Shown: in pieces, positions 1 through 59,105 of the stretch | Numbering within the stretch: position 1 is the stretch's first letter | How the letters are laid out: every line of letters begins with the position of its first letter | NCBI GenBank assembly: GCA_964536975.1 | Contig: CAZHYS010000004.1 | Location: forward strand, 10,760-69,864 | Source: an uncultured Gammaproteobacteria bacterium | Lineage (GTDB): Bacteria > Patescibacteriota > Patescibacteriia > 2-01-FULL-39-33 | Direction of reading: 5' to 3' | Length of the DNA: 59,105 nucleotides | Translations under genes and position numbers: made by a program | Notes under the pieces: generated by a model | Seen by the model: the letters and a program-made list of their open reading frames with translations, nothing else | What the model was told of the DNA's origin: nothing | Database searches by the model: none

Positions 1-147
1 CTGATTGAGGCGGCTGAAAGAGGAAGAAAAGAGGAGGTGGTTTTATACGCGGAACAAGAAATGAACCGGGAGGAAAAAAAGAAAAAACCAGATCAGAATC
101 CGGAGACAATCAAATATTTACGCTCTATCATATTGAGATACAGATAG
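1..147 (+). CDS. 3' end of a hypothetical protein (truncated by window edge)
   Basis: Frame 1 is open from base 1 to TAG at 145-147 (LIEAAERGRKEEVVLY...ILRYR*). No recognisable motif. Confidence 0.45.
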   Translation: MIEAAERGRKEEVVLYAEQEMNREEKKKKPDQNPETIKYLRSIILRYR

Positions 148-193
148 TCGGTTTTGAAACCGGTTTTGCCATAGGAGAAAAGGAGGACTAGCG

Positions 194-493
194 ATGTCAA
201 GAGAAAGGCACTACGTTTGGTATGCTTGCCCAATGGATGATCATACCAATAAAGCGCTTGCCGGATTGCCGGATGTTGAGTTTACCGGCAGCGTGTTGTG
301 CGAAGATGGGCAGAGGAGGGAAATGTGGGAAGTGGGGCGTGCCGTAGTTTCTTCTTTACAGAGGAGTCGCAGTAGCTTGTCGCTCTCTTTCGGTATTTTT
401 GTCCGAGAGGGCGGTAGGAACGCGCCGGCACGGCCGTGGAAATTTGACCGGCGCTCAAAACGGCCGGGAACGAAAAAAGCGAGACCGAAGTAG
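194..493 (+). CDS. Hypothetical protein, 99 aa
   Basis: Strong SD AGGAGG at 181-186, 7 nt before the ATG. Globular-looking core with a basic tail. Confidence 0.7.
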   Translation: MSRERHYVWYACPMDDHTNKALAGLPDVEFTGSVLCEDGQRREMWEVGRAVVSSLQRSRSSLSLSFGIFVREGGRNAPARPWKFDRRSKRPGTKKARPK

Positions 494-523
494 GCCTCGC
501 TTTCCTTTTTGATAATTTGGATT

Positions 524-2035
524 TTATTTTCCCAAGATAATTAGAAAATCAGCGGTGCTGGAAATATTAGTCGGGGCAGTGGAGTTTATCTTGCTGCTGT
601 ATATTTTTTCCAATTCGGTGGCGGTGGCAGGGCAAGTGCCATTTGACAAGTCGTAGATTATAGTGGCCTTGAAATCGTGGTTGATCGCATTCGTGGCTTT
701 TAGTACTTTGAGTCCCAAATTTTCCAGCTTGGTTCTTTCTTGACCGGCCCAGCCCGTCACCCAAGTGCCGTTTTGGATTTCAATGGTTGCTTTTTCCGTT
801 TTATAGTCGGCTATTGCCGGTTCCGGCGCGGTAACTAATTGTTCTTCCGAACTGGTTGCTTTTTCGTCGTTTTTAATCGGTTTAATATCATCCTGATCAT
901 TTTCAGGATTTGTCGTCTGGATATTAGTTGCCAGTGGCGAATCGCCGTCTATATAAAAAATGTTTTGCCATAATTTTGCGATCGTGTCGTAACTGCCTCC
1001 TTTTGGCAGAAGCACATAGGCGCCATTTATCATTGAGGAGTAGAGAAAGTTGTCCGCCGCATCGCTTAATGTTTGGTTGATTATTTTTGTGGTGTCAATG
1101 TCTTTACCGATTTGCGCCAGGCGAACCATTTCCCCGACTTCTAAGTCGGTGATGATGTGATCTTGGTAGGCGTTTAGCAGGCTATTGATTTTACGCGGGC
1201 TGAAAAACGTCTTCACATCAAAAATTTTATCTTTCAGCGCCGCCAAGATTTTTTGTTGCCGTCGACTCCTGGCAAAATCCGATCCCTCAATCCCAATGGC
1301 GTGTCGCGATCGGGCGTATTTTAGAGCCGTCTCGCCATCCATATGTTGAAATCCTTTTTCAATATAAAGAGTCTCATAGCGATTTTCTATTGGAAAGACA
1401 TTCTCTTTTCCTCGAATCGGGTATTCGTAGTCAATAAGGTTTCTTTCTACATCAATATCTACCCCGCCGAATTCATCAATTACTTTTTCAAAACCGTCAA
1501 AGTCTACCGTGACATAGTATTTTATTTCTTCACCCAGAAGATCACTCAGCGCCTTGGCCAATACTTCTCCGCCGCTACCCGGGTTATCTCGTTCAGCATA
1601 AGCATTAACGGCGTTAACTTTTACTTTTCCGTACTTTTCGGTCGCGATATACAAGTCTCGGGGAATGGACATCATTGCTACCTGCTTAGTACTTGGTTTG
1701 TAGCTACCCAAGATGATGGTGTCGGCCAAAGTTCCCCCTTCGTGGCTTTTACCGCCCATGCCAATAAGCAAAATATTTATTCGATCATTGTCCTCTCCAA
1801 TAAGCTGCTTGTCGCCAGCGCCGATAAGTCTTCCCAATTGGCCGATCAAATTAAATTTAGACAGCCCTTTAGCCAAGTCTTCATTGGAAAAAACAATGGA
1901 AGAAGAAAATACCGCCAGGATAACGATAGTAATAATGATTATACTGGCGATTATTTTTTTCAAATTCCGTTTTGGCCGGGATGGCAGTGTCGGTTCGTCG
2001 TTTTTTGACAGGAAGTCAACTTCTAATTTCTCCAT
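524..2035 (-). CDS. LCP (LytR-CpsA-Psr) family cell-wall glycopolymer ligase with C-terminal LytR_C domain
   Basis: N-terminal TM helix; motifs NILLIGMG, ADTIIL, SIPRD, KVNA, DGETALKYARSRH, SDFARSRRQQ; C-terminal IEIQNGT...FLIILGK. Confidence 0.93.
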   Translation of the reverse strand: MEKLEVDFLSKNDEPTLPSRPKRNLKKIIASIIIITIVILAVFSSSIVFSNEDLAKGLSKFNLIGQLGRLIGAGDKQLIGEDNDRINILLIGMGGKSHEGGTLADTIILGSYKPSTKQVAMMSIPRDLYIATEKYGKVKVNAVNAYAERDNPGSGGEVLAKALSDLLGEEIKYYVTVDFDGFEKVIDEFGGVDIDVERNLIDYEYPIRGKENVFPIENRYETLYIEKGFQHMDGETALKYARSRHAIGIEGSDFARSRRQQKILAALKDKIFDVKTFFSPRKINSLLNAYQDHIITDLEVGEMVRLAQIGKDIDTTKIINQTLSDAADNFLYSSMINGAYVLLPKGGSYDTIAKLWQNIFYIDGDSPLATNIQTTNPENDQDDIKPIKNDEKATSSEEQLVTAPEPAIADYKTEKATIEIQNGTWVTGWAGQERTKLENLGLKVLKATNAINHDFKATIIYDLSNGTCPATATELEKIYSSKINSTAPTNISSTADFLIILGK

Positions 2036-2074
2036 TATTCTTCTTTTTTATTGTTATTTTTCAACTCATTATCT

Positions 2075-2103
2075 ATTATAAACCATAACTTGAAATTTGC
2101 CAA
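2075..2103 (-). promoter_or_regulatory. Sigma70-type promoter for the LCP gene
   Basis: Minus strand TTGGCA (2103-2098), 17 nt spacer, TATAAT (2080-2075). Confidence 0.6.
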
Positions 2104-2125
2104 GAAAATATGTTATAACAAAAAC

Positions 2126-2153
2126 TTGCAAAATATGGCTTTTATGATATAAT
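2126..2153 (+). promoter_or_regulatory. Sigma70-type promoter for lepB-hisS-rpsU
   Basis: TTGCAA (2126-2131), 16 nt spacer, extended -10 TGaTATAAT (2145-2153). Confidence 0.55.
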
Positions 2154-2177
2154 TCATTTAATTATTAATAAATCAGG

Positions 2178-2807
2178 GTGTTTGTGGATAATCTTTTGGA
2201 AAATAAAGGCTTGAATTTGGATGAGTTTGATTATAATGGCAGAAATCATAAATCCAAGATAAAAGCAATCGGCGAATTTGTTTGGGAAATGGCCAAGGTG
2301 GCGATAATCTCCTTGGTGATTATCTTGCCGATTAGGTATTTTTTAATTCAGCCGTTTTATGTCAAGGGCGCTTCCATGGAGCCGAATTTTTATGATCATG
2401 AATATTTGATTATTGATGAGATAAGTTATCGATTTGGCGTTCCGGGGCGAGGGGATATTGTGGTTTTCAAATACCCCAAGGATCCGGATCAGTATTTTAT
2501 CAAACGGGTGATTGGCCTGCCGGGCGAGACGGTGGAAGTAAAGAATGATCAAGTTTTGATTGATGGCCAACCACTGGCAGAAAATTATTTGTCTGAAGGC
2601 GTGTCTACTCGGGTGTCGGTTGGCGGATATGAAAAAGTGACATTAGAAGATGATGAGTATTTCCTTTTGGGAGACAATCGCGAACAGAGTCTTGATTCCC
2701 GGGTGTTCGGACCGGTTAAGGCGGATTTCATCATCGGTCGGACTTGGTTGCGCGGCTGGCCTTTTAATCGTTTGACTATTTTTTATAATCCTGATTATAA
2801 CATCTAA
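2178..2807 (+). CDS. lepB: Signal peptidase I
   Basis: TM helix, then catalytic Ser in GASMEPNF, RGDIVVF, catalytic Lys in FIKRVIGLPGE, and GDNR..SLDSR..G. The GTG start is uncertain. Confidence 0.96.
   Translation: MFVDNLLENKGLNLDEFDYNGRNHKSKIKAIGEFVWEMAKVAIISLVIILPIRYFLIQPFYVKGASMEPNFYDHEYLIIDEISYRFGVPGRGDIVVFKYPKDPDQYFIKRVIGLPGETVEVKNDQVLIDGQPLAENYLSEGVSTRVSVGGYEKVTLEDDEYFLLGDNREQSLDSRVFGPVKADFIIGRTWLRGWPFNRLTIFYNPDYNI
2183..2191 (-). promoter_or_regulatory. Perfect DnaA box (TTATCCACA on - strand)
   Basis: Plus strand reads TGTGGATAA at the lepB 5' end. A single 9-mer can occur by chance. Confidence 0.3.
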
Positions 2808-2822
2808 TTTTTTAATTTTAAC

Positions 2823-4253
2823 ATGTCTCCAAGAATAAAAAACGAAAACAATAAAACATCCGACAAATCAAGCGGCGCAGCACCGGCTAAGCGTGGCCGT
2901 CGCAGCAGTAAGGAATTGTCAACAGTAACTGGCATGCGTGATATCTTGCCCCAAGATCAGAAATATTGGCGGGCGGTAAAAAAAGTGGCGGAAAAGATCG
3001 CCGCTGATTACGGTTATGGACTGATTGATACGCCGATTTTGGAATTTGTTGATCTATTTGTTCGCGGAATCGGCAAGCAGACTGATGTTGTAGAGAAGGA
3101 GATGTTCGGTTTTAAGGATCAGGGCGGCGATGACTTGACTTTACGTCCGGAAGCGACTGCTTCGGTGGTTCGCGCCTATATTCAGCATGGCATGCTTAAT
3201 CAAAGCCAGCCAGTGAAGTTTTTTTATTTGGGGCCGATGTTCCGCCACGAAAAACCACAATCAGGACGCCATCGCCAGTTTTTCCAATTCGGCTTTGAAG
3301 CGCTTGGCGAGACAAACCCGGCTTTGGACGCCCAGCTTATCTTAATGGGCTGGAATGCCCTAAATGAGCTCGGCATAGAATCCGTTATTCAAGTAAACAG
3401 TATTGGTTGCCCGGATTGTCGCGATGAATACCGCAAAGAATTGGTCAAATACTATAAGAGCAAATCCAAATCACTTTGTGAAAATTGCCGCAAAAGATTG
3501 TCTACCAACCCGTTGCGGATTATGGATTGCAAAGAAGACAGTTGTCAGAGCTTGAAGGACGAAGCGCCGCAGATTTTGGATTATCTTGATGATGATTGCA
3601 AAAAACATTTTATGAAGGTGGTGGAATATTTGGATGAATTGGACTTGCCTTATGTCTTGAATCCTTTTATCGTCCGAGGCCTCGATTATTATACGCGAAC
3701 AATTTTTGAATATTGGTCAACTGATGACATTGAAGGCAAGAACGCTTTGGGCGGCGGCGGCCGCTATGATGGTTTGGTCAAAATGCTTGGTGGCAGAGAA
3801 GATACCCCGGCTTGCGGTCTGGCAATCGGGATGGATCGAGTAGTGGCCAAAATGCGAGAGATAAATTCGGATATTAAAGACGATTTACAGCCGGATATAT
3901 TTATCGCGCAAATCGGTGAGGCGGCCAAGAAAAAAGTGATGGTACTTTTTGAGAAGTTGAGAAAATGCGATGACTTAAAGATTGCCCAAGCTTTTTACAA
4001 GGATAATCTGAAAAGCCAGCTGGATTTGGCCAATAAATTAAAAGTGAAGTTTACTTTGATTCTCGGCCAGAAAGAGTTTGGCGATGGAACTATCTTGATC
4101 CGCGATATGGAGGGCGGAATTCAAGAGGAAATCAATTTTAATAAGGTGGAACAGGAATTGAGAAAGCGATTGTCCAAATATAGTATCGGTGGCATTGAAG
4201 TCAAAAACGACGATAAAATAATTAATAAAAACTTAGAAAGTGAGGTGAATTAA
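2823..4253 (+). CDS. hisS: Histidine--tRNA ligase
   Basis: GMRD, LRPEATASVVR, FRHEKPQSGRHRQFFQ, RGLDYYT, GGGRYDGL; basic N-terminal extension. Confidence 0.98.
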   Translation: MSPRIKNENNKTSDKSSGAAPAKRGRRSSKELSTVTGMRDILPQDQKYWRAVKKVAEKIAADYGYGLIDTPILEFVDLFVRGIGKQTDVVEKEMFGFKDQGGDDLTLRPEATASVVRAYIQHGMLNQSQPVKFFYLGPMFRHEKPQSGRHRQFFQFGFEALGETNPALDAQLILMGWNALNELGIESVIQVNSIGCPDCRDEYRKELVKYYKSKSKSLCENCRKRLSTNPLRIMDCKEDSCQSLKDEAPQILDYLDDDCKKHFMKVVEYLDELDLPYVLNPFIVRGLDYYTRTIFEYWSTDDIEGKNALGGGGRYDGLVKMLGGREDTPACGLAIGMDRVVAKMREINSDIKDDLQPDIFIAQIGEAAKKKVMVLFEKLRKCDDLKIAQAFYKDNLKSQLDLANKLKVKFTLILGQKEFGDGTILIRDMEGGIQEEINFNKVEQELRKRLSKYSIGGIEVKNDDKIINKNLESEVN

Positions 4254-4254
4254 A

Positions 4255-4488
4255 GTGGCAGAAGTAAAAAGGAAGAAAGGAGAGACGTTTGAGGCGTTAG
4301 CGCGAAGATTCAATAAAAAAGTGCAGCAGAGCGGACGGCTGATTCAATCCAGGAAAATCCGTTATCATGAATCCAGGAAAAATAAAACCGCGGTCAGAGC
4401 CGCCGCCGCCCGTCGGGACGAGATCAACAAAAAACGAGAATATTTGAAAAAAATAGGCAAATTAGTTGAAGAATCTCCCCGTCGATAA
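4255..4488 (+). CDS. rpsU: 30S ribosomal protein bS21
   Basis: EVKRKKGETFEALARRFNKKVQQSG pattern; located next to yqeY as in the conserved cluster. Confidence 0.9.
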   Translation: MAEVKRKKGETFEALARRFNKKVQQSGRLIQSRKIRYHESRKNKTAVRAAAARRDEINKKREYLKKIGKLVEESPRR

Positions 4489-4507
4489 GAATAACAAATA
4501 ATCGAAA

Positions 4508-4969
4508 GTGATGTCCTTAAATCAGACCATTGAAAAAGATTTTATCGAGGCTTACAAAAATAAGGAAGGAATTCGGTTATCAACGGCGCGGATGCTTAAA
4601 ACCTCCATCTTGAACAAAAAAATAGAGAAAAAGATGGACAAAGATGCCGAGCTTTCTGATGACGAGATTGTTGCTGTGATAAAATCCGAAATCAAAAAAA
4701 GAAAGGATTCCATTGAGGCTTACAATCAAGGGGGTCGAATGGATTTGTCCGAAAAGGAAGAACAGGAAATAAAAGTGTTGGAAAAATATCTACCAGAGCA
4801 GATGTCGGCCCAACAATTGGAACAAATTGTCAGTCAGCAAGCAACTGAATTGGGCATATCTACGCCGGCCGGTTTTGGCAAGTTAATGGGGGCAGTAATG
4901 GCAAAGGTCGGCAGCAAAGCCGATGGCCAGACTGTTTCCACCTTGATAAAAAAATATTTAGATCGGTAA
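4508..4969 (+). CDS. yqeY: GatB/YqeY domain protein
   Basis: IKKRKDSIEAY..GGR.DL.EKE..EI.VL.KYLPEQMS and GKLMGAVM motifs. Confidence 0.93.
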   Translation: MMSLNQTIEKDFIEAYKNKEGIRLSTARMLKTSILNKKIEKKMDKDAELSDDEIVAVIKSEIKKRKDSIEAYNQGGRMDLSEKEEQEIKVLEKYLPEQMSAQQLEQIVSQQATELGISTPAGFGKLMGAVMAKVGSKADGQTVSTLIKKYLDR

Positions 4970-4990
4970 TTAAAACCGATACAAATTCCC

Positions 4991-7936
4991 ATGCGCTTAA
5001 CTTCTTTTTCATTAAGGAAGAACAATTATTACAGAAAAACCGCCAACCTGCTCTTTTGGGGCATGGTTTTGGTGGTTTTTTTGTTTTTATTGCCGGCCGT
5101 GGCCATGGCCGAAACTGGTCCGTTGGAAAATTATGGTTTGGAGGCCGCTTCAGAATTTGGTCTTGGTTCAGCCGGATTAGTAGAAACTATTACTAGAATC
5201 ATCCAAGTAATTTTAGGGGTCTTGGGAATTTTGGCGGTTTTATTGATTCTGTACGCCGGTTATATTTGGATGACTGCCGGGGGCGACGGCGCTAAGGTAG
5301 AAAAAGCGAAAAAAGTAATAATTAACGCCACAATTGGCTTGGTGATTATTTTTTCCGCTTTTGCGATAGTTTCTTTTGTCATCAGTCAGCTGTGGGGTGG
5401 CAATGGCGAATCTAGCGGCGGTCCTCATCCCGGCGGTTATGATGATTTATCGCGCTGGGGCATTGGTGCTGGTCCGATTCAGAGCGTCTATCCGGCGCCG
5501 AACCAGCGCGATGTGCCGATAAATACTTGGATTGCAGTCACTTTTAAAGAAGAAGTTGTCCCGGCCAGTATTTGTAATGTCGGTGAAGTCGGGGAAAACA
5601 ATAAATGCGATGGCGATACCATGCTGAATATTGACATTTGTAAGCTCGGCGCTGACAATTTTTGTGAAACAGGAACAGATTTTTCTACCGACAAATTTGT
5701 TGGCTCTACCGTTTTTCAAACCGCCGATGCCAAAACCTTCGTAATCACGCCAAAAATTTATCTTGGCTTGGAAGATCGTCAGGACCGGGAATTTATGGTT
5801 ACCCTCAAAGAAGGAATTTCCCGCGCTGCTGACGGAGAGCCAATTCTGGAGAGGTTGGTTAGTCGGCAATTTACCTGGTCGTTTTTTACTAATGGCGAAT
5901 TGGATCTTGACCCGCCGGAAGTTCTTAGCGCTACCGGAGGAGTCTCGCCCGCGCCGGATGACAGCGCGGATAGCTATAGCGCCGCTTCTAATCCGACCCC
6001 GACTGTTTTTACTTATCAAATTTCCGATCAGACAAACATAATTTCTGAAGTTGCCGCTGCCTTTACTCAGCCGGCGGCCTTGGTTGTTGGTTCACCATCA
6101 GCCACGATTTCTGGAAATTACGGCGGTTCGGCTAGCGGTTTAGTAACGGTGACCATTGGTCCAAGCGGCGATACAGTCTCAGTTGATTGGCCATCAGGCA
6201 TGCAAGACTACGGCGGGTCTTATGGTGGCGGACAGATAGTCAACATCGGTCCTTATGGTTTGACTTTTTCTTTGGCGTCAGTAGCAACTGCGGGAAACTC
6301 CTGGCAATTTTCTGTTACCGCTTATCGAGCCGGAGATTATATTGAACTTTTGGCCGGCTCTTCCTCGGTAAAAAAGTATTTATTCGGCCGGGAAATTATC
6401 ATAGGCGCCACCGCGGCGGCTACCACTGCCAACATCACTTCCGCGATTATTAATCAGAGCGGCGATATTTTTACCGCCGAAGGGACCAATATGGTTGCTA
6501 CTAGAGAGACTGGAGAAAATAGCGTTAGATATTCATTGAAATTTATTTTTTCCGGTTCGGTGCCGTATGTATTAGAAAAAGACGATGGCTTAAGCTCCAC
6601 CCAAACCAGGACGACGGTCGGAAGACCCGATGCTTATCGTAATCAATTATTTGAAATAGAGTTTAATGAACCAATCAACCCCATTGCCATTGATAATATC
6701 GTCGTTAAGTATGATCGCAATTCTGATGGTGATTTTGACGATTCGGAAGATATTTTAAGCGATATTTGGATGGAGATGTCCAGTGATTATCGGACGATTG
6801 GTTTGCGCGGGTCAATAGAATGCGGGGTTAATACCTGTGGCGAAAGAATTTATTGCTGGCCGATGCGTGATGGCGCTTCTGATAGTGGCGCTTCCACTCA
6901 ATATCAAGTGGAAATTTCCGCCAACACTCTAATGGATTGCAGTGACCCTCGTTGTGCTCAATGGCAAGGAAGCTGTGTTGGCGGTAGTGATAACCGGTGT
7001 GCCCGTGATATTTACGGCAAAACCGTTTTTTATCCCGGCGTTAATTCCAACCTAAGTACAATTGACGGCATCATTGATTTAGCCGGGAACTCCTTCAATG
7101 GCAGTTTTGATTCTTATGAGGAAAACGGCAAGGCATATGGTTTGGCCAACGGACCAAAGAGTTTTTATGATCTAAATCTGTCAAATCCATTATTCAATCC
7201 TTCAAATCCGGAGCAGGGAGGTTTTGGCGACAATTTCCGTTGGAGTTTTTGGGTGTCCAGCGACGTTGATCGCCAAGCGCCTCTAATAAAAGGAATCGGA
7301 CCGGAGAGTATGATCGGCGGCGCCATGACGGCTGATTTTGATCAAAGCGTTGATGTTTCTTTTGACCGGTTAATGCGAAGCGCGACTTTAAAGCCCGGTT
7401 GGAATTACGGTTCAAAAGATGACGAAAAAACCAGAACGACCCGCTATTTGGCGCTTAGCACTTTGACTTCCGGCGCCAACGCAGTCGGTTTTTGGATTAA
7501 TAAAGAAAATTACGACGAGAACAATGATCGCTGGCCTGACTATACTGTCGCTTCCATTGGCCATCATGTTTTGGATGAATATATTAGTTATGCTCCACTG
7601 GCAGGTTCGGGAATAGAATCAATTACCCAGAACTGTTTTTTGCCTAGCGCCGGTCCGGAAGATGCCGGGATAGGAGTTTGCGAATATACTGGCGAAGAAG
7701 CAAAGACCGGCTGCGTTGGCGTCCATTTGCCCAACCCGGCTTCTTATGGTTATTTAAATTGCAATGAAATAGCTGATGCGTCTGTTTGCACCAATCCAGA
7801 TTTTACCTGTCAGCCGCTATATGCCGGAGCCAGCGAGGAGGTCTCCGGTAGCTGGGTGATTACCAGAGATCATCCGTCAGCTGATCCGGCTACCGGTCGA
7901 ACCGGTTGTTGTTTTGGCAAGTGCCAGGAACAATAA
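4991..7936 (+). CDS. 981-aa surface protein: signal peptide, VirB2/TrbC-like (T4SS_pilin) module, SbsA/Big_5-type Ig-like domains, Cys-rich segments
   Basis: PAVAMA|E SPase I site; two-TM pilin module GYIWMTAGGD..KVEKAKKVI.NATIGLVII; Ig-like repeats (VYPAPNQRDVP..WIAVTFKE...FTWSFFT; IEFNEPINP; VSFDRLM). Confidence 0.8.
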   Translation: MRLTSFSLRKNNYYRKTANLLFWGMVLVVFLFLLPAVAMAETGPLENYGLEAASEFGLGSAGLVETITRIIQVILGVLGILAVLLILYAGYIWMTAGGDGAKVEKAKKVIINATIGLVIIFSAFAIVSFVISQLWGGNGESSGGPHPGGYDDLSRWGIGAGPIQSVYPAPNQRDVPINTWIAVTFKEEVVPASICNVGEVGENNKCDGDTMLNIDICKLGADNFCETGTDFSTDKFVGSTVFQTADAKTFVITPKIYLGLEDRQDREFMVTLKEGISRAADGEPILERLVSRQFTWSFFTNGELDLDPPEVLSATGGVSPAPDDSADSYSAASNPTPTVFTYQISDQTNIISEVAAAFTQPAALVVGSPSATISGNYGGSASGLVTVTIGPSGDTVSVDWPSGMQDYGGSYGGGQIVNIGPYGLTFSLASVATAGNSWQFSVTAYRAGDYIELLAGSSSVKKYLFGREIIIGATAAATTANITSAIINQSGDIFTAEGTNMVATRETGENSVRYSLKFIFSGSVPYVLEKDDGLSSTQTRTTVGRPDAYRNQLFEIEFNEPINPIAIDNIVVKYDRNSDGDFDDSEDILSDIWMEMSSDYRTIGLRGSIECGVNTCGERIYCWPMRDGASDSGASTQYQVEISANTLMDCSDPRCAQWQGSCVGGSDNRCARDIYGKTVFYPGVNSNLSTIDGIIDLAGNSFNGSFDSYEENGKAYGLANGPKSFYDLNLSNPLFNPSNPEQGGFGDNFRWSFWVSSDVDRQAPLIKGIGPESMIGGAMTADFDQSVDVSFDRLMRSATLKPGWNYGSKDDEKTRTTRYLALSTLTSGANAVGFWINKENYDENNDRWPDYTVASIGHHVLDEYISYAPLAGSGIESITQNCFLPSAGPEDAGIGVCEYTGEEAKTGCVGVHLPNPASYGYLNCNEIADASVCTNPDFTCQPLYAGASEEVSGSWVITRDHPSADPATGRTGCCFGKCQEQ

Positions 7937-7941
7937 AATAA

Positions 7942-10900
7942 ATGAAAAATTTAAATAAAAAAAATAAAAGATTGACTGGACTGGCGGTTTTGCTGGTAGT
8001 GTTTATTGCGGTTCTCTATTTTATCGTTCCAGCCGCTCTGGCGGATGATGGCAGTCTGGAGAATTACGGCCTGGACGCCGCGTCAGGATTCGGTCTTGGC
8101 TCAGCCGGATTAGTGGAAACAATAGGCAATATCATTAAGATATTTCTTGGCTTACTTGGAATTTTGGCGGTTTTATTAGTCTGCTATGGCGGATATTTGT
8201 GGATGACTGCTTCCGGCGATTCCGCTCAAATTGAGAAGGCAAAGAAAATAATTATTGCCGCCGTTATTGGCCTGGTCATTATTTTTTCCGCTTTTGCCAT
8301 TGCTAGCTTTGTCATCAATCAGATTTCCAACGCTACTGGCGCTGATGGCGGCGATGGTGGCGGTGGTACCAATCCCCCTACTCCTTGGGAATTAAATAGC
8401 AAATATTCTTATATCGGCGGTGTTAAGGATGAGACGATTGGCGAGGACGGTTGGTCAAGAAGTATCGGCTGGAATTATGCCGGTGATTTAAGCATTCCCG
8501 CCAGTGCCGGTCTGGAGACTAAAGGTTATGCCAAAGATACAAATAATACAATCGGAACAATGGAGTTTCATGCCACCCCCGATTCGGGTAGTGGCTTTAG
8601 TCTGATTAGTAATTTTAACATTCCTACCGATCGCAATGTCATTATTGATGTGTACGCGCCTTGGGATACTTCCGCTCTTAATGTTGGCGCTAATCCCCTG
8701 GCCAAGATAATGGTGTCGGCGGCCAGTGACAACTTTGAATCAAAGGCGGTCAGTACTATCGTCCGACCGATTCACTGCTTTAATAATATCCAAGATGTGG
8801 CTAGCGGCGAAACCGGTGTTGATTGCGGCGGCGAGTGCGGCGCTTGCGCCGGCGCTCCCTGCGACGCTGATACTGCCACTCCCGTCTGCGACGCTGATAA
8901 TTCCGTTTGTGCCAATGGAGTTTGTGATATTGATGCTGGCTGTATTTGTGCTCAGCTGCCAGAAATTCTTTATATTTCTCCGGCCAGCGATCCAAACAAT
9001 GACACCAATTATGACGATCCTTCCACCTGGGACGATGACGTCGCTAATGGCGCGCCCGGAAATTACATTACCATTTGGGGCAGATATTTCGGCGATGAGC
9101 CAGGTGAAGTAAGGTTTAATGATCAGTTAGCTGATTTAACTCTTAAAGATGGTTGCGATGATACTTGGAATTACTATCAGATAGTCGTAGAAGTGCCTAA
9201 TTTATCTGCTGGTGATTATAATGTCCAAGTTTTCAATGAATACGGCCTAGGGAGTAATGCCAAGATTTTTACTATCAATAATATCAATAGGCCGGGAATT
9301 TGCAGCGCTTATAATTTGACCAAATATAATTCTTCCGCGATCAAAGTCAGTTCTGGCAAGGATGGAGAAGAAGTCGCTGCCATTGGTAATAGTTTTCCGA
9401 CTACCGATGCGGCCGGAGATTTCTTTTGGTATTTCAGCACTCGGACTTTTGATAATGCGAGTCAGACTTGGTCCTATAATCTTGTTGAACACAACAATCA
9501 AAACACGGCCTGGAATTGGGATGGCGATAATAATGCTAAAGATTATGTCCCGACCAATCGGCGCGGCCGGAGTAGTATCAGGGTTTATAATATTGGCAGC
9601 AGTCAATACAGTAATTATTTCAAATTTTTAGTCAGTCCGGGAGCAGCCGGTGATCCTTGCGGTTATGATAGCGGTTTATGCTCGTTGGATTTTGACACTT
9701 GCCAAGAGGGATTATCTTGTAGCGGTGAAACTTGTGCCTGTCAGGAAACGCCGAATATCTGCGGTGATAATCTATTGGGTTCTCAGGAGTCTTGCGATAT
9801 TATAAATGGGAGCTACCGTTTCCATGAAAATAAAGCGTTATGCAGTGATTATAATCTGGGCGCCGGCCAGGTCAGTTGTACTAATAACTGCCAACTGGAC
9901 ATTTCCAAATGCGAGTTTTCTGGTGAGCTGGCCGCGCCAGCCAGCCAGTCAATTTATACTTGGTATTTTTTCACTGGTTATGACGATGATCCCCAGCCAT
10001 ATGTGATTGAGGATTGCAGTCGCAATCGGGAGTGCTCTGTCGGAGCAAAATTGCCAAGTCCCACGCCGTGGAGCGAAGGTTGGAACAAACAGAATTATCC
10101 TTATTATGATATTGATAATCCTTTATCTTGTCTGGATGTGATTGTGTCTGCCAGATTTAATGTTCAAATGGATCCCAAGACAATCAATAGTGATAATATA
10201 AAAGTTTTGAAGTGCGATAATATTGAAGGGAGCAATTGTATTGAAGTAGCTGGCAATTTACGTTTGGTCAGCGACAATAGTGGCAAAGAAGATGACTATT
10301 TCCGTTTTTCGCCCGCCAATCCTTTGTCACCGAATTCTTGGTATAAGGTAGTTTTGCGTAACGGTCTTAATAGCTTGACCGGTAAGAGTTTCCGTTTTAA
10401 TGAGAGCGACGCCGAAAAAGTGGATCATCGTCATTGTCAGATAGCCGGTGTTAATGGTGGCAGTTATAACATTACTGACTCGGTTTATTGCTGGAATTTC
10501 CAAACCCGGTCAAGCAATGATTGCGAACCGGGTTGCGCGGAGTGTTCTCCTGATCCCCATACAATGTATTGGCCGCTATCTACTACAGGTTACTTGGCTG
10601 ACATTGATAGTGATGACAACGTTTGTTTACTGCTTGATCCAGCTGATTATAGTTGGAATTGGAGTACTGATAAATCAGCCAAGCTCGGTATTAATGAGTC
10701 AAACGAGTCTGCCACGGCGGTCGCTATCGGTGAAACTATTTATGACAAGCCAAATCCTTATGCGTCATTATTCGCTGAGATGGTTGGTTATGGCAAAAAG
10801 GATTTTTGTCGCGCTTATAATGATTTTACCAATCCAATCGTAATGGAGGACGCTTCCTGTTCCAGTGGCAATATTCAAAGTCCGACTCCTTGGAAGGATT

Positions 10901-13900
10901 CTCGCGATGCCTGTGTCAATGCGATGATCTCAGCCCGTTTTAGCAGAAATATGGCCGACACAACCATAAATTATTCCAATATTCTTGTCAAAAAATGCAA
11001 TCAGGGTCAGGGTAGCGCCTTTGATAAAAGCGCTTGCGAAGAGGTGGCTTATGATGATTTAAGAATCTTTGATTATAGCCATGAATGGTCGGAAATTACC
11101 CAATCATATTTAACCTCGGAGGAAATGCAGAATTTAATTTCCGATTTGCCGGAAGGATTTATTGTTTCACCGGCCGGTGGAAATCTAGAAGCGAATACCT
11201 GGTATCAGGTGGTTATTTTAGGCGGAGAGAATGGTGTTAGGGGAGCGACGAAAAACGAAGATCCTGAGGGTCGATTGGAAAAGCCAAACTGCGACGGCGA
11301 TGGCGATGGATCCTTTGATGATTATTGTTGGAAATTTCAAACCAGTCGGGAGAATTGCGATATTAACAGCGTAAACGTCGCGCCGCGAAATTTATTTATG
11401 CGCTATACGGACAGCAGTCAGGTTTATAATGCTTTTCCTCAGGCTGCCAATTGTAACTTGCTTAATCCTTATAGTTATATTTGGAATTGGCGTTCCTTAA
11501 TTTCTCTAAATGATGATGTTGGCGAAAATGATTCCGCGGGCGGCAGCGGCATATCGGTCGCTTCTATTTGCAGTGAGTCTGCCAGTTCATGTCAGATTGA
11601 CGATTATTCATCAGATCTGACCAGTCCTAAGGTTAAGGTTTTTGCTCAGGCGGAAGGAGAGACGAATATCAAGGCGCGGGCAGTCAATACTCGCGATGTC
11701 GATTGTTCTTGGAACGACGCGACCTGCGGGGATAAATGGAATTACGGAAAATTACAAGTCGGCTTTGGCGATTTGCGAGTCATTGATTATTCTCCCAGTA
11801 ATACCAAATGTTCTGATGCCGCCATTAGCATTAGCTTCAATATTGACGCCGATGTCGCGACAATAAAACCGAATGATAATCTCTTATTATATAAAGTCGG
11901 ATCATTTGAAAATGGTTCCGAAAGTTTGGTTTTGCAGGAATTAAGAGAAGACATTTATCCCGATTTCAATTATTCATCTTCGGTCAAAATTTCGCCGGCT
12001 GCCACGCTATCAACTGGTACTTATCGGGTAGTATTAAAAGGAGGAACAAAAGAAAATGGCGGCGTTATCGCTTGGAATGGGAAACGATTGGCAGATCTCA
12101 ATTACAATACTTCATCAGATGGCGCGGCTGAAGAATGCGAACCAGAACTTTACCCTTGGAATCAAAAATCAGGAACATGTTCTTCGGCAAGTTGTCTTTT
12201 AATCGGCAATTTGTGTGGCACCGATTCAGCCGAATGCGTTGCCGGATCTATTGATTGCGATAATGAGTGCCATAATTTAGGCAATAATAATGTTGCTTCT
12301 TGCGGCAATAAGGTAGTAGAGAAGGGAGAGGATTGCGATGATGGCAATATCAATAACAATGATGGCTGCAGTAGCGAGTGTCTGTGGGAGGGGTCAAATC
12401 AACGGTGGGGTTCTTTATGTTTGAACGGTGTCAAGGAATACGGTGAGGAGTGTGATTTTGGATCCCAGCAAGAGAACGAGGCAAAGGGTTGCAATTCTTC
12501 TTGTCTGTTTGAAACTGATCCGGAAGGCGACGCCGGCAGTCAGCCGTCAATGTCTGTGTGTGGCAATAATCGAATTGAGGCTGGCGAGGATTGCGATGAT
12601 GGCAATACTTCAAGCGGCGATGGCTGCAAAGGTACGGAAACAGGGCGAGGCTGCCTTAATGAGGGCTCGGATAAATGTTCGCTAACCAATAAGTCCGATT
12701 GTTGCGGCAATAAACAGCTGGAAACCGGCCAGCCGGATAGTTTTTCCTGGACTTTTGATGTTGATCAGCGGGAAGAGGTTTGCTATCCGGGAGCAACTAT
12801 AGACATTAATCCCTGTCCCAACGCGATTTGGCGGGTGATCTTTCCTCAAGGCATTGGCACCGCCAAAGTTACAATTCAGCAGGGATCAAACAGCGAGTCC
12901 AATCCTGATACCACAAAATGCGTCGCTGCGTCCGGACCGCAGAGTTTCTGGCAATCAGCCGTCAAAAAAATTAAAATTGCAATCAAGAAGGCATTTGGTC
13001 AGACAGTTTCCGCTGCCAATTATTGGTGCGCGGTTTCCGAAAAAAATTATAATTTTGACAACTTTGACAATGTTCATATTGACGCTGACGGTTTTGAAAT
13101 GATTGGTTATAAAAATGAAAACCAAGCTGCAATAGTCAACTACATCAAGGATGAAAGCTGGTCTTTAGGAGGAGAATATCGGATTGTGGTGGATTATGAC
13201 AATTATGGTTTATCTACCAAAACGATTACCAAGACGCTGACTGTTTTCTCTCCATCCAGCGGATACCTCAATAGTGACGGTAATTGCGCCTTGACCGGCG
13301 AAATAGTCAATATCTGGCCGGTCGGCGAGGAAAAATATACTGATAATTTTTTCTGCGATGACGATGATTGTGGCCAGGATGATTATGACAGGTATCTGAA
13401 AGATCAAAGCCCGGCGGCTGGCAATAACCATCTTTATCGCGCCTGGGCGATTAATGATAAAATTGAATTAAACAAAAAATATTTAATCAAGCCACAGGAA
13501 GGATTTATTTGGCAAATCGCGGCCACTATACCGTCCGGCCGTTTGAATCTAAGCAATTCAGCAGTTTCAGATACGGCTTATTTGGGTGATCAATGGTTGA
13601 CTTTGACTAAATCAGATTTGGACATTTATGATGCCAGCGGTTGGGCAAGTCTAAGAGTGGTAGCGGCTGAGAATTCGGATAACTATACCGAAAAGGACGT
13701 TGATATTAATGTTTTCTTGTGTGATAATCCGTGGCCGTATCCGGCATTTTTTCCTTTTGTAGATCAAGCCAATAATTGCACTTATTATAATGGCGGTACT
13801 TGCCTAAATACTAATTTTAAAACTTACTATTGTCGGGACAAAGGCGAAAGCGGTCCCCATGATGATTTACCCGCCATCGGCAACTTTGATTATGTTAGTA

Positions 13901-15561
13901 GAAAGATGGATGTCTCAGTCGTCGGTTTGAAAAAGAATATTTTGAAAGAGTTCTTCTTCCCGCGACTTTCTCCAGAAAAATTAAAAGACGATGCCAATTT
14001 TATGGACGGCAATATTCTGGGGTCGGGTCGTTTGATGCTGGTTGATGGTAAAGTCGGCAAAGCCGGAAAGTTTAATCTTGGCGTCGGAGAAGCGGCAATA
14101 GAAGTGCCGGGATTTTGGAACTATATTGATTCGGATGAAGGCAAGGTTGATAATTATGACGAACCAATCACCATTAGTGCCTGGGTAAAGGCGGGGGCGG
14201 CGGATCGGGTGGATTTCTGGGCTGATGGAAACTTCAATGAGGGATCGGCATATTACAATCGGACAACGGGGCAATTTATGATGAGTATGCATAATGTCGG
14301 TGCCAGTTTCAGTGTCGCTCCGGAAGATTTCGATAATTGGCATTTCATCGCCATGTCGGTTCCGGGGTTTGACCATGTTGGGGAGACGGCCAGTTTTTAC
14401 TTTGATGATAAATTGCAAACCAAGATTCAGGTGGCGCGCAATGACGAAATTTCCAGTGGCCCCGAGGATAGCTTACACTTGGGCTATAATCTTGGGGCGG
14501 GTATTTTTGATGGCGCAATTGACGAACTCAAAATACACAAAGCAATTCTGTCAAAAGACGAAATATATAATGGTTCTTCTCGGGGGTTGGTCGCTTATTA
14601 TTCCTTTGATAATCTATACGGCCAGACTGATAATTCTTCCGATACCATAGGCATTCGGGTAGCTCAGAACAATTATCATTATTCTCCGGCTTTGTGGTAT
14701 TTTGGTAATTTTGATACTAATCAGCAGGGCAACCCGAAAGAATCAGTGGTTGACAATTATCCAGCCATTGAAGAAGGACGCACTACTTATGTTGATGCCG
14801 CCGACCTTAACAATAATCGAGAGAAGATTTTTACCGATATCTATTTAGTTTCTTACAGTGAGGGAGCCGACAATGTTACTAAAGAAATTTATTCCTTGTT
14901 GGTTAAGTATTTAGGGTTCAATTTTGGCCACAGCGGAGAGGAAGATGGCGGCCTTATGGCAACCGGAGTTTGCAGCGGTAATGCCAATATAATATGCCGG
15001 ACAGACCGGGATTGCCAAGCGGAAAATTTTGGCTACTGCGACTCCACTAAGGCCAAGTTGACCAGAGACACTGTTCGTCTGGCTGACATTCAGGACGCGA
15101 ACTATCTATTGGAAACATATAAGTCCAAGAAACGTTGCAGTAATGATCAGTCGGTCTCGTGCTCCAATAACAGTCAGTGCTACGGAGGAGGGAGTTGCGG
15201 GGAATATTATCCTATTTTAAAGTCCGGCAGCTATGTCGTTGGGCGCAGCTTCAGCGTCTGGCCGTCATGGCAGGAGACGTTAGCTAAATTTTTGGGTTCG
15301 GTTTTGCCGACAGATCCGCTCAATCAATTGATTGGTTGCAGTAGTCCTTACGACGCCGTTACTTGCTGGAATGAAGTTACCAAATCAATGCAGTGTCCGA
15401 CTGGCGCTAACATCTATTCTTATTATGATAAAAATCAGGCGGGGACTTATTCGGGATTTAAAACAATCAATGAGTACTCTAATGACTGGGACAATGATTT
15501 TGATATTTTTACCGATTTGTCGTTGTTTAATTTTATTAACAGCGAGACGTGCCATCCATAA
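7942..15561 (+). CDS. 2539-aa giant surface protein: signal peptide, VirB2/TrbC-like pilin module, IPT/TIG, Big_5-like Ig domains, Myxococcus-type Cys-rich repeats, LamG-like domain, C-terminal type IV pilin/GspG-like domain
   Basis: PAALA|D site; pilin module; TIG motif GNYITIWGRYFG..PGEVRF; CGN..E.GEDCDDGN repeats; LamG motifs ITISAWVK, WHFIA, FDGAIDELKI; RDTVRLADI...YP...LPTDP. About 95 Cys by hand count. Confidence 0.82.
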   Translation: MKNLNKKNKRLTGLAVLLVVFIAVLYFIVPAALADDGSLENYGLDAASGFGLGSAGLVETIGNIIKIFLGLLGILAVLLVCYGGYLWMTASGDSAQIEKAKKIIIAAVIGLVIIFSAFAIASFVINQISNATGADGGDGGGGTNPPTPWELNSKYSYIGGVKDETIGEDGWSRSIGWNYAGDLSIPASAGLETKGYAKDTNNTIGTMEFHATPDSGSGFSLISNFNIPTDRNVIIDVYAPWDTSALNVGANPLAKIMVSAASDNFESKAVSTIVRPIHCFNNIQDVASGETGVDCGGECGACAGAPCDADTATPVCDADNSVCANGVCDIDAGCICAQLPEILYISPASDPNNDTNYDDPSTWDDDVANGAPGNYITIWGRYFGDEPGEVRFNDQLADLTLKDGCDDTWNYYQIVVEVPNLSAGDYNVQVFNEYGLGSNAKIFTINNINRPGICSAYNLTKYNSSAIKVSSGKDGEEVAAIGNSFPTTDAAGDFFWYFSTRTFDNASQTWSYNLVEHNNQNTAWNWDGDNNAKDYVPTNRRGRSSIRVYNIGSSQYSNYFKFLVSPGAAGDPCGYDSGLCSLDFDTCQEGLSCSGETCACQETPNICGDNLLGSQESCDIINGSYRFHENKALCSDYNLGAGQVSCTNNCQLDISKCEFSGELAAPASQSIYTWYFFTGYDDDPQPYVIEDCSRNRECSVGAKLPSPTPWSEGWNKQNYPYYDIDNPLSCLDVIVSARFNVQMDPKTINSDNIKVLKCDNIEGSNCIEVAGNLRLVSDNSGKEDDYFRFSPANPLSPNSWYKVVLRNGLNSLTGKSFRFNESDAEKVDHRHCQIAGVNGGSYNITDSVYCWNFQTRSSNDCEPGCAECSPDPHTMYWPLSTTGYLADIDSDDNVCLLLDPADYSWNWSTDKSAKLGINESNESATAVAIGETIYDKPNPYASLFAEMVGYGKKDFCRAYNDFTNPIVMEDASCSSGNIQSPTPWKDSRDACVNAMISARFSRNMADTTINYSNILVKKCNQGQGSAFDKSACEEVAYDDLRIFDYSHEWSEITQSYLTSEEMQNLISDLPEGFIVSPAGGNLEANTWYQVVILGGENGVRGATKNEDPEGRLEKPNCDGDGDGSFDDYCWKFQTSRENCDINSVNVAPRNLFMRYTDSSQVYNAFPQAANCNLLNPYSYIWNWRSLISLNDDVGENDSAGGSGISVASICSESASSCQIDDYSSDLTSPKVKVFAQAEGETNIKARAVNTRDVDCSWNDATCGDKWNYGKLQVGFGDLRVIDYSPSNTKCSDAAISISFNIDADVATIKPNDNLLLYKVGSFENGSESLVLQELREDIYPDFNYSSSVKISPAATLSTGTYRVVLKGGTKENGGVIAWNGKRLADLNYNTSSDGAAEECEPELYPWNQKSGTCSSASCLLIGNLCGTDSAECVAGSIDCDNECHNLGNNNVASCGNKVVEKGEDCDDGNINNNDGCSSECLWEGSNQRWGSLCLNGVKEYGEECDFGSQQENEAKGCNSSCLFETDPEGDAGSQPSMSVCGNNRIEAGEDCDDGNTSSGDGCKGTETGRGCLNEGSDKCSLTNKSDCCGNKQLETGQPDSFSWTFDVDQREEVCYPGATIDINPCPNAIWRVIFPQGIGTAKVTIQQGSNSESNPDTTKCVAASGPQSFWQSAVKKIKIAIKKAFGQTVSAANYWCAVSEKNYNFDNFDNVHIDADGFEMIGYKNENQAAIVNYIKDESWSLGGEYRIVVDYDNYGLSTKTITKTLTVFSPSSGYLNSDGNCALTGEIVNIWPVGEEKYTDNFFCDDDDCGQDDYDRYLKDQSPAAGNNHLYRAWAINDKIELNKKYLIKPQEGFIWQIAATIPSGRLNLSNSAVSDTAYLGDQWLTLTKSDLDIYDASGWASLRVVAAENSDNYTEKDVDINVFLCDNPWPYPAFFPFVDQANNCTYYNGGTCLNTNFKTYYCRDKGESGPHDDLPAIGNFDYVSRKMDVSVVGLKKNILKEFFFPRLSPEKLKDDANFMDGNILGSGRLMLVDGKVGKAGKFNLGVGEAAIEVPGFWNYIDSDEGKVDNYDEPITISAWVKAGAADRVDFWADGNFNEGSAYYNRTTGQFMMSMHNVGASFSVAPEDFDNWHFIAMSVPGFDHVGETASFYFDDKLQTKIQVARNDEISSGPEDSLHLGYNLGAGIFDGAIDELKIHKAILSKDEIYNGSSRGLVAYYSFDNLYGQTDNSSDTIGIRVAQNNYHYSPALWYFGNFDTNQQGNPKESVVDNYPAIEEGRTTYVDAADLNNNREKIFTDIYLVSYSEGADNVTKEIYSLLVKYLGFNFGHSGEEDGGLMATGVCSGNANIICRTDRDCQAENFGYCDSTKAKLTRDTVRLADIQDANYLLETYKSKKRCSNDQSVSCSNNSQCYGGGSCGEYYPILKSGSYVVGRSFSVWPSWQETLAKFLGSVLPTDPLNQLIGCSSPYDAVTCWNEVTKSMQCPTGANIYSYYDKNQAGTYSGFKTINEYSNDWDNDFDIFTDLSLFNFINSETCHP
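12298..12730 (+). repeat. Tandem Myxococcus-type cysteine-rich repeats (DUF4215/TIGR02232-like)
   Basis: CGNKVVEKGEDCDDGNINNNDGCSSEC, CLNGVKEYGEECD, CGNNRIEAGEDCDDGNTSSGDGC and CGNKQLE. Perfect 22-nt direct repeat gaggattgcgatgatggcaata at 12328-12349 and 12586-12607. Confidence 0.85.
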
Positions 15562-15592
15562 TCAGTAATAATTATTTTAATAAAGAATTTTT

Positions 15593-16297
15593 ATGTTTGA
15601 TAATCAACCTTTAAATCAAAATTCTCCGGTTAATAACGACAATCAGCCATGGCCGCCACAGGTTGAGGATATTTTTTCCAAAACCGATTCTAATGATCAA
15701 GGGCAAGTAGTCGGCCCTTCCAGACCGGGGCAGATCAATCAGCTGCCGTCAGCCATGTTTCCGGCAAACATGGAAGAGGATTTATTTGGGGGAAAAAGAA
15801 TAAATTTTTCAAAAATAATTTTGATGTTGGTCGGCGTGGTAATAGTCGGTGGAGTAGCTTTTGGCGGTTGGTGGATTTTTAATAATACTCTAATCGTCAA
15901 AAACAACAATCAGCCGACTAGCGGCGACTCCCCGTCAAATCAAAATCAGGCCAGTCAGCCCCCAACCAACAACGAAAACCCCGCGGCCGATATTAATGAA
16001 AACAACGATAATAGCGATAACCAGGATCAATCATCGGAGGCGCCTATCCAGGCATTAGATAGTGATAGTGACGGCCTTAGTGATTCGCGCGAAAATGACT
16101 TGGGCACTGACCCAAAAAATGCCGATTCTGACAATGACGGCCTCACTGATAGGGCAGAAGTGGAAATTTATAACACCGACCCCTTGAATGTTGATTCCGA
16201 TAGTGACGGTTATACAGACGGCCGGGAGGTCACTAACGGCTATGACCCGGCTCGACCAGGCAATGCCAGGCTTTACGATGTGCCAGTTAGTAATTAA
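15593..16297 (+). CDS. Bitopic membrane protein with three bacterial TSP3-type Ca-binding repeats
   Basis: TM segment IILMLVGVVIVGGVAFGGWWIF; N/Q/S/P-rich linker; DSDSDGLSD, DSDNDGLTD and DSDSDGYTD...GYDP. Confidence 0.85.
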   Translation: MFDNQPLNQNSPVNNDNQPWPPQVEDIFSKTDSNDQGQVVGPSRPGQINQLPSAMFPANMEEDLFGGKRINFSKIILMLVGVVIVGGVAFGGWWIFNNTLIVKNNNQPTSGDSPSNQNQASQPPTNNENPAADINENNDNSDNQDQSSEAPIQALDSDSDGLSDSRENDLGTDPKNADSDNDGLTDRAEVEIYNTDPLNVDSDSDGYTDGREVTNGYDPARPGNARLYDVPVSN

Positions 16298-16377
16298 AGT
16301 GAAAAAGCTTTTTCCGGTCGGATTTCGCATAGTCGTGCTTTTCGGCCGAAGGGAAAAATAAATAATTCTTTATCAAT

Positions 16378-17391
16378 ATGGAAGAAAAAAATCGTCCGAT
16401 GACTAAAATTAATTCTCAGCATGACAGCCAAGATGACATCTATGTGATGCCTCAAAAATTTAATCCCCAAAAAACAAAAGTGGCTACCGGAAGGGTCTTA
16501 TTGGCGGTAGTGGCTTTATTGTTATTAGCTTTAATCGTTGTTGCCGGATATTTTCTTTATAATTCTTGGCAAGAAAGGAAAACTGTCAGCACGCCGGAGG
16601 TTACCAGCAGTAAAACAACCAATAATTCAACCGTTGTCAATCAGACGGATCTGTTAATAGCAACAAGCACTTTATCGGGAGTAGACGCTACTTCCACCAC
16701 CGAGGAAATTGCTACTACCACCGAATCGGAATTTCCAACCCCAGGATCAAATACTGCAATCACTCTAATCGCTGCTGCCGACGCCGACAATGACGGCCTC
16801 ACTGATATTGAAGAAAGCGTCATTGGAACATCTGCCACAAAATTTGACTCTGATGGTGATGGCTTCGGGGACAAAAAAGAGCTTGATGACGGTTATAGCC
16901 CGGTCAAGTCTGGCGATGCAAAATTAGTAGACGATATTTTTATTAAAAAGTTCTATACTGATTTTACGGAAGATAATTTTATGATTATGTCCATAAATGA
17001 CTGGGCAGTCAATTCTATTGTCTCCATCAAGCAGGTTCGGATTACTGCCAGTACCGGCGAGGTGATAAAAATTTCGGTTTCGGATAATAGAGAGGGTGTT
17101 TCTCCTTTGAATTTATATTTGCAAAACAATCCAATGGCATCAATCGCTGATTTGGAAAGCTTGGATGCCAACGGCTTAACGGGTTTAATTTCGGCCGACG
17201 GTTTAAAAGCTTATCTAACCAATCAAAGCAGAAGCAAATTCTATATTATTGAATATCTGCCGGAAGGGGAAACCGATCTTTTTCGTTATCCTAATATTTT
17301 CAGAATGATAGTAAACAGCTTGGAGCCGGGCGCAAAGCCGGTCCAGATCAATCCCACCGTTCCTTCTACTACCACTAATTCGGCTTTGTAG
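16378..17391 (+). CDS. Bitopic membrane protein with two TSP3-type repeats and a C-terminal globular domain
   Basis: DDIYVMP motif, TM helix, Thr/Ser-rich linker, DADNDGLTD.EE..IGT and DSDGDGFGD..E..DGYSP. Confidence 0.82.
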   Translation: MEEKNRPMTKINSQHDSQDDIYVMPQKFNPQKTKVATGRVLLAVVALLLLALIVVAGYFLYNSWQERKTVSTPEVTSSKTTNNSTVVNQTDLLIATSTLSGVDATSTTEEIATTTESEFPTPGSNTAITLIAAADADNDGLTDIEESVIGTSATKFDSDGDGFGDKKELDDGYSPVKSGDAKLVDDIFIKKFYTDFTEDNFMIMSINDWAVNSIVSIKQVRITASTGEVIKISVSDNREGVSPLNLYLQNNPMASIADLESLDANGLTGLISADGLKAYLTNQSRSKFYIIEYLPEGETDLFRYPNIFRMIVNSLEPGAKPVQINPTVPSTTTNSAL

Positions 17392-17400
17392 AGTTCACTT

Positions 17401-17850
17401 ATGATCAAGCTGGAAATAAACAGACAATATCAGGTAAAAAAAATTTCTCAAGGTTGGCTGGAGACGGTAGTAAGGGTTTTTCAGCAGGAAGTTAAAATTT
17501 CCGGTCAATGGGATTTGTCGTTGGTTTTTGTTGACGAAGCAATAATTAGAAAATTCAACCGGCTTTATCGAAAAAAAAACAAATCCACTGATGTTTTGAG
17601 TTTTGAAGAGAAAAAAGACAATTTTATTCTGCCGGCCAATAGTCGTAGGAGTCTCGGAGAAATTATGATTTGTATTCCTGTTGCCAGAAGACAAGCAGTC
17701 AAATCAGGCGCTACTTTAAAGCAAGAGGTAACCAGATTATTCATTCATGGATTAGCTCATTTGGCGGGGTTTGAACATGAGGGAGTTTCAATGGCGGAGG
17801 CGAATAAGATGTTTTCCCTGGAAGAAAAGATTTGGCAAAAGCTATATTGA
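17401..17850 (+). CDS. ybeY: rRNA maturation endoribonuclease YbeY
   Basis: N..YRKKNKSTDVLSF, LGEIMIC, and HGLAHLAGFEH (H-x3-H-x5-H). Confidence 0.93.
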   Translation: MIKLEINRQYQVKKISQGWLETVVRVFQQEVKISGQWDLSLVFVDEAIIRKFNRLYRKKNKSTDVLSFEEKKDNFILPANSRRSLGEIMICIPVARRQAVKSGATLKQEVTRLFIHGLAHLAGFEHEGVSMAEANKMFSLEEKIWQKLY

Positions 17851-17890
17851 GGTGAACAAAAATTGTATTCATTGTTATTTTTATGAACAC

Positions 17891-17919
17891 TTGTTATTTT
17901 GGGGGTGGTTTATTATAAT
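17891..17919 (+). promoter_or_regulatory. Sigma70-type promoter for ftsA-X-ftsZ
   Basis: TTGTTA (17891-17896), 17 nt spacer, TATAAT (17914-17919). Confidence 0.5.
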
Positions 17920-17946
17920 AAAGAATCATAGTTATGGAATTTTCCC

Positions 17947-19191
17947 ATGCTTAAAGACAGCTTAATTACCGGCCTTGACATCGGTTCAACTACAATCAGG
18001 ATTGTGGTCGGACAAAAGTCAAAGCAGGACAATAAATTGAAGATAATCGGCGCTACCGAAGCACCCGCCCAGGGAATCAGCAAGGGCGTAGTTGTTAGCG
18101 TAGAAGACGCTGTTTCTTCTATTTCCTCCGCCTTGGAAAAAGTTGAGCGGATGGTCGGCCAGCCGATTGAGCACGCCTGGGTCGGTATTTCCGGCAGTCA
18201 TATTATCGCTCAAGAAAGCCGAGGAGTGGTTGCTGTTTCAAAGGCTGATGGCGAGATTCGTCCGGAAGATGTTGATAGGGTGATAGAGGCTGCCCGGGCA
18301 GTTGCGACTCCGCCTAATTATGAAATTCTCCATGTTATTCCCAAGAGCTTTACGGTTGATTCCCAGACAGGAATAAAAGATCCAATCGGCATGACCGGCA
18401 TTCGGCTGGAAGTGGAGACGCAGATAATCCAGGGTCTTAGCGCGCAGATAAAAAATCTGACCAAATGCATCTACCGAACCGGTTTGGATATTGATGACTT
18501 GATTTTATCGGTTTTGGCGACCGCGGAAAGCGTCTTGACCAATCGTCAGAAGGAATTGGGAGTCGCGGTAATAAATCTTGGCGGCGCTACCACTTCTCTG
18601 GCGGTTTTTGAAGAAAATGATGTTGTCCATACGGCGGTTCTGCCGGTGGGTTCTGAATACATAACCAATGATATCGCCATAGGATTAAGGATATCCATTG
18701 ACACTGCTGAGAAGATAAAAATCAGAATGGGGAGCTGTCTGCCGGAGAATTTTAAAAAGCAAGACGAGGAAAAATTTTCTAATATCGGGGGAATTGAAGA
18801 TGGCTCTTTTTCTAAAAAACAGGTAGCAGAAATTATTGAAGCCAGAACGGAAGAAATTATGGAGCGAGTAGATAAGGAATTAAAAAAAATTGGCAAATCC
18901 GGCATGTTGCCGGCCGGTGCCGTTATAACTGGGAATGGAGCAAAGTTAGAGGGAATAGTAGAAGTGGCTAAAAAAAATTTACGTCTGCCGGCGTCCTTGG
19001 GCTATCCGCAGGAGCTTATTTCCAGTTTAGATAAAATCGGCGATTTGTCATTTACTACTGCTACCGGTTTGGTATTGTGGGGCAGCCAGTTGCAAGGTGG
19101 CGGCGGGCATCATTTTTCACCACTAAGATTCGCGAGCAATAATAAAGCCGCCGGGCAGATTAAAAAGTGGATTAAATCCTTACTGCCTTAA
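17947..19191 (+). CDS. ftsA: Cell division protein FtsA
   Basis: GLDIGSTTI, GISKGVV, VINLGGATT, ITNDIAIGL, AVITGNGAKL, and a C-terminal amphipathic helix IKKWIKSLLP. Confidence 0.98.
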   Translation: MLKDSLITGLDIGSTTIRIVVGQKSKQDNKLKIIGATEAPAQGISKGVVVSVEDAVSSISSALEKVERMVGQPIEHAWVGISGSHIIAQESRGVVAVSKADGEIRPEDVDRVIEAARAVATPPNYEILHVIPKSFTVDSQTGIKDPIGMTGIRLEVETQIIQGLSAQIKNLTKCIYRTGLDIDDLILSVLATAESVLTNRQKELGVAVINLGGATTSLAVFEENDVVHTAVLPVGSEYITNDIAIGLRISIDTAEKIKIRMGSCLPENFKKQDEEKFSNIGGIEDGSFSKKQVAEIIEARTEEIMERVDKELKKIGKSGMLPAGAVITGNGAKLEGIVEVAKKNLRLPASLGYPQELISSLDKIGDLSFTTATGLVLWGSQLQGGGGHHFSPLRFASNNKAAGQIKKWIKSLLP

Positions 19192-19208
19192 ATATTTATA
19201 ACAATAAA

Positions 19209-20096
19209 ATGCCGAGAAAAGAAAATATAAATAAAAAAGAAGAATCATTATTGGCCGAAGATCGGGTTGTTCGTCGATCGGTTAGCAGCCAGAAGCCTCG
19301 AACTAGAGTGCCAAGGAAACCGGCAACCATCAGACGACCAGAAGATGTTGCTTTAGCCGCCAAAAATAGGATTTCTTCCCCGGGATTACCAATAAAAAGA
19401 GAAGCATTCGATTATCGTGATAGCAAGAAAGTTAGGGGCGGACGTAATATCTTTATAATACCTGTTTTGATTTTAGTGATAGTCATCTTAGCGGGAGTCT
19501 TAGTGATACAGAATTGCGATAAATGTCTGGACTTAGTTGAAAACGGTCAAGGTAATAATTTTGAGAACTATCAGATTCCTCTCGGTATTCAGGTCAACAA
19601 CGAACAAGCCGCCGATCCGACTGCCGGCTGGTCAGTATTTGAAGAAAAACAAAAAAGATTTCAGTTTAAATACCCGGCCGCATGGAATGTTTCGGAAAGC
19701 GACGGAGGCATTTCCATTGCCACTGACTTGGCAACAACCACGGTTTTGATTGTAGCCGATAAGACAGACAAAAATTTAACTGACTATCTCAAGGATATTG
19801 ATACTAAAAGAAAAGAACAATCGGAAGTAAAAAAGGAGGCGCCTCTGACATTTGGCGATTCCCAAGGGTTATTAAGGCAGGAACGCCTTATTGGTTCTCA
19901 ATACGATCAGGTCAATGCTTTTTTGCCGGTAAAAGAAGGAATCCTTCTCATTTCCTTGACCACCCCTCAAATTACCGAAGAGATTTCCAATACTTATAAT
20001 TTATTTTTGAATAATTTCCAGCTTAATTCCGATTATCAGTTGCTCCAAGCGGTAAATAGCACCACCACAGCCACTACTACTACGCCACAATCATAA
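19209..20096 (+). CDS. Bitopic membrane protein: basic N-terminus, one TM helix, external PsbP/DcrB-like domain
   Basis: TM segment IFIIPVLILVIVILAGVLVI; motif TAGWSVF...RFQFKYPAAWNV. Confidence 0.7.
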   Translation: MPRKENINKKEESLLAEDRVVRRSVSSQKPRTRVPRKPATIRRPEDVALAAKNRISSPGLPIKREAFDYRDSKKVRGGRNIFIIPVLILVIVILAGVLVIQNCDKCLDLVENGQGNNFENYQIPLGIQVNNEQAADPTAGWSVFEEKQKRFQFKYPAAWNVSESDGGISIATDLATTTVLIVADKTDKNLTDYLKDIDTKRKEQSEVKKEAPLTFGDSQGLLRQERLIGSQYDQVNAFLPVKEGILLISLTTPQITEEISNTYNLFLNNFQLNSDYQLLQAVNSTTTATTTTPQS

Positions 20097-20118
20097 ATTA
20101 ATCTAAAGAACCAAATAT

Positions 20119-21324
20119 ATGCCAGAAGTAAAACCGGATATTGAAACCTTTGCCAAAATAAAAGTAGTTGGAGTTGGCGGGTCGGGCGGTTCAGCTGTCA
20201 ATAGGATGATCGCCTCCAAAATAAGAGGAGTAGAATTTATCGCTATTAATACTGATGTCCAGGCGCTTCATAATAACAATGCCAAACATAAATTGCATAT
20301 CGGCCAGGCGACCACTAGGGGCTTAGGGGCTGGCATGAATCCGGAGGTAGGTCTTCAGGCGGCTCAGGAAAGCATTAATGATTTGAGAGACCTACTAAAA
20401 GGGGCGGATATGGTTTTTATTACTTGCGGCCTAGGCGGCGGCACCGGCACCGGAGCATCGCCGGTGGTGGCTCAGGTTGCCAAGGAGCTGGGCGCGCTGG
20501 TAGTGGCGGTGGTTACCAAACCTTTTTCTTTTGAGGGGGTACAAAGATCAAACATTGCCGAAGCCGGATTTGAGGAATTAAAAGACAGGGTGGATACGAT
20601 TATTACCATTCCCAATGATAAAATTCTCCACATAATAGATAAAAAAACTTCGCTTCTTGACGCCTTCAAAACTGTGGATGATGTCTTAAAACAGGGTGTT
20701 CAGGGCATTTCCGAACTCATTACCATTCCGGCGTTGATTAACTTGGATTTTGCCGATGTGAAAGCGATTATGCAAGGAGCCGGCTCGGCACTTATGGGAA
20801 TCGGCGAGGCCAGCGGTGAGAATCGCACCATGGCTGCCGCCAAAATGGCCATATCTTCACCTTTATTGGATATTTCCATTGATGGAGCCAAAGGAATCCT
20901 ATTTATTGTTGTTGGCGGTCCGAATTTAACTATGAACGAAGTAAATGAAGCCGCCAGTGTTATCACGGAAAGCGTTGATACTAACGCCAAAATTATTTTT
21001 GGCGTAGCAATTGATGAGACAATGAAGGATAATGTCAAAATCACAGTCGTTGCTACCGGTTTTGGCGGTCAGGACATAAAACCGACCGGAATGTCTTTTA
21101 GCGAGCCTAAATATTCAATGAACCGCCTTTTCTCCAAAAAGAGCATAGAAACAAAGATAGAGGAGGCGAAGAGCGATAAAATCGAGAAAAAAGAAGTGGA
21201 AATAATAGACAATGAAGCTTCCGTTATTAATATCCCAACTATAAAATCCCGCCCGCCAAGAGATCTGCCTGAAGAGGAAGAGGACTTGGAAATCCCCGCT
21301 TTTATCAGAAAGAAGATGAAATAA
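20119..21324 (+). CDS. ftsZ: Cell division protein FtsZ
   Basis: [11 protein letters not shown], tubulin signature GGGTGTG, INLDFAD, and C-terminal peptide LEIPAFIR. Confidence 0.99.
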
Positions 21325-21337
21325 TATAATCCCATTG

Positions 21338-21364
21338 ACGTCCCGAGCAATCGGGACGTTTTTT
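21338..21364 (+). terminator. Intrinsic terminator after ftsZ
   Basis: 9-bp stem acgtcccga/tcgggacgt, GCAA tetraloop, T-run. Confidence 0.85.
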
Positions 21365-21371
21365 ATCCACA
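21363..21371 (+). promoter_or_regulatory. Perfect DnaA box upstream of the nrdD promoter
   Basis: TTATCCACA about 50 bp upstream of the -35 element. Confidence 0.4.
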
Positions 21372-21423
21372 ATGGCCGATAGTGGTGACAAGAAAAGCGA
21401 TTTTTTCCTTTAAAATCAGGACT

Positions 21424-21453
21424 TTGACAGTTTTTGTCGTGGGGGAGTATAAT
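21424..21453 (+). promoter_or_regulatory. Consensus sigma70 promoter for nrdD operon
   Basis: TTGACA (21424-21429), 18 nt spacer, TATAAT (21448-21453). Confidence 0.75.
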
Positions 21454-21573
21454 AAGGTTATCCTGTTTTTAGGCGAGGGTAGATCTAAGAATTCTGAATT
21501 TTAAAATATTAGATTATAATTCAGTTTCTGGGTCTATTTTTTGTCACCATAAAGACATAAAAGAGCTTTTTAT

Positions 21574-23619
21574 ATGGAAAACCAAATCAAGCAAATCAGA
21601 AAAAGAGACGGCAGTATCGCTGATTTCGATCAGGGTAAAATCGCTCAGGCAATTTATAAATCTTTAAAGGCGGTCGGGCGCGACGATACAGTATTGGCGG
21701 ACAGTATTTCAGAGAAAGTGGTCAAAGCCCTCAATAACAAATTCCACCCTCGCTCCATTCCGGCCATTGAAGAGATTCAGGACATGGTAGAGGAGACGCT
21801 TATCAGAGAAGACCTGGTAAAAGCGGCCAAGGCTTATATTATTTACCGCGAACAGCATGCCCGGTTAAGAGATCTCAAAAAATTGCTTGATTCTAATGAT
21901 ATTATAGAAGGATATTTGAAACAGCTGGATTGGCGGGTCAAAGAAAATGCTAACATGACCTATTCTTTGCAGGGCTTGAATAATCATGTTGCCTCGGCGG
22001 TCAGTTCCAATTATTGGTTAAATAAAATCTATCCGCCGGAAATAAGGGATGCCCATGTTGATGGATCTTTGCATATTCATGATTTACAGCTTTTGGCGGT
22101 TTATTGTTGCGGTTGGGATTTACAAGCGCTTTTGCGGCTTGGTTTTGGCGGAGTTGACGGCAAGGTCACCAGCAAGCCGGCTAAACACCTTCGGGTGGCA
22201 CTCGGCCATGTAGTAAATTTTTTTTACACTCTGCAAGGAGAGGCGGCCGGCGCTCAAGCTTTTGCTAATTTTGACACATTGCTGGCGCCATTTGTCCGTC
22301 GTGATAATCTGGATTATAACTCGGTCAAGCAGGCAATGCAGGAGTTTATTTTTAATATGAATGTCCCGACTCGCGTCGGATTCCAGACTCCCTTTACTAA
22401 TTTGACCTTTGATTTGATTTGTCCCAGCACCTTAGCCGATGAGTCGGTAATTATCGGTGGCATTCCTCAAAAAGAAACCTACAAAGAATTTCAGCCGGAA
22501 ATGGATATGATTAACCGCGCCTTTGCCGAAGTAATGATGGAGGGCGACGCCAAGGGTCGGGTTTTCACTTTTCCCATTCCAACTTATAATATTTCTAAAG
22601 ATTTCTCCTGGGACAATAAGATATTGGATCCGATTTGGGAAATGACCGCCAAATATGGCATCCCTTATTTCGCCAACTTTGTTAATAGCGACATGAAAGC
22701 CGAAGATGCTCGCAGTATGTGTTGCCGTCTTCGCCTGGATAATCGTGAATTGCGAAAACGGGGGGGTGGAATGTTTGCCGCCAATCCAATGACTGGATCA
22801 ATTGGTGTAGTAACTATAAATTTGCCGCGAATCGGTTATTTGTCCAAGACTAAGGACGCCTTCTTCAACCGGTTGGGACAAGCAATGGACTTGGGTCGGC
22901 AGAGTTTGAAATTAAAACGGGAAATTTTGGAGAGTTTTACCGAACAAGGACTTTATCCGTACAGTAAATTCTACCTCAAAGATATTAAAGATCGTTTTGG
23001 CGAGTATTGGAAAAATCATTTTAATACCATTGGCATCAATGGCATGAATGAGGCACTGTTGAATTTTATGGGTCGGCCGATTAGCACGCAGGAAGGCCAG
23101 GAGTTCGCCTTAAAGATAATGGATTACATGCTTGTTCGCTTGGGCAAATATCAAGAAGAAGACAATCAGCTCTATAATTTGGAAGCAACGCCGGCCGAGG
23201 GAGCGACTTACCGTTTTGCCAAAAAGGATAAAGAATTATACCCGGATGTTATTGTCGCCAATGAAGAAGTTTATCAGGAGAATGGCGCCGCGCCTTATTA
23301 CACGAATTCCACTCATTTGCCGGTTGGGTTCTCTGATGATATTTTTGATGTTTTGGAAAAACAAGATCCTCTGCAAATAAAATATACCGGCGGCACTGTT
23401 ATTCATGGATTTCTCGGAGAAAAAATGCCTGACGTGGAGAGCACTAAAAGTCTGGTCAAAAAAATAGCGGAAAATTTCCGTTTGCCGTATTATACTTTGA
23501 CCCCGACGTTTTCTATCTGTCCGAAGCACGGATATATTTCCGGTGAACATACCTTTTGTCCGCTGTGCGATGACGAAGTCGGTTTCATCCGCGAGCAAGA
23601 GGAGAAACTGCCTTTATAA
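21574..23619 (+). CDS. nrdD: Class III (anaerobic) ribonucleoside-triphosphate reductase, catalytic chain with ATP-cone, lacking the glycyl-radical tail
   Basis: N-terminal ATP cone IRKRDGSIADFDQGKI; KENAN..YS, LHIHDL, YCCGW, SMCCRLRLD, GSIGVVTINLPR, EATPAEG, YTGGT; Zn site CPKH...CPLC. No RxxGY motif. Confidence 0.95.
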   Translation: MENQIKQIRKRDGSIADFDQGKIAQAIYKSLKAVGRDDTVLADSISEKVVKALNNKFHPRSIPAIEEIQDMVEETLIREDLVKAAKAYIIYREQHARLRDLKKLLDSNDIIEGYLKQLDWRVKENANMTYSLQGLNNHVASAVSSNYWLNKIYPPEIRDAHVDGSLHIHDLQLLAVYCCGWDLQALLRLGFGGVDGKVTSKPAKHLRVALGHVVNFFYTLQGEAAGAQAFANFDTLLAPFVRRDNLDYNSVKQAMQEFIFNMNVPTRVGFQTPFTNLTFDLICPSTLADESVIIGGIPQKETYKEFQPEMDMINRAFAEVMMEGDAKGRVFTFPIPTYNISKDFSWDNKILDPIWEMTAKYGIPYFANFVNSDMKAEDARSMCCRLRLDNRELRKRGGGMFAANPMTGSIGVVTINLPRIGYLSKTKDAFFNRLGQAMDLGRQSLKLKREILESFTEQGLYPYSKFYLKDIKDRFGEYWKNHFNTIGINGMNEALLNFMGRPISTQEGQEFALKIMDYMLVRLGKYQEEDNQLYNLEATPAEGATYRFAKKDKELYPDVIVANEEVYQENGAAPYYTNSTHLPVGFSDDIFDVLEKQDPLQIKYTGGTVIHGFLGEKMPDVESTKSLVKKIAENFRLPYYTLTPTFSICPKHGYISGEHTFCPLCDDEVGFIREQEEKLPL

Positions 23620-23642
23620 GATTAATTAATTATCTTATTCAT

Positions 23643-23795
23643 ATGGAAGGAGACAACACCAAGTCCAAAAGACAGCGTTGCGAAGTATATTCGCGCGTAG
23701 TCGGTTATTTGCGGCCGGTCGACCAATTCAATCCCGGCAAACAATCCGAGTATTATGATCGGAAGACTTATCGGGTCAATAATGGTTTGGCTTAA
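23643..23795 (+). CDS. Stand-alone NrdD glycyl-radical domain, 50 aa (not in ORF track)
   Basis: Hand translation: MEGDNTKSKRQRCEVYSRVVGYLRPVDQFNPGKQSEYYDRKTYRVNNGLA*. This is the NrdD C-terminal RVVGY glycyl-radical motif. Confidence 0.92.
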   Translation: MEGDNTKSKRQRCEVYSRVVGYLRPVDQFNPGKQSEYYDRKTYRVNNGLA

Positions 23796-23807
23796 ATTGT
23801 TCGCTCT

Positions 23808-24500
23808 ATGGAAATTGGAGGACTCCAACCGGTAACTTTATTGGATTATCCGCAAAAAGTGGCAGCGATAATTTTTACACAAGGTTGTAATATGCGCTGT
23901 CCTTTTTGTTATAATCCGAATTTGGTTTTGACCGAATCAGTCAAAATTCCGACTTTTAATTATCGGGAGGTTTTGAAATTTTTGAAGAAAAGAAAAAAGT
24001 ACTTGGATGCCGTTGTAGTCACTGGCGGCGAGCCGACGGTTCAGCCTGATTTGCTGAAATTTTTGAGCCGGATGAAAAAAATCGGCTATCTTATCAAGTT
24101 GGATACCAACGGCCTCAATTCTCGGCTTTTGGAAAAAATAATCTCCGATCGGCTGGCTGATTATCTGGCCATGGATATAAAAGGCCCGTTTAATGATTAT
24201 GGGAGATTCTGCGGCGTTGATGTTTTGCCAGAAAATATTATCAGAAGCGTCGCCCTTATTAAAAAAAGCGGTCTAAATTATGAGTTTCGTAGCACTCTGG
24301 TCAAAGGATTACACAGTAAAAAAGACATTTTGCAAATGGCCGCCGATCTCGGCCGGGTGAAAAAGTATTTTTTGCAAGACTTTTCCCCCGCGGAGCGCTT
24401 GGTCGGTCAGGATTTTACTGGACGCAAGTTCAGCCGCAAAGAAAAAGAAGAAATTTTAAAATTGGTTTCTGATAAAGTTGGCGATTGCCAGTGGCGGTAA
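23808..24500 (+). CDS. nrdG: Anaerobic RNR activating radical SAM enzyme
   Basis: SLLDYP-like LLDYP start, CNMRCPFC (CxxxCxxC), VVTGGEPT, KLDTNG; directly follows nrdD. Confidence 0.93.
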   Translation: MEIGGLQPVTLLDYPQKVAAIIFTQGCNMRCPFCYNPNLVLTESVKIPTFNYREVLKFLKKRKKYLDAVVVTGGEPTVQPDLLKFLSRMKKIGYLIKLDTNGLNSRLLEKIISDRLADYLAMDIKGPFNDYGRFCGVDVLPENIIRSVALIKKSGLNYEFRSTLVKGLHSKKDILQMAADLGRVKKYFLQDFSPAERLVGQDFTGRKFSRKEKEEILKLVSDKVGDCQWR

Positions 24501-24513
24501 TTTATTGTATAAT
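24485..24513 (+). promoter_or_regulatory. Sigma70-type promoter
   Basis: TTGCCA (24485-24490), 17 nt spacer, TATAAT (24508-24513). Confidence 0.6.
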
Positions 24514-24537
24514 TAAATCAAAAATTACACTATTTTT

Positions 24538-24885
24538 ATGGCTGAATATAGACCTGATTTTTTGGGAAAAATAGAAGAAGACATCCAATACGCCAAGGCG
24601 ACCGAGCACTTAGTCAAAGATCAGCGCGAGTCGCTGGAAAGATTATTGTCGGAAAATCTGAAGTATGCCAAAGCCATCTACGCCGACACGCAGAAAATCA
24701 GGCGGTTCATGTTCTGGCGGATGATTATTAATATTGTCTGGATTTTACTCATCATCGCCCCGATTATCGTCGCTTTTATTTTTTTACCCCCAGCCTTAAA
24801 TGATTTATATCAAAGCTATCAGAATTTATTGGGCGGCGCGCAAGGCGGTTTTGACTTGTTGGAGCAGATGAAGCAGCTGAAATAA
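24538..24885 (+). CDS. Hypothetical membrane protein (coiled coil plus one TM segment)
   Basis: LERLLSENL..coiled-coil region followed by hydrophobic IINIVWILLIIAPIIVAFIFL. Confidence 0.7.
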   Translation: MAEYRPDFLGKIEEDIQYAKATEHLVKDQRESLERLLSENLKYAKAIYADTQKIRRFMFWRMIINIVWILLIIAPIIVAFIFLPPALNDLYQSYQNLLGGAQGGFDLLEQMKQLK

Positions 24886-24898
24886 AGCGGTTATTTTT

Positions 24899-25988
24899 AT
24901 GAAGGAAATTATTTCTCAAATTAAGGATTTGCAACGGGCAATCTCTAGGAATTGGAGGTTGCTTTGATTTGGATCGTCAAAAAAACGAGATAGCAAAAAT
25001 CGAAACGCGGATCGCCCAGCCGGATTTTTGGACTGACCAGGATGAGGCCAGGCAAATCAGGAAGCGCTATGAGGATTTGAAATTTGAATTGGCGCAGTGG
25101 GAGAAACTAAAAGAAGGGGCGGATAATCTGGCGGAGCTAGCGGCGGCTGATTTTTTGGATGAACAGCTTGAGCGGGAAGTAGCCAGGGATTTTCAATTGC
25201 TGCAAAACCGGTTTTATCAGCTGGATTTTGCGGTTTTATTTTCCGCCACTCACGACAAGGAAAACGCCATTTTATCCATTCACGCCGGTACCGGCGGAGT
25301 TGACGCTCAAGATTGGGCGGAAATGCTTCTACGGATGTATCTGCGGTTCTGCGAACAGCATCAGCTTTTGACGCGGGTAATTGACCGTTCAGACGGCAGT
25401 GAAGCCGGAATCAAAAGCGTGACGATTGAAGTGGAAGGCCGTTACGCTTATGGCTGGCTGAAATCGGAGAACGGCGTTCATCGTTTGGTGAGAATATCGC
25501 CATTTGACGCGGAAAAAATGCGCCACACCTCTTTTGCTTTGGTGGAGGTTTTGCCGGAAATTGAAGATGTAGAGGTGGAAATCAAAGATGATGACTTGAA
25601 AGTGGAAGTGATGCGTGCCGGCGGACATGGCGGTCAAAGCGTCAATACCACCGACAGTGCGGTTAGAATAACTCATTTGCCGACCAAAATCAGCGTCAAA
25701 TGTCAGAACGAAAGATCCCAATTGCAAAACAAAAAAATGGCTTTGAAGATTTTAAAGTCAAAGCTACTCAAATATTACGAGGAGTCGGAAGCGAAAAAAG
25801 TAGAACAATTAAAAGGGGATTACCAACAAGCGCAGTGGGGCAATCAAGCCCGATCCTACGTCTTACAGCCGTACAAGCTGGTCAAAGATCACCGGACCGA
25901 CTACGAGACGGCTGATGTTGATCGAGTTTTGGACGGCGGCTTGGAAGACTTTATTGAAGATTATTTGCGTCAACAGATTAAAAAATAA
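24899..25988 (+). CDS. prfB: Peptide chain release factor 2, programmed +1 frameshift
   Basis: Frame-0 ORF ATG 24899 MKEIISQIKDLQRAISRNWRLL ends at CTT TGA (24962-24967). The +1 frame continues DLDRQK... with GGVDAQDWA, SPF and GGHGGQ. Confidence 0.96.
24954..24968 (+). promoter_or_regulatory. RF2 autoregulatory frameshift site
   Basis: GGAGG TTG CTT TGA T: an internal SD 3 nt before the slippery CTT-TGA, as in the canonical prfB site. Confidence 0.93.
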
Positions 25989-26003
25989 TTTATTTCCGAA
26001 TCA

Positions 26004-27512
26004 ATGATTCGGTCGCTGGATAAATTCGTCGGTTCTCGGTCGCAATTTTTTTGGGGATCGCTAGTCGCTTTTATTTGCGGTGTCGCTGTCGGCTTCTATC
26101 AGCCGATCGGACACTTTTTTATTTTTTGCGCGACTTTGTCCCTATCCAGCGGGTTAATTTTTTTCTGGCGCAGCAAGAAAACGCGGGTAATTATCATTTT
26201 GGCATTGTTTTTTCTTTCTGGCGTCTGGCGATTTCAGTTAAGCCGTCCCGATTTCAGCGCCGAGACGAAAATTTATCATTACAACGGCCAGATGGTTGAG
26301 TTTTCGGCGCTGATAAAAAACGTTGATCGCCGGATTAATAGCCAGAAGATTACTTTGCAAGCCAAGTCGCTCTCGGTTGCCAGCGGCCAAAAAGATGCGA
26401 ATGGAAATGTGTTAGCGACTATTGGCTTATACCCGCGGTATTATCGCGGCCAGACGATTCAGCTTAAATGCCGGCTGTTGGCGCCGGAAAAATACGAAGA
26501 ATTCGACTATCCCCGTTACTTGTCGCGCTATCAGATTTACTCTCTATGCTATCGGCCGGAAATCACTTTGCTCGGCCAGAATCAATTAAGCCAGGGGGTT
26601 TACTTGGCGCTGGACAGATTTTACGGACGATTTAATTCTTCCATTCCCGATCCGCCCGCTTCAATTTTGTCGGCGATGATTTTCGGACTTCGGCAAGGAA
26701 TTCCCGACGACATTTCCGAGGATTTTTCCCGAACGGGCATCAGCCATATCATTTCCATCTCCGGCATGCACATTGTCATTATCCTAATGATTATTAATTT
26801 TATTTTGATTGGCTGCGGCTTTGTCCGCCAGCGCGCTTTTTGGCTGGCAGTGGCGGCGATTTCAGTTTATATAATATTTATCGGCGCCCCCGCTTCGGCG
26901 GTTCGCTCGGCGATAATGGGTGTGTTGCTACTACTATCGGCGCAGATCGGCCGATTGAATTACTCTTCCAACGCTCTGGTTTTTGCCGCCTTTGTTATGA
27001 TTTTATTCAATCCTTGGCTGTTGATCGCGGACATCGGTTTTCAACTGTCTTTTCTTGCTTCTGCCGGAATCATCTATTTTCACCCCTTTTTCAAGAATAA
27101 ATTCCGAAAGATCGGAGAAAAGACTTTTCTCGGCCTGGCTGATATTTTGAGCGTCACCGTATCGGCTCAATTAATGACTTTGCCTCTTATCATTTTTTAT
27201 TTCGGCGGGTTTTCTCCGATCAGTCTGTTGGCCAATCTGCTCATTCTGCCTTTTATTCCGCTGATGATGATTTTGGGCTTGGTTAATTCTTTGGTCTCTT
27301 TGGCGTCATTGACTTTGGGCCGGTTGTTCGGGGTGTTCAGCTGGCTGGCGACGGAGTATATGGTCTTGATGTCAAATTGGCTGTCAAAAATTCCCGGCGG
27401 CTATGTCACGTTGGGCGGAATGAATTTTATCCTGATGCTGGCCGGCTATTTTTTGTTGGTTTGTTTTATCTTTAAAATAAAAAGGGCGCAAATCAATGTT
27501 GATAAATTTTAA
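26004..27512 (+). CDS. comEC: ComEC/Rec2 competence protein, membrane and OB part
   Basis: Multiple TM helices; GISHIISISGMHI, SAVRSAIM, NP..L.ADIGFQLSF, SAQLMTLP, LLANLLILP. Confidence 0.93.
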   Translation: MIRSLDKFVGSRSQFFWGSLVAFICGVAVGFYQPIGHFFIFCATLSLSSGLIFFWRSKKTRVIIILALFFLSGVWRFQLSRPDFSAETKIYHYNGQMVEFSALIKNVDRRINSQKITLQAKSLSVASGQKDANGNVLATIGLYPRYYRGQTIQLKCRLLAPEKYEEFDYPRYLSRYQIYSLCYRPEITLLGQNQLSQGVYLALDRFYGRFNSSIPDPPASILSAMIFGLRQGIPDDISEDFSRTGISHIISISGMHIVIILMIINFILIGCGFVRQRAFWLAVAAISVYIIFIGAPASAVRSAIMGVLLLLSAQIGRLNYSSNALVFAAFVMILFNPWLLIADIGFQLSFLASAGIIYFHPFFKNKFRKIGEKTFLGLADILSVTVSAQLMTLPLIIFYFGGFSPISLLANLLILPFIPLMMILGLVNSLVSLASLTLGRLFGVFSWLATEYMVLMSNWLSKIPGGYVTLGGMNFILMLAGYFLLVCFIFKIKRAQINVDKF

Positions 27513-28374
27513 AAAAATAGCCATCTGGCTTTTGTTCGGCCTGCTTTTTGTCGTGACAGTTTGGGTGGACGATTTTTCTCGCCGGCGGGTTCTGTCCGGT
27601 TTTGATGATGCCGCGGCTATAATGTCAGTTTATTTTTTTGATGTCGGCCAAGGCGACGCGATTTTAATCCGGACGCCGGCGGGCGATGATATTTTGATTG
27701 ACGGCGGTCCGGATGATACAGTAGTGAAAAAACTCGGTCAATATTTGCCCTTAGGTGATTGGCAAATAGAATATTTGATATTGACTCATCCGGACAGTGA
27801 TCATGTCACCGGATTGGTAGAGACAGCCAAGAGGTATGACATCGGAACATTTATTATGTCCGGCCAAGCCGATGAAGCGTCAGCCTATCAAGAGCTTTTG
27901 GCCGTTGTCAAAGATAAAAAGATTCCCACCAAGCTCATCGTTGGGCCGGAGGAAATCGATTTTGGAGGAGGAGTCACTATGCGATTTTTCAATCCAACGG
28001 AAGATGTCTCGGGAAAAATACTCCATAATACCAACGACGCGTCTTTGGCTGGCCGCCTCGTTTTTGCCTCCACTTCCGTAATGCTGACCGGCGATCTGGA
28101 AAAAGAGGAAGAGTTTGCCGCCGATAGCCAAGGACTGAAGTCGGACATTTACAAGGCCGGCCATCATGGCGCTATTAATGCTAATGACGCGGAATTCACT
28201 AAGGCGGTCGCTCCGGATTATGCGGTCATTTCTGTCGGTTTGGATAATCCTTACGGCCACCCCGCTTATCGGACATTGAAGAATTTATCGGATATCGGAG
28301 CGGAAATATTCCGAACCGATCAGGATGGAGATGTGGTTTTTTATACTGACGGCGAAAAAATTTTGACCGAATAA
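27496..28374 (+). CDS. ComEC-type metallo-beta-lactamase-fold hydrolase (separately encoded)
   Basis: FFDVGQGDAILI, ILIDGGP, THPDSDHVTG, NDAS, MLTGD, KAGHHG, NPYGHP; overlaps the comEC end by 17 nt. Confidence 0.92.
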   Translation: MLINFKKIAIWLLFGLLFVVTVWVDDFSRRRVLSGFDDAAAIMSVYFFDVGQGDAILIRTPAGDDILIDGGPDDTVVKKLGQYLPLGDWQIEYLILTHPDSDHVTGLVETAKRYDIGTFIMSGQADEASAYQELLAVVKDKKIPTKLIVGPEEIDFGGGVTMRFFNPTEDVSGKILHNTNDASLAGRLVFASTSVMLTGDLEKEEEFAADSQGLKSDIYKAGHHGAINANDAEFTKAVAPDYAVISVGLDNPYGHPAYRTLKNLSDIGAEIFRTDQDGDVVFYTDGEKILTE

Positions 28375-28380
28375 GCGGGC

Positions 28381-28409
28381 TTGTCGGCTTTGCTTTATTT
28401 TGCTAAAAT
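28381..28409 (+). promoter_or_regulatory. Sigma70-type promoter
   Basis: TTGTCG, 17 nt spacer, extended -10 TGcTAAAAT (28401-28409). Confidence 0.5.
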
Positions 28410-28441
28410 GATTTTGACTTTTAAATATTAATTGTTAAATT

Positions 28442-28825
28442 ATGCCTGACGAAAAAAAGAAGATTTTGCTAGTGGAGGATGATCCGATGATCGTGGAGAT
28501 GTATAAAATGCGCTTGGAAGAAGAAGGTTTTGAAGTTTTGATTACCGATCGAGGAAGCGAGGCGCTGGAATGGGCGATGAGCCGGAGGCCGGAAGTGGTT
28601 CTGTTGGATATCATTCTGCCGGAAGTGGATGGGTTTAGTATCCTGCAAAATCTCAAGAACAGCCAAGAGACCAAAGACATTCCGGTGCTGCTATTGACCA
28701 ACTTGGGTCAGGAATCGGATCAGGAGAAGGGGCGGCAAATGGGCGTGACCGACTATTTTGTCAAATCGCAGCACACGCCGGCGGATATCATTCAAAAAAT
28801 AAATTCAATAATAATTAATAAGTAA
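28442..28825 (+). CDS. Single-domain response regulator (receiver only)
   Basis: ILLVEDD, LLDIILP (phospho-Asp), LLTN, YFVK. Confidence 0.93.
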   Translation: MPDEKKKILLVEDDPMIVEMYKMRLEEEGFEVLITDRGSEALEWAMSRRPEVVLLDIILPEVDGFSILQNLKNSQETKDIPVLLLTNLGQESDQEKGRQMGVTDYFVKSQHTPADIIQKINSIIINK

Positions 28826-28826
28826 A

Positions 28827-29336
28827 TTGATAATGGAAAAAGCGAAAACAGAGAAAACACTGGTTCTTCTTAAGCCGGATGCTGTCCAGCGGGGACTAAT
28901 GGGAGAAATCATCACCCGATTTGAAAAGGCTGGAATGAGGATTTCCGGCATGAAGCTAAAATGGGTTGACGCGGAAAGAGCCGGTCAGCATTATGGCGAA
29001 GACATTGCGCAAAGGAGGGGAGAAAAGGTCAGAAATTTATTGATAAATTTTATCACCTCCGGTCCGGTCCTAGCGATGGTGATAGAGGGCATTGATGTAG
29101 TGGAAAATGTCAGGATGATGTGCGGAACCACTGAGCCGAAGTCCGCGCCGCCCGGGACAATCAGGGGCGATTATTCCCACGTCAGTTATCGTCATGCCGA
29201 TGAAGAAGGCAAGGCAGTAGAGAATATTATCCATGCTTCAGCCACTCCGGAAGAGGCAGAAAAAGAAATTTATTTGTGGTTTAATGAGGATGAAATTTAC
29301 GATTATCACACCGTTTACGAAATTCATACCTTTTAA
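28827..29336 (+). CDS. ndk: Nucleoside diphosphate kinase
   Basis: TLVLLKPDAVQRGL, PGTIRGDY, NIIHAS; the start may be the ATG at 28833. Confidence 0.96.
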   Translation: MIMEKAKTEKTLVLLKPDAVQRGLMGEIITRFEKAGMRISGMKLKWVDAERAGQHYGEDIAQRRGEKVRNLLINFITSGPVLAMVIEGIDVVENVRMMCGTTEPKSAPPGTIRGDYSHVSYRHADEEGKAVENIIHASATPEEAEKEIYLWFNEDEIYDYHTVYEIHTF

Positions 29337-29343
29337 CAAATCA

Positions 29344-29382
29344 AAAAAATTCTCTCCCCGATTATCAGGGAGAGAATTTTTT
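29344..29382. terminator. Bidirectional intrinsic terminator between convergent ndk and rpmB
   Basis: aaaaaattctctccc / gggagagaatttttt, a 15-bp inverted repeat with A- and T-tracts on its flanks. Confidence 0.88.
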
Positions 29383-29557
29383 AGTTCGCTTTTTTGTTTA
29401 GACTTTTGAGGCAGCTGGTGCAGATTCTTTTTCTTTTGCCATCTATAGTTTTGACTTGAAGATTTATTTTTTGCGTTTTTTTGGTCTTCACTTTTGAGTG
29501 GCTGACATTAAAAGATGTTCTGGTGCCGCGGCCGCACACATCGCAGACTTGCGCCAT
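29381..29557 (-). CDS. rpmB: 50S ribosomal protein bL28, Zn-ribbon form, 58 aa (not in ORF track)
   Basis: Hand translation: MAQVCDVCGRGTRTSFNVSHSKVKTKKTQKINLQVKTIDGKRKRICTSCLKSLNKKAN*. Confidence 0.95.
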   Translation of the reverse strand: MAQVCDVCGRGTRTSFNVSHSKVKTKKTQKINLQVKTIDGKRKRICTSCLKSLNKKAN

Positions 29558-29631
29558 ATTGTTTTGATGATTAACTAATTAGAGCTGGCCGGCCGCTACG
29601 CCAATCTTAGCGCCGACCGGTTACAAAAGAA

Positions 29632-29671
29632 ATTTTATCATAATTGCCAAAAAATGTCAATTTGCTATCAT
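29632..29671. promoter_or_regulatory. Overlapping divergent sigma70 promoters (rpmB and M50 protease)
   Basis: Minus: TTGACA (29660-29655), 17 nt, TAAAAT (29637-29632), with TGn. Plus: TTGCCA (29644-29649), 16 nt, TGcTATCAT (29663-29671). Confidence 0.65.
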
Positions 29672-29703
29672 TAATTAGTAGATAATAATCATTATCACAA
29701 ATT

Positions 29704-30333
29704 ATGCCGATTTATTGGGTATTCACTCAACCGATTTTTTTCCTTGTCTGGATCATCGCCGTGGTGGTCGCTCTCACTATCCACGAATTTTCTCATGCCG
29801 CGGCCGCCGCTTATTTCGGTGACAATACCGCCAAACTGATGGGACGCCTTAGCCTCAACCCGATTGTCCATATTGACCCATTGGGATTTTTTATGCTGAT
29901 ATTTCTGGGCCTCGGCTGGGCCAAGCCGGTGCCAGTCAACCCTTACAACTTGAGAAATTCTCGCTTCGCTTCCGGCTTTGTCGCGGCCGCCGGGCCGATT
30001 TCCAATCTCGCGGCAATCATTGTTTTTTCCTTGGGCATCAGATTGCTTACTCCTTTTTTGGGTCCGGAAAACCTCTTGGTCAATTTTTTGTTTATGCTGG
30101 TCTTAGTCAACGCAGTGCTTTTGGCTTTCAATCTTATCCCCATCCCGCCCTTGGACGGTTCCAAGGTGCTGTTTAGCCTTTTGCCGGACAAATTCAATGA
30201 TTTTAAGTATAAATTGTCAGTCAACGGCCCTTGGATATTATTCATGATAATCCTTTTTGATAGTCTGTCCGGTTTGGGCTTATTCGGTCGGCTGTTTGTT
30301 TGGTTTTTCAACTTTTTAACCAAATTTATCTGA
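29704..30333 (+). CDS. Site-2 protease family (peptidase M50) membrane metalloprotease
   Basis: HEFSH (HExxH), GWAKPVPVNP, AGPISN, FNLIPIPPLDG. Confidence 0.94.
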   Translation: MPIYWVFTQPIFFLVWIIAVVVALTIHEFSHAAAAAYFGDNTAKLMGRLSLNPIVHIDPLGFFMLIFLGLGWAKPVPVNPYNLRNSRFASGFVAAAGPISNLAAIIVFSLGIRLLTPFLGPENLLVNFLFMLVLVNAVLLAFNLIPIPPLDGSKVLFSLLPDKFNDFKYKLSVNGPWILFMIILFDSLSGLGLFGRLFVWFFNFLTKFI

Positions 30334-30357
30334 TTTTTCAGTTTTTTCCGCTTCATC

Positions 30358-30386
30358 TTGACTTATTTTTGATAATTGTTTAAAAT
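30358..30386 (+). promoter_or_regulatory. Promoter of str operon
   Basis: TTGACT, 17 nt spacer, TAAAAT. Confidence 0.65.
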
Positions 30387-30503
30387 ATCATTGTTAAATT
30401 ATTAATAATCAAAAATCAAAATCCCCGTAAATTATTAGGAAAAACAACCCAATGATTTTACCCCGGGGTTCCCTCTTATTGGGAATTTTTTATAACCTAG
30501 ATT

Positions 30504-30932
30504 ATGCCAACTATCAACCAGCTGTTAAAAAAAGGCAGAAAAACCCCCAAAACAAAATCCAAAACTCCTGATTTGCAGGTGACTTTGGACAGTTTGCACC
30601 GCAAACGCAGAAGCGTGCCCAAGGGCAACTCTTTCAAGCGGGGCGTCTGTTTGCAAGTGAGAACTACTACCCCGAAAAAGCCGAACTCCGCGCTCCGGAA
30701 AATCGCCAGAGTGCGCTTGTCCAACGGCCAGGAAGTGACCGCCTACATCCCGGGCGAGGGCCACAATCTCCAGGAACACTCCATTGTGCTCATCCGCGGC
30801 GGCCGCATCAAGGATTTGCCGGGCGTCCGCTATCACATCGTTCGGGGCGTTTTTGACGCCGCCGGTGTCGGCGCGCGCAAGCGGGGCCGCAGCAAATACG
30901 GCTCCAAACAGGACAAGAAGGCGAAATCTTAA
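30504..30932 (+). CDS. rpsL: 30S ribosomal protein uS12
   Basis: [40 protein letters not shown]. Confidence 0.99.
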
Positions 30933-30955
30933 ATAATTTTATTTAGACAAATATT

Positions 30956-31420
30956 ATGCGAGGCAAACCAGCATCAAAAAGAAAAATCGCTCCCGATAGC
31001 AAATTTAATCGGGAAGACACCGCCAAATTCATCAATTATTTGATGGAGCGGGGCAAAAGAAATGCCGCTGAAAAAATTTTTTATGAAGCGCTTGATATCG
31101 TTTCTCAAAAAACCAAGCAGGACGCGTTGGAAGTCTTTGACACAGCGATAAAGAATATTTCTCCGACTGTGGAAATCCGTGGCCGACGGGTCGGCGGCGC
31201 CAATTATCAGGTGCCGGTGGCTGTTCGCTCGGAAAGAAGCTTTACTTTGGCCTGCCGTTGGCTGCTGGTCGCCGCCAAAGCCAGAAAAGGCAAGAAGATG
31301 GCGGAAAAATTGGCGGAAGAGCTTATTGCCGCCTACAACAGCGAAGGCGCCGCTGTCAAGAAAAAACAAGACGTTTATCGCATGGCCGAAGCCAATCGAG
31401 CCTTTGCCCATTTTGGCTAA
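30956..31420 (+). CDS. rpsG: 30S ribosomal protein uS7
   Basis: RRVGGANYQVP and MAEANRAFAH. Confidence 0.99.
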   Translation: MRGKPASKRKIAPDSKFNREDTAKFINYLMERGKRNAAEKIFYEALDIVSQKTKQDALEVFDTAIKNISPTVEIRGRRVGGANYQVPVAVRSERSFTLACRWLLVAAKARKGKKMAEKLAEELIAAYNSEGAAVKKKQDVYRMAEANRAFAHFG

Positions 31421-31431
31421 TTTAGTTTCTT

Positions 31432-31459
31432 TAAAATTCAAAATTACAAATTTAAAATT
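31432..31459 (+). repeat. Degenerate 7-bp tandem repeat x4 before fusA
   Basis: taaaatt caaaatt acaaatt taaaatt. Confidence 0.6.
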
Positions 31460-31468
31460 TAATAAATT

Positions 31469-33607
31469 ATGCCCAGAAAACAACCATTGGAGAAAGTCAG
31501 AAACATCGGTATTATCGCGCATATTGATGCCGGCAAGACCACCGTCTCCGAGCGCATTTTATTTTATACCGGCAAGAAGCACAAAATCGGCGAAGTTCAC
31601 GAAGGCGAGGCGACCATGGACTGGATGGAACAGGAACAAGAGCGGGGCATTACCGTTACTTCGGCCGCGACCACTTGCTTTTGGCCCAACGCTTCCTGGC
31701 TGGGCGGAGGCGATATTCAAATCAATATTATTGATACTCCGGGCCACGTTGATTTTACGGCGGAAGTGGAACGGTCTTTGCGCGTTTTAGACGGCGGCGT
31801 CATTGTTTTTGACGGCGTGGCCGGCGTGGAACCGCAATCCGAAACTGTCTGGCGCCAATCAGAAAAATATCACGTCCCGAAGATCGGTTTTGTCAACAAA
31901 ATGGACCGGATGGGGGCGAATTTTTATCATGATTTGGAGACTATTCACAATCGTTTGACTCCCAACGCCCATCCGATTCAGTTGCCGGTCGGCGCGGCCG
32001 AAACTTTCAAAGGCATTATTGACCTGTTTGAAATGAAAGCGCGGATTTATCAGGATGATTTGGGCACTAAGTGGGAAGACACCGAGATTCCGGAAGATGA
32101 AAAGGCGCGCTCCCAGGAATATCGCGCCAAGCTGGTGGAAGCGATCGTGGAAAACGATGAAGAATTAATGGAAAAATATCTGGCCGGCGCCGAAATTCCG
32201 GTTAATGATTTGAAACGGGTATTGCGCCAGGCTGTTGTCAACAATAAAATCGTGCCGATTCTATGCGGTAGCGCCCTCAAAAACAAAGGCGTTCAGTTTT
32301 TGCTCAATGCGGTGGCGGAATTCTTGCCTTCGCCTTTAGATATCGCTCAGCCGGTCGGCCATAATCCGGAAGATGAGACCAAGACGATTCCGGTTAAGAC
32401 CAGTGACGAAGAGCCGCTCGTTGGTTTGGCATTCAAAGTGGCGACCGATCCCTTTGTCGGCAAATTGGTTTTTTTCCGCGTCTATAGCGGCATCCTCAAA
32501 TCCGGTTCTTACGTTCTCAATAATTCTACCGGCGACAAGGAAAGAATCGGCCGCATTTTGAGAATGCACGCCAACTCCCGCGAAGAAATAGAAGAAGTTT
32601 ATTCCGGCGAAATCGCTGCCATTGTCGGCCTCAAAGGCACCACGACTGGCGATACTTTGTCCGATGTCGGTCAAAGCATTCTCTTGGAAAAAATCACCTT
32701 TCCCGAACCGGTCATTGATATTGCCGTGGAGCCCAAGACCAAAGCCGACCAGGAGAAGATGGGCATGGCCTTGGCCAAACTGGCCGAAGAAGATCCGACT
32801 TTCCGCGTCCACACCGACGAAGAAACGATGCAAACCATCATCTCTGGCATGGGCGAGTTGCACTTGGACATTATTGTTGACCGGATGAAACGAGAATTCA
32901 AAGTGGAAGCCAATATCGGCGCGCCGCAAGTCGCTTATCGCGAGACTATTCGCAAGCCGGCGGAAGCCGAGGGCAAATACATCCGCCAATCGGGCGGCCG
33001 CGGCCAGTACGGTCATTGCGAAATCAAGATTGAACCGACTGACAAAGATGAAAACGGCCTGCAGAAAGAATTTGAATTTGTTGACGCCATCAAAGGCGGC
33101 GTTATTCCCAAAGAATATATCAAACCGATTGAAAAAGGCATCCATGAAGCGATGGACCGGGGTGTTGTCGCCGGTTATCGGCTGATAAATATCAAAGCGA
33201 CAGTGTTTGACGGATCTTTCCACGAAGTGGACTCTTCCGAAGCGGCCTTCAAAATTGCCGGTTCGCTGGCGCTCCAGGAAGCGGTCAAGCATGCTGATCC
33301 GGTGCTGTTGGAGCCGATTATGAAAGTGGAAGTTGTCACTCCCGAGCAGTTTATGGGCGATGTCATCGGCGATTTGAATTCTCGCCGGGCGATTATCGGA
33401 AAGATGGAAGATCGCGGCCAGGGCGCGGCGGCGGTCAAAGTGATTTCGGCCGAAGTGCCGCTCGCGGAAATGTTCGGCTATGCCACTATTCTGCGCTCAC
33501 TGACCCAGGGACGCGCTTCTTATACCATGGAATTTTTGAAATACAATGACGTGCCGAAGAACGTAGAAGAAAAGATAAAAGCCGGCCGGATTACCAAAGA
33601 AAAATAG
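31469..33607 (+). CDS. fusA: Elongation factor G
   Basis: [40 protein letters not shown]. Confidence 0.99.
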
Positions 33608-33613
33608 ATAAAT

Positions 33614-33649
33614 GAAAACGCCTGAATCAAACTGTTCGATTCAGGCGTT
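33614..33649 (-). terminator. Hairpin terminator, U-tract on the - strand (for the orphan gene; may also act on fusA)
   Basis: 12-bp stem aacgcctgaatc (33617-33628) / gattcaggcgtt (33638-33649). Confidence 0.75.
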
Positions 33650-33674
33650 GATTGCGTGGCCGCGCGTTTCGCGG

Positions 33675-34052
33675 TCATTTCGGGGTGGGGGGAGCGGTGT
33701 TGTCCTCGGCCTCGGCGGCGGTTACCGCGTCTTGAGGGACGAAGGATATGCCATAATCGTGTGGACCTACAAACTGAATCGCTATTTTCCCGTCAATGGA
33801 AATGTAGCGGTAACGCGCTACTACCGTTCCCCATTTTTTCTCACGTTCTTGACTCATTTCGCTCAGTACTACCACCTTTGGCGGCGTCATCGGGTAGGAG
33901 GAGGTTGCCGGCGTTTCCGGTTGCGCGGCTTCGACAACTTCTGCTGTCGCCGGTGCGGTCGTGTCAGCTGATGTATTCGTTTTACTAGCCCCTGCCAGGA
34001 ACCCCAGTACCATTGCGGCCAATATGGCCAGTGCAAAAGCCGTGTTTCGCAT
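33675..34052 (-). CDS. Orphan secreted or membrane-anchored protein, 125 aa (start corrected from 34223)
   Basis: ATG at 34052 is preceded by SD AGGAGAGGAAGG; hydrophobic N-terminus MRNTAFALAILAAMVLGFLAGA; its promoter lies inside the longer track ORF. Confidence 0.72.
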   Translation of the reverse strand: MRNTAFALAILAAMVLGFLAGASKTNTSADTTAPATAEVVEAAQPETPATSSYPMTPPKVVVLSEMSQEREKKWGTVVARYRYISIDGKIAIQFVGPHDYGISFVPQDAVTAAEAEDNTAPPTPK

Positions 34053-34122
34053 CCTTCCTCTCCTTTTTCTCGGCTTTCCGCCGGTTTCCCTGTATTTTTC
34101 TCTTGTTACTGTACTATCTATA

Positions 34123-34151
34123 ATTATAGCACACTTTAAATATTTTGTCAA
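34123..34151 (-). promoter_or_regulatory. Consensus promoter for the orphan gene
   Basis: TTGACA (34151-34146), 17 nt, TGcTATAAT (34131-34123). Confidence 0.8.
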
Positions 34152-34169
34152 TAGTAGCGAGATTATTTT

Positions 34170-34198
34170 TTGCCAAAAGCCCAATTTTACTGTAAAAT
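34170..34198 (+). promoter_or_regulatory. Promoter for 34230 gene
   Basis: TTGCCA, 17 nt spacer, TAAAAT. Confidence 0.6.
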
Positions 34199-34229
34199 AT
34201 ACAAATAATCCAAGGTATTTCACTATTTT

Positions 34230-34577
34230 ATGACCCCCTTGAAAGACATTATCAATCTCATCAAAAAAACCGGGGATAAAGCCATAGTTTTGGACGAGAC
34301 CGGCGTTCCCGGCTATGTAATAATGGCCGTTTCCGACTATGAACGCTTGGTTTTGGGAAAATCCGGCGTGGCGGGCTTGACAGAGGATGAATTATTAGCT
34401 AAAATAAACCGTGAAATCGCCATTTGGAAAGATACCCAGAAAATCCAGGAAATTCCGGTGGACCAATATGATTTTTCCCAGGATTTAGGGGAGTTTAATG
34501 ATTTTGAGCCGCTGGAAGACTTTGACGATGACGAGTCAAACGACGAAGACCATTATTATTTTGAGCCAGTGGAATAA
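34230..34577 (+). CDS. Hypothetical protein with Phd/YefM-like N-terminal pattern and acidic tail
   Basis: IVLDETGVPGYVIMAVSDYERL; very acidic C-terminus ending YYFEPVE. Confidence 0.72.
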   Translation: MTPLKDIINLIKKTGDKAIVLDETGVPGYVIMAVSDYERLVLGKSGVAGLTEDELLAKINREIAIWKDTQKIQEIPVDQYDFSQDLGEFNDFEPLEDFDDDESNDEDHYYFEPVE

Positions 34578-34595
34578 CAGTGGAAAACTAAAAAC

Positions 34596-34623
34596 TTGAA
34601 AAAAATCGGATTTTTGTTATAAT
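34596..34623 (+). promoter_or_regulatory. tuf/S10 promoter
   Basis: TTGAAA, 16 nt spacer, extended -10 TGtTATAAT (34615-34623). Confidence 0.65.
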
Positions 34624-34653
34624 AATAAAGCAATTTTATTTAAAATAATAACA

Positions 34654-34700
34654 TTAAGAGATCTGGCTAAAACCCTGCCTAAGCAAAGGGGGTCTCTTAA
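34654..34700 (+). promoter_or_regulatory. Structured tuf 5' leader hairpin
   Basis: ttaagagatc (34654-63) pairs with ggtctcttaa (34691-700); inner ccct/aggg helix. Confidence 0.5.
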
Positions 34701-34715
34701 AAAGGATTAATAACA

Positions 34716-35903
34716 ATGGCTGAACAATTTGACAGAAGCAAACCTCATGTAAACGTCGGCACCATTGGCCACGTTGACCATGGCAAAACCACCTTGACGG
34801 CGGCGATTTTGAAAGTGTTGGCCGCCAAAGGCAAAAAGGTGCAGAACAAATCAATTGACCAGATTGACGCTGCCCCGGAAGAAAAAGAGCGCGGTATTAC
34901 TATCGCGACCGCTCATGTTGAGTATGAAACTGACAATCGTCATTATGCTCACGTTGACTGCCCGGGACATGCCGACTACATCAAAAACATGATTACCGGC
35001 GCCGCCCAGATGGACGCCGCTATTCTCGTTGTCGCCGCGACCGACGGCCCGATGCCGCAGACCAGAGAGCACATCTTGCTGGCCCGCCAAGTCGGTGTTC
35101 CGTCAATTATTGTCTTCATCAACAAAGTTGATCAGGTTGACGATCCGTCCTTGATTGATTTGGTGGAAGAAGAAATCCGCGACTTATTGAAGAAGCAGGA
35201 ATTTGACGGCGACAATGCTCCGGTCATCCGCGGTTCAGCTTTGAAAGCATTAGAAGACCCCAGCAGCGAATACGGCGAGGCAGTTATGAAATTGGCCGAA
35301 GCTTTGGACACTTACATTCCGGAGCCGCAGCGGCCGGTTGATCAGCCGTTCTTGATGCCGATTGAAGATATTTTCTCCATTGAAGGCCGTGGCACTGTTG
35401 TCACCGGCAGAATTGAACGAGGCATTATCAAACTCAACGAAGAAGTGGAAATCGTCGGTTTGAAAGATACCCAGAAGACCACTGTTACCGGCATTGAAAT
35501 GTTCAATAAGAATTTGGACGAAGGCCGGGCGGGCGATAACGCCGGCGTTTTGCTCCGCGGCACCAAGAAAGACGAAGTGGAAAGAGGCCAAGTGTTGGCC
35601 AAGCCGGGAACAATCACTCCGCACACCGATTTTGAAGCGGAAGTCTATGTTTTGAGCAAGGAAGAAGGTGGCCGTCATAAACCGTTCTTCAAGGGCTATA
35701 AGCCGCAATTCTATGTCCGGACTACCGACGTGACCGGCGAGATTGAATTGCCGGAAGGCACCGAGATGGTTATGCCTGGCGACACTGTCAACTTGAAAAT
35801 CAAGTTGGGCAAGCCTATTGCCATGGAAGACAAGATGAAATTCGCCATTCGCGAAGGCGGTCACACTGTCGGCGCGGGCGTGGTTACCAAGATTATCAAA
35901 TAA
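34716..35903 (+). CDS. tuf: Elongation factor Tu
   Basis: [34 protein letters not shown]. Confidence 0.99.
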
Positions 35904-35917
35904 GATATAAGTTGGCC

Positions 35918-35959
35918 GGGGATGAGCTGTTTGACGGATTCCATCAATGGCTCATCCCT
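35918..35959 (+). promoter_or_regulatory. Long hairpin between tuf and rpsJ
   Basis: ggggatgagctg...ggctcatccct, an extended stem with G-U pairs and no U-tract. Confidence 0.5.
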
Positions 35960-35993
35960 GTGTCTTGCATAATTTCGTTAATTAAAAATATCA

Positions 35994-36338
35994 ATGGCTA
36001 GTAAAAACACTGCAATCCAGGAAAACGACAAAGCGCATCAGCGGATCCGGATTAAAATCAAGGCTTATGATCACAAGGTGATTGACACCTCTGCCAAAAA
36101 GATCATTGAGACTTGCCAGCGCTTCGGCGCCAAGATTTCCGGACCGATTCCTTTGCCGACCGAAAAGCGGAAATACACGGTCAATCGTTCCACCTTTGTG
36201 CATAAGGACAGTCGCGAACAGTTTGAAATGCGGACGCACAAACGGCTATTGGACATCATTGATCCGGATCCGAAGACGGTTGACGCGCTGATGAGTTTGA
36301 ATCTGCCGGCCGGGGTGAATGTGGAAATTAAAATGTAA
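35994..36338 (+). CDS. rpsJ: 30S ribosomal protein uS10
   Basis: [31 protein letters not shown]. Confidence 0.99.
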
Positions 36339-36343
36339 CTTTA

Positions 36344-36632
36344 CAATTGGGAACCGAAGAGAGCGGCCATGGGTCGACCCCGCCTCTATCTTCGGTTCCT
36401 TCAATTGAGCAAATCTAAGCCGAAAATGGAGAGAGATCCCAGGTTGACAGCAGCGTATTTAGGGGAAAACCTCCACTGGCGGGTTGGGTTTACAAGGAAT
36501 TGACAAATTTTTTAATAAAAACATCTTAAAAATTGAACAGTTTGACGGTCGGTTTTGCCGACGGTTGAATCAATCTGGTTTTTAAGATATGGCCAGATTT
36601 TTTTGTCCTGTTAAATTGTTTAATAGGATAAA
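36344..36632 (+). ncRNA. Candidate structured cis-regulatory RNA (attenuator-like) between rpsJ and rplC
   Basis: 312-nt intergenic region with several long helices and a terminator/antiterminator-like overlap (see findings). No family recognised. Confidence 0.5.
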
Positions 36633-36650
36633 TCAAAAAGTTAAATCAAA

Positions 36651-37397
36651 ATGAAATTCATTTTAGGAAAAAAATTAGCGATGACCCAGTTTTTCAAGGA
36701 CGACGGCAATGTCGTTCCGGTGACGGCTGTCTTGGTTGAGCCGAATGTGGTCACTCAGATAAAGACTGCGGAAAAAGACGGCTACAGCGCCGTTCAGGTT
36801 GGGTTTGGCCGGCCGAAGAATTTGAAGAAGCCGCAGGTTGGCCATTTGAAAGGAATTGCTCAAGTCAAAAAAATGAGAGAATTTACCGTCCCAGCCGAAG
36901 AAATTCGCGAGCTCAAGCGAGGCGATGTTTTGACAGCGGAAATTTTTGCCAAGGGTGATAAGGTCAAGGTCATCGGCGTTTCTAAAGGCAAAGGATTCCA
37001 GGGCGTGGTCAAACGCCACGGTTTCCATGGCAGTCCGGCGACTCACGGCCATAAAGATCAATTGCGCATGCCTGGTTCCATCGGCTCCACTGATCCGGCT
37101 CGTGTCTTTAAGGGGCTTAGGATGCCTGGTCACATGGGCGATCAGCAAGTGACAATCAGCGGCTTGGAAATCGTGGAAGTTGATAATGAAAAAAATGTTT
37201 TATATGTCAAAGGAGCGGTGCCCGGCGCCAGAAACGGAATGTTGCTTATTTCCGGCGCTGGTGAATTAAAGCTGAAAGCCGCCGAGCCGGCTGTTGTCGC
37301 GGAAGCTACTGAAGCCAAAGCGGAAGAAGAAGTCGCGCCGGCTGTTTCGGAAGCGCCAGTGGCGGAAGAAAAAGAAGAAAAAACTGAAAGTAAATAA
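36651..37397 (+). CDS. rplC: 50S ribosomal protein uL3 with acidic C-terminal extension
   Basis: GKKLAMTQ, SKGKGFQGVVKRH, PGSIG, MPGHMG, KGAVPG. Confidence 0.99.
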   Translation: MKFILGKKLAMTQFFKDDGNVVPVTAVLVEPNVVTQIKTAEKDGYSAVQVGFGRPKNLKKPQVGHLKGIAQVKKMREFTVPAEEIRELKRGDVLTAEIFAKGDKVKVIGVSKGKGFQGVVKRHGFHGSPATHGHKDQLRMPGSIGSTDPARVFKGLRMPGHMGDQQVTISGLEIVEVDNEKNVLYVKGAVPGARNGMLLISGAGELKLKAAEPAVVAEATEAKAEEEVAPAVSEAPVAEEKEEKTESK

Positions 37398-37402
37398 TTT
37401 AT

Positions 37403-38074
37403 ATGGTAAAAGTTCCGGTCTACAATTTACAGGGAGAAAAAGCCAAAGAAATCCAGCTTAGCGCCAGATTGTTCGGTCGCGCGGTTAAGCCGGCGGTTGT
37501 TCATCAGGTGGTGGTCGCTCAAGAAGCCAATAGCCGGCAGGTTTTGGCGCACACCAAAGATCGCAGCGAAGTTCGCGGCGGCGGCAAGAAGCCATGGCGC
37601 CAAAAAGGCACCGGCCGCGCTCGGCATGGTTCCAGCCGATCGCCGATTTGGATTGGCGGCGGCGTCACCTTTGGTCCGACCAAAGAACGGAATTTTTCCA
37701 AGCTTGTCAATAAAAAACAAAAGCAAGCGGCGTTAGCGATGTGCTTGTCCGATCGCTTGGCTGATGGCCGATTGGCAATTTTTGAAAAATTAGAAAATAC
37801 TTCCGGCAAAACAAAAGACTTGAACGGCTGGCTCAAGACAGTGCAAGGCAAGGTTCCCGGATTAAAGGAAGCAAAAAAGTTTTTGTTGGTGTCAGACAAT
37901 AAGGATGAGCAGATTATCAAAGCGGTGGCAAATTTGAAAAACGTGATGGTAATAGCCGCTGACAGCTTAAATTGCGTGGATATTTTGAAATATGACACCC
38001 TATTGGCTTCGGCCAAGGCGATTGAAGTGATGGAAAAGCATTATCGGAAGACCAAGGACAAGAAGCAAAAATAA
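37403..38074 (+). CDS. rplD: 50S ribosomal protein uL4
   Basis: TKDRSEVRGGGKKPWRQKGTGRARHGS.RSPIWIGGG. Confidence 0.99.
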   Translation: MVKVPVYNLQGEKAKEIQLSARLFGRAVKPAVVHQVVVAQEANSRQVLAHTKDRSEVRGGGKKPWRQKGTGRARHGSSRSPIWIGGGVTFGPTKERNFSKLVNKKQKQAALAMCLSDRLADGRLAIFEKLENTSGKTKDLNGWLKTVQGKVPGLKEAKKFLLVSDNKDEQIIKAVANLKNVMVIAADSLNCVDILKYDTLLASAKAIEVMEKHYRKTKDKKQK

Positions 38075-38100
38075 TATTATAATCAATTTGTTTATCAAAT

Positions 38101-38547
38101 ATGAGCATTTTTGGAAAGTTTAAAAAGAAAGACGACGAAGCGGCCGAGGCAAAAGTTGCCCCGGTGGTTGAGGCGGCCAAAACGGTGAAATCGGAAAAGA
38201 AAGAAAAAAAGGACAAACCGGAGGCCAAGCCAGTCAAGGAAAAGACGGAAACGACTAGCAACAAAGAATTTTTCGGCGTCGTCATCCGTCCGCTTATCAC
38301 CGAAAAGGCGGCTTTGCTCGCGCAGTTCAATCAGTATCTGTTTGAAGTTGACCGCAAAGCCAATAAGATTGAAATCGCCCAGGCGATTGAAAGTCGTTAT
38401 GGCGTAAGGCCGATCAGAATAAATTCCATCAATACTGATGGCAAGTTTGTCCGCTATGGCCGCAATTTCGGTCAGCTGAAAAACTGGAAGAAAGTCGTGG
38501 CGACCTTGCCGGAAGGCAAATCAATCCAGACTCATGAAGGCGTTTAA
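38101..38547 (+). CDS. rplW: 50S ribosomal protein uL23 with about 55-aa N-terminal extension
   Basis: Core RPLITEK, KANKIEIAQAIE, WKKVVATL. Confidence 0.97.
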   Translation: MSIFGKFKKKDDEAAEAKVAPVVEAAKTVKSEKKEKKDKPEAKPVKEKTETTSNKEFFGVVIRPLITEKAALLAQFNQYLFEVDRKANKIEIAQAIESRYGVRPIRINSINTDGKFVRYGRNFGQLKNWKKVVATLPEGKSIQTHEGV

Positions 38548-38578
38548 TAATTGAAGCGATATATACCAAGTCAAAGAT

Positions 38579-39424
38579 ATGGCAATAAAAATTTACAAAC
38601 CTACCACCCCCGCTCGACGTCATACTTCCGTATTGATGAGTAATGACATTACCGCGCGCAAGCCGCACAAGAGTCTGGTTGTTTCCGGAAAGAATTTGGC
38701 TGGCCGCAATAATCAGGGCAAGATTACTGTCAGACATCAGGGCGGCGGCAGCCGGAAGAAGGTCCGCCTTGTTGATTACAAGCGGGATAAGTTTGATGTG
38801 CCGGCCAAGGTGGCGACCATTGAATACGATCCGAACCGCAATACTCGCATCGCTCTATTGAATTATGTTGACGGGCAAAAACGCTATATTGTCGCGCCGG
38901 TTGATTTGGCGGTCGGAGAAGAAATAATGAGTTCGCAGAAATTGATTGATTTGAAAAAAGGCAACGCCATGCCGTTGAAGCATATTCCGGCCGGCATGTT
39001 TGTCTATAATGTTGAATTGGTTCCCGGCAAGGGCGGCCAATTGGCCAGAAGCGCGGGCAACAGCATTTATTTGATGGCGATTGACGGTGGCTATGCCCAA
39101 TTGAAAATGCCATCCGGCGAAGTGAGATTGGTGTCCGAGGACTGCCTGGCGACTATTGGCACGGCCGGCAACCCGGATTACAAGAATATCCGCTGGGGCA
39201 AGGCCGGACGGACCAGGCACCGAGGCATCAGGCCGACCGTTCGCGGTAAAGTGATGAATCCGGTGGATCACCCGCATGGCGGCGGCGAAGGCAAGAACTC
39301 TATTGGTTTGAAGAGCCCGAAGACGCCATGGGGCAAGAAAGCGCTGGGCGTTAAGACCAGAAAAGCCGGCAAGAAGTCTGATCGGTTTATAGTCAAGCGC
39401 CGAGCAAGTAAAAAACGGAAATAA
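38579..39424 (+). CDS. rplB: 50S ribosomal protein uL2
   Basis: [35 protein letters not shown]. Confidence 0.99.
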
Positions 39425-39479
39425 TTAAATTCGGCCTGGTGATGAGATAAAAACATCGCTATCGCCAAACGATAATAAT

Positions 39480-39773
39480 ATGTCAAGAAGCATAAAAAAA
39501 GGTCCCTATATTGACGAAAAATTGATCAAAAAAATCGCCAAGTTCAAAAAAGGCGACAAGACTGTCATTAAGACATGGTCTCGCAGCTGCGTGATTACTC
39601 CGGAGATGGTCGGGTTTACTTTTGGCGTCCACAATGGCAAAGAGCATATTCCGGTGTTTGTGGTGGAGAATATGGTCGGCCACAAACTGGGAGAGTTTTC
39701 TTTGACCAGAAAATTCTTCAAGCATGGCGGCAAAATCCAGAAGGCGATTGAGCAAGGGGCGAAAACCAGTTAA
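39480..39773 (+). CDS. rpsS: 30S ribosomal protein uS19
   Basis: [21 protein letters not shown]. Confidence 0.99.
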
Positions 39774-39808
39774 TAATCAAATCTAAACAGCAATTATAAA
39801 TTATCAAT

Positions 39809-40351
39809 ATGGAAGTCAGAGCTCAGGCAAAATATATCAGAATGTCTCCGCGGAAAGTCAGGTTGGTTGCCAACATGATTAAGGGATTGAAAGTGGACGA
39901 GGCATTGGTTCAGCTGCAATTCAACAAAAAGGCGGCCGGTTTGCCTGTGGCCAAATTAGTCAAGTCGGCTATTAGCAATGCTGAAGAGAACAACAAGTTG
40001 CGGAGAGATAATTTATTTGTCAAGGATATCACGGTGGACGGCGGTCCGGTTTTGAAGCGCTGGATGCCCAAGGCGTTCGGTCGAGCGACTACCATCAGAA
40101 AGAAAATGTCCCACATCACTTTGGTCTTGGGAGAACTTGTTCCGACGGCAACGACCGCCAAGAAAGAAAAAGCCGCCGACAAGAAGCAGGATATTATCAA
40201 GGTAAGCAATCTGGAAGAATTGAAGGATTTGGAGAAGAAGGATGAATTGGCTGGAAATAAGGCCGGCGCTGAAGAAAAATCAAAAGTCGGTAAAAAATCG
40301 CAGAAAGCGTTTACCAATAAAATGTTTAACCGAAGATCGGGTCAGAAATAA
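39809..40351 (+). CDS. rplV: 50S ribosomal protein uL22 with C-terminal extension
   Basis: RMSPRKVRLV, SAISNAE, VDGGP.LKRW.P.A.GRA. Confidence 0.98.
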   Translation: MEVRAQAKYIRMSPRKVRLVANMIKGLKVDEALVQLQFNKKAAGLPVAKLVKSAISNAEENNKLRRDNLFVKDITVDGGPVLKRWMPKAFGRATTIRKKMSHITLVLGELVPTATTAKKEKAADKKQDIIKVSNLEELKDLEKKDELAGNKAGAEEKSKVGKKSQKAFTNKMFNRRSGQK

Positions 40352-40403
40352 TTAATTAGCAAATCATCGGCGCCAAGCGGCTGCCGGCGAAGTGAAAAAT
40401 AAT

Positions 40404-41090
40404 ATGGGTCAAAAAGTCCATCCAAAAGCATTTAGATTGAAGGTCAATAAAACTTGGGATTCCAAGTGGTTTTCTGATAAGGATTTTCCTGAATTGTTGC
40501 GCCAGGATGTTTTGATAAGAAAATTCATTCTGCGCAAATTGCGTCATGTCGGAATCTCTCGGGTTGACATAGAACGATCAGCCAATCAAATTGCCATCAG
40601 TATTCATTGCGCTAAACCGGGATTAATCATCGGCCGTGGCGGCCAAGGCGCGGAAGACTTAAAGAAAGAGATTCATGAAAAGTTTTTGAAGGACGCTTTC
40701 AGCCGCAAAAAAGGGATCAAGAATATCAATATCAATATTATTGAAGTGGACAAGCCGAATTTGGACGCGGCGATTATCATGCAACAGATTATTGCTGATT
40801 TGGAAAAGCGCATTCCTTTCCGCCGGGCGATCAAGCAAGCCATGGGTCGGGCCGAAAAAGCCGGCGCTCAAGGTGTCAAGATTTCTGTTGCCGGCCGTTT
40901 GAACGGATCGGAAATCGCGCGGACGGAAATGCTTGCTTCCGGCAAGATTCCTTTGCATACTCTGCGCGCCAATATTGATTACTGCCGCGGCGCCGCGCAG
41001 ACTATTTATGGCAAAATCGGCGTCAAAGTCTGGATTTATAAGGGAGAGATTTTCAACAAAGAAGAAAATAACAAAGAAAAAAGCAATTAA
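40404..41090 (+). CDS. rpsC: 30S ribosomal protein uS3 (start corrected to ATG 40404)
   Basis: [40 protein letters not shown]. Confidence 0.99.
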
Positions 41091-41092
41091 AT

Positions 41093-41500
41093 ATGTTGGC
41101 ACCAAAAAAGTTAAAACACAGAAAACACCACCGGCCCGATGTCAAAGGTTCGGCCACCTCAAGCAACACCATTGCTTTTGGCAGCTTTGCTTTGAAAGCG
41201 ACGACCGGCGGCTGGGTGGCGGCCAAGCAGATTGAAGCCGCCAGAAGAGTGATGACCAGATACACCAAAAAAGGCGGCAAGATTTGGATCAGGATTTTTC
41301 CTCATCGGCCGATTACCGAAAAAGGCACTCAAGCGACCATGGGCGGCGGCAAAGGCACGCCGGAACATTATGTCGCGGTGGTTAAGCCCGGCGTGGTAAT
41401 GTTTGAAATGGACGGCATCACCAAAGATCAGGCGCAAGAAGCGATGAATTTGGCCGCTTATAAATTGCCGGTCAAAGCGAAATTTATCACCAAAGAGTAA
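41093..41500 (+). CDS. rplP: 50S ribosomal protein uL16
   Basis: [28 protein letters not shown]. Confidence 0.99.
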
Positions 41501-41508
41501 AATCATAT

Positions 41509-41709
41509 ATGAATATCAAGGAAATCAACAATAAAGAAGTCAAAGAATTAAACCATCTTTTGCATGATCTGCGCAAAAAGCTGGATGATTTGAAATTCAA
41601 AGCTATTCAGAAACAGTTGAAAAATATCAGGGAAATCCGGGAAGTCAAAAAGGATGTTGCCAGGGTATTGACGGTTTTGGATCGGAAGAATAAAGAAGTT
41701 AAAAATTAG
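41509..41709 (+). CDS. rpmC: 50S ribosomal protein uL29
   Basis: Position in S10 operon; [14 protein letters not shown]. Confidence 0.95.
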
Positions 41710-41720
41710 TTTATAAAAAT

Positions 41721-41987
41721 ATGGACAATATCAAAGCAACAGTCAAAAGAAACATCATCGTTCAGAAATTCAAAGGAGTGGTGGTGTCGGACAAAATGGA
41801 CAAGACGATCGTAGTCAGAGTGGATGCTTTAAAGCTCCATCCTCGCTATAATAAAAGATATCAGACCAGCAAGAAATACAAAGTTCATGATGAAAAGGGT
41901 AAGTACAAGACAGGAGACACGGTGGAATTTGTGGCTTGTCGGCCCATCAGTAAGGATAAAAAATGGCGGGTAATTTATAAAAAATAA
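41721..41987 (+). CDS. rpsQ: 30S ribosomal protein uS17
   Basis: [26 protein letters not shown]. Confidence 0.98.
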
Positions 41988-42014
41988 GAATCAGGCGGTA
42001 GCAGTTGGTTTAAG

Positions 42015-42042
42015 ATAAGCCATAAGCTATAAGCTATAAGCT
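42015..42042 (+). repeat. 7-bp tandem repeat (ATAAGC[C/T]) x4 between rpsQ and rplN
   Basis: ataagcc ataagct ataagct ataagct, ending 6 nt before the rplN ATG. Confidence 0.85.
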
Positions 42043-42048
42043 AATTAT

Positions 42049-42420
42049 ATGGTTCAAGCAAGATCAATTATCAATTCAGCGGACAATACCGGCGCAAAAA
42101 AATTGCGAGTAATTAAGGTTTTGGGCGGATACAAGAAGCGCTATAGCCGGTTGGGCGAGATAGTGACGGCATCCGTTTTGGAAGCTGTTCCTCATAGCAT
42201 GGTCAAAAAAGGTGATGTTGTTCACGCGGTTTTGGTTAGAACCAGAAAAGAAGTTCGGCGCGCTGATGGATCTTACATCAGGTTTGACGATAATGCCGGC
42301 GTGATTATTGATATGAAGAACAAAGACATGAAGGGCACCAGAATTTTCGGGCCGGTGGCCAGAGAATTGAGAAGCCAGGGATACCAAAAAATAATCAGCT
42401 TGGCGCCGGAGGTGCTTTAA
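42049..42420 (+). CDS. rplN: 50S ribosomal protein uL14
   Basis: [32 protein letters not shown]. Confidence 0.99.
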
Positions 42421-42440
42421 TCCAAATTATTTATATTGTT

Positions 42441-42776
42441 ATGAAAATAAAAACAGGCGACAAAGTAAAAATGCTAGTAGGCAAAGACAAGGGCAAGACC
42501 GGAAAGGTTTTGCAAGTTTTGGCCGCGGAAAATAAAGTAGCGGTGGAGGGCCTCAACCTGGTTACCAAGAATCAGCGCGGCAAGCGGCAGGGTGAAAAGG
42601 GCCAGCGGATCCAATACCCAAGATTGGTCAATGCTTCCAAGGTGGCGGTCATCTGTCCCAAGTGCGGACAAATCGGCCGAGTCGGCTATAAGATTGTCGC
42701 CGGCGAAAGCAAGGAAGGCAAAAAAGCCAAGTCAAGCAAATTCAGAATTTGCGGAAAATGCGAAGAGACGATTTAA
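42441..42776 (+). CDS. rplX: 50S ribosomal protein uL24 (with CxxC...CxxC)
   Basis: KOW motif KTGDKV...GKDKGKTG, VEGLN, CPKC...CGKC. Confidence 0.98.
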   Translation: MKIKTGDKVKMLVGKDKGKTGKVLQVLAAENKVAVEGLNLVTKNQRGKRQGEKGQRIQYPRLVNASKVAVICPKCGQIGRVGYKIVAGESKEGKKAKSSKFRICGKCEETI

Positions 42777-42799
42777 CTCGTAAAATGTAATATAAAATT

Positions 42800-43342
42800 A
42801 TGGAATCAAGATTGTATAAAAAATATAAAACTGAAACGGTGGCCGCCCTCAAGGAGCGCTTTGCTTATGCCAGCCAATTTTCCGTTCCCAAAATAGAAAA
42901 AGCCAGCATCAATGTTGGCATCAATTCCCGCAATACTGACAGCGGCTATTTGGACAAAGTGGAAGAAACTTTGGCTAAAATTACCGGTCAGAAACCGGTG
43001 CGAACCAAGGCCAAAAAAGCTATTTCCGCCTTCAAGGTGCGGGAAGGCATGGTGGTCGGCGTCAAGGTGACTTTGCGCGGTCAGCGAATGTATGATTTTT
43101 TGGACAAATTGATAAATGTCACCATTCCCCGTATCAGAGATTTCCGCGGCTTGTCGGTAAAGAGCGTGGACAAGCAAGGCAATCTTAATTTGGGTTTTAA
43201 AGAGCATAATGTTTTTCCGGAAATTAAGGCGGATGATATTGAACGGATTCACGGTTTGGAAATTTCCGTCACTACGACAGCCAACAATTATGAAGAAGGA
43301 TTGGAATTGTTCAAATCACTCGGGTTTCCCTTTCAAAAATAA
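42800..43342 (+). CDS. rplE: 50S ribosomal protein uL5
   Basis: ITGQKP, FKVREG, VTLRG, PRIRDFRGL. Confidence 0.99.
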   Translation: MESRLYKKYKTETVAALKERFAYASQFSVPKIEKASINVGINSRNTDSGYLDKVEETLAKITGQKPVRTKAKKAISAFKVREGMVVGVKVTLRGQRMYDFLDKLINVTIPRIRDFRGLSVKSVDKQGNLNLGFKEHNVFPEIKADDIERIHGLEISVTTTANNYEEGLELFKSLGFPFQK

Positions 43343-43364
43343 TTCAAGATATAATTAATAAAAT

Positions 43365-43550
43365 ATGGCGACACAAGCGCAAATCGCGAAATCAAACAAA
43401 AAATTGAAATTTTCCAGCAGAAAAGTGAATCGTTGCTGGCGGTGCGGCCGGCGGAGAGGCTATCTTCGCGATTTTAAGTTGTGCCGCATTTGTTTTAGGG
43501 AACTGGCCACCAACGGCCAGATTCCGGGCATCACTAAATCATCTTGGTAA
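43365..43550 (+). CDS. rpsN: 30S ribosomal protein uS14, Zn-binding type Z
   Basis: RCWRCGR...[15 protein letters not shown]. Confidence 0.98.
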
Positions 43551-43605
43551 TCAATTATTAAACTAACAAGCAAACAAGCTAAAATAAGTTAAACCATAAA
43601 ATACT

Positions 43606-44007
43606 ATGACCGATCCTATTGCTGACATGCTAACCAGAATCAGGAACGCCTCCCGGACAAAAAAAGAAGAGGTGTTTGTCCCGTTTTCCAAAATAAAATT
43701 GGAGATTGTTAAGATTTTAAAGCGGGAGGGCTATGTTGCCGATTTTGACGAAATCAAACCGGACTCTTCCAAGGAGAGATTCGGCGGCATTATGGTAAAG
43801 CTGAAGTATATCGGCAAAGAGCCGGCCATCACCTCCATTAAGAAGATTTCCCGCCCCGGCCGCCGGATTTATTCCGCCAAAGACGAATTGCCGAAAGTTT
43901 TAAATAATTTAGGTATCGCGATTATTTCCACTTCCCAAGGCTTGATGACCAATCGCCAGGCGAAGAAAGCCGGCTTGGGTGGGGAAGTGATTTGCGAAAT
44001 ATATTAA
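43606..44007 (+). CDS. rpsH: 30S ribosomal protein uS8
   Basis: DPIADMLTRIRNA, SRPGRRIY, STSQGLMT. Confidence 0.99.
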   Translation: MTDPIADMLTRIRNASRTKKEEVFVPFSKIKLEIVKILKREGYVADFDEIKPDSSKERFGGIMVKLKYIGKEPAITSIKKISRPGRRIYSAKDELPKVLNNLGIAIISTSQGLMTNRQAKKAGLGGEVICEIY

Positions 44008-44011
44008 TTTT

Positions 44012-44554
44012 ATGAGCAGAGTAGGAAAAAAAATAATTTTGATTCCGGCCGGCGTGGAAATGAAGACAGACGGATCAGTCGTCGTCGTCAAAGGCCCCAA
44101 AGGCGAATTAAAGCAGGAGTTGCACCCGCATGTCTCTGTTGAAATCAAAGACGGCCAGGCTTCGGTTAAGATTAAAGATGAAACCGACAAATCGCAGCGG
44201 GCGTTGTGGGGATTATTCGGCAGTTTGTTGAAAAATATGGTAATCGGCGTGACTCAAGGATTTTCCAAAAAATTGGAAATCAACGGCGTCGGTTTTAACG
44301 CCGCCGCATCCGGCAAGAAGCTGGTTTTGAAAGTCGGTTTTTCTCATCAGGTGGATTTTCCGGTGGTTGACGGCATTGACATTAAAACCGAAGGCAACAC
44401 CATTACCGTCAGTGGAATTGACAAGCAATTGGTCGGCGAAGTGGCTGCGCAAATCAGAAAGATCAAAAAACCCGAGCCATATAAAGGCAAGGGTATCAAA
44501 TATGCTGGCGAACAGTTGATTCGCAAGGCCGGCAAAGCGGCGGCCAGCAAGTAA
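44012..44554 (+). CDS. rplF: 50S ribosomal protein uL6
   Basis: MSRVGKK, VKGPKGEL, PEPYKGKGIKY. Confidence 0.99.
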   Translation: MSRVGKKIILIPAGVEMKTDGSVVVVKGPKGELKQELHPHVSVEIKDGQASVKIKDETDKSQRALWGLFGSLLKNMVIGVTQGFSKKLEINGVGFNAAASGKKLVLKVGFSHQVDFPVVDGIDIKTEGNTITVSGIDKQLVGEVAAQIRKIKKPEPYKGKGIKYAGEQLIRKAGKAAASK

Positions 44555-44568
44555 TAAAATCACTATTT

Positions 44569-44922
44569 ATGGACAAACAAAAGAATAAACAACAGATCAG
44601 AACCAGAAGACACGAAAGAATTCGCGCCAAGGTTTTTGGCACGGCCGTTCGTCCGAGGTTGTCGGTTTACCGCAGTCTTAGCCACATTAGCGCGCAATTG
44701 ATTGATGATGAAGCGAGCCGGACTCTTGTCAGCGTCAGCGATCAGGAAGTGAAAAGCGGAAAAACCAAAACAGAGAAGTCCTTTGCTGCCGGAAAACTGC
44801 TGGCCGAAAAAGCTTTGTCCAAGAAGATTGGCGAGGCGGTTTTTGACAAAGGCTTTTTCAAATACCATGGCCGAGTCAAGGCTTTGGCCGACGGCGCCAG
44901 AGAAGGCGGTTTAAAAATATAA
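44569..44922 (+). CDS. rplR: 50S ribosomal protein uL18
   Basis: RPRLSVYRS, YHGRVKALADGAREGGL. Confidence 0.99.
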   Translation: MDKQKNKQQIRTRRHERIRAKVFGTAVRPRLSVYRSLSHISAQLIDDEASRTLVSVSDQEVKSGKTKTEKSFAAGKLLAEKALSKKIGEAVFDKGFFKYHGRVKALADGAREGGLKI

Positions 44923-44956
44923 ATCAAGAATACTCACCGCTCTATAATATAAAAAT

Positions 44957-45520
44957 ATGGCAGAAAAAAATAAAAAGTTTTCCAGGATAAAAAAAGAAAA
45001 GCCGGAATTTGACCAGCAGATTGTTGATATTGCCCGTGTGACCAGAGTAATGGCCGGCGGCAAGAGAATGCGGTTTCGCGCCTGTGTTGTCATTGGCAAC
45101 AAGAAAGGCAAGGTCGGCATCGGTTTGGCCAAAGCCAAAGACGTTCCTCAAGCCGTTCAAAAAGCAGTCAAAAAAGCGGAGCGCGACGCTATCATAGTCA
45201 ATTTATACAAGGGTACCATTCCGCATGAGGTGAGCGTCAAACTTGGCTCGGCCAAATTGTTGCTTAAGCCGGCGCCGGAAGGAACCGGTATTATCTCCGG
45301 CGGCGCGGCGCGGATAGTTTTGGAATTGTCGGGAGTAAGAAATGTTGTTTCTAAGATTTTGGGCACCAACAACAAGGTCAATAATGTCAAAGCGACAATC
45401 AAAGCGTTGAGCATGCTTAAATCGCGGCCCGAAGGTAAAGAAAGTAAAAAAGAGCCGGCGGAGAAAAAAGCGTCTGAGGAAAAGAAGCCCAAGAAAAAAG
45501 TGGAAAGCAAGGAAAAATAA
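44957..45520 (+). CDS. rpsE: 30S ribosomal protein uS5 with charged C-terminal tail
   Basis: RVTRVMAGGKR.RF, KPAPEGTGII.GG. Confidence 0.99.
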   Translation: MAEKNKKFSRIKKEKPEFDQQIVDIARVTRVMAGGKRMRFRACVVIGNKKGKVGIGLAKAKDVPQAVQKAVKKAERDAIIVNLYKGTIPHEVSVKLGSAKLLLKPAPEGTGIISGGAARIVLELSGVRNVVSKILGTNNKVNNVKATIKALSMLKSRPEGKESKKEPAEKKASEEKKPKKKVESKEK

Positions 45521-45541
45521 GTGAAAAAATATCAAGAATAT

Positions 45542-45985
45542 ATGGCGATTAATTTATCAAATTTAAAACCCGCCTCCGGCGCTACCAAAAAGAGCAGGCG
45601 AGTTGGACGCGGCGGCAAACGGGGTAGCTATTCCGGCCGCGGCATGAAAGGCCAAAGAGCCAGAAGCGGCGGCAAAGGCGGATTAAAAGCGCTCGGTTTG
45701 AAGCAGACTCTTCAGCGAATTCCCAAAAGCCGGGGATTCAAGAGTTTTAAGCCGAAAATGGCGACAGTTAACTTGGCTGATTTGGACAAGATGTTTTCCG
45801 TCGGTGAAATTATTGACGCCAAGAAGCTGCTCAAAGCCGGCTTGATTAATAGCGCCAAAAATGGCGTTAAGATTTTGGGTGATGGCAAATTGGCCAAAAA
45901 ATTCCAGGTCATTGCCGACAAATTTTCTTCTTCCGCCCGAGAGGCGATTACCAAGGCTGGCGGCAAAGCGGAACTCAAAAAATAA
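45542..45985 (+). CDS. rplO: 50S ribosomal protein uL15 (start corrected to ATG 45542)
   Basis: RVGRGG..G..SGRG.KGQRARSG, VKILGDG. No L30 gene between rpsE and rplO. Confidence 0.98.
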   Translation: MAINLSNLKPASGATKKSRRVGRGGKRGSYSGRGMKGQRARSGGKGGLKALGLKQTLQRIPKSRGFKSFKPKMATVNLADLDKMFSVGEIIDAKKLLKAGLINSAKNGVKILGDGKLAKKFQVIADKFSSSAREAITKAGGKAELKK

Positions 45986-46011
45986 CCGGATTAAAACTCT
46001 TTTTATCATTT

Positions 46012-47286
46012 ATGTTTAACAAGCTCACTCAAATCTGGAAAATAAAAGATTTGCGCCGCAGTCTCTTGTTTGTTTTGGCGATGCTGGTGATATTCAGGGT
46101 GATCGCTCATATTCCTATTCCGGGAGTGGATGCGGCCGGCTTGAAACAGGTGTTTAGCAGCAATCAAATCCTCGGACTGTTAAATGTTTTTTCCGGCGGC
46201 ACAATGGAAAATTTTTCTGTTGCCATGCTGGGCATTGCTCCGTATATCACTGCTTCCATTATTTTCCAATTGTTGGCAATGGTGATCCCGTCTTTGGAAG
46301 AACTGTCCAAGGAAGGCGAGTATGGCCGGCAAAAAATAAACCAATGGACTCGTTGGCTTACTATCCCGCTGGCTTTTTTTCAGGCATTCGCGATGATTTC
46401 CTTGCTCAAGCGGACAGTGCCGAATATTTTTGTCGGTTTTGGCGGCTGGCAGATGCTGACGGCGATGATTACTATTACCGCCGGTACGGTTTTTCTAATG
46501 TGGCTAGGCGAGCTCATTTCCGAAAAGCATGTTGGCAACGGCATCTCTTTGCTTATCTTCGCCGGCATTATCGCTGGCCTGCCTTCTTCGGTATCCAGCG
46601 CCATCTATACTTATGATTCGAGCCAAATAATCAATATGGCGATTTTCGCGATTATCGCAGTCATTACTATTGTCGGCGTAGTTATTATCACCGAAGGTCA
46701 GCGCAATATTCCGGTGTCGTACGCCCGGCGTATCCGCGGCAATAAGATGTATGGCGGCGTAGACACTCATTTGCCGCTTCGCGTCAATCAAGCCGGCGTC
46801 ATCCCGATAATTTTTGCCATTTCCATTATTCTGTTGCCGTCCATGGTGGCGCAGATGCTGGTCGGCGTCAAAACTGCTTGGCTGGCTTCGTCTGCCAATT
46901 GGGTGGCGCAATTGTTTCAGAATCAGCTTTTTTACGGAATTTCCTATTTTGTCTTAGTGGTGGCGTTTACTTATTTTTATACCGCGATTATTTTTCATCC
47001 CGATCAGATCGCCGATAATCTCCAGAAGCAAGGCGGCTTTGTCCCGGGTATTCGTCCGGGTCGGCCGACCGCTGAATATCTCCAAAAAGTGGTCACGCGG
47101 ATTGTTTTTACCGGCGCGCTGTTTTTGGGCATCATCGCCGTATTGCCGCTCATTACCGCCCAGCTTACTGATACCCAAAATCTGGTTATTGGCGGTACCA
47201 GCTTATTAATCGTTGTTTCCGTGGTCATTGAGACGGTCAATCAGATTAATGCCCAGCTGTCAATGCGCGACTACGAGGAAATTTAG
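46012..47286 (+). CDS. secY: Preprotein translocase subunit SecY
   Basis: LGIAPYITASII, GEYGRQKI, GNGISLLIF, AGVIPIIFA, GIRPG, GGTSLLIVV. Confidence 0.99.
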   Translation: MFNKLTQIWKIKDLRRSLLFVLAMLVIFRVIAHIPIPGVDAAGLKQVFSSNQILGLLNVFSGGTMENFSVAMLGIAPYITASIIFQLLAMVIPSLEELSKEGEYGRQKINQWTRWLTIPLAFFQAFAMISLLKRTVPNIFVGFGGWQMLTAMITITAGTVFLMWLGELISEKHVGNGISLLIFAGIIAGLPSSVSSAIYTYDSSQIINMAIFAIIAVITIVGVVIITEGQRNIPVSYARRIRGNKMYGGVDTHLPLRVNQAGVIPIIFAISIILLPSMVAQMLVGVKTAWLASSANWVAQLFQNQLFYGISYFVLVVAFTYFYTAIIFHPDQIADNLQKQGGFVPGIRPGRPTAEYLQKVVTRIVFTGALFLGIIAVLPLITAQLTDTQNLVIGGTSLLIVVSVVIETVNQINAQLSMRDYEEI

Positions 47287-47308
47287 TTTTTTGTTTTTAT
47301 TATACCCG

Positions 47309-47334
47309 ACAGTCCGCCTTAGCGGACTGTTTTT
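47309..47334 (+). terminator. Intrinsic terminator after secY
   Basis: acagtccgc-ctta-gcggactgt followed by a T-run. Confidence 0.85.
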
Positions 47335-47418
47335 GGTTGGCCTTCAACGCCGTCTGGATTTATTCAATTAAATAAGTTAGAATGAAAAGGTAAAATAAAT
47401 CATTTTTAATCAAAAATT

Positions 47419-48093
47419 ATGCCCACCAGTCAGGACAGGCCGTTTGAAATTATTGTTTTGGGTCCGCCAGTTTCCGGCAAAGGCACCCAGGCAGAACTAT
47501 TATCTAAGACTTTTGACATCCCCCATATTTCTACGGGGCAGATTCTCCATTCCATCAAGGATGATGCCGCCAACCCCTTGGCGCAAAAAGTCGCCGAATT
47601 CATGAACTCCGGCTCCTTGGTACCAGATGAGCTGGTCAATCAATTGGTCGCCGATCGGATCAAAAAGAACGACTGCGCTTATGGTTTTGTTCTGGACGGT
47701 TATCCGCGGACACTGTCTCAGGCGCAAGCGATTGATTCGGCGGTAAAACTGGATTATGTTTTTTTGGTCAATGTCAGCGATGAGACTATTATTGAGCGTA
47801 TTTCCGGCCGCCGCGTTTGCAAAAACGGCCATACCTGGCATGTCAAATATTCGCCGCCGAAAATTGATGGCGTGTGCGACGATTGCGGTGAGCCGCTTTT
47901 CTTGCGCAATGATGACAAGTCGGAAGTGGTGAAAAATCGTTTGGAAATTTTCCATCGGAACATGTCGCCAATAATTGAATTTTACGAAAAAGAAGGAATT
48001 CTCATCCGGGTTGACGGGGAGAAGCATATTGAAGAAGTGTTTCAGCAGTTTGTCCGGCATATGGTTTATGATCTAAGAAATAAAATCAAATAA
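47419..48093 (+). CDS. adk: Adenylate kinase
   Basis: GPPVSGKGTQA, HISTG, G.LVPD, LDGYPRT..QA, and a LID domain. Confidence 0.97.
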   Translation: MPTSQDRPFEIIVLGPPVSGKGTQAELLSKTFDIPHISTGQILHSIKDDAANPLAQKVAEFMNSGSLVPDELVNQLVADRIKKNDCAYGFVLDGYPRTLSQAQAIDSAVKLDYVFLVNVSDETIIERISGRRVCKNGHTWHVKYSPPKIDGVCDDCGEPLFLRNDDKSEVVKNRLEIFHRNMSPIIEFYEKEGILIRVDGEKHIEEVFQQFVRHMVYDLRNKIK

Positions 48094-48134
48094 TAGGCTG
48101 CGGGGCCGCAAGATGATGGCTCTGCTTTGGCATT

Positions 48135-48926
48135 ATGATCAAATTAAAAAACAAAACTGAAATAGCGATCATCAAGGAAGGCGGCGCGATTCTGGCGGAA
48201 GTGATGGCAACGGTAGCCGATCACGTCAGTACGGCCGTAAGTACGGGCGTACTGACGTCCGTTAGCACGTCCGATCTCAATGATCTGGCGGAAAAAATGA
48301 TCGCTGAGCGCGGCGGCATCCCCAGTTTCAAGGGGTATCGAGCCGCTTGGTCGGAAGGAGTCTATCCGGCCGCTTTATGCGTGTCTATCAATGATGAAGT
48401 GGTTCACGGCATTCCGTCAAAAGATCGGCCGATTAAAATCGGCGATATCGTCGGATTGGATTGTGGCCTCAAATACAAAGGATATTTTACCGATATGGCA
48501 GTGACCGTTCCGGTCGGAGCGGTGGCCAAAGACAAGCTAAAACTGATCCGGGTGACTGAGGAAGCGCTGATGAAAGGCATTGAGCAGATATCTCCCGGCG
48601 AAAATCTTTCTGATGTCGCCAAAGCGATCCAGAGACATGTTGAAAAAAATAATTTTTCGGTCGTCCGTCAGTTGGTCGGCCACGGCGTCGGTTTTGCCGC
48701 TCACGAGGATCCGCAAGTTCCCAATTATTGGGATGGCAGTTTTGCTGATGTGGAGCTAAGGCCCGGGATGGTATTGGCGATTGAGCCCATGGTCAATATC
48801 GGTGACTGGCCGGTGGAGACGCACGAAGACGGTTGGACTATTTTGACCGCTGATAAGGGCGTCAGCGCCCATTTTGAGCACACCGTGGCGGTGACCGAAA
48901 CCGGTTTTGAAATTCTAACCAAATGA
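48135..48926 (+). CDS. map: Methionine aminopeptidase type I
   Basis: SINDEVVHGIP, LDCG, D.A.T, GHGVG..HE.P, AIEPM, SAHFEHT. Confidence 0.98.
   Translation: MIKLKNKTEIAIIKEGGAILAEVMATVADHVSTAVSTGVLTSVSTSDLNDLAEKMIAERGGIPSFKGYRAAWSEGVYPAALCVSINDEVVHGIPSKDRPIKIGDIVGLDCGLKYKGYFTDMAVTVPVGAVAKDKLKLIRVTEEALMKGIEQISPGENLSDVAKAIQRHVEKNNFSVVRQLVGHGVGFAAHEDPQVPNYWDGSFADVELRPGMVLAIEPMVNIGDWPVETHEDGWTILTADKGVSAHFEHTVAVTETGFEILTK
48223..48272. repeat. In-frame 12-nt tandem repeat x4 that is also a near-perfect palindrome, inside map
   Basis: gtcagtacggcc gtaagtacgggc gtactgacgtcc gttagcacgtcc (VSTA VSTG VLTS VSTS); inverted repeat acgtcagtacg / cgtactgacgt. Confidence 0.8.
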
Positions 48927-49324
48927 TTTTTAGTAATATGAAAATACTCGGCCTTGATTATGGTGAAGCAAAAGTCGGTTTGGCGGTCGGTGACAGCGAG
49001 ACCGGGACGGCTCTGCCTTATAAGATTGTCAAAAATTCCGGCTGGAGCAATCTGCTGGTGGAAATAAAAAAGATTTGCGACGCTGAAAAGATAGAAAGAA
49101 TCGTCGTCGGTTTGCCAGTCAATGGCCAAAACGGCGCGTCGGCGCAAATGAAAAGAGTAGGGGAATTTATTGAAAAACTGGAAGAATTTTCCGGCTTGGA
49201 AGTCACTAGTCAGGACGAACGCTTTAGCACGCGCCAAGCGCGGGAACTGATTAACAAGAAGCGTAAAGACGATGATATTGCGGCAATGCTTATTTTGCAA
49301 AATTATCTTGACAGTCGTCACTAA
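48923..49324 (+). CDS. ruvX: YqgF/RuvX family RNase H-like nuclease (pre-16S rRNA maturation)
   Basis: ILGLDYGEAKVGLAVGD, IVVGLP, QDERFST, DDIAAMLILQNYLD. Confidence 0.93.
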   Translation: MIFSNMKILGLDYGEAKVGLAVGDSETGTALPYKIVKNSGWSNLLVEIKKICDAEKIERIVVGLPVNGQNGASAQMKRVGEFIEKLEEFSGLEVTSQDERFSTRQARELINKKRKDDDIAAMLILQNYLDSRH

Positions 49325-49330
49325 GGAATT

Positions 49331-49900
49331 ATGTCCACGGTTTTTACCTCCGGTATTGTCTTACGGCAGAGCCCGTACAACGATTTTGATCGCCAGTATG
49401 TCATTTATACTCGCGACTGGGGCAAGGTGCTGGCTGTTGCCAAAGGCGGACAAAAAACAATTTCTAAGCTTAGCCCGCATCTGGGCGGATTTTTTGTTAC
49501 CGACTTGATGCTGGCCAGAGGAGCGAGCTTTTATCGCATCGCCGCCAGCAGTATCGCCAAGAATTTTTCTTCTTCGGCCTTGGATTTGGAAAAAATCGTC
49601 TTAGCCGATTATGTCCGGGAGCTGATTGACAAGACTATTAGATTTGACTATAATGATCCTGTGATTTTTGATTTGCTGACAGACTTTCTGGCTGATTTGG
49701 CGGCAATTAGCGGTCGTCGCCAGGCCTTATTGCTTTTCAACACGGCGGTTTTTGATTTACTTAGCCGGCTCGGTTATTGTCCGGTGATAAAATCAGTCAA
49801 AAGCCAGCGGCAGTTGTTTCGGATTTTGACTGACTTGGCGATTCAGGTAGCGGAGACGGATATTCGAAGTAAAAAATTGGTTGGCAAATTGTTTACATAG
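49331..49900 (+). CDS. recO: DNA repair protein RecO
   Basis: GIVLR..PYND.DR...IYTRDWGKV.AVAKG..K..SKL (RecO N-terminal OB fold). Confidence 0.88.
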   Translation: MSTVFTSGIVLRQSPYNDFDRQYVIYTRDWGKVLAVAKGGQKTISKLSPHLGGFFVTDLMLARGASFYRIAASSIAKNFSSSALDLEKIVLADYVRELIDKTIRFDYNDPVIFDLLTDFLADLAAISGRRQALLLFNTAVFDLLSRLGYCPVIKSVKSQRQLFRILTDLAIQVAETDIRSKKLVGKLFT

Positions 49901-49941
49901 ACGCAAAAGAGGTCGCTCTTTTGAGGAAGGAGGATGAGAGG

Positions 49942-50385
49942 ATGAGTGCGGCAATTAAGGAAGAGAGCGGAAACAAAACAGTTGGAGGATTTGCCGTATC
50001 GTTTGACGACGACAGGCAGAGCGTAAATGGTGTGGCAGAGACTTCGTCGTTTGAAGATTCTGTAGATGCCATGCATGGGTTGTTTGATTTAGCCGAGGTG
50101 CTATTCAAGCATCTTCATCGGGGAATTATTCGCGACGAGTTTTCTTTTGAAGATGCCAGTTTTGGCGAATTGTCAGGATTCAATTCGTCAAGGGACCGGG
50201 GAAAAGGATTGGATCAGGCTATTTTCTCGGACTGGCAGAGCGTCAACATTAAGCTTCGGCTGTCGTCGCATAACCATTTCGGGGCTCATTTTGGAGGGTT
50301 TTTGCAAGCGAAAACTCAGAGCGGCGAGATTGAATTATATGAGGTTGGCTTTCATGTCTATGATTGGTCGTCAAAAACAACCTAA
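49942..50385 (+). CDS. Orphan hypothetical protein (start probably ATG 49942)
   Basis: Purine-rich SD GGAGGATGAGAGG upstream; its own terminator downstream; no motif. Confidence 0.6.
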   Translation: MSAAIKEESGNKTVGGFAVSFDDDRQSVNGVAETSSFEDSVDAMHGLFDLAEVLFKHLHRGIIRDEFSFEDASFGELSGFNSSRDRGKGLDQAIFSDWQSVNIKLRLSSHNHFGAHFGGFLQAKTQSGEIELYEVGFHVYDWSSKTT

Positions 50386-50412
50386 GGTTCCGCGATAATC
50401 GTCTTGACAACG

Positions 50413-50449
50413 ACCGGCTTTTCCTGTTTCGGGGAGAGGCCGGTTTTTC
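50413..50449 (+). terminator. Intrinsic terminator
   Basis: accggcttttcc / ggagaggccggt stem followed by ttttt. Confidence 0.75.
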
Positions 50450-50478
50450 TTGCCACTTTTTTGATATTTGGCTATAAT
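50450..50478 (+). promoter_or_regulatory. Promoter for aspS operon
   Basis: TTGCCA, 17 nt spacer, TATAAT. Confidence 0.65.
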
Positions 50479-50516
50479 TAAAGATATTGAATTATTTAAT
50501 TTGTTTATCAAATCTT

Positions 50517-51947
50517 ATGGACAGAACCCCGATTTTGGAGGTGACAAATCAGGTGGGCAAGGAGGTGAAAATTTCCGGCTGGGTGCATACGCGGCGCGAT
50601 CATGGTAAGATTATTTTTATTGACTTGCGCGACCGCAGCGGTATTTTGCAGGTTGTGTTCACTCCCGGTGACAAGGAAATATATGAACAGGCGCAAAAAC
50701 TGCGCAGCGAATTCGTTGTTAATATTATCGGCCAGATAAACGCTCGGCCAGAGAATATGATCAATGACAAAATCGCCACCGGCAAGGTTGAGATGCTGGC
50801 GACCGGCTTGGAAATTTTGAATGAAGCCAAGACTCCGCCGTTTGAGCTGGATCAAAATACCATTGGTGTTAATGAAGAATTGCGGCTTAAATATCGTTAT
50901 CTTGATTTGCGGACCGAGCGGATGAGAAACAATTTGGTGATGCGTCATCGGGTGATCAAATTCATTCGCGATTATTTGGATAGGGAGAGTTTTGTTGAGG
51001 TGGAGACGCCGATTCTGACCAAGGGCACGCCCGAAGGCGCGCGGGAATTCTTGGTGCCGTCCCGGTTGTGGCCCGGCCAATTTTATGTCTTGCCGCAATC
51101 GCCCCAGCAGTTCAAACAATTGCTAATGGTGGCCGGCGCCGAAAAATATTTTCAGATCGCCCGTTGTTTCCGTGATGAAGACACCCGTGGCGACCGCCAG
51201 GCGGAATTCACCCAATTGGATTTGGAAATGAGCTTTGTCGGCCAAGAAGATGTCTTCTCCTTGATTGAGCCGATGATGATTGAATTGGTGCAGACGCTTT
51301 ATCCGCAGAAAAAAATTACCGCCAAGCCCTTTCCTCGTCTGACTTACGCTGAATGCATGGAAAAATATCAGACTGACAAACCGGACTTGCGAGTCAACAA
51401 AGACGATCCGGATGAATTGGCTTTTATGTGGCTGATTGATCCGCCGATGTTCAAATATTCCGAGACGGAGAAAAAATTGGTCGCCAGCCATCATCCTTTC
51501 ACTATGCCCAACTTGGAAGACATGAAGGAATATCCTGATGATCCCAAAAAATGGCGGGCTTACGGTTATGACTTGGTCTTAAACGGTTTTGAGATTGCCG
51601 GCGGTTCCATCAGGATCCATCAGCGCGACATCCAGCAAAAAGTGTTTGAGCTATTGGGGGTAGGTGAAAAAGAAATTGAAGCGCGCTTCGGCCACATGTT
51701 GGAAGCATTTTCTTATGGCGCTCCGCCGCATGGCGGTATTGCCCCGGGCATTGATCGGATTATGGCGATTTTACAGAATGAGCCGAATATCCGCGAAGTG
51801 ATTGTTTTCCCGAAAACTGGCGATAGCCGCGATTTGATGATGGGCGCCCCGAGTCCGGCTGGTAAAAAAGCCCTAAAAGAAGCCAATATCCAATTAGCCA
51901 AGGGGGTTGAGGCCGAAGAAGGTTTTGATACGGCCATGGCTGATTAA
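50517..51947 (+). CDS. aspS: Aspartate--tRNA ligase, compact form without GAD domain, probably non-discriminating (start corrected to ATG 50517)
   Basis: GWVH.RRDHG.IIFIDLRD, RLKYRYLDLR, LPQSPQQFKQLLM, CFRDED, YDLVLNG.E..GGS.R, GAPPHGG. Confidence 0.97.
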   Translation: MDRTPILEVTNQVGKEVKISGWVHTRRDHGKIIFIDLRDRSGILQVVFTPGDKEIYEQAQKLRSEFVVNIIGQINARPENMINDKIATGKVEMLATGLEILNEAKTPPFELDQNTIGVNEELRLKYRYLDLRTERMRNNLVMRHRVIKFIRDYLDRESFVEVETPILTKGTPEGAREFLVPSRLWPGQFYVLPQSPQQFKQLLMVAGAEKYFQIARCFRDEDTRGDRQAEFTQLDLEMSFVGQEDVFSLIEPMMIELVQTLYPQKKITAKPFPRLTYAECMEKYQTDKPDLRVNKDDPDELAFMWLIDPPMFKYSETEKKLVASHHPFTMPNLEDMKEYPDDPKKWRAYGYDLVLNGFEIAGGSIRIHQRDIQQKVFELLGVGEKEIEARFGHMLEAFSYGAPPHGGIAPGIDRIMAILQNEPNIREVIVFPKTGDSRDLMMGAPSPAGKKALKEANIQLAKGVEAEEGFDTAMAD

Positions 51948-51962
51948 TTTTAAAATTATTTT

Positions 51963-52628
51963 ATGCATCTAAAACTTTCTCAAATCAAGGATGATCGGCG
52001 GATAAAGACTTTTATTTCCCAGACTGACAAATATTTGGATGCTCTCGGCTACACTGATCATGGTCCGCGCCACATCAATATCGTCTCCGAGCGGGCGCGG
52101 GCGCTAGCAAAGAGTGTCGGCCTATCGATTGGCGACCAGGAACTTGCCGCCATTGCCGGCTATTGCCATGATATGGGAAACTTTTTGGGCCGCGATCAGC
52201 ATCACTATTGGGCGGCGCTTCTTTTTTCCCAATGTTATTTGGCCGAAGGCGACCCGCTGGAAGTGGCGACCATTGCTCAAGCGATTGTCAGTCATGACAA
52301 AAACGATTTGAAGATTGTCAACAAGGTGACGGCAGTTTTGATTTTGGCCGACAAATCCGATGTCCATCGCAGCCGGGTCAAGACCAAAGGCAAAAAATCA
52401 TTGGCCAACGACGTCCATGATAGGGTCAACGCTTCGGTAGTGGATAATGATTTTTCGGTGAACAAACCCAAGAAAGAAATTGTTCTTAAATTGAAAGTTG
52501 ACACCAAAGTCACCGATCCATTGGAATACTTTGAAATTTTTATTGATCGCATGTCGTTCTGCCGTTTGGCGGCCGGATATCTCGGTTATCGGTTCGTGCT
52601 GATGATAAATAATTTCCGCTTGTCATAA
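51963..52628 (+). CDS. HD-superfamily phosphohydrolase
   Basis: DHGPRH, CHDMGN (HD), LILADKSD. Confidence 0.88.
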   Translation: MHLKLSQIKDDRRIKTFISQTDKYLDALGYTDHGPRHINIVSERARALAKSVGLSIGDQELAAIAGYCHDMGNFLGRDQHHYWAALLFSQCYLAEGDPLEVATIAQAIVSHDKNDLKIVNKVTAVLILADKSDVHRSRVKTKGKKSLANDVHDRVNASVVDNDFSVNKPKKEIVLKLKVDTKVTDPLEYFEIFIDRMSFCRLAAGYLGYRFVLMINNFRLS

Positions 52629-52632
52629 ACAT

Positions 52633-52944
52633 ATGAATCTCTCCGGCCTGCAGAAATATATTTTACTCCAAGGCTTGGAGAGCCGCCGGAAGTCGGTGGA
52701 CAAAAAGACCCTGCTGGGTTATTACTCTCATCGGAAAGACAGTCCGCCGGCCGACGACCAGCTATCTATTATTACAAAGAGCGTAGATAGGCTGATTAGC
52801 CGCGGTTTGGCCAAGGGGGCGGGGATTAAGACAGCGGAAAAGTGGTACGTCCGGGAAGTAATCCTGACTTCTCTGGGCAAAAAGACCGCCCGCCGCCTTT
52901 TGGGAGAACAGCAGAAGCTGCCGCTCAAAACTAAAATCAAATAA
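52633..52944 (+). CDS. Hypothetical basic protein, winged-helix-like
   Basis: LSGLQKYIL...SIITKSVDRLISRGL...LTSLGKK pattern; 4 nt after the HD gene. Confidence 0.6.
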   Translation: MNLSGLQKYILLQGLESRRKSVDKKTLLGYYSHRKDSPPADDQLSIITKSVDRLISRGLAKGAGIKTAEKWYVREVILTSLGKKTARRLLGEQQKLPLKTKIK

Positions 52945-52965
52945 AGAATAAATAACCAAAAAGAT

Positions 52966-53904
52966 ATGGAAAAGACATCGCGAGAAGGCAGAGGCGCCCT
53001 GGACGCCTTTCTTAATCTATTGACCCTAGTTACCTTGGGCTGGCTGTCTATTGTGGTTGGCATGATTTTGTTTCAATTGATTGACAAGATTTTTGCCGGC
53101 AGCTCAACGGCTGTTTTTAATGAGTTCTCCCAAGTTCGGCTCAAATTTAGCATCGCCTCGGCGATTATTGTTGCACCGGTGTTTTTATGGATTTCCTCGG
53201 TTTTGCACCAGCAATACAAGGCCGGCAAACTTAGTCCGTCCAGCGGCATCCATCGCTGGCTGACTTATCTAATGATGTTTGTTTCCGCGCTGGTCATTAT
53301 CGGCAGCTTGATTAACATTATTTTCCGTTTTTTGGATGGCGATTACACTTGGCGCGCTGTTTTGCGGATTTTGTCCGTCCTGTTAATTGCCGCCGGAATT
53401 TTCGGTTACAATTGGTATGATCTCAAACGAACCGATTATTCCTCGCGCAGCAAAGTATCGGTCACTTTTTTTGCGGCGGCGGCGGTTTTGGTTTTGATTT
53501 TGGTTGTGGTCGGATTTTTTCTGATTGATTCGCCGAAGGTTGCCACCATGAAAAAGAATGATTTGGAACGAGCCAATAGTTTGAACAGTTTGAATTATCT
53601 TATTAATAATTATTATTATCAAAACCAGAAACTGCCGGCTGATCTCGTATCCATTGGCGCCGTTAATTATGTTGATCCGGAAACCAAAGAGCTCTACGGC
53701 TATGAAGCTTTGGGGCAGGACACTTACAATCTTTGCGCCAATTTTTCTTTGGCGACCGACAGCGCCAGCGCCAAAGAATATTATGCCACTTATTATGGCA
53801 CGGCCAATTGGTACAGCCACGGCGCCGGTTATCAATGCTTTGAGCAAAAGGTTTCTGTCAGCGTCAACAAAGGCGATCAGGCCGCGCCGGTCATTATTCA
53901 ATAA
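52966..53904 (+). CDS. DUF5671-like multi-TM protein with C-terminal pilin-like globular domain
   Basis: Five hydrophobic helices with HRWLTYL and GIFGY..YDL; C-terminal DLERANSL..INNYY...KLPADL...DPET...YNLCANF. Confidence 0.7.
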   Translation: MEKTSREGRGALDAFLNLLTLVTLGWLSIVVGMILFQLIDKIFAGSSTAVFNEFSQVRLKFSIASAIIVAPVFLWISSVLHQQYKAGKLSPSSGIHRWLTYLMMFVSALVIIGSLINIIFRFLDGDYTWRAVLRILSVLLIAAGIFGYNWYDLKRTDYSSRSKVSVTFFAAAAVLVLILVVVGFFLIDSPKVATMKKNDLERANSLNSLNYLINNYYYQNQKLPADLVSIGAVNYVDPETKELYGYEALGQDTYNLCANFSLATDSASAKEYYATYYGTANWYSHGAGYQCFEQKVSVSVNKGDQAAPVIIQ

Positions 53905-53966
53905 TTTTTTTGGCCATTAGCGCCGGCTCTATTTAAGTCAGCTAACAAATTAAATTAAAAAATCAT

Positions 53967-54626
53967 ATGCCTATTCCTTCAAAGGTCAAGACTTATCTTG
54001 ACAAGCATGGCGTCGATTATGAGGAAGTGGTTCACAAGACCGTTTATACTGCCTTTGATGCCGCTCAAACTCTCAAGAAAGAATTGAAAGAAATCGCCAA
54101 GAATCTATTAGTCCAAGTGGACAAAACCTATGTCTTGGTGGTGGTGCCGGCTGATAAAAAAATTGATTTGAAGAAAGTAAAGAAAGCTTTTCGCGCCAAG
54201 AAAATTTCCATTCCCAATGAAAAATTGATGATCAAGGTGTTGAAAATCAAACCCGGCGCGGTCTCGTCATTCGGGAAACTCCATCAATTGGAGACAGTCA
54301 TTGATAAGGCGATGCTCAAAACCAAGAAAGCGGTATTTTCTACCGGCAGTTTTACAGATAGCGTTTTCATGAAAGTGAAGGATTTTGTCCAAATGGAAGA
54401 AGCAAAATTGGCTGATATCGCGATGGCCGGCGGCTACAAAATTCCGAAAGCCACCAAGAAAAAAATGAAGAAGGCCAAAGCCAAGGCGGCGGCCAAGAAA
54501 TCTCGGTCGGGCAAAAAAGCCGGAAAGGTAGCCAAGCCCGCCTTACGTCGACGAATGACTGCAAATAGAGGCGGGAAAAAAGTCGCTAAATCGGCGCGGA
54601 AGAAAACTGCCAAAAGAAAAAGATAG
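53967..54626 (+). CDS. YbaK/ProX-family aminoacyl-tRNA trans-editing domain with Lys/Ala-rich tail
   Basis: H.TVYTAFDAAQ, IAKNLLV, VVVPADKKIDLKK, PGAVSSFG; tail KKAKAKAAAKK...RKKTAKRKR. Confidence 0.85.
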   Translation: MPIPSKVKTYLDKHGVDYEEVVHKTVYTAFDAAQTLKKELKEIAKNLLVQVDKTYVLVVVPADKKIDLKKVKKAFRAKKISIPNEKLMIKVLKIKPGAVSSFGKLHQLETVIDKAMLKTKKAVFSTGSFTDSVFMKVKDFVQMEEAKLADIAMAGGYKIPKATKKKMKKAKAKAAAKKSRSGKKAGKVAKPALRRRMTANRGGKKVAKSARKKTAKRKR

Positions 54627-54629
54627 ATA

Positions 54630-55325
54630 ATGTACAAGATAAAATTGGAACAATTCCAAGGCCCGCTGGATCTATTGCTGCAATTAATTGAGCAGGAGAA
54701 ATTGGATATTTCCCAGGTCGCGTTAGCCAAAGTGACTGACCAATACTTGGCTTATCTGGAAGAGGCGGAAGAAATCGGCGCGTCCGATCTGGCGGATTTT
54801 TTGGTGGTGGCGACTAAGCTGCTGGTAATAAAATCCAAGTTGCTTTTGCCGGCGATGGCCGATGACGAGGAAGACAGCGCCGAACAATTGGAGGCCCAGC
54901 TTAGAATGTATAAGGATTATCTGGAAGCGGCCAAAAGGATTGAAGACCGACTCAAGGAGAACAGGATTTGTTTCAGTCGGGAGAGGATAGTCTATAATTT
55001 TCCGCCGATGTTCAGTCCGCCGGACAGCGTGGCAGCCGGAGATTTGGCGGAGATTTTTGCCGTGATTCTCGGCCGGATAGATTACATTGTCAATTTGCCC
55101 CAGAAGATAATGGCGCGGGCTGTCAGCATGAAGGAGATGGTGACGAATATCCGCGGCAAACTTGATCAATTCAAAAAGATGAATTTTCACAATATCCTTT
55201 TGACCGCCGAGTCGCGAGTGGAGGTGGTGGTTTGTTTCATGGCGCTTTTGGAGCTGATAAAAGCCGGCGAGGTGGCAGTCAATCAGAAAGGCGTTTTGGA
55301 CGACATATTAATAGAAAAAGTGTAA
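54630..55325 (+). CDS. scpA: Segregation and condensation protein A (kleisin)
   Basis: FQGPLDLLLQLI..EKLDI, ATKLL.IKSK.LLP, F.ALLEL. Confidence 0.96.
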   Translation: MYKIKLEQFQGPLDLLLQLIEQEKLDISQVALAKVTDQYLAYLEEAEEIGASDLADFLVVATKLLVIKSKLLLPAMADDEEDSAEQLEAQLRMYKDYLEAAKRIEDRLKENRICFSRERIVYNFPPMFSPPDSVAAGDLAEIFAVILGRIDYIVNLPQKIMARAVSMKEMVTNIRGKLDQFKKMNFHNILLTAESRVEVVVCFMALLELIKAGEVAVNQKGVLDDILIEKV

Positions 55326-55331
55326 TCATTT

Positions 55332-55898
55332 ATGAACGAGAAAAATCAGATTGAAAGTCTGCTTTTTGTTTCTCACAAGCCGCTTTCAGCCAAAGAGCTG
55401 GCTAAGCTTATCGCTTCAACCGAGGTGGCGGCGCAAAAAGGATTGGATGAATTGGCGGAGGACTATCAGGCGGGCAAAAGAGGGGTGGTTCTTCTGCAGG
55501 CGGATGGCAGATATCAGCTGGCGACCGCCGGCGAACACTCGGCGATCATTCAGAAATTTATCAAGGGCGAGGTCACTGGCGAGTTGACGCGGCCGTCGCT
55601 AGAAGCATTGACTATCATCGCTTACCGCGGCCCGATTTCCAAAGCGGAATTGGAGCTCATTCGCGGCGTCAACTGCAGTCTGATTCTCCGTAATCTGCTC
55701 ATTCGCGGTTTAATTGAGGCCAAGGAAGACAAGCAGAGGGGCGTCACCCTCTATAATATCACTTTTGAATTTTTGAAATTTTTGGGAATTTCTCGGGCTG
55801 AAGAATTGCCGGATTTTGACAAGCTTAATCGGAGCAATAACTTGGACAAGTTGCTCGCCGGCAAAACCGAAGGAATAGCGGAGGGCAAGGAGCAATAA
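55332..55898 (+). CDS. scpB: SMC-Scp complex subunit ScpB
   Basis: IESLLF, LTRPSLEALTIIAYRGPISKAELE.IRGVN, T.EFLKFLG. Confidence 0.97.
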   Translation: MNEKNQIESLLFVSHKPLSAKELAKLIASTEVAAQKGLDELAEDYQAGKRGVVLLQADGRYQLATAGEHSAIIQKFIKGEVTGELTRPSLEALTIIAYRGPISKAELELIRGVNCSLILRNLLIRGLIEAKEDKQRGVTLYNITFEFLKFLGISRAEELPDFDKLNRSNNLDKLLAGKTEGIAEGKEQ

Positions 55899-55900
55899 TT

Positions 55901-56836
55901 ATGCTGGAAATAATCATCAATCTTATTTTGACTGGCTTGTTTTTGCGATTTCAAGCCGACAGCCAAATTACCGTTGATAATTTGGCTGACTCTCAATATC
56001 ATTTGTCCCAGGAACAAGTGGGGGAGCTGTCTCGGACCGCGCCGCAAAAAAAGCCGGATGCGTCTTTGGGCGTGGAGGTGACTGCTCAAAGCGTTCTGGT
56101 CGTAGACAAGAAAACCGGCAAGGTTTTGTATCAAAAAAACCCGACCGAGATTCGTTCAATTGCTAGTTTGACCAAGCTGATGACCGCTTTGGTGTTTTTG
56201 GATAACAATCCCGGCTGGGATAAGACAGTAACCATAGAAAGCAGCGATTATCGCGAGGGCGCGACTGATTATTTTATTGCCGGCGAAGAGATTAGCGTGA
56301 GAGATTTGTTTTACGGCACACTAGTCGCCTCGGCTAATGAAGGAGCGGCCGCCTTGGCGCGAGCAACTGGTTTTAGCGAAGATGAATTCGTCCAAAAGAT
56401 GAACAGTAAGGCCAAGAGCCTGGGGTTGTCCGGCACCGCTTTTGTTGATTCCACCGGCCTCAAAGACGGCAACCGATCAAATGCCGCTGATGTGTTGTTG
56501 GTTTTGCGGGCGGCGTTGGCTCAGCCGCAAATTGCCGACGCGACCAGCGCCAATAGTTACGATATTTATATTATCAATAAGAATATCACTCGGCGGCTGG
56601 CCAATACCAATAAAATTTTAGGCCAAAGATTCGGCCTTAATGACGCTCAATATCAAGTGGAAGCCGGAAAAACCGGTTATTTGGAAGCGGCGGGCTATTG
56701 TCTGGCGACGCAAGTCAAGGACGACGTCAATAATAAGATTCTGGTGGTGGTTTTGGGCAGTCAGACTTTGAATGATCGTTTTAGTGACACCAAGAGTTTG
56801 GCTTATTGGGTTTTTAATAACTATTTTTGGCAATGA
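55901..56836 (+). CDS. D-alanyl-D-alanine carboxypeptidase/endopeptidase (peptidase S11)
   Basis: SIASLTKLMT (SxxK), SAN (SxN), GKTG (KTG). Confidence 0.93.
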   Translation: MLEIIINLILTGLFLRFQADSQITVDNLADSQYHLSQEQVGELSRTAPQKKPDASLGVEVTAQSVLVVDKKTGKVLYQKNPTEIRSIASLTKLMTALVFLDNNPGWDKTVTIESSDYREGATDYFIAGEEISVRDLFYGTLVASANEGAAALARATGFSEDEFVQKMNSKAKSLGLSGTAFVDSTGLKDGNRSNAADVLLVLRAALAQPQIADATSANSYDIYIINKNITRRLANTNKILGQRFGLNDAQYQVEAGKTGYLEAAGYCLATQVKDDVNNKILVVVLGSQTLNDRFSDTKSLAYWVFNNYFWQ

Positions 56837-57342
56837 ATTTTCTCTGGCAATATCTAATCAGTTTTAAAAGTTTGCCACCGGAAGCGATTACGATCATTGT
56901 TTCCATGATTCCCATTGGCGAACTCCGTGTCGGCCTGCCATTGGCAATATCGTCATTGGGTTTGAACTGGTGGGAAGCGTATATTTTTTCGGTTGTCGGC
57001 AATTTTATCCCGGTAATTTTTATTTTGAAATTAATCGGCCCGGTGTCATCCTGGCTGGCCAAAAATTTTTCTTTTTTCAAAAAATTTTTTGATTGGCTGT
57101 TTGAGCGGACTAGAAATAAATTATCAAAAAATTATGAACTGTACGGCTTGTGGGCGTTAGCATTGTTTGTGGCTGTGCCATTGCCAATTACCGGCGCTTG
57201 GACCGGTGCTTTGGCTGCTTGGCTGTTTGGGCTGGATTGGAAAAAATCCGCTGTTTATATTCTGATAGGCATAATGCTGGCTGGTATTGTCGTCACCTTG
57301 ATTACCACCGGTATTTTGGGATTTTTGTCCTGGCTGTTATAA
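56827..57342 (+). CDS. Putative small multi-drug export family membrane protein
   Basis: SMIPIGELRVGLP, GNFIPV, LFVAVPLP.TGAWTGAL.A.LFG. Confidence 0.85.
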   Translation: MAMNFLWQYLISFKSLPPEAITIIVSMIPIGELRVGLPLAISSLGLNWWEAYIFSVVGNFIPVIFILKLIGPVSSWLAKNFSFFKKFFDWLFERTRNKLSKNYELYGLWALALFVAVPLPITGAWTGALAAWLFGLDWKKSAVYILIGIMLAGIVVTLITTGILGFLSWLL

Positions 57343-57350
57343 TTTCATAT

Positions 57351-58115
57351 ATGACCAAACCGATTTTTATCGCCAACTGGAAAATGAATCTGACCCTGAA
57401 AGAAAGGGAGAACTTGGCTTTGGCAGTAAAAAAAGAGCTGGCTGCCGAGGCTGGCGGAAAAGACATAGTTATTTGTCCGCCCTTTGTCAGTCTGGCGTCA
57501 ATTGGAGAAATTTTGAAGGGTAGTGGCATAAAGCTCGGCGCGCAGGATGTTTTTTGGGAGGAGACAGGCGCTTATACTGGTGAGATTTCCCCTGTTATTT
57601 TGAAGGAGATAAATTGCCAATACGCGATCGTCGGCCATAGTGAGCGGCGGCAGTATTTGGGCGAGACTGATGAAATGGTCAACAAAAAAACGGCTGCTTG
57701 CTTGGATAGCGGACTCACGCCGATTATTTGCGTCGGTGAGACATTGGAGGAACGGCGGGACAATCGGACCGGCGCGGTAGTCCATTTGCAGGTATCGCGC
57801 GCGCTGGAAGGAATTGATCTTGTTGACGCCGAACAAATAATTATCGCTTATGAGCCGGTCTGGGTGATCGGCTCCGGCCGGCCGATTTCACCGGAAGATG
57901 CCGGTGAGGCCTTGGCGGTCATCAGGCAGGCGCTCATTGACCTTTATCCATTGACAATAATCAATAATAATATTAGGCTGGTTTATGGGGGCAGCATTGG
58001 CTCTGACAGCGCCCGGGAGTTCTCCGAACTGGACTTAATGCGCGGTTTTTTGGTCGGCGGCGCCAGTTTGGATGCCAAGGAGTTTTGCCGAATAGTAAAA
58101 TCAAATTTTTCTTAA
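57351..58115 (+). CDS. tpiA: Triosephosphate isomerase (start corrected to ATG 57351)
   Basis: ANWKMN, GAYTGEISP, GHSERR, AYEPVW.IG, YGGS, LVGGASL. Confidence 0.98.
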   Translation: MTKPIFIANWKMNLTLKERENLALAVKKELAAEAGGKDIVICPPFVSLASIGEILKGSGIKLGAQDVFWEETGAYTGEISPVILKEINCQYAIVGHSERRQYLGETDEMVNKKTAACLDSGLTPIICVGETLEERRDNRTGAVVHLQVSRALEGIDLVDAEQIIIAYEPVWVIGSGRPISPEDAGEALAVIRQALIDLYPLTIINNNIRLVYGGSIGSDSAREFSELDLMRGFLVGGASLDAKEFCRIVKSNFS

Positions 58116-58124
58116 ATCAATCAG

Positions 58125-59006
58125 ATGGCTTTTCTAATTTTTTTAATCATCGTCATAGTTTTTTGCGGGGCGATACTTGGCTACATGGTGTTTAAGCGGT
58201 TGCCTGATTTACGGGCACTGGACACTTCTTCCATTCCCGAGGAAAAGCAAGAAGCCACCCGGACAAAAATTTTGGAAGCAAAATTTTCCCGCACCAGCGC
58301 GGAAATGTCCAAAAAAATCGGCGCGGCCGTGACGCCATTTAGAGAATCTTTTGTTTCTCGTTTTCGGGAATTAAAAGACAAGGTCTCCCGTCTGGAGGAG
58401 ACATATAAGTCGGAAGCGGCTAAGAAAAAACAGAAACGGCCGCCGACAATCAATGAGCTGTTTGTCTTGGCCAAAGATTTGATTGATCGAGATGATTTTC
58501 CCGGCGGGGAAAAAGCGCTAATTGAAATTATCTCCCGCGATAACAAAAATGTTGCGGCCTATGAGATGCTTGGTGATCTTTATTTTGACAATCGCAGTTA
58601 TGATCAGGCAGAGGAGATTTATAAATATCTACTCAAGCTTTATACTCTCAAGAATAAAAAATCCAAAAAGCAGCTTGACGCTCTGAATCTTAGTAGTGAC
58701 GAGATGCAACAGTTGGAGACGGATTTTTTGGCTGATTTGGATATTGATCCCAAGGTCGCCACTTATTATGATGATTTGGGGGAGCTTTATGAGGCGACCG
58801 GCAAAATTGATAAGGGGTTGGAAGCGTATTTGAAGGCGACGGCAATTGAGCCGAGTAATCCCAAATATCTCAACCGACTGATAGATTTCAGCATTAAGGC
58901 GGGGGATAAGACGTTGGCCAAAAAGACCTTCAATCGCTTAAAGCAAATAAACCCGGAAAATGCCAAATTGGGTGAATTGTATGAAGCTATTGAAAAAATG
59001 AAATAA
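58125..59006 (+). CDS. Membrane-anchored tetratricopeptide repeat protein
   Basis: N-terminal TM, coiled coil, TPR patterns AYEMLGDLYF...YDQAEEIY and LGELYEATG...AYLKA..IEPSNPKY. Confidence 0.85.
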   Translation: MAFLIFLIIVIVFCGAILGYMVFKRLPDLRALDTSSIPEEKQEATRTKILEAKFSRTSAEMSKKIGAAVTPFRESFVSRFRELKDKVSRLEETYKSEAAKKKQKRPPTINELFVLAKDLIDRDDFPGGEKALIEIISRDNKNVAAYEMLGDLYFDNRSYDQAEEIYKYLLKLYTLKNKKSKKQLDALNLSSDEMQQLETDFLADLDIDPKVATYYDDLGELYEATGKIDKGLEAYLKATAIEPSNPKYLNRLIDFSIKAGDKTLAKKTFNRLKQINPENAKLGELYEAIEKMK

Positions 59007-59018
59007 TTGTGTTAAGAT
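58990..59018 (+). promoter_or_regulatory. tRNA promoter
   Basis: TTGAAA, 17 nt spacer, TGtTAAGAT. Confidence 0.5.
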
Positions 59019-59031
59019 AGGAAAGAATTTT

Positions 59032-59105
59032 GCCGTTGTAGCTCAGTCGGTAGAGCGCATCCATGGTAAGGATGAGGTCTCCAGTTCGATCCTGGACAAC
59101 GGCTC
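59032..59105 (+). tRNA. tRNA-Thr(GGT); CCA cut by window edge
   Basis: Acceptor stem gccgttg/caacggc; D-arm gctcagtcggtagagc; anticodon stem catcc/ggatg with loop atGGTaa; T-arm tccag-ttcgatc-ctgga. Confidence 0.97.

Follow-up and report, generated by a model that had tools for sequence, protein, structure and literature searches.

Organization of the locus

The window, a 59,105-nucleotide stretch of DNA from an uncultured ultra-small bacterium of the Patescibacteria class ABY1, carries 4 genes, here called A through D, set among housekeeping genes in the order lepB-hisS-rpsU-yqeY, A-B-C-D, ybeY-ftsA-ftsZ. An ORF check recovered all 4 on the + strand where a sequence-only reading of this DNA had placed them, with gaps of 21 nt (yqeY-A), 5 nt (A-B), 31 nt (B-C), 80 nt (C-D) and 9 nt (D-ybeY).

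2178..2807, + strand: lepB, signal peptidase I (Peptidase_S26, 168 bits)
4991..7936, + strand: gene A, conserved pilin-anchored Ig-like protein, 981 aa (ORF)
7942..15561, + strand: gene B, variable giant pilin-anchored protein, 2539 aa (ORF)
15593..16297, + strand: gene C, bitopic TSP3 protein (PF18884, hydropathy, motifs)
16378..17391, + strand: gene D, bitopic protein (hydropathy, motifs, custom TSP3 HMM)

The sequence-only reading had drawn attention to lepB, 2.2 kb upstream of A on the same strand. The position holds, but since hisS, rpsU and yqeY lie in between, the link to the cassette may be plain synteny. LepB is the likely processing enzyme for A and B, and lepB is best regarded as conserved upstream context outside the cassette; LepB and HisS are encoded upstream of A in 55 of the 61 related loci with at least 5 kb of upstream sequence. 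The window contains just 2 pilin modules, those of A and B. None of its larger ORFs encodes VirB4, VirB6, VirB11 or TraF, as had been noted for all of these but VirB6, and neither the window nor about 90 related loci have a T4SS gene within 10 kb. Moreover, a tblastn search with the pilin module found no match in 72,556 plasmids and 50,697 phages. A chromosomal, non-mobile setting without adjacent T4SS genes makes the non-conjugative role proposed earlier plausible, and that A-B-C-D is a chromosomally fixed locus and not a conjugation locus forms part of the explanation that we favor below, with belief and doubt in about equal measure.

The pilin modules of A and B

4991..5110, + strand: A signal peptide, aa 1-40, predicted SPase I site AMA/E (sequence, hydropathy)
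5111..5395, + strand: A VirB2-type pilin module, aa 41-135 (PF18895, NF045849, hhalign, AF2 hairpin)
5396..5470, + strand: A Gly-rich tether, aa 136-160, WGGNGESSGGPHPGG (sequence; pLDDT <50 at 135-142)
7942..8043, + strand: B signal peptide, aa 1-34, predicted site ALA/D (sequence, hydropathy)
8044..8325, + strand: B VirB2-type pilin module, aa 35-128 (PF18895)

As had been recognized from the letters, the adjacent A and B products each begin with a hydrophobic signal ending in AxA, followed by 2 long hydrophobic helices (hydropathy). Cleavage is predicted at A38-M-A40/E41 in A and A32-L-A34/D35 in B; A40 is conserved in at least 90% of 45 gene A orthologues, and the signal peptide of A would be removed at this site. 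The A module consists, in order, of a conserved N-terminal segment, helix 1, a basic loop (GGDGAKVEKAKK) and helix 2, and AlphaFold2 (AF2) places helices at 63-95 and 100-135, forming a hairpin.

Profile comparisons assign both modules to the VirB2 pilin family and not to generic anchors. PF18895 (T4SS_pilin) scores 39.7 bits for A and 42.6 for B against a Pfam cut-off of 26.6; PF04956 (TrbC/VirB2) stays just under its cut-off of 27.9 (26.6 bits for A, 20.4 for B), and NF045849, a Mycoplasma ICE pilin-like profile, reaches 36.2 of the required 40 bits with the A module. By hhalign the module aligns in register with Agrobacterium fabrum VirB2, including the W-M motif that ends helix 1 (E=1.3e-3, 35% identity over 68 columns), with a probability of only 18%. 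Free-standing pilins of 118-170 aa are 50-61% identical to the module, in which the pattern YxGxxWMTAxGD...KAKK is as well conserved as in the free pilins; this fits a polymerising pilin as well as a static anchor. Sequence and fold searches of the PDB recovered no pilin. Between themselves the A and B modules are 75% identical over the core, 57% over the first 150 aa and 71-74.5% at the DNA level. The subthreshold PF04956 scores and the low hhalign probability speak for a reading in which the hairpin merely serves as a handy two-TM anchor, and the 4 genes are neighbors by inherited synteny, forming no system at all. That both modules exceed the PF18895 cut-off speaks against it, and with the comparative evidence given below we think it very improbable. 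The earlier notion of the module as an export tag is unnecessary, since an ordinary Sec/LepB signal precedes it.

Ectodomains and the membrane proteins C and D

5471..7933, + strand: A ectodomain (AF2 secondary structure, Big_5, Foldseek, invariant Cys)
9052..9261, + strand: B TIG/IPT Ig-like domain (PF01833, 26.6 bits, cut-off 20.9)
10144..10386, + strand: B Big_5 Ig-like domain (PF13205, 40.3 bits, cut-off 23.6)
12298..12630, + strand: B cysteine-rich acidic repeats, CGNxxxExGExCDDGN (TIGR02232, 51.3 bits)
14122..14565, + strand: B LamG/ConA-like lectin-fold domain (PF13385, Laminin_G_3, cut-off 27.6)
14614..15558, + strand: B conserved C-terminal domain, "Bcons" (orthologue alignment)
16933..17388, + strand: D C-terminal domain, about 150 aa

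Beyond the modules, the huge Ig-like, Cys-rich regions described in the sequence-only reading are borne out by Big_5, TIG, Laminin_G_3, TIGR02232 and, weakly at the Cys-rich repeats of B, DUF4215. Gene A, whose loci were found in 80 GTDB species, has orthologues in about 45 full-length clusters (27-70% identity) and is conserved over its full length, with 48 invariant columns. Its cargo of about 845 aa (20 Cys in the whole protein) is mostly beta-strand in the AF2 model (pLDDT 84, pTM 0.70), closes with a Cys-rich stretch that bears the conserved GCCFGxC motif, and can be read from that model as a chain of Ig-like domains. Foldseek ranks the S-layer protein SbsC (4uic, E=5e-6) first, ahead of cadherins and MSCRAMMs. 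This match, together with a full-length conservation unlike that of a diversifying adhesin and a core-genome position beside lytR-cpsA-psr, lepB and ftsA/ftsZ, suggests that A, with or without B, might be the main S-layer-like coat, serving envelope integrity and not adhesion. C and D would then anchor the lattice in a calcium-dependent manner; S-layers are commonly calcium dependent. Nevertheless, we consider a coat improbable. The TM-scores are very low (0.09-0.12), so the SbsC match reflects only a chain of Ig-like domains, and a Pfam search found no SLH or other S-layer anchoring domain. Moreover, B varies 4-fold in length and carries lectin-like and Cys-rich modules, features suggestive of ligand binding.

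Orthologues of B occupy the same position in relatives and range from about 1500 to 6217 aa; here the cargo is about 2410 aa, and the protein has 95 Cys. The region of the Cys-rich repeats includes a direct repeat of 49 nt, and PF13385 scores 35.3 bits with the whole protein and 42 bits with the fragment. Bcons is the best-conserved part of B, with 40-49% identity to orthologues and 28 invariant columns (AF2 pLDDT 45); in Falkowbacteria-type loci it belongs to another protein, about 1000 aa long, which has its own AxA signal peptide.

C and D are the 2 co-directional bitopic TSP3 proteins that had been reported. C begins with a low-complexity stretch on the cytoplasmic side (MFDNQ...), followed by one TM helix at about aa 73-97 and 3 extracellular TSP3 repeats at aa 156-222 with three DxDxDGxxD motifs (PF18884, TSP3_bac, 67.1 bits). 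D has one TM helix at about aa 39-61 and 2 exact DxDxDGxxD motifs, at aa 135 and 157; the Pfam TSP3 score is below cut-off (13.6 bits), and a custom TSP3-tail HMM gives E=1.4e-12. Both occupy the same positions in relatives, with D homologues forming 14 clusters, and their TSP3 repeats are predicted to bind calcium.

Conservation and concerted evolution

The four-gene set is conserved across class ABY1, a check that had been set beforehand. The gene order recurs in about 80 species-level genomes (Buchanan-/Falkowbacteria); of 76 informative species loci, 67 have the pilin-B gene directly 3′ of A (median gap 20 nt). Where B is complete and enough downstream sequence is available, at least one TSP3 protein follows in 16/16 loci and at least 2 in 14/16. 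One 38-kb locus has the full order lepB-hisS-rpsU-yqeY-A-B(6217 aa)-X-TSP3-TSP3-D-ybeY-ftsA-ftsZ. As lepB, hisS, ybeY and ftsA are equally syntenic, gene order alone is no proof of functional linkage, and this, like the A-like genes without B in 4 of 80 loci, is in keeping with simple inherited synteny. However, the cassette stays intact where its neighbors differ: just 20 of the 61 loci have yqeY upstream, the locus L007 has relA inserted, and an additional gene can separate B from C. Moreover, in the loci L001/L018 and L008 the B protein itself contains fused TSP3 repeats.

In each genome, the pilin modules of A and B show concerted evolution, and this is the strongest evidence for functional coupling; it counts against mere synteny because the modules are homogenized within genomes far beyond the orthologue level. 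The median A-B identity within one genome is 0.66, against between-genome medians of 0.51 (A-A), 0.50 (B-B) and 0.49 (A-B), and the paralogue from the same genome is outscored by the orthologue in just 8% of genome pairs. GC content was considered as the cause and rejected, the effect being unchanged in genome pairs with a GC difference <1%. Recent gene conversion is unlikely, given that the A and B modules of a genome share a median DNA identity of 0.67, with no value above 0.85, and that only 55% of identical residues use identical codons. Older, repeated gene conversion could give the same concerted pattern without physical contact. The columns that covary are concentrated in the mature N-terminal segment, in helix 1 and in the outer half of helix 2.

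Comparison with known systems

As is predicted for A and B, the VirB2/TrbC/TraA pilins have a cleavable signal peptide and 2 long hydrophobic helices joined by a short cytoplasmic loop. The loop of A and B is longer and strongly basic (GDxxKVxKAKK), however, and after processing A and B would measure 941 and 2505 aa as opposed to about 70-120 aa; T-pilin and TrbC are cyclised, whereas the large C-terminal cargo would make this impossible for A and B. Unlike those of the conjugative pilins, the genes for A and B stand apart from virB4, virB6 and the rest of the T4SS genes. The VirB2-like arrays of Patescibacteria (Wang et al. 2023, PMC10633639; Quinonero-Coronel et al. 2025, PMC12102498) share with them PF18895, the phylum, tandem pilin genes and a non-conjugative setting with no relaxase. 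Those arrays are described as pilin subunits with no mention of C-terminal cargo, are mostly near virB4, and are internally divergent (mean 25%, maximum 54% identity); A and B carry giant ectodomains, lie far from virB4 beside TSP3 partners, and have modules 57% identical over the first 150 aa.

Modular type IV pilins such as Streptococcus sanguinis PilB/PilC also join a pilin module to a grafted functional domain, an adhesive or lectin module lying, as in A and B, C-terminal to the filament or anchor module. Type IV pilins, however, start with a class III signal peptide and have one N-terminal helix where A and B have a Sec signal and a two-helix hairpin, and a motif search found no prepilin-peptidase motif in A or B. 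With giant Ig-repeat adhesins and S-layer proteins (MSCRAMMs, SiiE, SbsC), the cassette shares extracellular Ig-like chains and a likely involvement of calcium. The anchor of A and B is instead N-terminal and of pilin type, and Pfam and motif searches turned up neither an SLH domain nor signals of the T1SS or LPXTG/sortase type.

A different possibility, which we rate as unlikely but to be taken seriously, is that A and B are genuine subunits of a T4SS pilus. VirB4/TrsD encoded elsewhere would extract their hairpins from the membrane and polymerise them, either by themselves or together with small free pilins, leaving the ectodomains along the fibre or at its tip, a "modular conjugative-type pilin". 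Family membership by profile and the identity and motif conservation shared with free pilins all fit, and co-polymerising subunits would show A-B concerted evolution. F pili, moreover, display C-terminal peptide fusions to F pilin. The absence of VirB4 applies to the window and need not extend to the genome: a published survey lists it elsewhere in 4/4 cassette-bearing relatives matched by name, so a T4SS-dependent step is possible. VirB2-like pilins are essential in a Saccharibacterium (PMC10633639; PMC12857230). On the other hand, there is no T4SS gene near any of these loci, the PDB searches returned no pilin, and a cargo of 840-6200 aa per subunit looks sterically hard for a homopolymer, as estimated from F-pilus geometry. 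In addition, a published screen of 2 ABY1 genomes found only VirB4, TrsD and T4CP-profile matches and a single distant VirB2 match, and neither VirB6 nor VirB3. In Falkowbacteria GW2011_GWF2_43_32, a published pilin survey lists one VirB2 match, not near virB4, which may be A, B or another gene.

A proposed membrane-held envelope or adhesion complex

The explanation that we favor, though we would put no more than even confidence in it, is that the products of A-B-C-D form an envelope or adhesion complex in ABY1. Paired VirB2-type hairpins would fix it in the membrane, and C and D would be its calcium-dependent partners. Sec would export A and B, and LepB would cut off the AxA signal peptide. 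Judging from hydropathy, loop charge and the AF2 hairpin, each hairpin would remain in the cytoplasmic membrane with both termini outside and the basic KAKK loop inside, and the Gly-rich tether would hold the cargo out at the cell surface. Because the hairpins evolve in concert, they most likely pack against each other or on one shared partner; the pilin module would then be an anchoring and oligomerisation device. The lineage-variable array of B (TIG/Big_5, Cys-rich, LamG, Bcons) is a likelier ligand-binding part than A. From their strict co-occurrence, and the fusion of TSP3 repeats into B in some relatives, C and D, with their repeats on the same membrane face, probably brace or organize the ectodomains.

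In Paceibacteria, a different class, genes for T4SS-pilin-domain proteins rank among the signal-peptide genes most strongly expressed in co-cultures (PMC10936435), and by CARD-FISH the 2 targeted ABY1 families were seen unattached or on lake snow (PMC9166423). Host-cell attachment by A and B in an episymbiont, as first suggested, is speculation. The conserved four-gene set has not previously been described as such, and the concerted evolution of the A and B modules is a new result that the first reading had missed.

Cassette layout and chromosomal setting

The cassette comprises four genes on the + strand, two pilin-anchored giants (A and B) followed by two membrane proteins with TSP3 repeats (C and D), which are separated from one another by 5 nt (A-B), 31 nt (B-C) and 80 nt (C-D) and from their neighbours by 21 nt (yqeY-A) and 9 nt (D-ybeY).

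~4255-4490: rpsU, small ORF
4991-7936, + strand: A, ORF of 981 aa
7942-15561, + strand: B, ORF of 2539 aa
15593-16297, + strand: C, ORF of 234 aa
16378-17391, + strand: D, ORF of 337 aa

On the 5′ side lie lytR-cpsA-psr (minus strand), lepB, hisS, rpsU and yqeY, and on the 3′ side ybeY, ftsA, a 295-aa gene, ftsZ, nrdD/G, a release factor gene, comEC and ribosomal-protein operons. The window holds only two pilin modules, the N-terminal two-helix hairpins of A and B, and none of its larger ORFs encodes VirB4, VirB6, VirB11 or TraF, in agreement with the sequence-only reading, which had reported no VirB4, VirB11 or TraF gene. Nor was a T4SS gene found within 10 kb in any of ~90 related loci. A tblastn search with the module gave 0 matches in 72,556 plasmids and 0 in 50,697 phages, and a mobile-element origin was rejected on this result. 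The setting of the cassette is the core chromosome, not a mobile element.

The module-coding regions of A and B form a 297-nt repeat of 71% identity; besides these, the TSP3 units and the Cys-repeat units, there are no diversity-generating or other long repeats. No Rfam match was found in window positions 1-24000, the hairpin in the C-D intergenic region is not significant (z=-1.7), and a scan for promoter and terminator consensus sequences gave nothing informative. Three flanking genes merit a remark. The 295-aa gene between ftsA and ftsZ (19209-20096) keeps its position in relatives and has no significant Pfam or NCBIfam match, PsbP appearing only below threshold. The ComEC domains are split over the overlapping ORFs 26004-27512 and 27496-28374, the first-named pair, DUF4131 and Competence, being encoded apart from the metallo-beta-lactamase domain, as they also are in a related locus (L006). 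Finally, nrdD encodes 681 aa in the window and 1004 aa in another relative (L005, 6670-9684), where it may hold an intein or other insertion.

The N-terminal module

By profile comparison, the module belongs to the VirB2-type pilin family. PF18895 (T4SS_pilin) matches A with 39.7 bits and B with 42.6 bits against a cut-off of 26.6, over profile positions 3-71 of 71, in line with the VirB2/TrbC-like assignment that had been made from the sequence. Two further profiles score below their cut-offs: PF04956 (TrbC/VirB2), nearly all of which is covered, gives 26.6 bits for A and 20.4 for B (cut-off 27.9), and NF045849, the NCBIfam "pilin-like conjugal transfer protein" of Mycoplasma ICEs, gives 36 and 33 bits (cut-off 40). 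When a profile built from the A and B modules aligned with thirteen free pilins was compared by hhalign with VirB2 of A. fabrum C58, the two aligned in register across the whole mature pilin (E=1.3e-3, probability only 18%, 68 columns, 35% identity).

A and B resemble each other only in their first ~150-155 residues (57% identity, 75% over the core), and the remainder is unrelated. Each has three hydrophobic windows (16-45, 62-98 and 106-137 in A; 8-39, 56-90 and 97-130 in B), the first associated with a predicted AxA signal site, AMA↓E41 in A and ALA↓D35 in B, and at least 90% of 45 orthologues of A keep its -1 alanine. The loop between the helices is basic (GDGAKVEKAKK), and the predicted topology is N-out, loop-in, C-out, which would place the cargo outside the cell. 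In having a signal peptide, two hydrophobic helices and a short loop, A and B are like the T4SS pilins VirB2, TrbC and TraA. However, those are small mature proteins without extra domains and are encoded in a T4SS locus, whereas A and B carry ~845 aa and ~2410 aa, respectively, after helix 2 and have no adjacent T4SS genes.

Ectodomains and partner proteins

The AlphaFold2 model of A, built on 45 orthologues, is confident (mean pLDDT 84, pTM 0.70). It shows two helices that form a hairpin (63-95 and 100-135), a Gly-rich tether without order (135-142) and, from residue 163 to the end, mostly beta-strand that reads as a chain of Ig-like domains. In a Foldseek search of full-length A against the PDB, the S-layer protein SbsC ranked first (4uic, E=5e-6), followed by cadherins, Ig-superfamily receptors and staphylococcal MSCRAMMs, with the hairpin matched to FlgL/FlgK helices; since the TM-scores are very low, this result says only "chain of Ig-like domains." No solved pilin was recovered, either for A by Foldseek or for the module by a profile search of PDB sequences, which gave only chance matches to GPCR transmembrane segments. 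The Pfam and NCBIfam domains that could be assigned to the cargo are Big_5, TIG, Laminin_G_3 and DUF4215, together with the cysteine-rich acidic repeats of TIGR02232; A has 20 Cys residues and B has 95. The first four of these, along with TSP3_bac, had been named as profiles to check in the sequence-only reading, whose every descriptive point (ORFs, signals, modules, ectodomains, TSP3 repeats) is borne out.

These ectodomains raise the possibility that the cassette makes mainly a structural, S-layer-like coat. SbsC heads the structural matches of A, and A is conserved over its full length, with 48 invariant columns; on the other side, the SLH domain by which SLH S-layer proteins are known has no match in the cassette, and B ranges from about 1500 to more than 6000 aa across relatives with varying domain content. 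We regard a coat of this kind as quite improbable. Nor do A and B resemble sortase-anchored adhesins, which have LPXTG and a C-terminal TM helix: no LPXTG is followed by a hydrophobic tail at the C-terminus, and the one LPxxG-like motif is LPSAG at residue 884 of A, with no TM helix after it.

The best-conserved stretch of B is its C-terminal domain (Bcons, residues 2225-2539, window 14614-15558), which Falkowbacteria-type loci encode separately, as a secreted protein of ~1000 aa that starts with an ordinary signal peptide (e.g., L047:18434-21349). A database search yielded only 5 homologues, and the AlphaFold2 model is poor (pLDDT 45). Its motif KAKxTRDxKRLxDL...Y...YP...WPSWQxTL...LPxDPxN is reminiscent of the latter half of helix 1 in type IV (pseudo)pilins, the resemblance lying in the KAKxTRDxKRLxDL...Y...YP portion. 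The profile for PulG/GspG-type domains, PF08334 (T2SSG), matches weakly (E=0.004-0.075, 2 of 28 members); profile searches of the PDB and Pfam with Bcons gave only this signal and Cys-knot noise, with no PDB match, and a pseudopilin-like fold is no more than a lead.

C combines a single TM helix with three TSP3 repeats (TSP3_bac 67.1 bits, cut-off 25). D also has one TM helix and contains two exact DxDxDGxxD motifs; it is sub-threshold for Pfam TSP3 (13.6 bits), scores E=1.4e-12 with a custom TSP3 HMM, and has orthologues annotated with PF18884. In some relatives the TSP3 repeats lie within B itself, which ties C and D functionally to B. One TSP3 unit of C (16120-16159) is 85% identical over 40 nt to a unit of D (16776-16815), as compared with 63% for the repeats within C, a hint of exchange between C and D.

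Conservation across ABY1

A has about 45 full-length orthologue clusters (27-70% identity), and those with names come from Buchananbacteria, Falkowbacteria or Parcubacteria. In a published table, Buchananbacteria, Falkowbacteria and the cassette-bearing "Parcubacteria group" GW2011_GWA2_38_13 all correspond to GTDB class ABY1. Gene order was unchanged in nine contexts around A- or D-orthologues. Scanning a single genome for each GTDB species gave at least 80 loci with a near-full-length A, which were annotated with local HMMs. Of 76 loci in which sequence downstream of A is present, 67 have a second pilin-module gene directly after A, at a median distance of 20 nt; in 55 of 61, A is preceded by lepB and hisS; and where B is complete and enough downstream DNA is present, at least one bitopic TSP3 protein was found in 16 of 16 loci and at least two in 14 of 16. 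One 38-kb locus reads lytR, lepB, hisS, rpsU, yqeY, A (1030 aa), B (6217 aa), a 1093-aa protein, two TSP3 genes, a D-like gene, ybeY, ftsA and ftsZ. The neighbours vary while the cassette holds: yqeY was found upstream in only 20 of 61 loci, and in L007 relA is inserted on the opposite strand. The four genes are co-conserved across ABY1 loci.

Two further observations concern the loci themselves. Four A-like genes without B (L032, L046, L050 and L064) lie in another context, with a 722-740-aa membrane protein or a recA-like gene downstream, and probably represent a second paralogue family. Many of the cassette-bearing MAG records (L012-L090) bear the title "uncultured Gammaproteobacteria," while L067 is called "Nanoarchaeia archaeon" and L042 "Saccharimonadales"; mislabelling on submission or wrong binning of the contigs is the probable reason.

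Concerted evolution of the two modules

Because the A-B pair, with its distinct ectodomains, is found throughout the sampled ABY1 genomes, of Buchanan- and Falkowbacteria type, the duplication most likely predates their divergence, and independent evolution after so old a duplication predicts that the A and B modules of one genome should be no closer to each other than the A modules of two genomes. Across 68 genomes the reverse is observed: identity between the A and B modules of one genome has a median of 0.66 (range, 0.41-0.80), against between-genome medians of 0.51 for A-A, 0.50 for B-B and 0.49 for A-B. In only 8% of ordered genome pairs is the orthologue more similar than the paralogue from the same genome. 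Moreover, identity between A of one genome and B of another tracks that between the two A modules when the A ectodomains are ~40% identical or less, and lags only among closer relatives.

GC content was rejected as the cause, since the same pattern persists in genome pairs that differ by less than 1% GC. Recent gene conversion was likewise rejected as the main cause: the DNA identity of the A and B modules has a median of 67% and never exceeds 85%, and where the two modules share a residue, the codon is the same in only 55% of cases. A likelier cause is co-adaptation at the protein level, or else conversion that was old and slow. The columns that agree within genomes far beyond expectation are concentrated in the N-terminal segment of the mature module (GSAGLVETI), in helix 1 and in the outer half of helix 2, and these covarying residues provide concrete positions for testing. 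No other line of evidence speaks as strongly as this concerted evolution for cooperation of A and B through their pilin modules.

The same pattern bears on the most deflationary explanation, that A-D are unrelated neighbours and the hairpin a generic anchor. Given the PF18895 scores, the persistence of the cassette where its neighbours change and the matching of the two modules within genomes, we consider this explanation highly improbable.

The wider pilin family and published systems

A search of 1.84 billion representative proteins with the 100-aa module gave 34,076 matches at E<=1e-3 and 5,591 at E<=1e-10. Among the best 143 newly returned representatives, a set in which ranking by total score favours multi-module proteins, there are 13 free pilins (118-171 aa, up to 61% identical to the module), 40 proteins with an N-terminal module and 300-6100 aa of cargo, and 86 "poly-pilins" with 2-16 tandem modules. 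With 40 of these 143 bearing cargo, cargo-bearing pilins are common and not a local oddity. The largest poly-pilin (P0067; 1775 aa, 16 modules, L092:10001-15328) adjoins a gene for ribosomal protein L39e, which suggests an archaeal origin, and has no T4SS gene within 10 kb upstream or within the 3.3 kb downstream to the contig end. One close free pilin (P0162) is on a contig with three pilin genes that, at 4.9 kb, is too small to reveal a T4SS.

Tandem PF18895 genes are known as VirB2-like arrays in Patescibacteria, and A and B, 5 nt apart, are likewise in tandem. In Southlakia epibionticum, a pilin array lies within an essential T4SS cluster (PMC10633639; reviewed in PMC12857230), and when 3,035 genomes were surveyed with PF18895, pilins turned up in 1,948 assemblies, frequently as arrays of 2-11 genes near virB4 with a mean identity of 25% and a maximum of 54% (PMC12102498). 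The pilins of such arrays are small, divergent and near virB4, whereas A and B are giant, 57% identical over their first 150 aa and without virB4 nearby. The same survey lists VirB4 in four genomes with an A-family gene: Buchananbacteria RIFCSPHIGHO2_02_FULL_39_17 (L074), Falkowbacteria GW2011_GWF2_43_32 (L055), GW2011_GWA2_38_13 (L078) and Falkowbacteria CG1_02_41_21 (L046, where A is not followed by B) (PMC12102498). For two genomes, the available component rows of the survey give only matches to VirB4, TrsD and T4CP profiles and one distant VirB2 match, plus, in the Falkowbacteria genome of the two, one G_Tfc7 match (PMC12102498).

With VirB4 listed in relatives, a T4SS ATPase is available in trans, and this, with the family membership of the module, speaks for genuine T4SS-driven polymerisation into a cargo-bearing fibre. 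The size of the cargo and the emptiness of the surroundings of T4SS genes speak the other way, and we judge such polymerisation unlikely. A specific form of it, in which the A and B hairpins co-polymerise, with or without small pilins, into a non-conjugative fibre that displays giant adhesins and is powered by a minimal VirB4/TrsD encoded elsewhere, we think unlikely too. If true, such a fibre would be without precedent as a cargo-bearing T4SS pilus in a monoderm, its subunits would be the first "modular conjugative-type pilins," and it would explain the wide radiation of the module in Patescibacteria (34,076 representative proteins).

A proposed anchored envelope or adhesion complex

The best reading of A-B-C-D is an anchored envelope or adhesion complex, to which we give an even chance of being correct. 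A and B would be exported by Sec and their signal peptides cleaved by LepB; the hairpin would be retained in the membrane with the cargo outside; A and B would pair through their hairpins; and C and D may serve as calcium-dependent organisers. The sequence-only reading had proposed a non-conjugative appendage or surface-display system, with the pilin module as an export, polymerisation or anchoring tag, a link to the nearby lepB, and attachment to host cells. Of this, the module and the cassette stand up to analysis, and it is plausible that their role is non-conjugative; the export tag, the lepB link and host attachment find no support in anything analysed. On lifestyle and expression, the two ABY1 families targeted by CARD-FISH were seen on lake snow or without attachment, and not on host cells (PMC9166423), and in Paceibacteria co-cultures proteins with the T4SS-pilin domain rank with the most strongly expressed of the genes that encode a signal peptide (PMC10936435).

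The VirB2-like module of Patescibacteria, the Ig-like and LamG adhesin domains and the TSP3 repeats were already known. The literature searched makes no mention of C-terminally extended pilins, of the cassette or of its TSP3 partners. Absent from it are the fusion of the pilin module to a giant cargo, the fixation of that fusion in the core genome of ABY1 as two co-evolving genes accompanied by TSP3 proteins, and its location away from the T4SS locus. VirB2-like pilins are essential in the one Patescibacterium that is genetically tractable, and on the question of what they make in a monoderm without an outer membrane the cassette is a natural experiment, with the module fused to a large cargo, placed in the core genome away from any T4SS, and duplicated with the copies kept matched. 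Whichever of the following applies, class ABY1 has in A and B strong candidates for its major surface proteins. If the module polymerises, they would define a new type of decorated pilus; if it anchors or oligomerises, much of the Patescibacterial pilin radiation may concern surface architecture, not secretion.

Follow-up and report, generated by a model that had tools for sequence, protein, structure and literature searches.

The nrdD locus in the window, meaning the whole 59,105-nt stretch of DNA that was analysed, very likely encodes a functional class III (anaerobic) ribonucleotide reductase (RNR) built from two polypeptides, where the radical would be carried by a small and obligatory subunit. 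The gene anatomy, its conservation, the purifying selection on the small gene and the recurrence of the split are all observed in the genomes compared, and the features of the locus are listed in Table 1. They agree with the preliminary description, according to which NrdD ends past its Zn site and is followed by an AT-rich spacer of 23 nt and a 50-aa ORF in another frame, located before nrdG.

The genes nrdD, the small ORF and nrdG are predicted to share one promoter and to form one operon. No promoter or terminator of similar quality was seen on the + strand between the three genes, and the single promoter, the short spacer and the lack of internal signals suggest that core and peptide would be made in roughly stoichiometric amounts, and not with the peptide as a surplus of spares. 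Absence of translation of the small ORF for want of a Shine-Dalgarno motif was considered and rejected, as only 6 of the 52 genes of the window have such a motif and leaders without it are the norm in this genome. The product of nrdG, encoded in the same operon as nrdD, matches the NrdG2 profile TIGR02495 with 194.2 bits (cut-off 131) and contains the CxxxCxxC motif.

Table 1. Features of the split nrdD locus; coordinates are positions in the 59-kb window.
Feature	Position	Strand	Basis
Intrinsic-terminator-like hairpin closing the upstream ftsZ unit	21337..21360	+	10-bp stem with 6 GC pairs, then T-run
Predicted sigma-70-type promoter, TTGACA-18-TATAAT, of the nrdD / small ORF / nrdG operon	21424..21453	+	12/12 consensus matches
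nrdD core subunit, 681 aa (ATP-cone, catalytic barrel and Zn site, without glycyl-radical loop)	21574..23619	+	
Finger-loop double cysteine C383, C384 in SMCCRL, predicted thiyl-radical site	22720..22725	+	
Zn-site ligands C649-x2-H652 ... C662-x2-C665, kept on the core	23518..23568	+	
Acidic 16-residue C-terminal tail DDEVGFIREQEEKLPL and TAA stop	23569..23619	+	
Spacer, 23 nt, AT-rich, without Shine-Dalgarno motif	23620..23642	+	
Small radical subunit, 50 aa, reading frame +2 relative to nrdD	23643..23795	+	
Codon of Gly21, predicted radical glycine (RVVG*Y, glycine before the asterisk)	23703..23705	+	Alignment to T. maritima NrdD; invariant
nrdG activase, 230 aa, radical SAM, C27-x3-C31-x2-C34	23808..24500	+	TIGR02495 NrdG2 and motif

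The core shows a match to Pfam PF13597 (NRDD) over profile positions 1–532 of 562 (E 4e-185) and to NF006126 over positions 2–654 of 684 (1038.9 bits, cut-off 548), and has an ATP-cone (PF03477) at aa 7–96. Its finger loop is of the MCCR type, one of the two dominant types in class III, the other being MGCR (PMC9669993), and the betaA cysteines are present in VYCCGW (C178/C179). The ORF stops 16 residues past the Zn site, with a C-terminus reading ...FSICPKHGYISGEHTFCPLCDDEVGFIREQEEKLPL before the stop codon. The product of the small ORF, MEGDNTKSKRQRCEVYSRVVGYLRPVDQFNPGKQSEYYDRKTYRVNNGLA, consists of a basic head, MEGDNTKSKRQR, followed by CEVYSRVVGYLRPV..FNPGKQSEY.DR, and its residues 12–42 align to residues 612–642 of Thermotoga maritima NrdD, with invariant alignment columns for C13, E14, S17, R18, V19, G21, Y22, R24 and P25. 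The peptide matches PF13597 at positions 530–562 of 562 (E 8e-10, 38.4 bits, cut-off 26.2), which was its only Pfam match at E ≤ 0.1, with no PFL-type or other glycyl-radical family, and NF006126 at positions 648–683. Because the PF13597 and NF006126 matches of the two products are complementary, core and small ORF together cover a single NrdD profile, with a clean division between them. When the peptide alone was used in a PDB sequence search, T. maritima NrdD was matched weakly (E 0.14) and the top match was a spurious designed protein.

Single-chain NrdD with NrdG, as in E. coli, phage T4, T. maritima and Prevotella copri, belongs to the same family by NF006126 and PF13597, and has in common with this locus the ATP-cone, the MCCR finger loop, the Zn site, RVVGY, the NrdG2 activase and the operon. 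The T. maritima chain aligns continuously over the break, with the Zn-site region of the core reaching residue 609 and the peptide starting from residue 612. In contrast to the single chains, the protein is cut here between the Zn ribbon, which is on the core, and the Gly loop with the C-terminal strap, and the core has an additional acidic tail of 16 aa and the peptide an additional basic head of 12 aa. The catalytic elements are all found at the locus, namely the MCCR loop, the betaA cysteines, the Zn ligands, RVVGY and CxxxCxxC of NrdG. The barrel profile, the finger-loop and betaA cysteines and the adjoining NrdG are those of the NrdD family, but the Zn site and the RVxGY loop are not on the same polypeptide; RVVGY being on the separate 50-aa product is the sole departure of the locus from the family definition.

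The preliminary description regarded the extra residues at the two new ends as non-homologous, which did not hold, since tail and head are conserved and match the linker of some fused relatives. A core tail motif, CD(E/D)E(I/V)G(Y/F).., is conserved among all near relatives and a head motif, MEGDN..(K)RQRC, among relatives, and tail and head together correspond to a linker of 17–20 aa in some fused relatives (L024, L032). Of 38 distinct split pairs, 37 have a net acidic charge over the first eight tail residues, and across different split types only the "CD" of the tail is conserved. A tandem duplication, with the core tail DEEIGY(I/V)RE derived by decay from the radical loop VVGY(L/I)RP, was dropped for this reason and because the likeness amounts to a motif of five residues. 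A Cys before EVYSR was rejected as a mark of split forms, since many fused forms carry the same Cys.

The junction (23500–23830) has no indel in any of six assemblies from six samples, one set among them being a 99.6% strain variant that differs by SNPs only. In four relatives the core stop is located at the same alignment column with the codons TAA, TGA, TGA and TAG, and the spacer is 23–126 nt followed by a conserved ATG-GAA-GGN-GAY-AAC start. Among the relatives overall the spacer varies from about -4 to +355 nt, and the frame of the peptide relative to the core is 0, +1 or +2 depending on the lineage. Compared with the relative L001, the small ORF has a dN/dS of 0.012 (14.5 synonymous and 1.5 non-synonymous differences), and compared with other relatives one of 0.06–0.21. 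With an indel-free junction and conservation across hundreds of relatives the arrangement is far beyond chance, and these comparisons show that the split is genuine, established and under purifying selection, in agreement with the preliminary description, which preferred an established split to a frameshift error.

One window by itself cannot rule out an indel of 1–2 nt, and the frame of the small ORF stays open upstream to 23574, as might fit a pseudogene, or an indel from assembly or sequencing, that interrupts a really single nrdD. Such an artefact or decay has a negligible probability, as the assemblies agree at the junction, the stop position is kept despite different stop codons and very different spacer lengths, the dN/dS is far below 1, and the split relatives number in hundreds and are independent. 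It is also highly improbable that the two ORFs still yield one chain through programmed frameshifting, stop read-through, ribosome hopping, RNA splicing or split-intein ligation. Introns and inteins are known to reside in RNR genes, many relatives of the core have inteins elsewhere in the gene, and prfB of this genome uses a programmed +1 frameshift. However, the relative frames vary between 0, +1 and +2, and therefore no shared recoding signal can exist; the spacers range from an overlap to more than 300 nt, a slippery heptamer is absent from 23574–23619, and the small ORF begins with a conserved ATG. The 23 nt of the spacer are too short for an intron and gave no match in an Rfam search, and the tail (16 aa) and head (12 aa), 28 aa taken together, fall far below the length that a split intein needs. 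His-Asn is absent before C13, neither ORF has a Pfam match to an intein, and the pair has neither the HINT halves nor the terminal motifs of a trans-splicing split intein. The comparative data exclude frameshift error, pseudogene and recoding alike.

All of the 120 closest core relatives (67–90% identity) lack the Gly loop and end in the same tail, and 104 stand-alone small homologues of 41–86 aa were found. Among the 150 best cluster representatives of an exhaustive search (the 150 closest clusters at 50% identity), 62 or more are truncated past the Zn site against 59 that are fused; the ends of the truncated entries cluster consistently just past the Zn site, although some entries could be gene fragments. 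The possibility left by the preliminary description, that the relatives would all be fused, can thus be set aside, as fused and split forms are both present among the closest clusters. Three cores picked blind (P0182, P0202 and P0216) are each followed by a PF13597 ORF of 48–54 aa and then by nrdG, and the same gene order is found in Dojkabacteria, Saccharibacteria, Falkowbacteria, DPANN archaea, Bipolaricaulota and Thermotogae. Patescibacteria, DPANN archaea, Bipolaricaulota and Thermotogae all include split forms, and across ultra-small bacteria and archaea the arrangement is both conserved and widely distributed. The preliminary description placed the small gene below typical ORF-calling cut-offs, but gene prediction had picked it up on 11 contigs, and homologues are present in NCBI, JGI and ENA.

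Three lineages or more underwent fission at this junction, and split and fused sisters occur inside one phylum with bootstrap values of 199/200 and 188/200. The split arose or reverted several times. The long-linker fused relatives L024 and L032 stand among the split forms. The locus suggests that Patescibacteria and DPANN archaea commonly have a two-piece class III RNR with the radical on a 50-residue subunit, and that this form evolved repeatedly. No homing-endonuclease gene or remnant was seen between the halves in the spacers of the relatives, the longest being 355 nt.

Stand-alone radical modules are also found outside this arrangement. Six genomes have an intact fused nrdD together with an autonomous gene for an 88–96-aa protein with a Zn ribbon and a Gly loop, located between nrdD and nrdG, and this family of about 90 aa comprises 924 clusters, one of its proteins being MNSN_06970 of the cultured Minisyncoccus archaeiphilus. 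About 28 viral contigs have the stand-alone radical peptide only, without a core or nrdG nearby, and phage-like loci with the stand-alone radical peptide only were also seen.

From the sequences we infer the assembly of the two chains, the activation on the peptide and any exchange of the peptide. The ATP-cone, the Zn ribbon and the substrate barrel, whose MCCR finger loop is the predicted thiyl-radical site, are all on the 681-aa core, and the 50-aa product has the C-terminal strap and the glycyl-radical loop RVVGY with Gly21. NrdG would take a hydrogen atom from Gly21 of the peptide, which may be free or already docked, and the loop would be placed in the core barrel beside Cys383/384 like the attached loop of single-chain NrdDs, from where the radical would be handed to the finger-loop cysteine in each turnover. 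Docking is probably aided by the acidic core tail and the basic peptide head, which would be halves of the linker that is intact in some relatives. P. copri NrdD was shown by cryo-EM to have a mobile glycyl-radical domain, which exits and re-enters the barrel (PMC11226230), and a non-covalent radical domain is therefore physically plausible.

GrcA/YfiD resembles the peptide in being a small separate protein with the radical glycine of a glycyl-radical enzyme. GrcA has about 127 aa, the peptide is much smaller (50 aa), and there is no sequence relationship between them. GrcA assists an enzyme that already has a radical domain and comes into play only once damage has occurred, whereas the core here never has a Gly loop, and the peptide should therefore be obligatory and constitutive, and no spare. 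The peptide does not belong to a PFL-type family, and its partner has no radical domain of its own, neither in this core nor in the 120 relatives. A closer analogue of GrcA is the family of about 90 aa, whose partner does have its own radical domain at the gene level when it is located beside a fused nrdD. GrcA is activated by the activase of its enzyme and works in trans with a body without an intact radical domain (PMC8683613).

A catalytic RNR chain that is naturally divided between adjacent genes of one operon is also found in the class II NrdJa/NrdJb of Pseudomonas aeruginosa, where the enzyme is active in vivo only with the small C-terminal piece (PMC4520616). NrdJa/NrdJb differ from this locus in RNR class and break point, and NrdJb is a Zn-finger/thiol-relay tail and not a radical source. 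In class I RNR the radical is stored on a subunit separate from the catalytic barrel, but this beta subunit is an unrelated ferritin-like metalloprotein, from which the radical has to travel a long way. The "genes-in-pieces" NrdA of phage Aeh1 is encoded by a gene cut in two from which an active enzyme still assembles, and that split was caused by a homing endonuclease gene between the halves, of which there is no counterpart in the spacers here.

Why the chain is split can be read in two ways. It is quite possible, if short of probable, that the fission is neutral: a linker inserted between Zn ribbon and Gly loop would later have gained a stop and a start, and the pieces would still assemble tightly, so that the split persists without benefit in the manner of NrdJa/NrdJb. 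The long-linker fused relatives among the split forms and the split and fused sisters in one phylum are consistent with this, and the authors on NrdJa/NrdJb named no clear advantage of that split (PMC4520616). Against neutrality, the split is kept over a huge and old radiation, in every one of the 120 nearest relatives and in roughly half of the closest clusters, the motifs of tail and head are conserved with complementary charges, and related modules are found on their own in phages or as additional genes. More tentatively, the split might have been selected as a cheap exchangeable radical part, where O2 cleaves only the 50-aa peptide and a fresh NrdG-activated copy replaces it, a built-in version of the repair of pyruvate formate-lyase (PFL) by GrcA/YfiD. 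The preliminary description was right in citing GrcA as spare part for O2-cleaved PFL, a rescue that is established (PMC8683613). The family of about 90 aa beside intact nrdD and the lone peptides of viral contigs and phage-like loci give circumstantial support for use of the radical module in trans, and the recurrent fission hints at an advantage. The recurrence is, however, also compatible with a merely permissive site, the operon layout suggests 1:1 synthesis without surplus, and many of the hosts are strict anaerobes of groundwater and sediment. A joint reading, which we consider rather unlikely, is that the Gly loop is a free-standing exchangeable protein cofactor in much of the microbial world, and that NrdG charges a pool of peptides of about 50–100 aa that dock into any compatible NrdD barrel. 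Its use would then be constitutive in the splits of CPR, DPANN, Bipolaricaulota and Thermotogae and spare for the genes of about 90 aa by an intact nrdD, and the phage peptides might re-arm or take over the host reductase in the course of infection.

A full-text search of the literature that is open without subscription gave no description of a split NrdD or of an NrdD-type spare part. Glycyl-radical enzymes are taught as single chains with the radical glycine in their own C-terminal domain, GrcA being the lone accessory exception, and in surveys of RNR class II alone is listed as split in cellular organisms. If the two-polypeptide enzyme works as proposed, it would be a minimal natural substrate for studying radical installation by NrdG, a direct test of whether activation needs the radical domain outside the barrel, and a natural system to ask whether subunit exchange repairs an oxygen-damaged RNR. 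In metabolic reconstruction of ultra-small organisms a "truncated" nrdD risks being dismissed as a pseudogene. Homologues of the peptide in NCBI, JGI and ENA are named "hypothetical protein" or "anaerobic ribonucleoside-triphosphate reductase", and if the enzyme works in this way, re-annotation would be due for hundreds of such small "hypothetical" or mis-named "NrdD" genes, including those of phages that are read as complete reductases.

By its observed gene anatomy, from which we infer all later steps, the nrd locus of the window very probably encodes a functional class III RNR made of two polypeptides, the smaller of which bears the radical. The 681-aa nrdD product (the core) and the 50-aa glycyl-radical peptide are separated by 23 AT-rich bases, and the Pfam NRDD profile of 562 positions is tiled by the two, the core with an ATP-cone at its N-terminus covering positions 1–532 (E 4e-185) and the small ORF positions 530–562 (E 8e-10, which exceeds the curated cut-off). 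The NCBIfam profile NF006126 is tiled likewise (core 2–654 and small ORF 648–683, of 684), bearing out the preliminary description, which had the radical-bearing tail on a separate ORF before nrdG. Against the T. maritima enzyme, whose structure is solved, the core alignment ends at chain residue 609 and the peptide alignment begins at residue 612, so that the break falls precisely at the boundary of Zn ribbon and glycyl-radical loop, where about 16 + 12 residues have been added. C383/C384 of the MCCR finger loop, the cysteines of betaA and four Zn ligands (C649, H652, C662 and C665) are kept in the core, RVVG21Y in the peptide and CxxxCxxC in NrdG; MCCR is among the two main types of class III finger loops (PMC9669993). 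There is one perfect promoter, and no comparable signal was found between core, small ORF and nrdG, indicating that the three genes form one operon. The nrdD leader of about 120 nt (window 21454–21573) contains an inverted repeat, CTGAATT...AATTCAG, at about 21502–21530, and in relatives L080 and L145 nrdR is located immediately upstream of nrdD.

Coordinates of features in the window and, where a locus number (L) is given, in nucleotide loci compared with it
Feature	Location	Strand	Remarks
Very large ORF, 981 aa	4991–7936		
Very large ORF, 2539 aa	7942–15561		
Promoter, perfect	21424–21453	+	TTGACA-18-TATAAT; after ftsZ terminator
nrdD core ORF, 681 aa	21574–23619	+	C-terminal end ...FSICPKHGYISGEHTFCPLCDDEVGFIREQEEKLPL, then TAA
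Small ORF, 50 aa	23643–23795	+	MEGDNTKSKRQRCEVYSRVVGYLRPVDQFNPGKQSEYYDRKTYRVNNGLA; frame differs from core
nrdG, 230 aa	23808–24500	+	Starts 12 bases past small ORF; NCBIfam: activase NrdG2
prfB (RF2)	24900–25988		Programmed +1 frameshift; ATG 24900; GGAGG-TTG-CTT-TGA-T 24952–24967; main frame to 25988
88–96-aa genes	L038:3640–3918, L051:3643–3921, L063:3652–3936, L076:3656–3940, L080:3691–3957, L067:3336–3626		
Orphan proteins, 107–120 aa	L010:2002–2355, L011, L055:3252–3614, L071:3285–3608		Desulfobacterota MAGs
Phage peptide	L012/L013:3501–3692		L012: terminase large subunit on one side, portal on the other
ANMV-1 virus (archaeal) ORF, 144 aa	L143:3186–3620		KP703175.1; Zn ribbon + Gly loop

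The identical 50-aa protein is present on 11 contigs, and 23500–23830 is free of indels relative to the window at six loci from six samples, four of which represent a 99.6% strain variant that differs by SNPs only. When the window is aligned with three relatives the core stop column is common to all, with the codons TAA, TGA, TGA and TAG, while the spacers measure 23, 23, 67 and 126 nt and small ORF codons 1–5 are conserved. Over 32 codons compared with locus L001 the small ORF has 14.5 synonymous and 1.5 non-synonymous differences (dN/dS 0.012), and other comparisons give 0.06–0.21 or a saturated dS. The six indel-free loci, the conserved stop column with its varied codons and the low dN/dS exclude an artefact and show, as had been proposed, an established split and not a frameshift error. 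UGA is a true stop in this genome, since the adjacent prfB carries the classic CTT-TGA +1 frameshift site. The internal GGAGG of prfB stands out in a genome that seldom initiates at Shine-Dalgarno sites: GGAG, GAGG or AGGA is found within 22 nt upstream of only 6 of the 52 + strand genes in the window, and leaders are AT-rich and SD-less, with tuf, fusA and the genes for ribosomal proteins included, so the missing motif at the small ORF is normal here.

A search with the peptide gave 104 proteins, all of 41–86 aa and some on contigs of 0.7–0.9 Mb. The 120 best relatives of the core (67–90% identity; Buchananbacteria, Falkowbacteria and other Patescibacteria) all lack the Gly loop and end CPxC-D(E/D)E(I/V)G(Y/F)..., and three of three truncated cores picked regardless of peptide are followed by a 48–54-aa PF13597 ORF and nrdG. 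The order core, small ORF, nrdG was found in various other contexts, among them a close relative, Dojkabacteria and a 'Micrarchaeota' MAG. The Dojkabacteria core additionally contains probable inteins, with faint or weak intein and LAGLIDADG Pfam matches, and large insertions, one to three per core, are very common in this NrdD subfamily (L004–L006, 1333 aa; P0132, P0141 and P0148, about 1003 aa; many of P0345–P0494, up to 1879 aa). The motif YSRVVGY[LI]R matched at least 599 places in GTDB species genomes; the best 80, a ranking by resemblance to the window's peptide that favours split forms, comprise 33 split, 40 fused, 6 autonomous extra copies beside a fused gene and 7 orphans. An exhaustive HMMER search from the core side in 1.84 billion cluster representatives gave 7,664 NrdD relatives, and among the best 150 there are 59 fused forms and at least 62 that end just past the Zn site. 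Of these truncated forms 40 belong, like the window's core, to the CxxC type, 18 to a CPYPHTEE... type and 4 to others. In the second type (P0352, P0356, P0357, P0363, P0366, P0465 and others) CP(Y/F)(P/E)H replaces the last CxxC Zn pair and the terminus reads ...HTEE.L..(F/Y/W)G.E.... In the fused relatives P0411, P0413 and P0443 the C-terminus runs on beyond the Gly loop with ...SQAPTL(I/V)V... sequences, perhaps from fusion to a thioredoxin-like domain.

Split forms were monophyletic in none of 200 bootstraps. A fused Acetothermia enzyme is sister to the split Bipolaricaulota clade (199/200), one split enzyme of Thermotogae groups with a fused one (188/200), and parsimony on the NJ tree requires at least seven changes. 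Patescibacteria and DPANN peptides have a short basic head (the extra N-terminal residues), ...KRQRC, those of Bipolaricaulota and Thermotogae a longer one, ...GNLILEDGTVIP..ER.RA, and tails in a Hippea MAG look helical. Two fused relatives, L024 (...CDKENNYKEGDAESALKRTKCEVYSR) and L032, contain a 17–20-aa linker resembling tail (the extra residues of the core) plus head, indicating that the simplest path is linker insertion followed by stop and start, or the reverse. The peptide frame relative to the core is 0, +1 or +2 and the spacers range from overlap up to 355 nt, which excludes a shared recoding mechanism. Among 38 distinct pairs tail residues 1–8 are net acidic in 37 and the last eight head residues net basic in 31, a pattern that would fit an electrostatic contribution to docking, or the charges may simply be inherited linker composition.

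In glycyl-radical enzymes the loop must exit the barrel to give access to the activase. In the P. copri enzyme the glycyl-radical domain, consisting of the Zn site, then a Gly loop that is buried and a tail at the surface, is mobile, being ordered in cryo-EM when active and invisible when inhibited (PMC11226230), and a loop on a separate peptide is for both reasons mechanistically reasonable. Gly21 of the peptide would become the radical site through the action of NrdG, and the peptide's loop would dock next to Cys383/384 of the core, held via the strap plus tail-head contacts. The locus agrees with class III RNR in all sequence criteria except the defining single-chain C-terminal radical domain. 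Like GrcA (YfiD), the spare part of pyruvate formate-lyase, it has the radical glycine on a separate small protein, but the peptide is outside the GrcA family and obligatory, whereas GrcA is a back-up. With the split class II NrdJa/b it shares a catalytic chain encoded by two operonic genes, although the detached part is a thiol relay there and the radical site here. Burnim et al. (2022), who discarded sequences below 400 aa, described domain splitting as distinct to class II, GrcA is the sole split or stand-alone form named in a 2026 review of glycyl-radical enzymes, and no description of a two-piece class III architecture was found in the searchable literature.

The preliminary description also proposed that the radical subunit may be detachable and replaceable, which would limit the cost of O2 damage. 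Taken as the selective reason for the split, such cheap replacement is possible but somewhat doubtful. The tight operon suggests equimolar synthesis and not a pool of spares. Neutral fission is a slightly likelier candidate for the reason, and the two are not mutually exclusive. Three side observations bear on the spare-part question, namely the 88–96-aa genes, the phage peptides and the ANMV-1 ORF. Six genomes, among them MAGs of Minisyncoccales and Paceibacterota, have an intact fused nrdD, then an 88–96-aa gene that encodes both a CxxC...CxxC Zn ribbon and a (C/T)EVYSRVVGY Gly loop of its own, then nrdG, and this NrdD-type gene is, at the gene level, the true counterpart of GrcA. The autonomous family contains 924 clusters at E <= 1e-3, mostly from Paceibacterota, the best 120 all being 76–110 aa; members are named 'NrdD' or 'hypothetical' in databases and include MNSN_06970 of Minisyncoccus archaeiphilus, a cultured organism in which it is listed as a 'hypothetical protein'. 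Orphan versions of 93–120 aa occur in Desulfobacterota and Parcubacteria, those of Desulfobacterota distant from any nrdD and with unrelated opposite-strand neighbours. The same module terminates longer ORFs in L034 (424 aa) and L083 (166 aa).

In phage-like contigs a 63-aa radical peptide is encoded between terminase and portal genes; in L012 it has no PHROG match, and neither an NrdD core nor nrdG lies within 4 kb of it. Scanning IMG/VR gave about 28 viral contigs on which the peptide stands alone, neither core nor nrdG being found within 4 kb. These phage peptides (L012/L013; L096–L121 from IMG/VR) are 59–79 aa with the consensus ..GDLVLDNG.IPAEKRQRCEVYSRVVGYLRPVAQWNKGKKAEWADR, and their head resembles that of the Bipolaricaulota and Thermotogae small subunits. 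The ANMV-1 ORF is annotated 'anaerobic ribonucleoside triphosphate reductase', and the 2015 paper on this virus took it as complete and as evidence of a virus-encoded oxygen-sensitive RNR, but it is the radical module only.

The window is otherwise an ordinary segment of a Patescibacteria chromosome, with lytR, hisS, large pilin-like surface proteins, ftsA, ftsZ, the nrd operon, prfB, comEC, fusA, tuf, ribosomal protein genes and one tRNA-Thr, and no second RNR is visible within it. The two very large ORFs, the 981-aa one having a T4SS-pilin/TrbC-like segment at its N-terminus, probably encode surface proteins or proteins associated with pili, of the kind that is typical of Patescibacteria. 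The heptamer CTTTGAC/GTCAAAG has 28 sites in the window versus 7.2 expected (maximum 18 across 100 shuffles), for example at 21422, 23495 and 24300. Most sites read GTCAAAG on the + strand, and the excess may reflect codon usage or mark a real motif.

Follow-up and report, generated by a model that had tools for sequence, protein, structure and literature searches.

The window analyzed here is a 59,105-nt stretch of contig CAZHYS010000004.1 from a wastewater Parcubacteria genome. Within it, tuf (34716-35903) is followed by rpsJ (35994-36338), a 312-nt gap (36339-36650), rplC (36651-37397) and rplD (37403-38074). The tuf-rpsJ spacer is only 90 nt long and holds one simple hairpin. Related loci that were compared with the window are designated by L numbers (for example, L161). 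The features of the gap and its flanking genes are as follows.

35994-36338, + strand: rpsJ (ribosomal protein S10, NusE), upstream of the element; its translation is 85% identical to the rpsJ of L001, and Pfam Ribosomal_S10 is called on the homologues.
36344-36407, + strand: hairpin 1, a long stem directly after the rpsJ stop, with no U-run after it.
36409-36501, + strand: M1, a conserved structured domain and putative effector-binding site, comprising P0 (36411-18/36484-91), P0b (36419-21/36481-83), P1 (36426-31/36471-76), an internal loop of AGAGA (36432-36) opposite AAAC (36467-70), P2 (36437-40/36463-66) with a variable apex, and the tail ACAAGGAA (36492-99).
36500-36522, + strand: an A/U-rich linker between M1 and the predicted switch, varying from about 2 to 45 nt among relatives.
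36523-36588, + strand: the predicted antiterminator hairpin AT, in which helix A (36523-32/36579-88) is extended by ATTGA (36531-35) and TCAAT (36570-74) and encloses the variable GC-rich hairpin P3 (about 36540-36569).
36572-36604, + strand: the predicted intrinsic terminator T, with stem AATCTGG (36572-78)/CCAGATT (36593-99; helix B), two possible further U.G pairs, a 10-14-nt loop that is the 3' strand of helix A, and a U-tract at 36598-36604.
36602-36632, + strand: hairpin 4, between the predicted terminator and the rplC start.
36651-37397, + strand: rplC (L3), followed by rplD, rplW, rplB and the rest of the S10/spc cluster on the same strand.

An earlier note, based on the sequence alone, had described a long hairpin (i), a helix A (ii), a helix B followed by a T-run whose loop is the 3' strand of helix A (iii), and a 13-bp hairpin just before rplC (iv). 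This observation is confirmed, as each of the four structures lies where the note placed it. In hairpin (i), caattg plus ggaaccgaaga (36344-60) pairs with tcttcggttcc plus caattg (36389-407), and an inverted-repeat search reports arms at 36350-67/36382-99 of 18 nt that are 89% complementary. Helix A (atcttaaaaa/tttttaagat) is complementary at 10 of 10 positions and encloses gtcgg (36548-52)/ccgac (36558-62). Hairpin (iv) is present in the minimum free energy (MFE) fold. The + strand has an MFE of -103.9 kcal/mol, compared with -73.7 +/- 5.1 for dinucleotide shuffles (z -5.9, 0 of 100 shuffles as good). An RNA on the - strand was rejected, because its fold is weaker (z -2.9), because G.U pairs in P0, AT and T would become A-C mismatches, and because the U-tract fits only the + strand. 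The note's premise that rpsJ and rplC are normally tens of nucleotides apart also holds: among 76 genome loci carrying both genes, the median gap is 34.5 nt, and 62 have 65 nt or less.

All 13 distinct relatives with 63-77% identical L3 (Buchananbacteria/Falkowbacteria-like) keep a gap of 193-755 nt, although these represent only about 10-11 independent lineages. Two modules are conserved in that gap: M1, which the earlier note overlooked even though it is the most conserved and best covarying part, and M2 (36518-36604), which contains helices A and B. We built a covariance model for each (R1 and R2, respectively). Both models hit each relative once, in that gap. In the window, R1 scores 81.9 bits (E 5e-15) and R2 scores 84.3 bits. 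R1 finds nothing else in the 59-kb window or in about 715 kb of other loci at E<=10, whereas the only other hits of R2 were three weak ones at E 0.06-0.6. L177 and L178, which were not in the R1 seed, score E~1e-11. A scan of viral contigs for the M1 core gave 0 hits.

Hairpins 1 and 4, by contrast, are lineage-specific extras rather than conserved parts, contrary to the earlier note. The base of the hairpin 1 stem is conserved in L161, L166, L170, L172 and L001, with 60-400-nt apical inserts, but the hairpin is absent in L167, L168, L177 and L178. Hairpin 4 is absent in L161, L164, L166, L167, L168, L176, L177 and L178, and L081 and L172 carry unrelated long hairpins at that place.

In M1, the stem P0 encloses an almost invariant helix, internal loop and helix (UGGAG-AnAGA-UCC...GGA-AAAC-CUCCA), and an A-A-G-G-A tract follows. 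On the plain MAFFT alignment, 88% of cells pair, 10 pairs change on both sides, and 0 of 500 shuffles reach the covariation score. On the covariance-model alignment, 89.7% of cells pair and 13 of 21 pairs covary, including 8 of 8 in P0. P1 carries one compensatory change (UGAAG/CUUCA in L177), and the fourth pair of P2 occurs as CG, UA, GC and UG. RNAalifold returns the same P0, P1 and P2, and single-sequence MFEs give the same architecture in 12 homologues. K-turn and loop-E readings do not fit the internal loop by inspection. Two more distant loci carry an M1-like motif. In L036, a canonical promoter (TTGACA-17-TACACT) sits just upstream of such a motif (CAGAU-AAGA-UCCC..GGGA-AAAC-AUCUG), and a strong predicted terminator ends the unit. 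L082 keeps the M1-like motif and, by inspection of its sequence, the AT/T design as well.

The 7 pairs of the terminator stem form in 100% of cells across 13 sequences and are followed by an invariant U-run. RNAalifold predicts a 9-bp stem, and the hairpin alone is -8 to -15.6 kcal/mol. However, its loop is long (10-14 nt), and a simple terminator scan did not call it. Helix A is part of the longer AT hairpin, which is the MFE in 13 of 13 relatives when the terminator 3' strand is left out. AT has z -3.7 to -7.8 in 10 of 11 sequences (in the window, MFE -25.3 kcal/mol and z -5.07), the exception being L178 (z -1.6). AT is also more stable than the terminator-forced fold in 11 of 13 (-25.3 against -14.5 in the window), whereas in L168 and L178 the terminator is already the MFE. 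In 9-10 of 13 sequences, AT pairs with the terminator's 5' strand in addition to its loop, and it is therefore a classical competitor and not only a binder of the terminator loop, as the note had it. Assessment of helix A is complicated by indels: on MAFFT and covariance-model alignments four rows are misaligned, and the formal covariation test was not significant. We therefore relied on per-sequence folds, shuffle z-scores and duplex shuffles. Loop-to-upstream complementarity has a shuffle p of 0.001-0.064 in 9 of 13 sequences, with 4 not significant at 0.13-0.72, and both strands differ yet stay complementary in L164, L168, L170 and L081. The note had also allowed for a pseudoknot, but only 4 nt would have to span a 10-bp helix if helices A and B formed simultaneously, so we infer that the two are effectively exclusive.

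In the close relatives L161, L164, L166 and L168, the U-run ends 9-23 nt before the rplC ATG, and in several relatives the separation is only 9-15 nt. No promoter fits there, so rplC has to be transcribed through the predicted terminator. No sigma70-like promoter was found in the window gap, and no consistently spaced promoter of this type lies between M1 and AT. The conserved TTGAYNGAYAAGGA in that region is the P0 3' strand plus the purine tract, and its spacing to any -10-like hexamer varies. Two metatranscriptomes from a study holding this organism do not cover it, and show only cross-mapping of conserved tuf segments.

The earlier note had proposed that a match to a known family, or a lack of covariation, would count against it, and neither was observed. 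Against Rfam 15, only a tRNA at 59032 reaches the gathering threshold in the window. Within the gap at E<=10 there is only noise (best SNORA75, 25 bits against a threshold of 80), and no hit was found in 20 homologous or other large-gap loci or in 9 loci carrying the second motif. SRP, RNase P and 6S RNA are rejected by size and by this lack of hits. We also found no paper describing the element. The note's interpretation of A versus B as a terminator/antiterminator switch controlling rplC onward, and of the element as a candidate new ribosomal-protein leader, is supported, with the corrections given above.

The link from sensor to switch is not explained at the RNA level. M1 and AT share no nucleotides and coexist in the MFE of all 12 full leaders folded, so the putative effector-binding structure does not overlap or compete with the antiterminator. 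The AT 5' strand has no above-chance complement in M1 or the linker, and the linker U-run that could serve this role in the window is absent in L164, L168 and L176. The idea that P0 strands act as decoys by mimicking terminator strands does not hold for L001, L167, L177 and L178. We also sought resemblance to rRNA, although only in the E. coli rrnH operon and not in rRNA of this lineage. R1 gave noise, and motif scans returned the 23S look-alikes GAGAUUCCCC and GGGGAAACC, which belong to separate local hairpins in the 23S secondary structure.

With moderate confidence, we propose that the rpsJ-rplC spacer is a cis-acting transcription attenuator inside the tuf-rpsJ-rplC transcription unit. In this view, RNA polymerase coming from rpsJ first makes M1, in which P0 presents the helix, 5x4 internal loop and helix, followed by the single-stranded A-A-G-G-A tract, and then makes the switch. 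By default, AT would form from helix A, an inner helix and P3, tying up the terminator loop and, in most relatives, its 5' strand as well, and transcription would run on into rplC, rplD and the rest of the ribosomal cluster. When a trans-acting factor is in excess, the 5' strand of AT, which lies exposed while about 50 nt of P3 are being made, would be kept from pairing. The AAUCUGG/CCAGAUU hairpin plus U-tract would then form, and transcription would stop after rpsJ. The factor is most likely a ribosomal protein encoded downstream that binds M1 and the AAGGA tract; L4 is favored by analogy, and L3, L23 and L2 are possible. Such an arrangement would let EF-Tu and S10/NusE be made independently of L3 onward. 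The comparative analysis establishes the conservation of M1, AT and T, the mutual exclusivity of AT and T, and the need for read-through, whereas the occurrence of termination, its regulation, the identity and binding of the effector and the coupling of M1 to the switch are inferences only.

Other explanations appear less likely. The elements might be unregulated punctuation, in which a leaky terminator after tuf-rpsJ sets a fixed ratio of S10/EF-Tu mRNA to L3-onward mRNA, and stable hairpins (hairpin 1, M1 and AT) protect 3' ends or guide RNase processing. This reading is unlikely but is the strongest of the alternatives, given that M1 and AT do not overlap, that no anti-antiterminator is detectable and that hairpins 1 and 4 come and go. 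Also, all 8 genome loci with a gap over 110 nt have a hairpin plus U-run before rplC with different upstream sequences, which suggests a general habit in these lineages of separating rpsJ from rplC. However, a passive terminator needs neither a conserved, more stable competing antiterminator whose 5' strand is a wobble copy of the terminator 3' strand, nor an almost invariant 25-nt internal-loop motif held by a freely covarying stem, and both are hallmarks of effector-controlled leaders. A riboswitch sensing a metabolite or ion (for example, an alarmone, a polyamine or Mg2+), with M1 as the aptamer and AT/T as the expression platform, would tune ribosomal protein transcription to physiology. 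It would fit the conserved core followed by a switch, the lack of a known family and the few protein regulators of these organisms. We consider it very unlikely, because a single internal loop flanked by two short helices is small for a ligand pocket, the P2 apex tolerates a 250-nt insertion in L170, the element occurs only before rplC among the window and other loci fetched, and aptamer and platform share no nucleotides, unlike nearly all riboswitches. Moreover, leaders before ribosomal protein genes are classically sensed by ribosomal proteins (PMC3616713, PMC7247131).

Equally doubtful is a Nus-factor site, in which the 5' strand of helix A is a BoxA-like element bound by NusB and S10/NusE, either blocking the antiterminator as feedback or making RNA polymerase terminator-resistant. 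The window sequence ATCTTAAAAATT (36523-34) matches lambda nutL boxA plus spacer, CTCTTAAAAATT, in 11 of 12 positions, a hairpin follows as in nutL, the strand stays unpaired while P3 is transcribed, and BoxA elements next to rpsJ have been proposed in other bacteria (PMC5725501). However, such a match of an A/U-rich 11-mer carries a large look-elsewhere effect, and only 7 of the 10 specified positions of the gamma-proteobacterial consensus GYTCTTTAANA (PMC5725501) match. Also, the critical C4 and the UCUU core are lost in L164 (AUUUAAAAA), L168 (ACUAAAAA) and L081, where the 3' partner changes too, so pairing rather than protein recognition is the visible constraint. A free-standing small RNA of about 190 nt, running from M1 through the terminator, merely syntenic with rplC and acting in trans or as an RNP component, could be suggested by the promoter in L036 and the compact, protein-binding-like fold of M1. 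It is also very unlikely, because in core members M1 starts within about 10 nt of the rpsJ stop (L168) with no evident promoter, rplC depends on read-through, the conserved antiterminator makes sense only for a cis-acting leader, and position and orientation are invariant. Least likely is a leader peptide (MEKDP...) whose translation would control the switch, a reading that we rejected. AUG or GUG is found at the P1 position (36426), and the first five codons (Met-Glu-Lys/Arg-Asp-Pro) are conserved, in 13 sequences; the lack of a Shine-Dalgarno sequence is not informative, as this genome shows none before rpsJ, rplC or rplD. However, the ORF ranges from 6 to 34 codons with stops anywhere from P2 to the AT strand, and the equally conserved 3' block GGAAAACCUCCA is read in three different frames. 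In addition, the third base of the Pro codon covaries with its P2 partner, the Glu-to-Lys change in L177 is compensated in the opposite strand, and L036 and L082 lack the AUG.

A more unusual possibility, which we consider improbable, is a previously undescribed class of Patescibacteria regulatory RNA that splits the universal S10 operon in two. Its sensor domain (M1 plus AAGGA) would act without any RNA overlap with its expression platform, because the bound protein captures the transiently single-stranded, BoxA/nutL-like 5' strand of an antiterminator that pairs with the terminator loop. In the most surprising version, that protein is S10/NusE (with NusB), made from the gene just upstream, and the cell would gauge free S10 to decide whether polymerase continues into L3-L4-L23-L2 and beyond.

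Almost nothing is known about gene regulation in the candidate phyla radiation, whose members have tiny genomes, few regulators and unusual ribosomes. The element would be a lineage-specific solution to the old problem of balancing ribosomal proteins against rRNA, at a new place in the most conserved gene cluster of bacteria, after rpsJ instead of before it. It adds a well-defined RNA, with a putative sensor of about 95 nt and a switch of about 85 nt, for which a protein partner can be tested, and R1 and R2 could annotate it across Patescibacteria. Its switch design is uncommon, as the antiterminator 5' strand is a wobble copy of the terminator 3' strand and extends into the terminator loop. 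The principle is not new, because ribosomal leaders with attenuators are known and new ones are found regularly.

Among known systems, lambda nut and rrn BoxA antitermination sites share the nutL match, the hairpin that follows and the adjacent NusE gene, but the BoxA core is not conserved among relatives and covaries with a pairing partner. Nus complexes mainly counter Rho, and no N-like factor is known here, so this similarity is a lead and not a membership. The L4-Archaeoglobi ribosomal-leader candidate (Eckert & Weinberg 2020) is placed directly upstream of rplC-rplD-rplW-rplB, with L4 proposed as ligand by analogy (PMC7247131, Table 1), but it is archaeal, is a different motif, was rated uncertain by its authors and has no terminator switch described for it. 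The B. subtilis infC-rpmI-rplT leader is likewise a ribosomal-protein operon leader with mutually exclusive antiterminator and intrinsic terminator, governed by a structured site that binds L20 (PMC1865079). In that leader, the protein-binding structure competes directly with the antiterminator, whereas M1 and AT share no nucleotides, and the ligand, fold and operon are different. The E. coli S10 leader controls the same block of genes (rplC, rplD, rplW, rplB and so on) through L4/NusA-mediated premature termination at a hairpin plus U-run inside the mRNA, and has a conserved hairpin upstream of the terminator with variable, dispensable hairpins beside it (PMC3616713). However, that RNA is confined to Gammaproteobacteria, shows no detectable sequence or structure similarity to ours, lies upstream of rpsJ with its last hairpin overlapping the S10 start, and also represses S10 translation (PMC3616713). 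The present element lies downstream of rpsJ, so that S10/NusE would escape control. The E. coli leader comprises hairpins HD-HE-HG with a conserved HD loop, and its terminator HE has no competing antiterminator and works through an L4-prolonged, NusA-dependent pause, whereas the present element has the architecture P0/P1/loop/P2 followed by a stable antiterminator that competes with the predicted terminator.

The region contains the following genes in order.
34716-35903: tuf
35994-36338, + strand: rpsJ
36339-36650: gap of 312 nt
36651-37397, + strand: rplC
37403-38074, + strand: rplD
The rest of the S10/spc cluster follows on the + strand. An earlier note, made from the sequence alone, described a set of helices in the 312-nt gap, and its observation holds: every helix that it listed is present at the coordinates it gave. 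The + strand of the gap folds to -103.9 kcal/mol, compared with -73.7 +/- 5.1 for dinucleotide shuffles (z -5.9), whereas the - strand gives z -2.9. The other apparent gaps in the cluster hold the small ribosomal genes rpmC, rpsQ and rpsN. Therefore, this gap is the only large non-coding spacer in the cluster. The tuf-rpsJ spacer (35904-35993) holds a hairpin, GGGGATGAGC...GCTCATCCC (about 35920-35958), without a clear U-run. No Shine-Dalgarno sequence is visible before rpsJ, rplC or rplD in this genome. In addition, a 368-nt non-coding gap at 29336-29704 of the window begins with a strong terminator-like hairpin (TCTCTCCCCGATTATCAGGGAGAGA plus a T-run, about 29351-29382), and the rest of it is unexplained.

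To determine whether such a gap is unusual, we used the S10 protein to collect 80 genome loci and the L3 protein to collect 80 metagenome loci; neither collection was exhaustive. Loci are denoted by L followed by a number. Among 76 genome loci carrying both genes, the median distance between rpsJ and rplC is 34.5 nt, and 62 loci have 65 nt or less. Eight loci have more than 110 nt, and all eight have a hairpin plus U-run within 120 nt of rplC. Four of these eight are titled as candidate-phyla-radiation lineages (Portnoybacteria, Saccharibacteria, Parcubacteria and Campbellbacteria), and the other four carry other automatic labels (Gammaproteobacteria, Bdellovibrionales and the like). In four loci titled as candidate-phyla lineages (L014, L024, L032 and L038), no rplC is detectable within the flank collected downstream of rpsJ (flanks of about 130 to 2,500 nt), and in those with a full flank, the S10 cluster may be broken at this very junction. 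The nearest named L3 relatives of the window are Candidatus Buchananbacteria and Falkowbacteria, and DNA sequencing runs holding the sequence come from wastewater, bioreactor and farm metagenomes. Twelve look-ups of L3 relatives at 63-77% identity returned contigs that all keep a large gap of 193-755 nt. A different hairpin is conserved in a group of GC-rich metagenome loci whose L3 is about 50% identical (L091, L097, L101-L103, L105, L106, L109-L111, L115, L118, L121 and L122). It lies in the last ~60 nt before rplC, has the form CCGGCAGUGCGG-N6-9-CCGCAUGAUGAGGUGAGGA-N4-AUG, and has no match in Rfam. This hairpin may be a separate translational operator for rplC.

Side-by-side inspection of the gaps revealed two conserved modules and several optional parts, which are located in the window as follows.
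36344-36407, + strand: hairpin 1, optional
36409-36501, + strand: module M1, conserved
36518-36604, + strand: module M2, conserved, containing helices A and B of the earlier note
36602-32, + strand: hairpin 4, specific to the window

Module M1 was not noticed in the earlier note. An outer stem, P0 (36411-18/36484-91), and a short stem, P0b, enclose helix P1 (AUGGAG/CUCCAY). Inside P1 is an internal loop, AnAGA opposite AAAC, which is followed by helix P2 (UCCN/NGGA) with a variable apex. A purine tract, A-Y-A-A-G-G-A-A (36492-99), follows P0. Single-sequence minimum free energy folds of 12 homologues independently give this architecture. On a plain MAFFT alignment of 10 sequences, 88% of cells pair, 10 pairs change on both sides, and no shuffle out of 500 reaches the observed covariation score, whereas sliding the partners by one column drops pairing to 48-61%. 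A covariance model built from that alignment (R1) finds the relatives L177 and L178, which were not in the seed, at E~1e-11. On the resulting 14-sequence alignment, 89.7% of cells pair and 13 of 21 pairs covary, including all 8 pairs of P0. P1 carries one compensatory change (UGAAG/CUUCA in L177), and the fourth pair of P2 occurs as CG, UA, GC and UG. RNAalifold predicts the same three helices. R1 has exactly one hit in the 59-kb window, and, apart from the family members, none in about 715 kb of other loci on either strand at E<=10. The relatives represent only about 10-11 independent lineages; L161, L162 and L163 are near-duplicates. P1, the loop and the base of P2 are nearly invariant in sequence, while P0 is free to vary, which is the pattern of a recognition surface held by a scaffold.

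In module M2, helix B (AAUCUGG/CCAGAUU) is followed by six to eight U in every sequence. Its seven pairs form in all 13 distinct sequences, with G.U alternatives and one double change, and RNAalifold extends it to nine pairs. We interpret it as a terminator with an unusually long loop of 10-14 nt. That loop is the 3' strand of helix A. When the 3' strand of the terminator is withheld, every one of the 13 sequences folds into one long hairpin, the predicted antiterminator (AT). This hairpin consists of helix A; in 9-10 of 13 sequences, an inner helix in which UUAGAUU pairs with the terminator's 5' strand AAUCUGG through two G.U pairs; and a GC-rich hairpin, P3, of unrelated sequence in each lineage. 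The 5' strand of AT is thus a wobble copy of the 3' strand of the terminator, extended into the loop. In the window and in the relatives L161 and L166, the inner helix is shifted (AUUGA/UCAAU), but the effect is the same.

AT has z -3.7 to -7.8 in 10 of 11 sequences tested, and in 11 of 13 sequences it is 0.3-10.8 kcal/mol more stable than the best fold with the terminator enforced. Loop-to-upstream complementarity gives a composition-preserving shuffle p of 0.001-0.064 in 9 of 13 sequences, and of 0.13-0.72 in the other four. Helix A differs on both strands yet stays complementary in four lineages: L164 (AUUUAAAAA/UUUUUAAAU), L168 (CUAAAAA/UUUUUAG), L170 (an A-U to U-A flip plus wobbles) and L081 (AUAC..UUAAG/CUUAAGGUAU). 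However, on the sequence-driven alignment, the formal test for helix A is not significant, because indels misalign four rows, and we regard this as a weakness. A simultaneous pseudoknot of A and B would need 4 nt to span a 10-bp helix. Therefore, we assume that A and B are mutually exclusive.

The remaining parts of the gap vary among relatives. Hairpin 1 has a conserved base in some relatives, with apical inserts of 60-400 nt, and is absent in L167, L168, L177 and L178. Large insertions sit inside helices of the leader: about 250 nt in P2 of M1 (L170/L171; L170:1160-1410), which shows that the P2 apex tolerates such an insertion, and about 400 nt in hairpin 1 (L172-L175). The hairpin 1 inserts of L170 (1001-1130) and L172 (850-960) share a conserved block, GGAGAGAGAnCUCGCC...CUAUACGCUACGGCGAAGCGUGUGAACAG...GUUCUCUCUCC, that has no hit in Rfam. 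At the place of hairpin 4, L081 and L172 have unrelated hairpins built of repeats. Long hairpins composed of short TACGAAT/TACAAAT-type repeats flank the leader in some relatives (L081:1120-1190 and 1385-1495; L172:746-825 and 1405-1480; L176:1195-1270), and look like a family of palindromic intergenic repeats.

Several features suggest that the element is an attenuator. In L161, L164, L166 and L168, the U-run ends only 9-23 nt before the rplC ATG, and in the window the distance is 46 nt. No sigma70-type promoter was found in the window gap. The conserved TTGAY..AAGGA block is the P0 3' strand plus the purine tract, and sits at a variable distance from any -10-like hexamer. In L168, M1 starts about 10 nt after the rpsJ stop. 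Therefore, the essential genes from rplC onward must be transcribed from upstream and through the predicted terminator, and the conserved antiterminator would be the device that allows this. G.U pairs and the U-tract fix the functional strand as +. The proposal of the earlier note that A and B form an antiterminator/terminator switch controlling rplC onward is thus supported.

More distant relatives, with L3 56-57% identical, support the same logic. L036 has a canonical TTGACA-17-TACACT promoter (L036:2845-2875), then an M1-like motif (CAGAU-AAGA-UCCC...GGGA-AAAC-AUCUG, with P1 fully compensated), and then a strong terminator. L082 has UCAAAU-AAGA-UUC...GAA-AAAC-AUUUGA and, based on manual inspection of its sequence, also an antiterminator GCAAAUUAGAUA pairing with UAUCUGGUUUGU of its terminator. 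These loci score weakly with the models (15.6 bits, E about 1, for R1 on L036; 25.5 bits, E 0.01, for R2, the second covariance model, of the switch, on L082), and we therefore consider them probable variants, not proven members. Another distant locus, L051, also has a canonical promoter inside its rpsJ-rplC gap (TTGACA-17-TATAAT; L051:2935-2965), and in both L036 and L051 the promoter is followed by a terminator hairpin before rplC.

The default thermodynamic state is M1 plus AT, which would give read-through. In this view, termination requires that AT be prevented. M1 and AT share no nucleotides, and the AT 5' strand has no above-chance alternative partner in M1 or the linker between them. 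The coupling is therefore probably protein-mediated rather than an RNA relay. The AT 5' strand would stay single-stranded while about 50 nt of P3 are transcribed. In L164 and L168 it lies only 2-8 nt from the AAGGA tract, whereas in other relatives the longer linker can form its own small hairpin. The most economical model is that a protein bound to the M1 loop and AAGGA extends over this strand, or captures it, and that the more G-C-rich terminator then wins. A pause mechanism of the L4/NusA type, as in E. coli (PMC3616713), is an alternative. By analogy, the effector would be a ribosomal protein of the downstream cluster, and L4 is the only precedent for this gene block. However, nothing in our data identifies the effector: scans of E. 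coli rRNA (not that of this lineage) with R1 and with the loop motif gave only noise. Conservation of M1, AT and the terminator is shown by sequence comparison; everything regarding termination, regulation and the ligand is inferred from sequence.

We also considered that the gap holds an unregulated leaky terminator plus stabilizing hairpins, a small-molecule riboswitch, a free-standing sRNA, a leader peptide or a Nus-factor site. The AUG of helix P1 opens a short MEKDP... ORF (in the window at 36426-36503; MERDPRLTAAYLGENLHWRVGFTRN), and all core relatives start with M-E/K-K/R/I-D/V-P at the same spot. However, ORF lengths are 6-34 codons, the 3' conserved block is read in three frames, and RNA-level covariation falls at codon positions. 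Therefore, we judged this ORF to be non-coding and rejected a leader peptide. With regard to a Nus-factor site, ATCTTAAAAATT (36523-36534) in the window matches lambda nutL boxA plus spacer (CTCTTAAAAATT) in 11 of 12 positions and is followed by a hairpin, and the gene just upstream encodes NusE (S10). However, the BoxA core is not kept in L164, L168 and L081, where the pairing partner covaries, and only 7 of the 10 specified positions of the published consensus GYTCTTTAANA match (PMC5725501).

Rfam 15 has no match to the element in the window or in 29 related loci, and full-text literature searches found no description of a leader before rplC in Parcubacteria or Patescibacteria. Three described systems are nearest. 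The E. coli S10 leader controls the same genes, but lies before rpsJ, has no antiterminator and is restricted to Gammaproteobacteria. The B. subtilis L20 leader uses the same antiterminator/terminator logic, but has an overlapping binding site. The L4-Archaeoglobi candidate occupies the same position before rplC, but is archaeal, is a different motif and is rated uncertain (PMC7247131). The element lacks the defining features that would make it a member of each of these families, but, as inferred from its sequence, it works like them.
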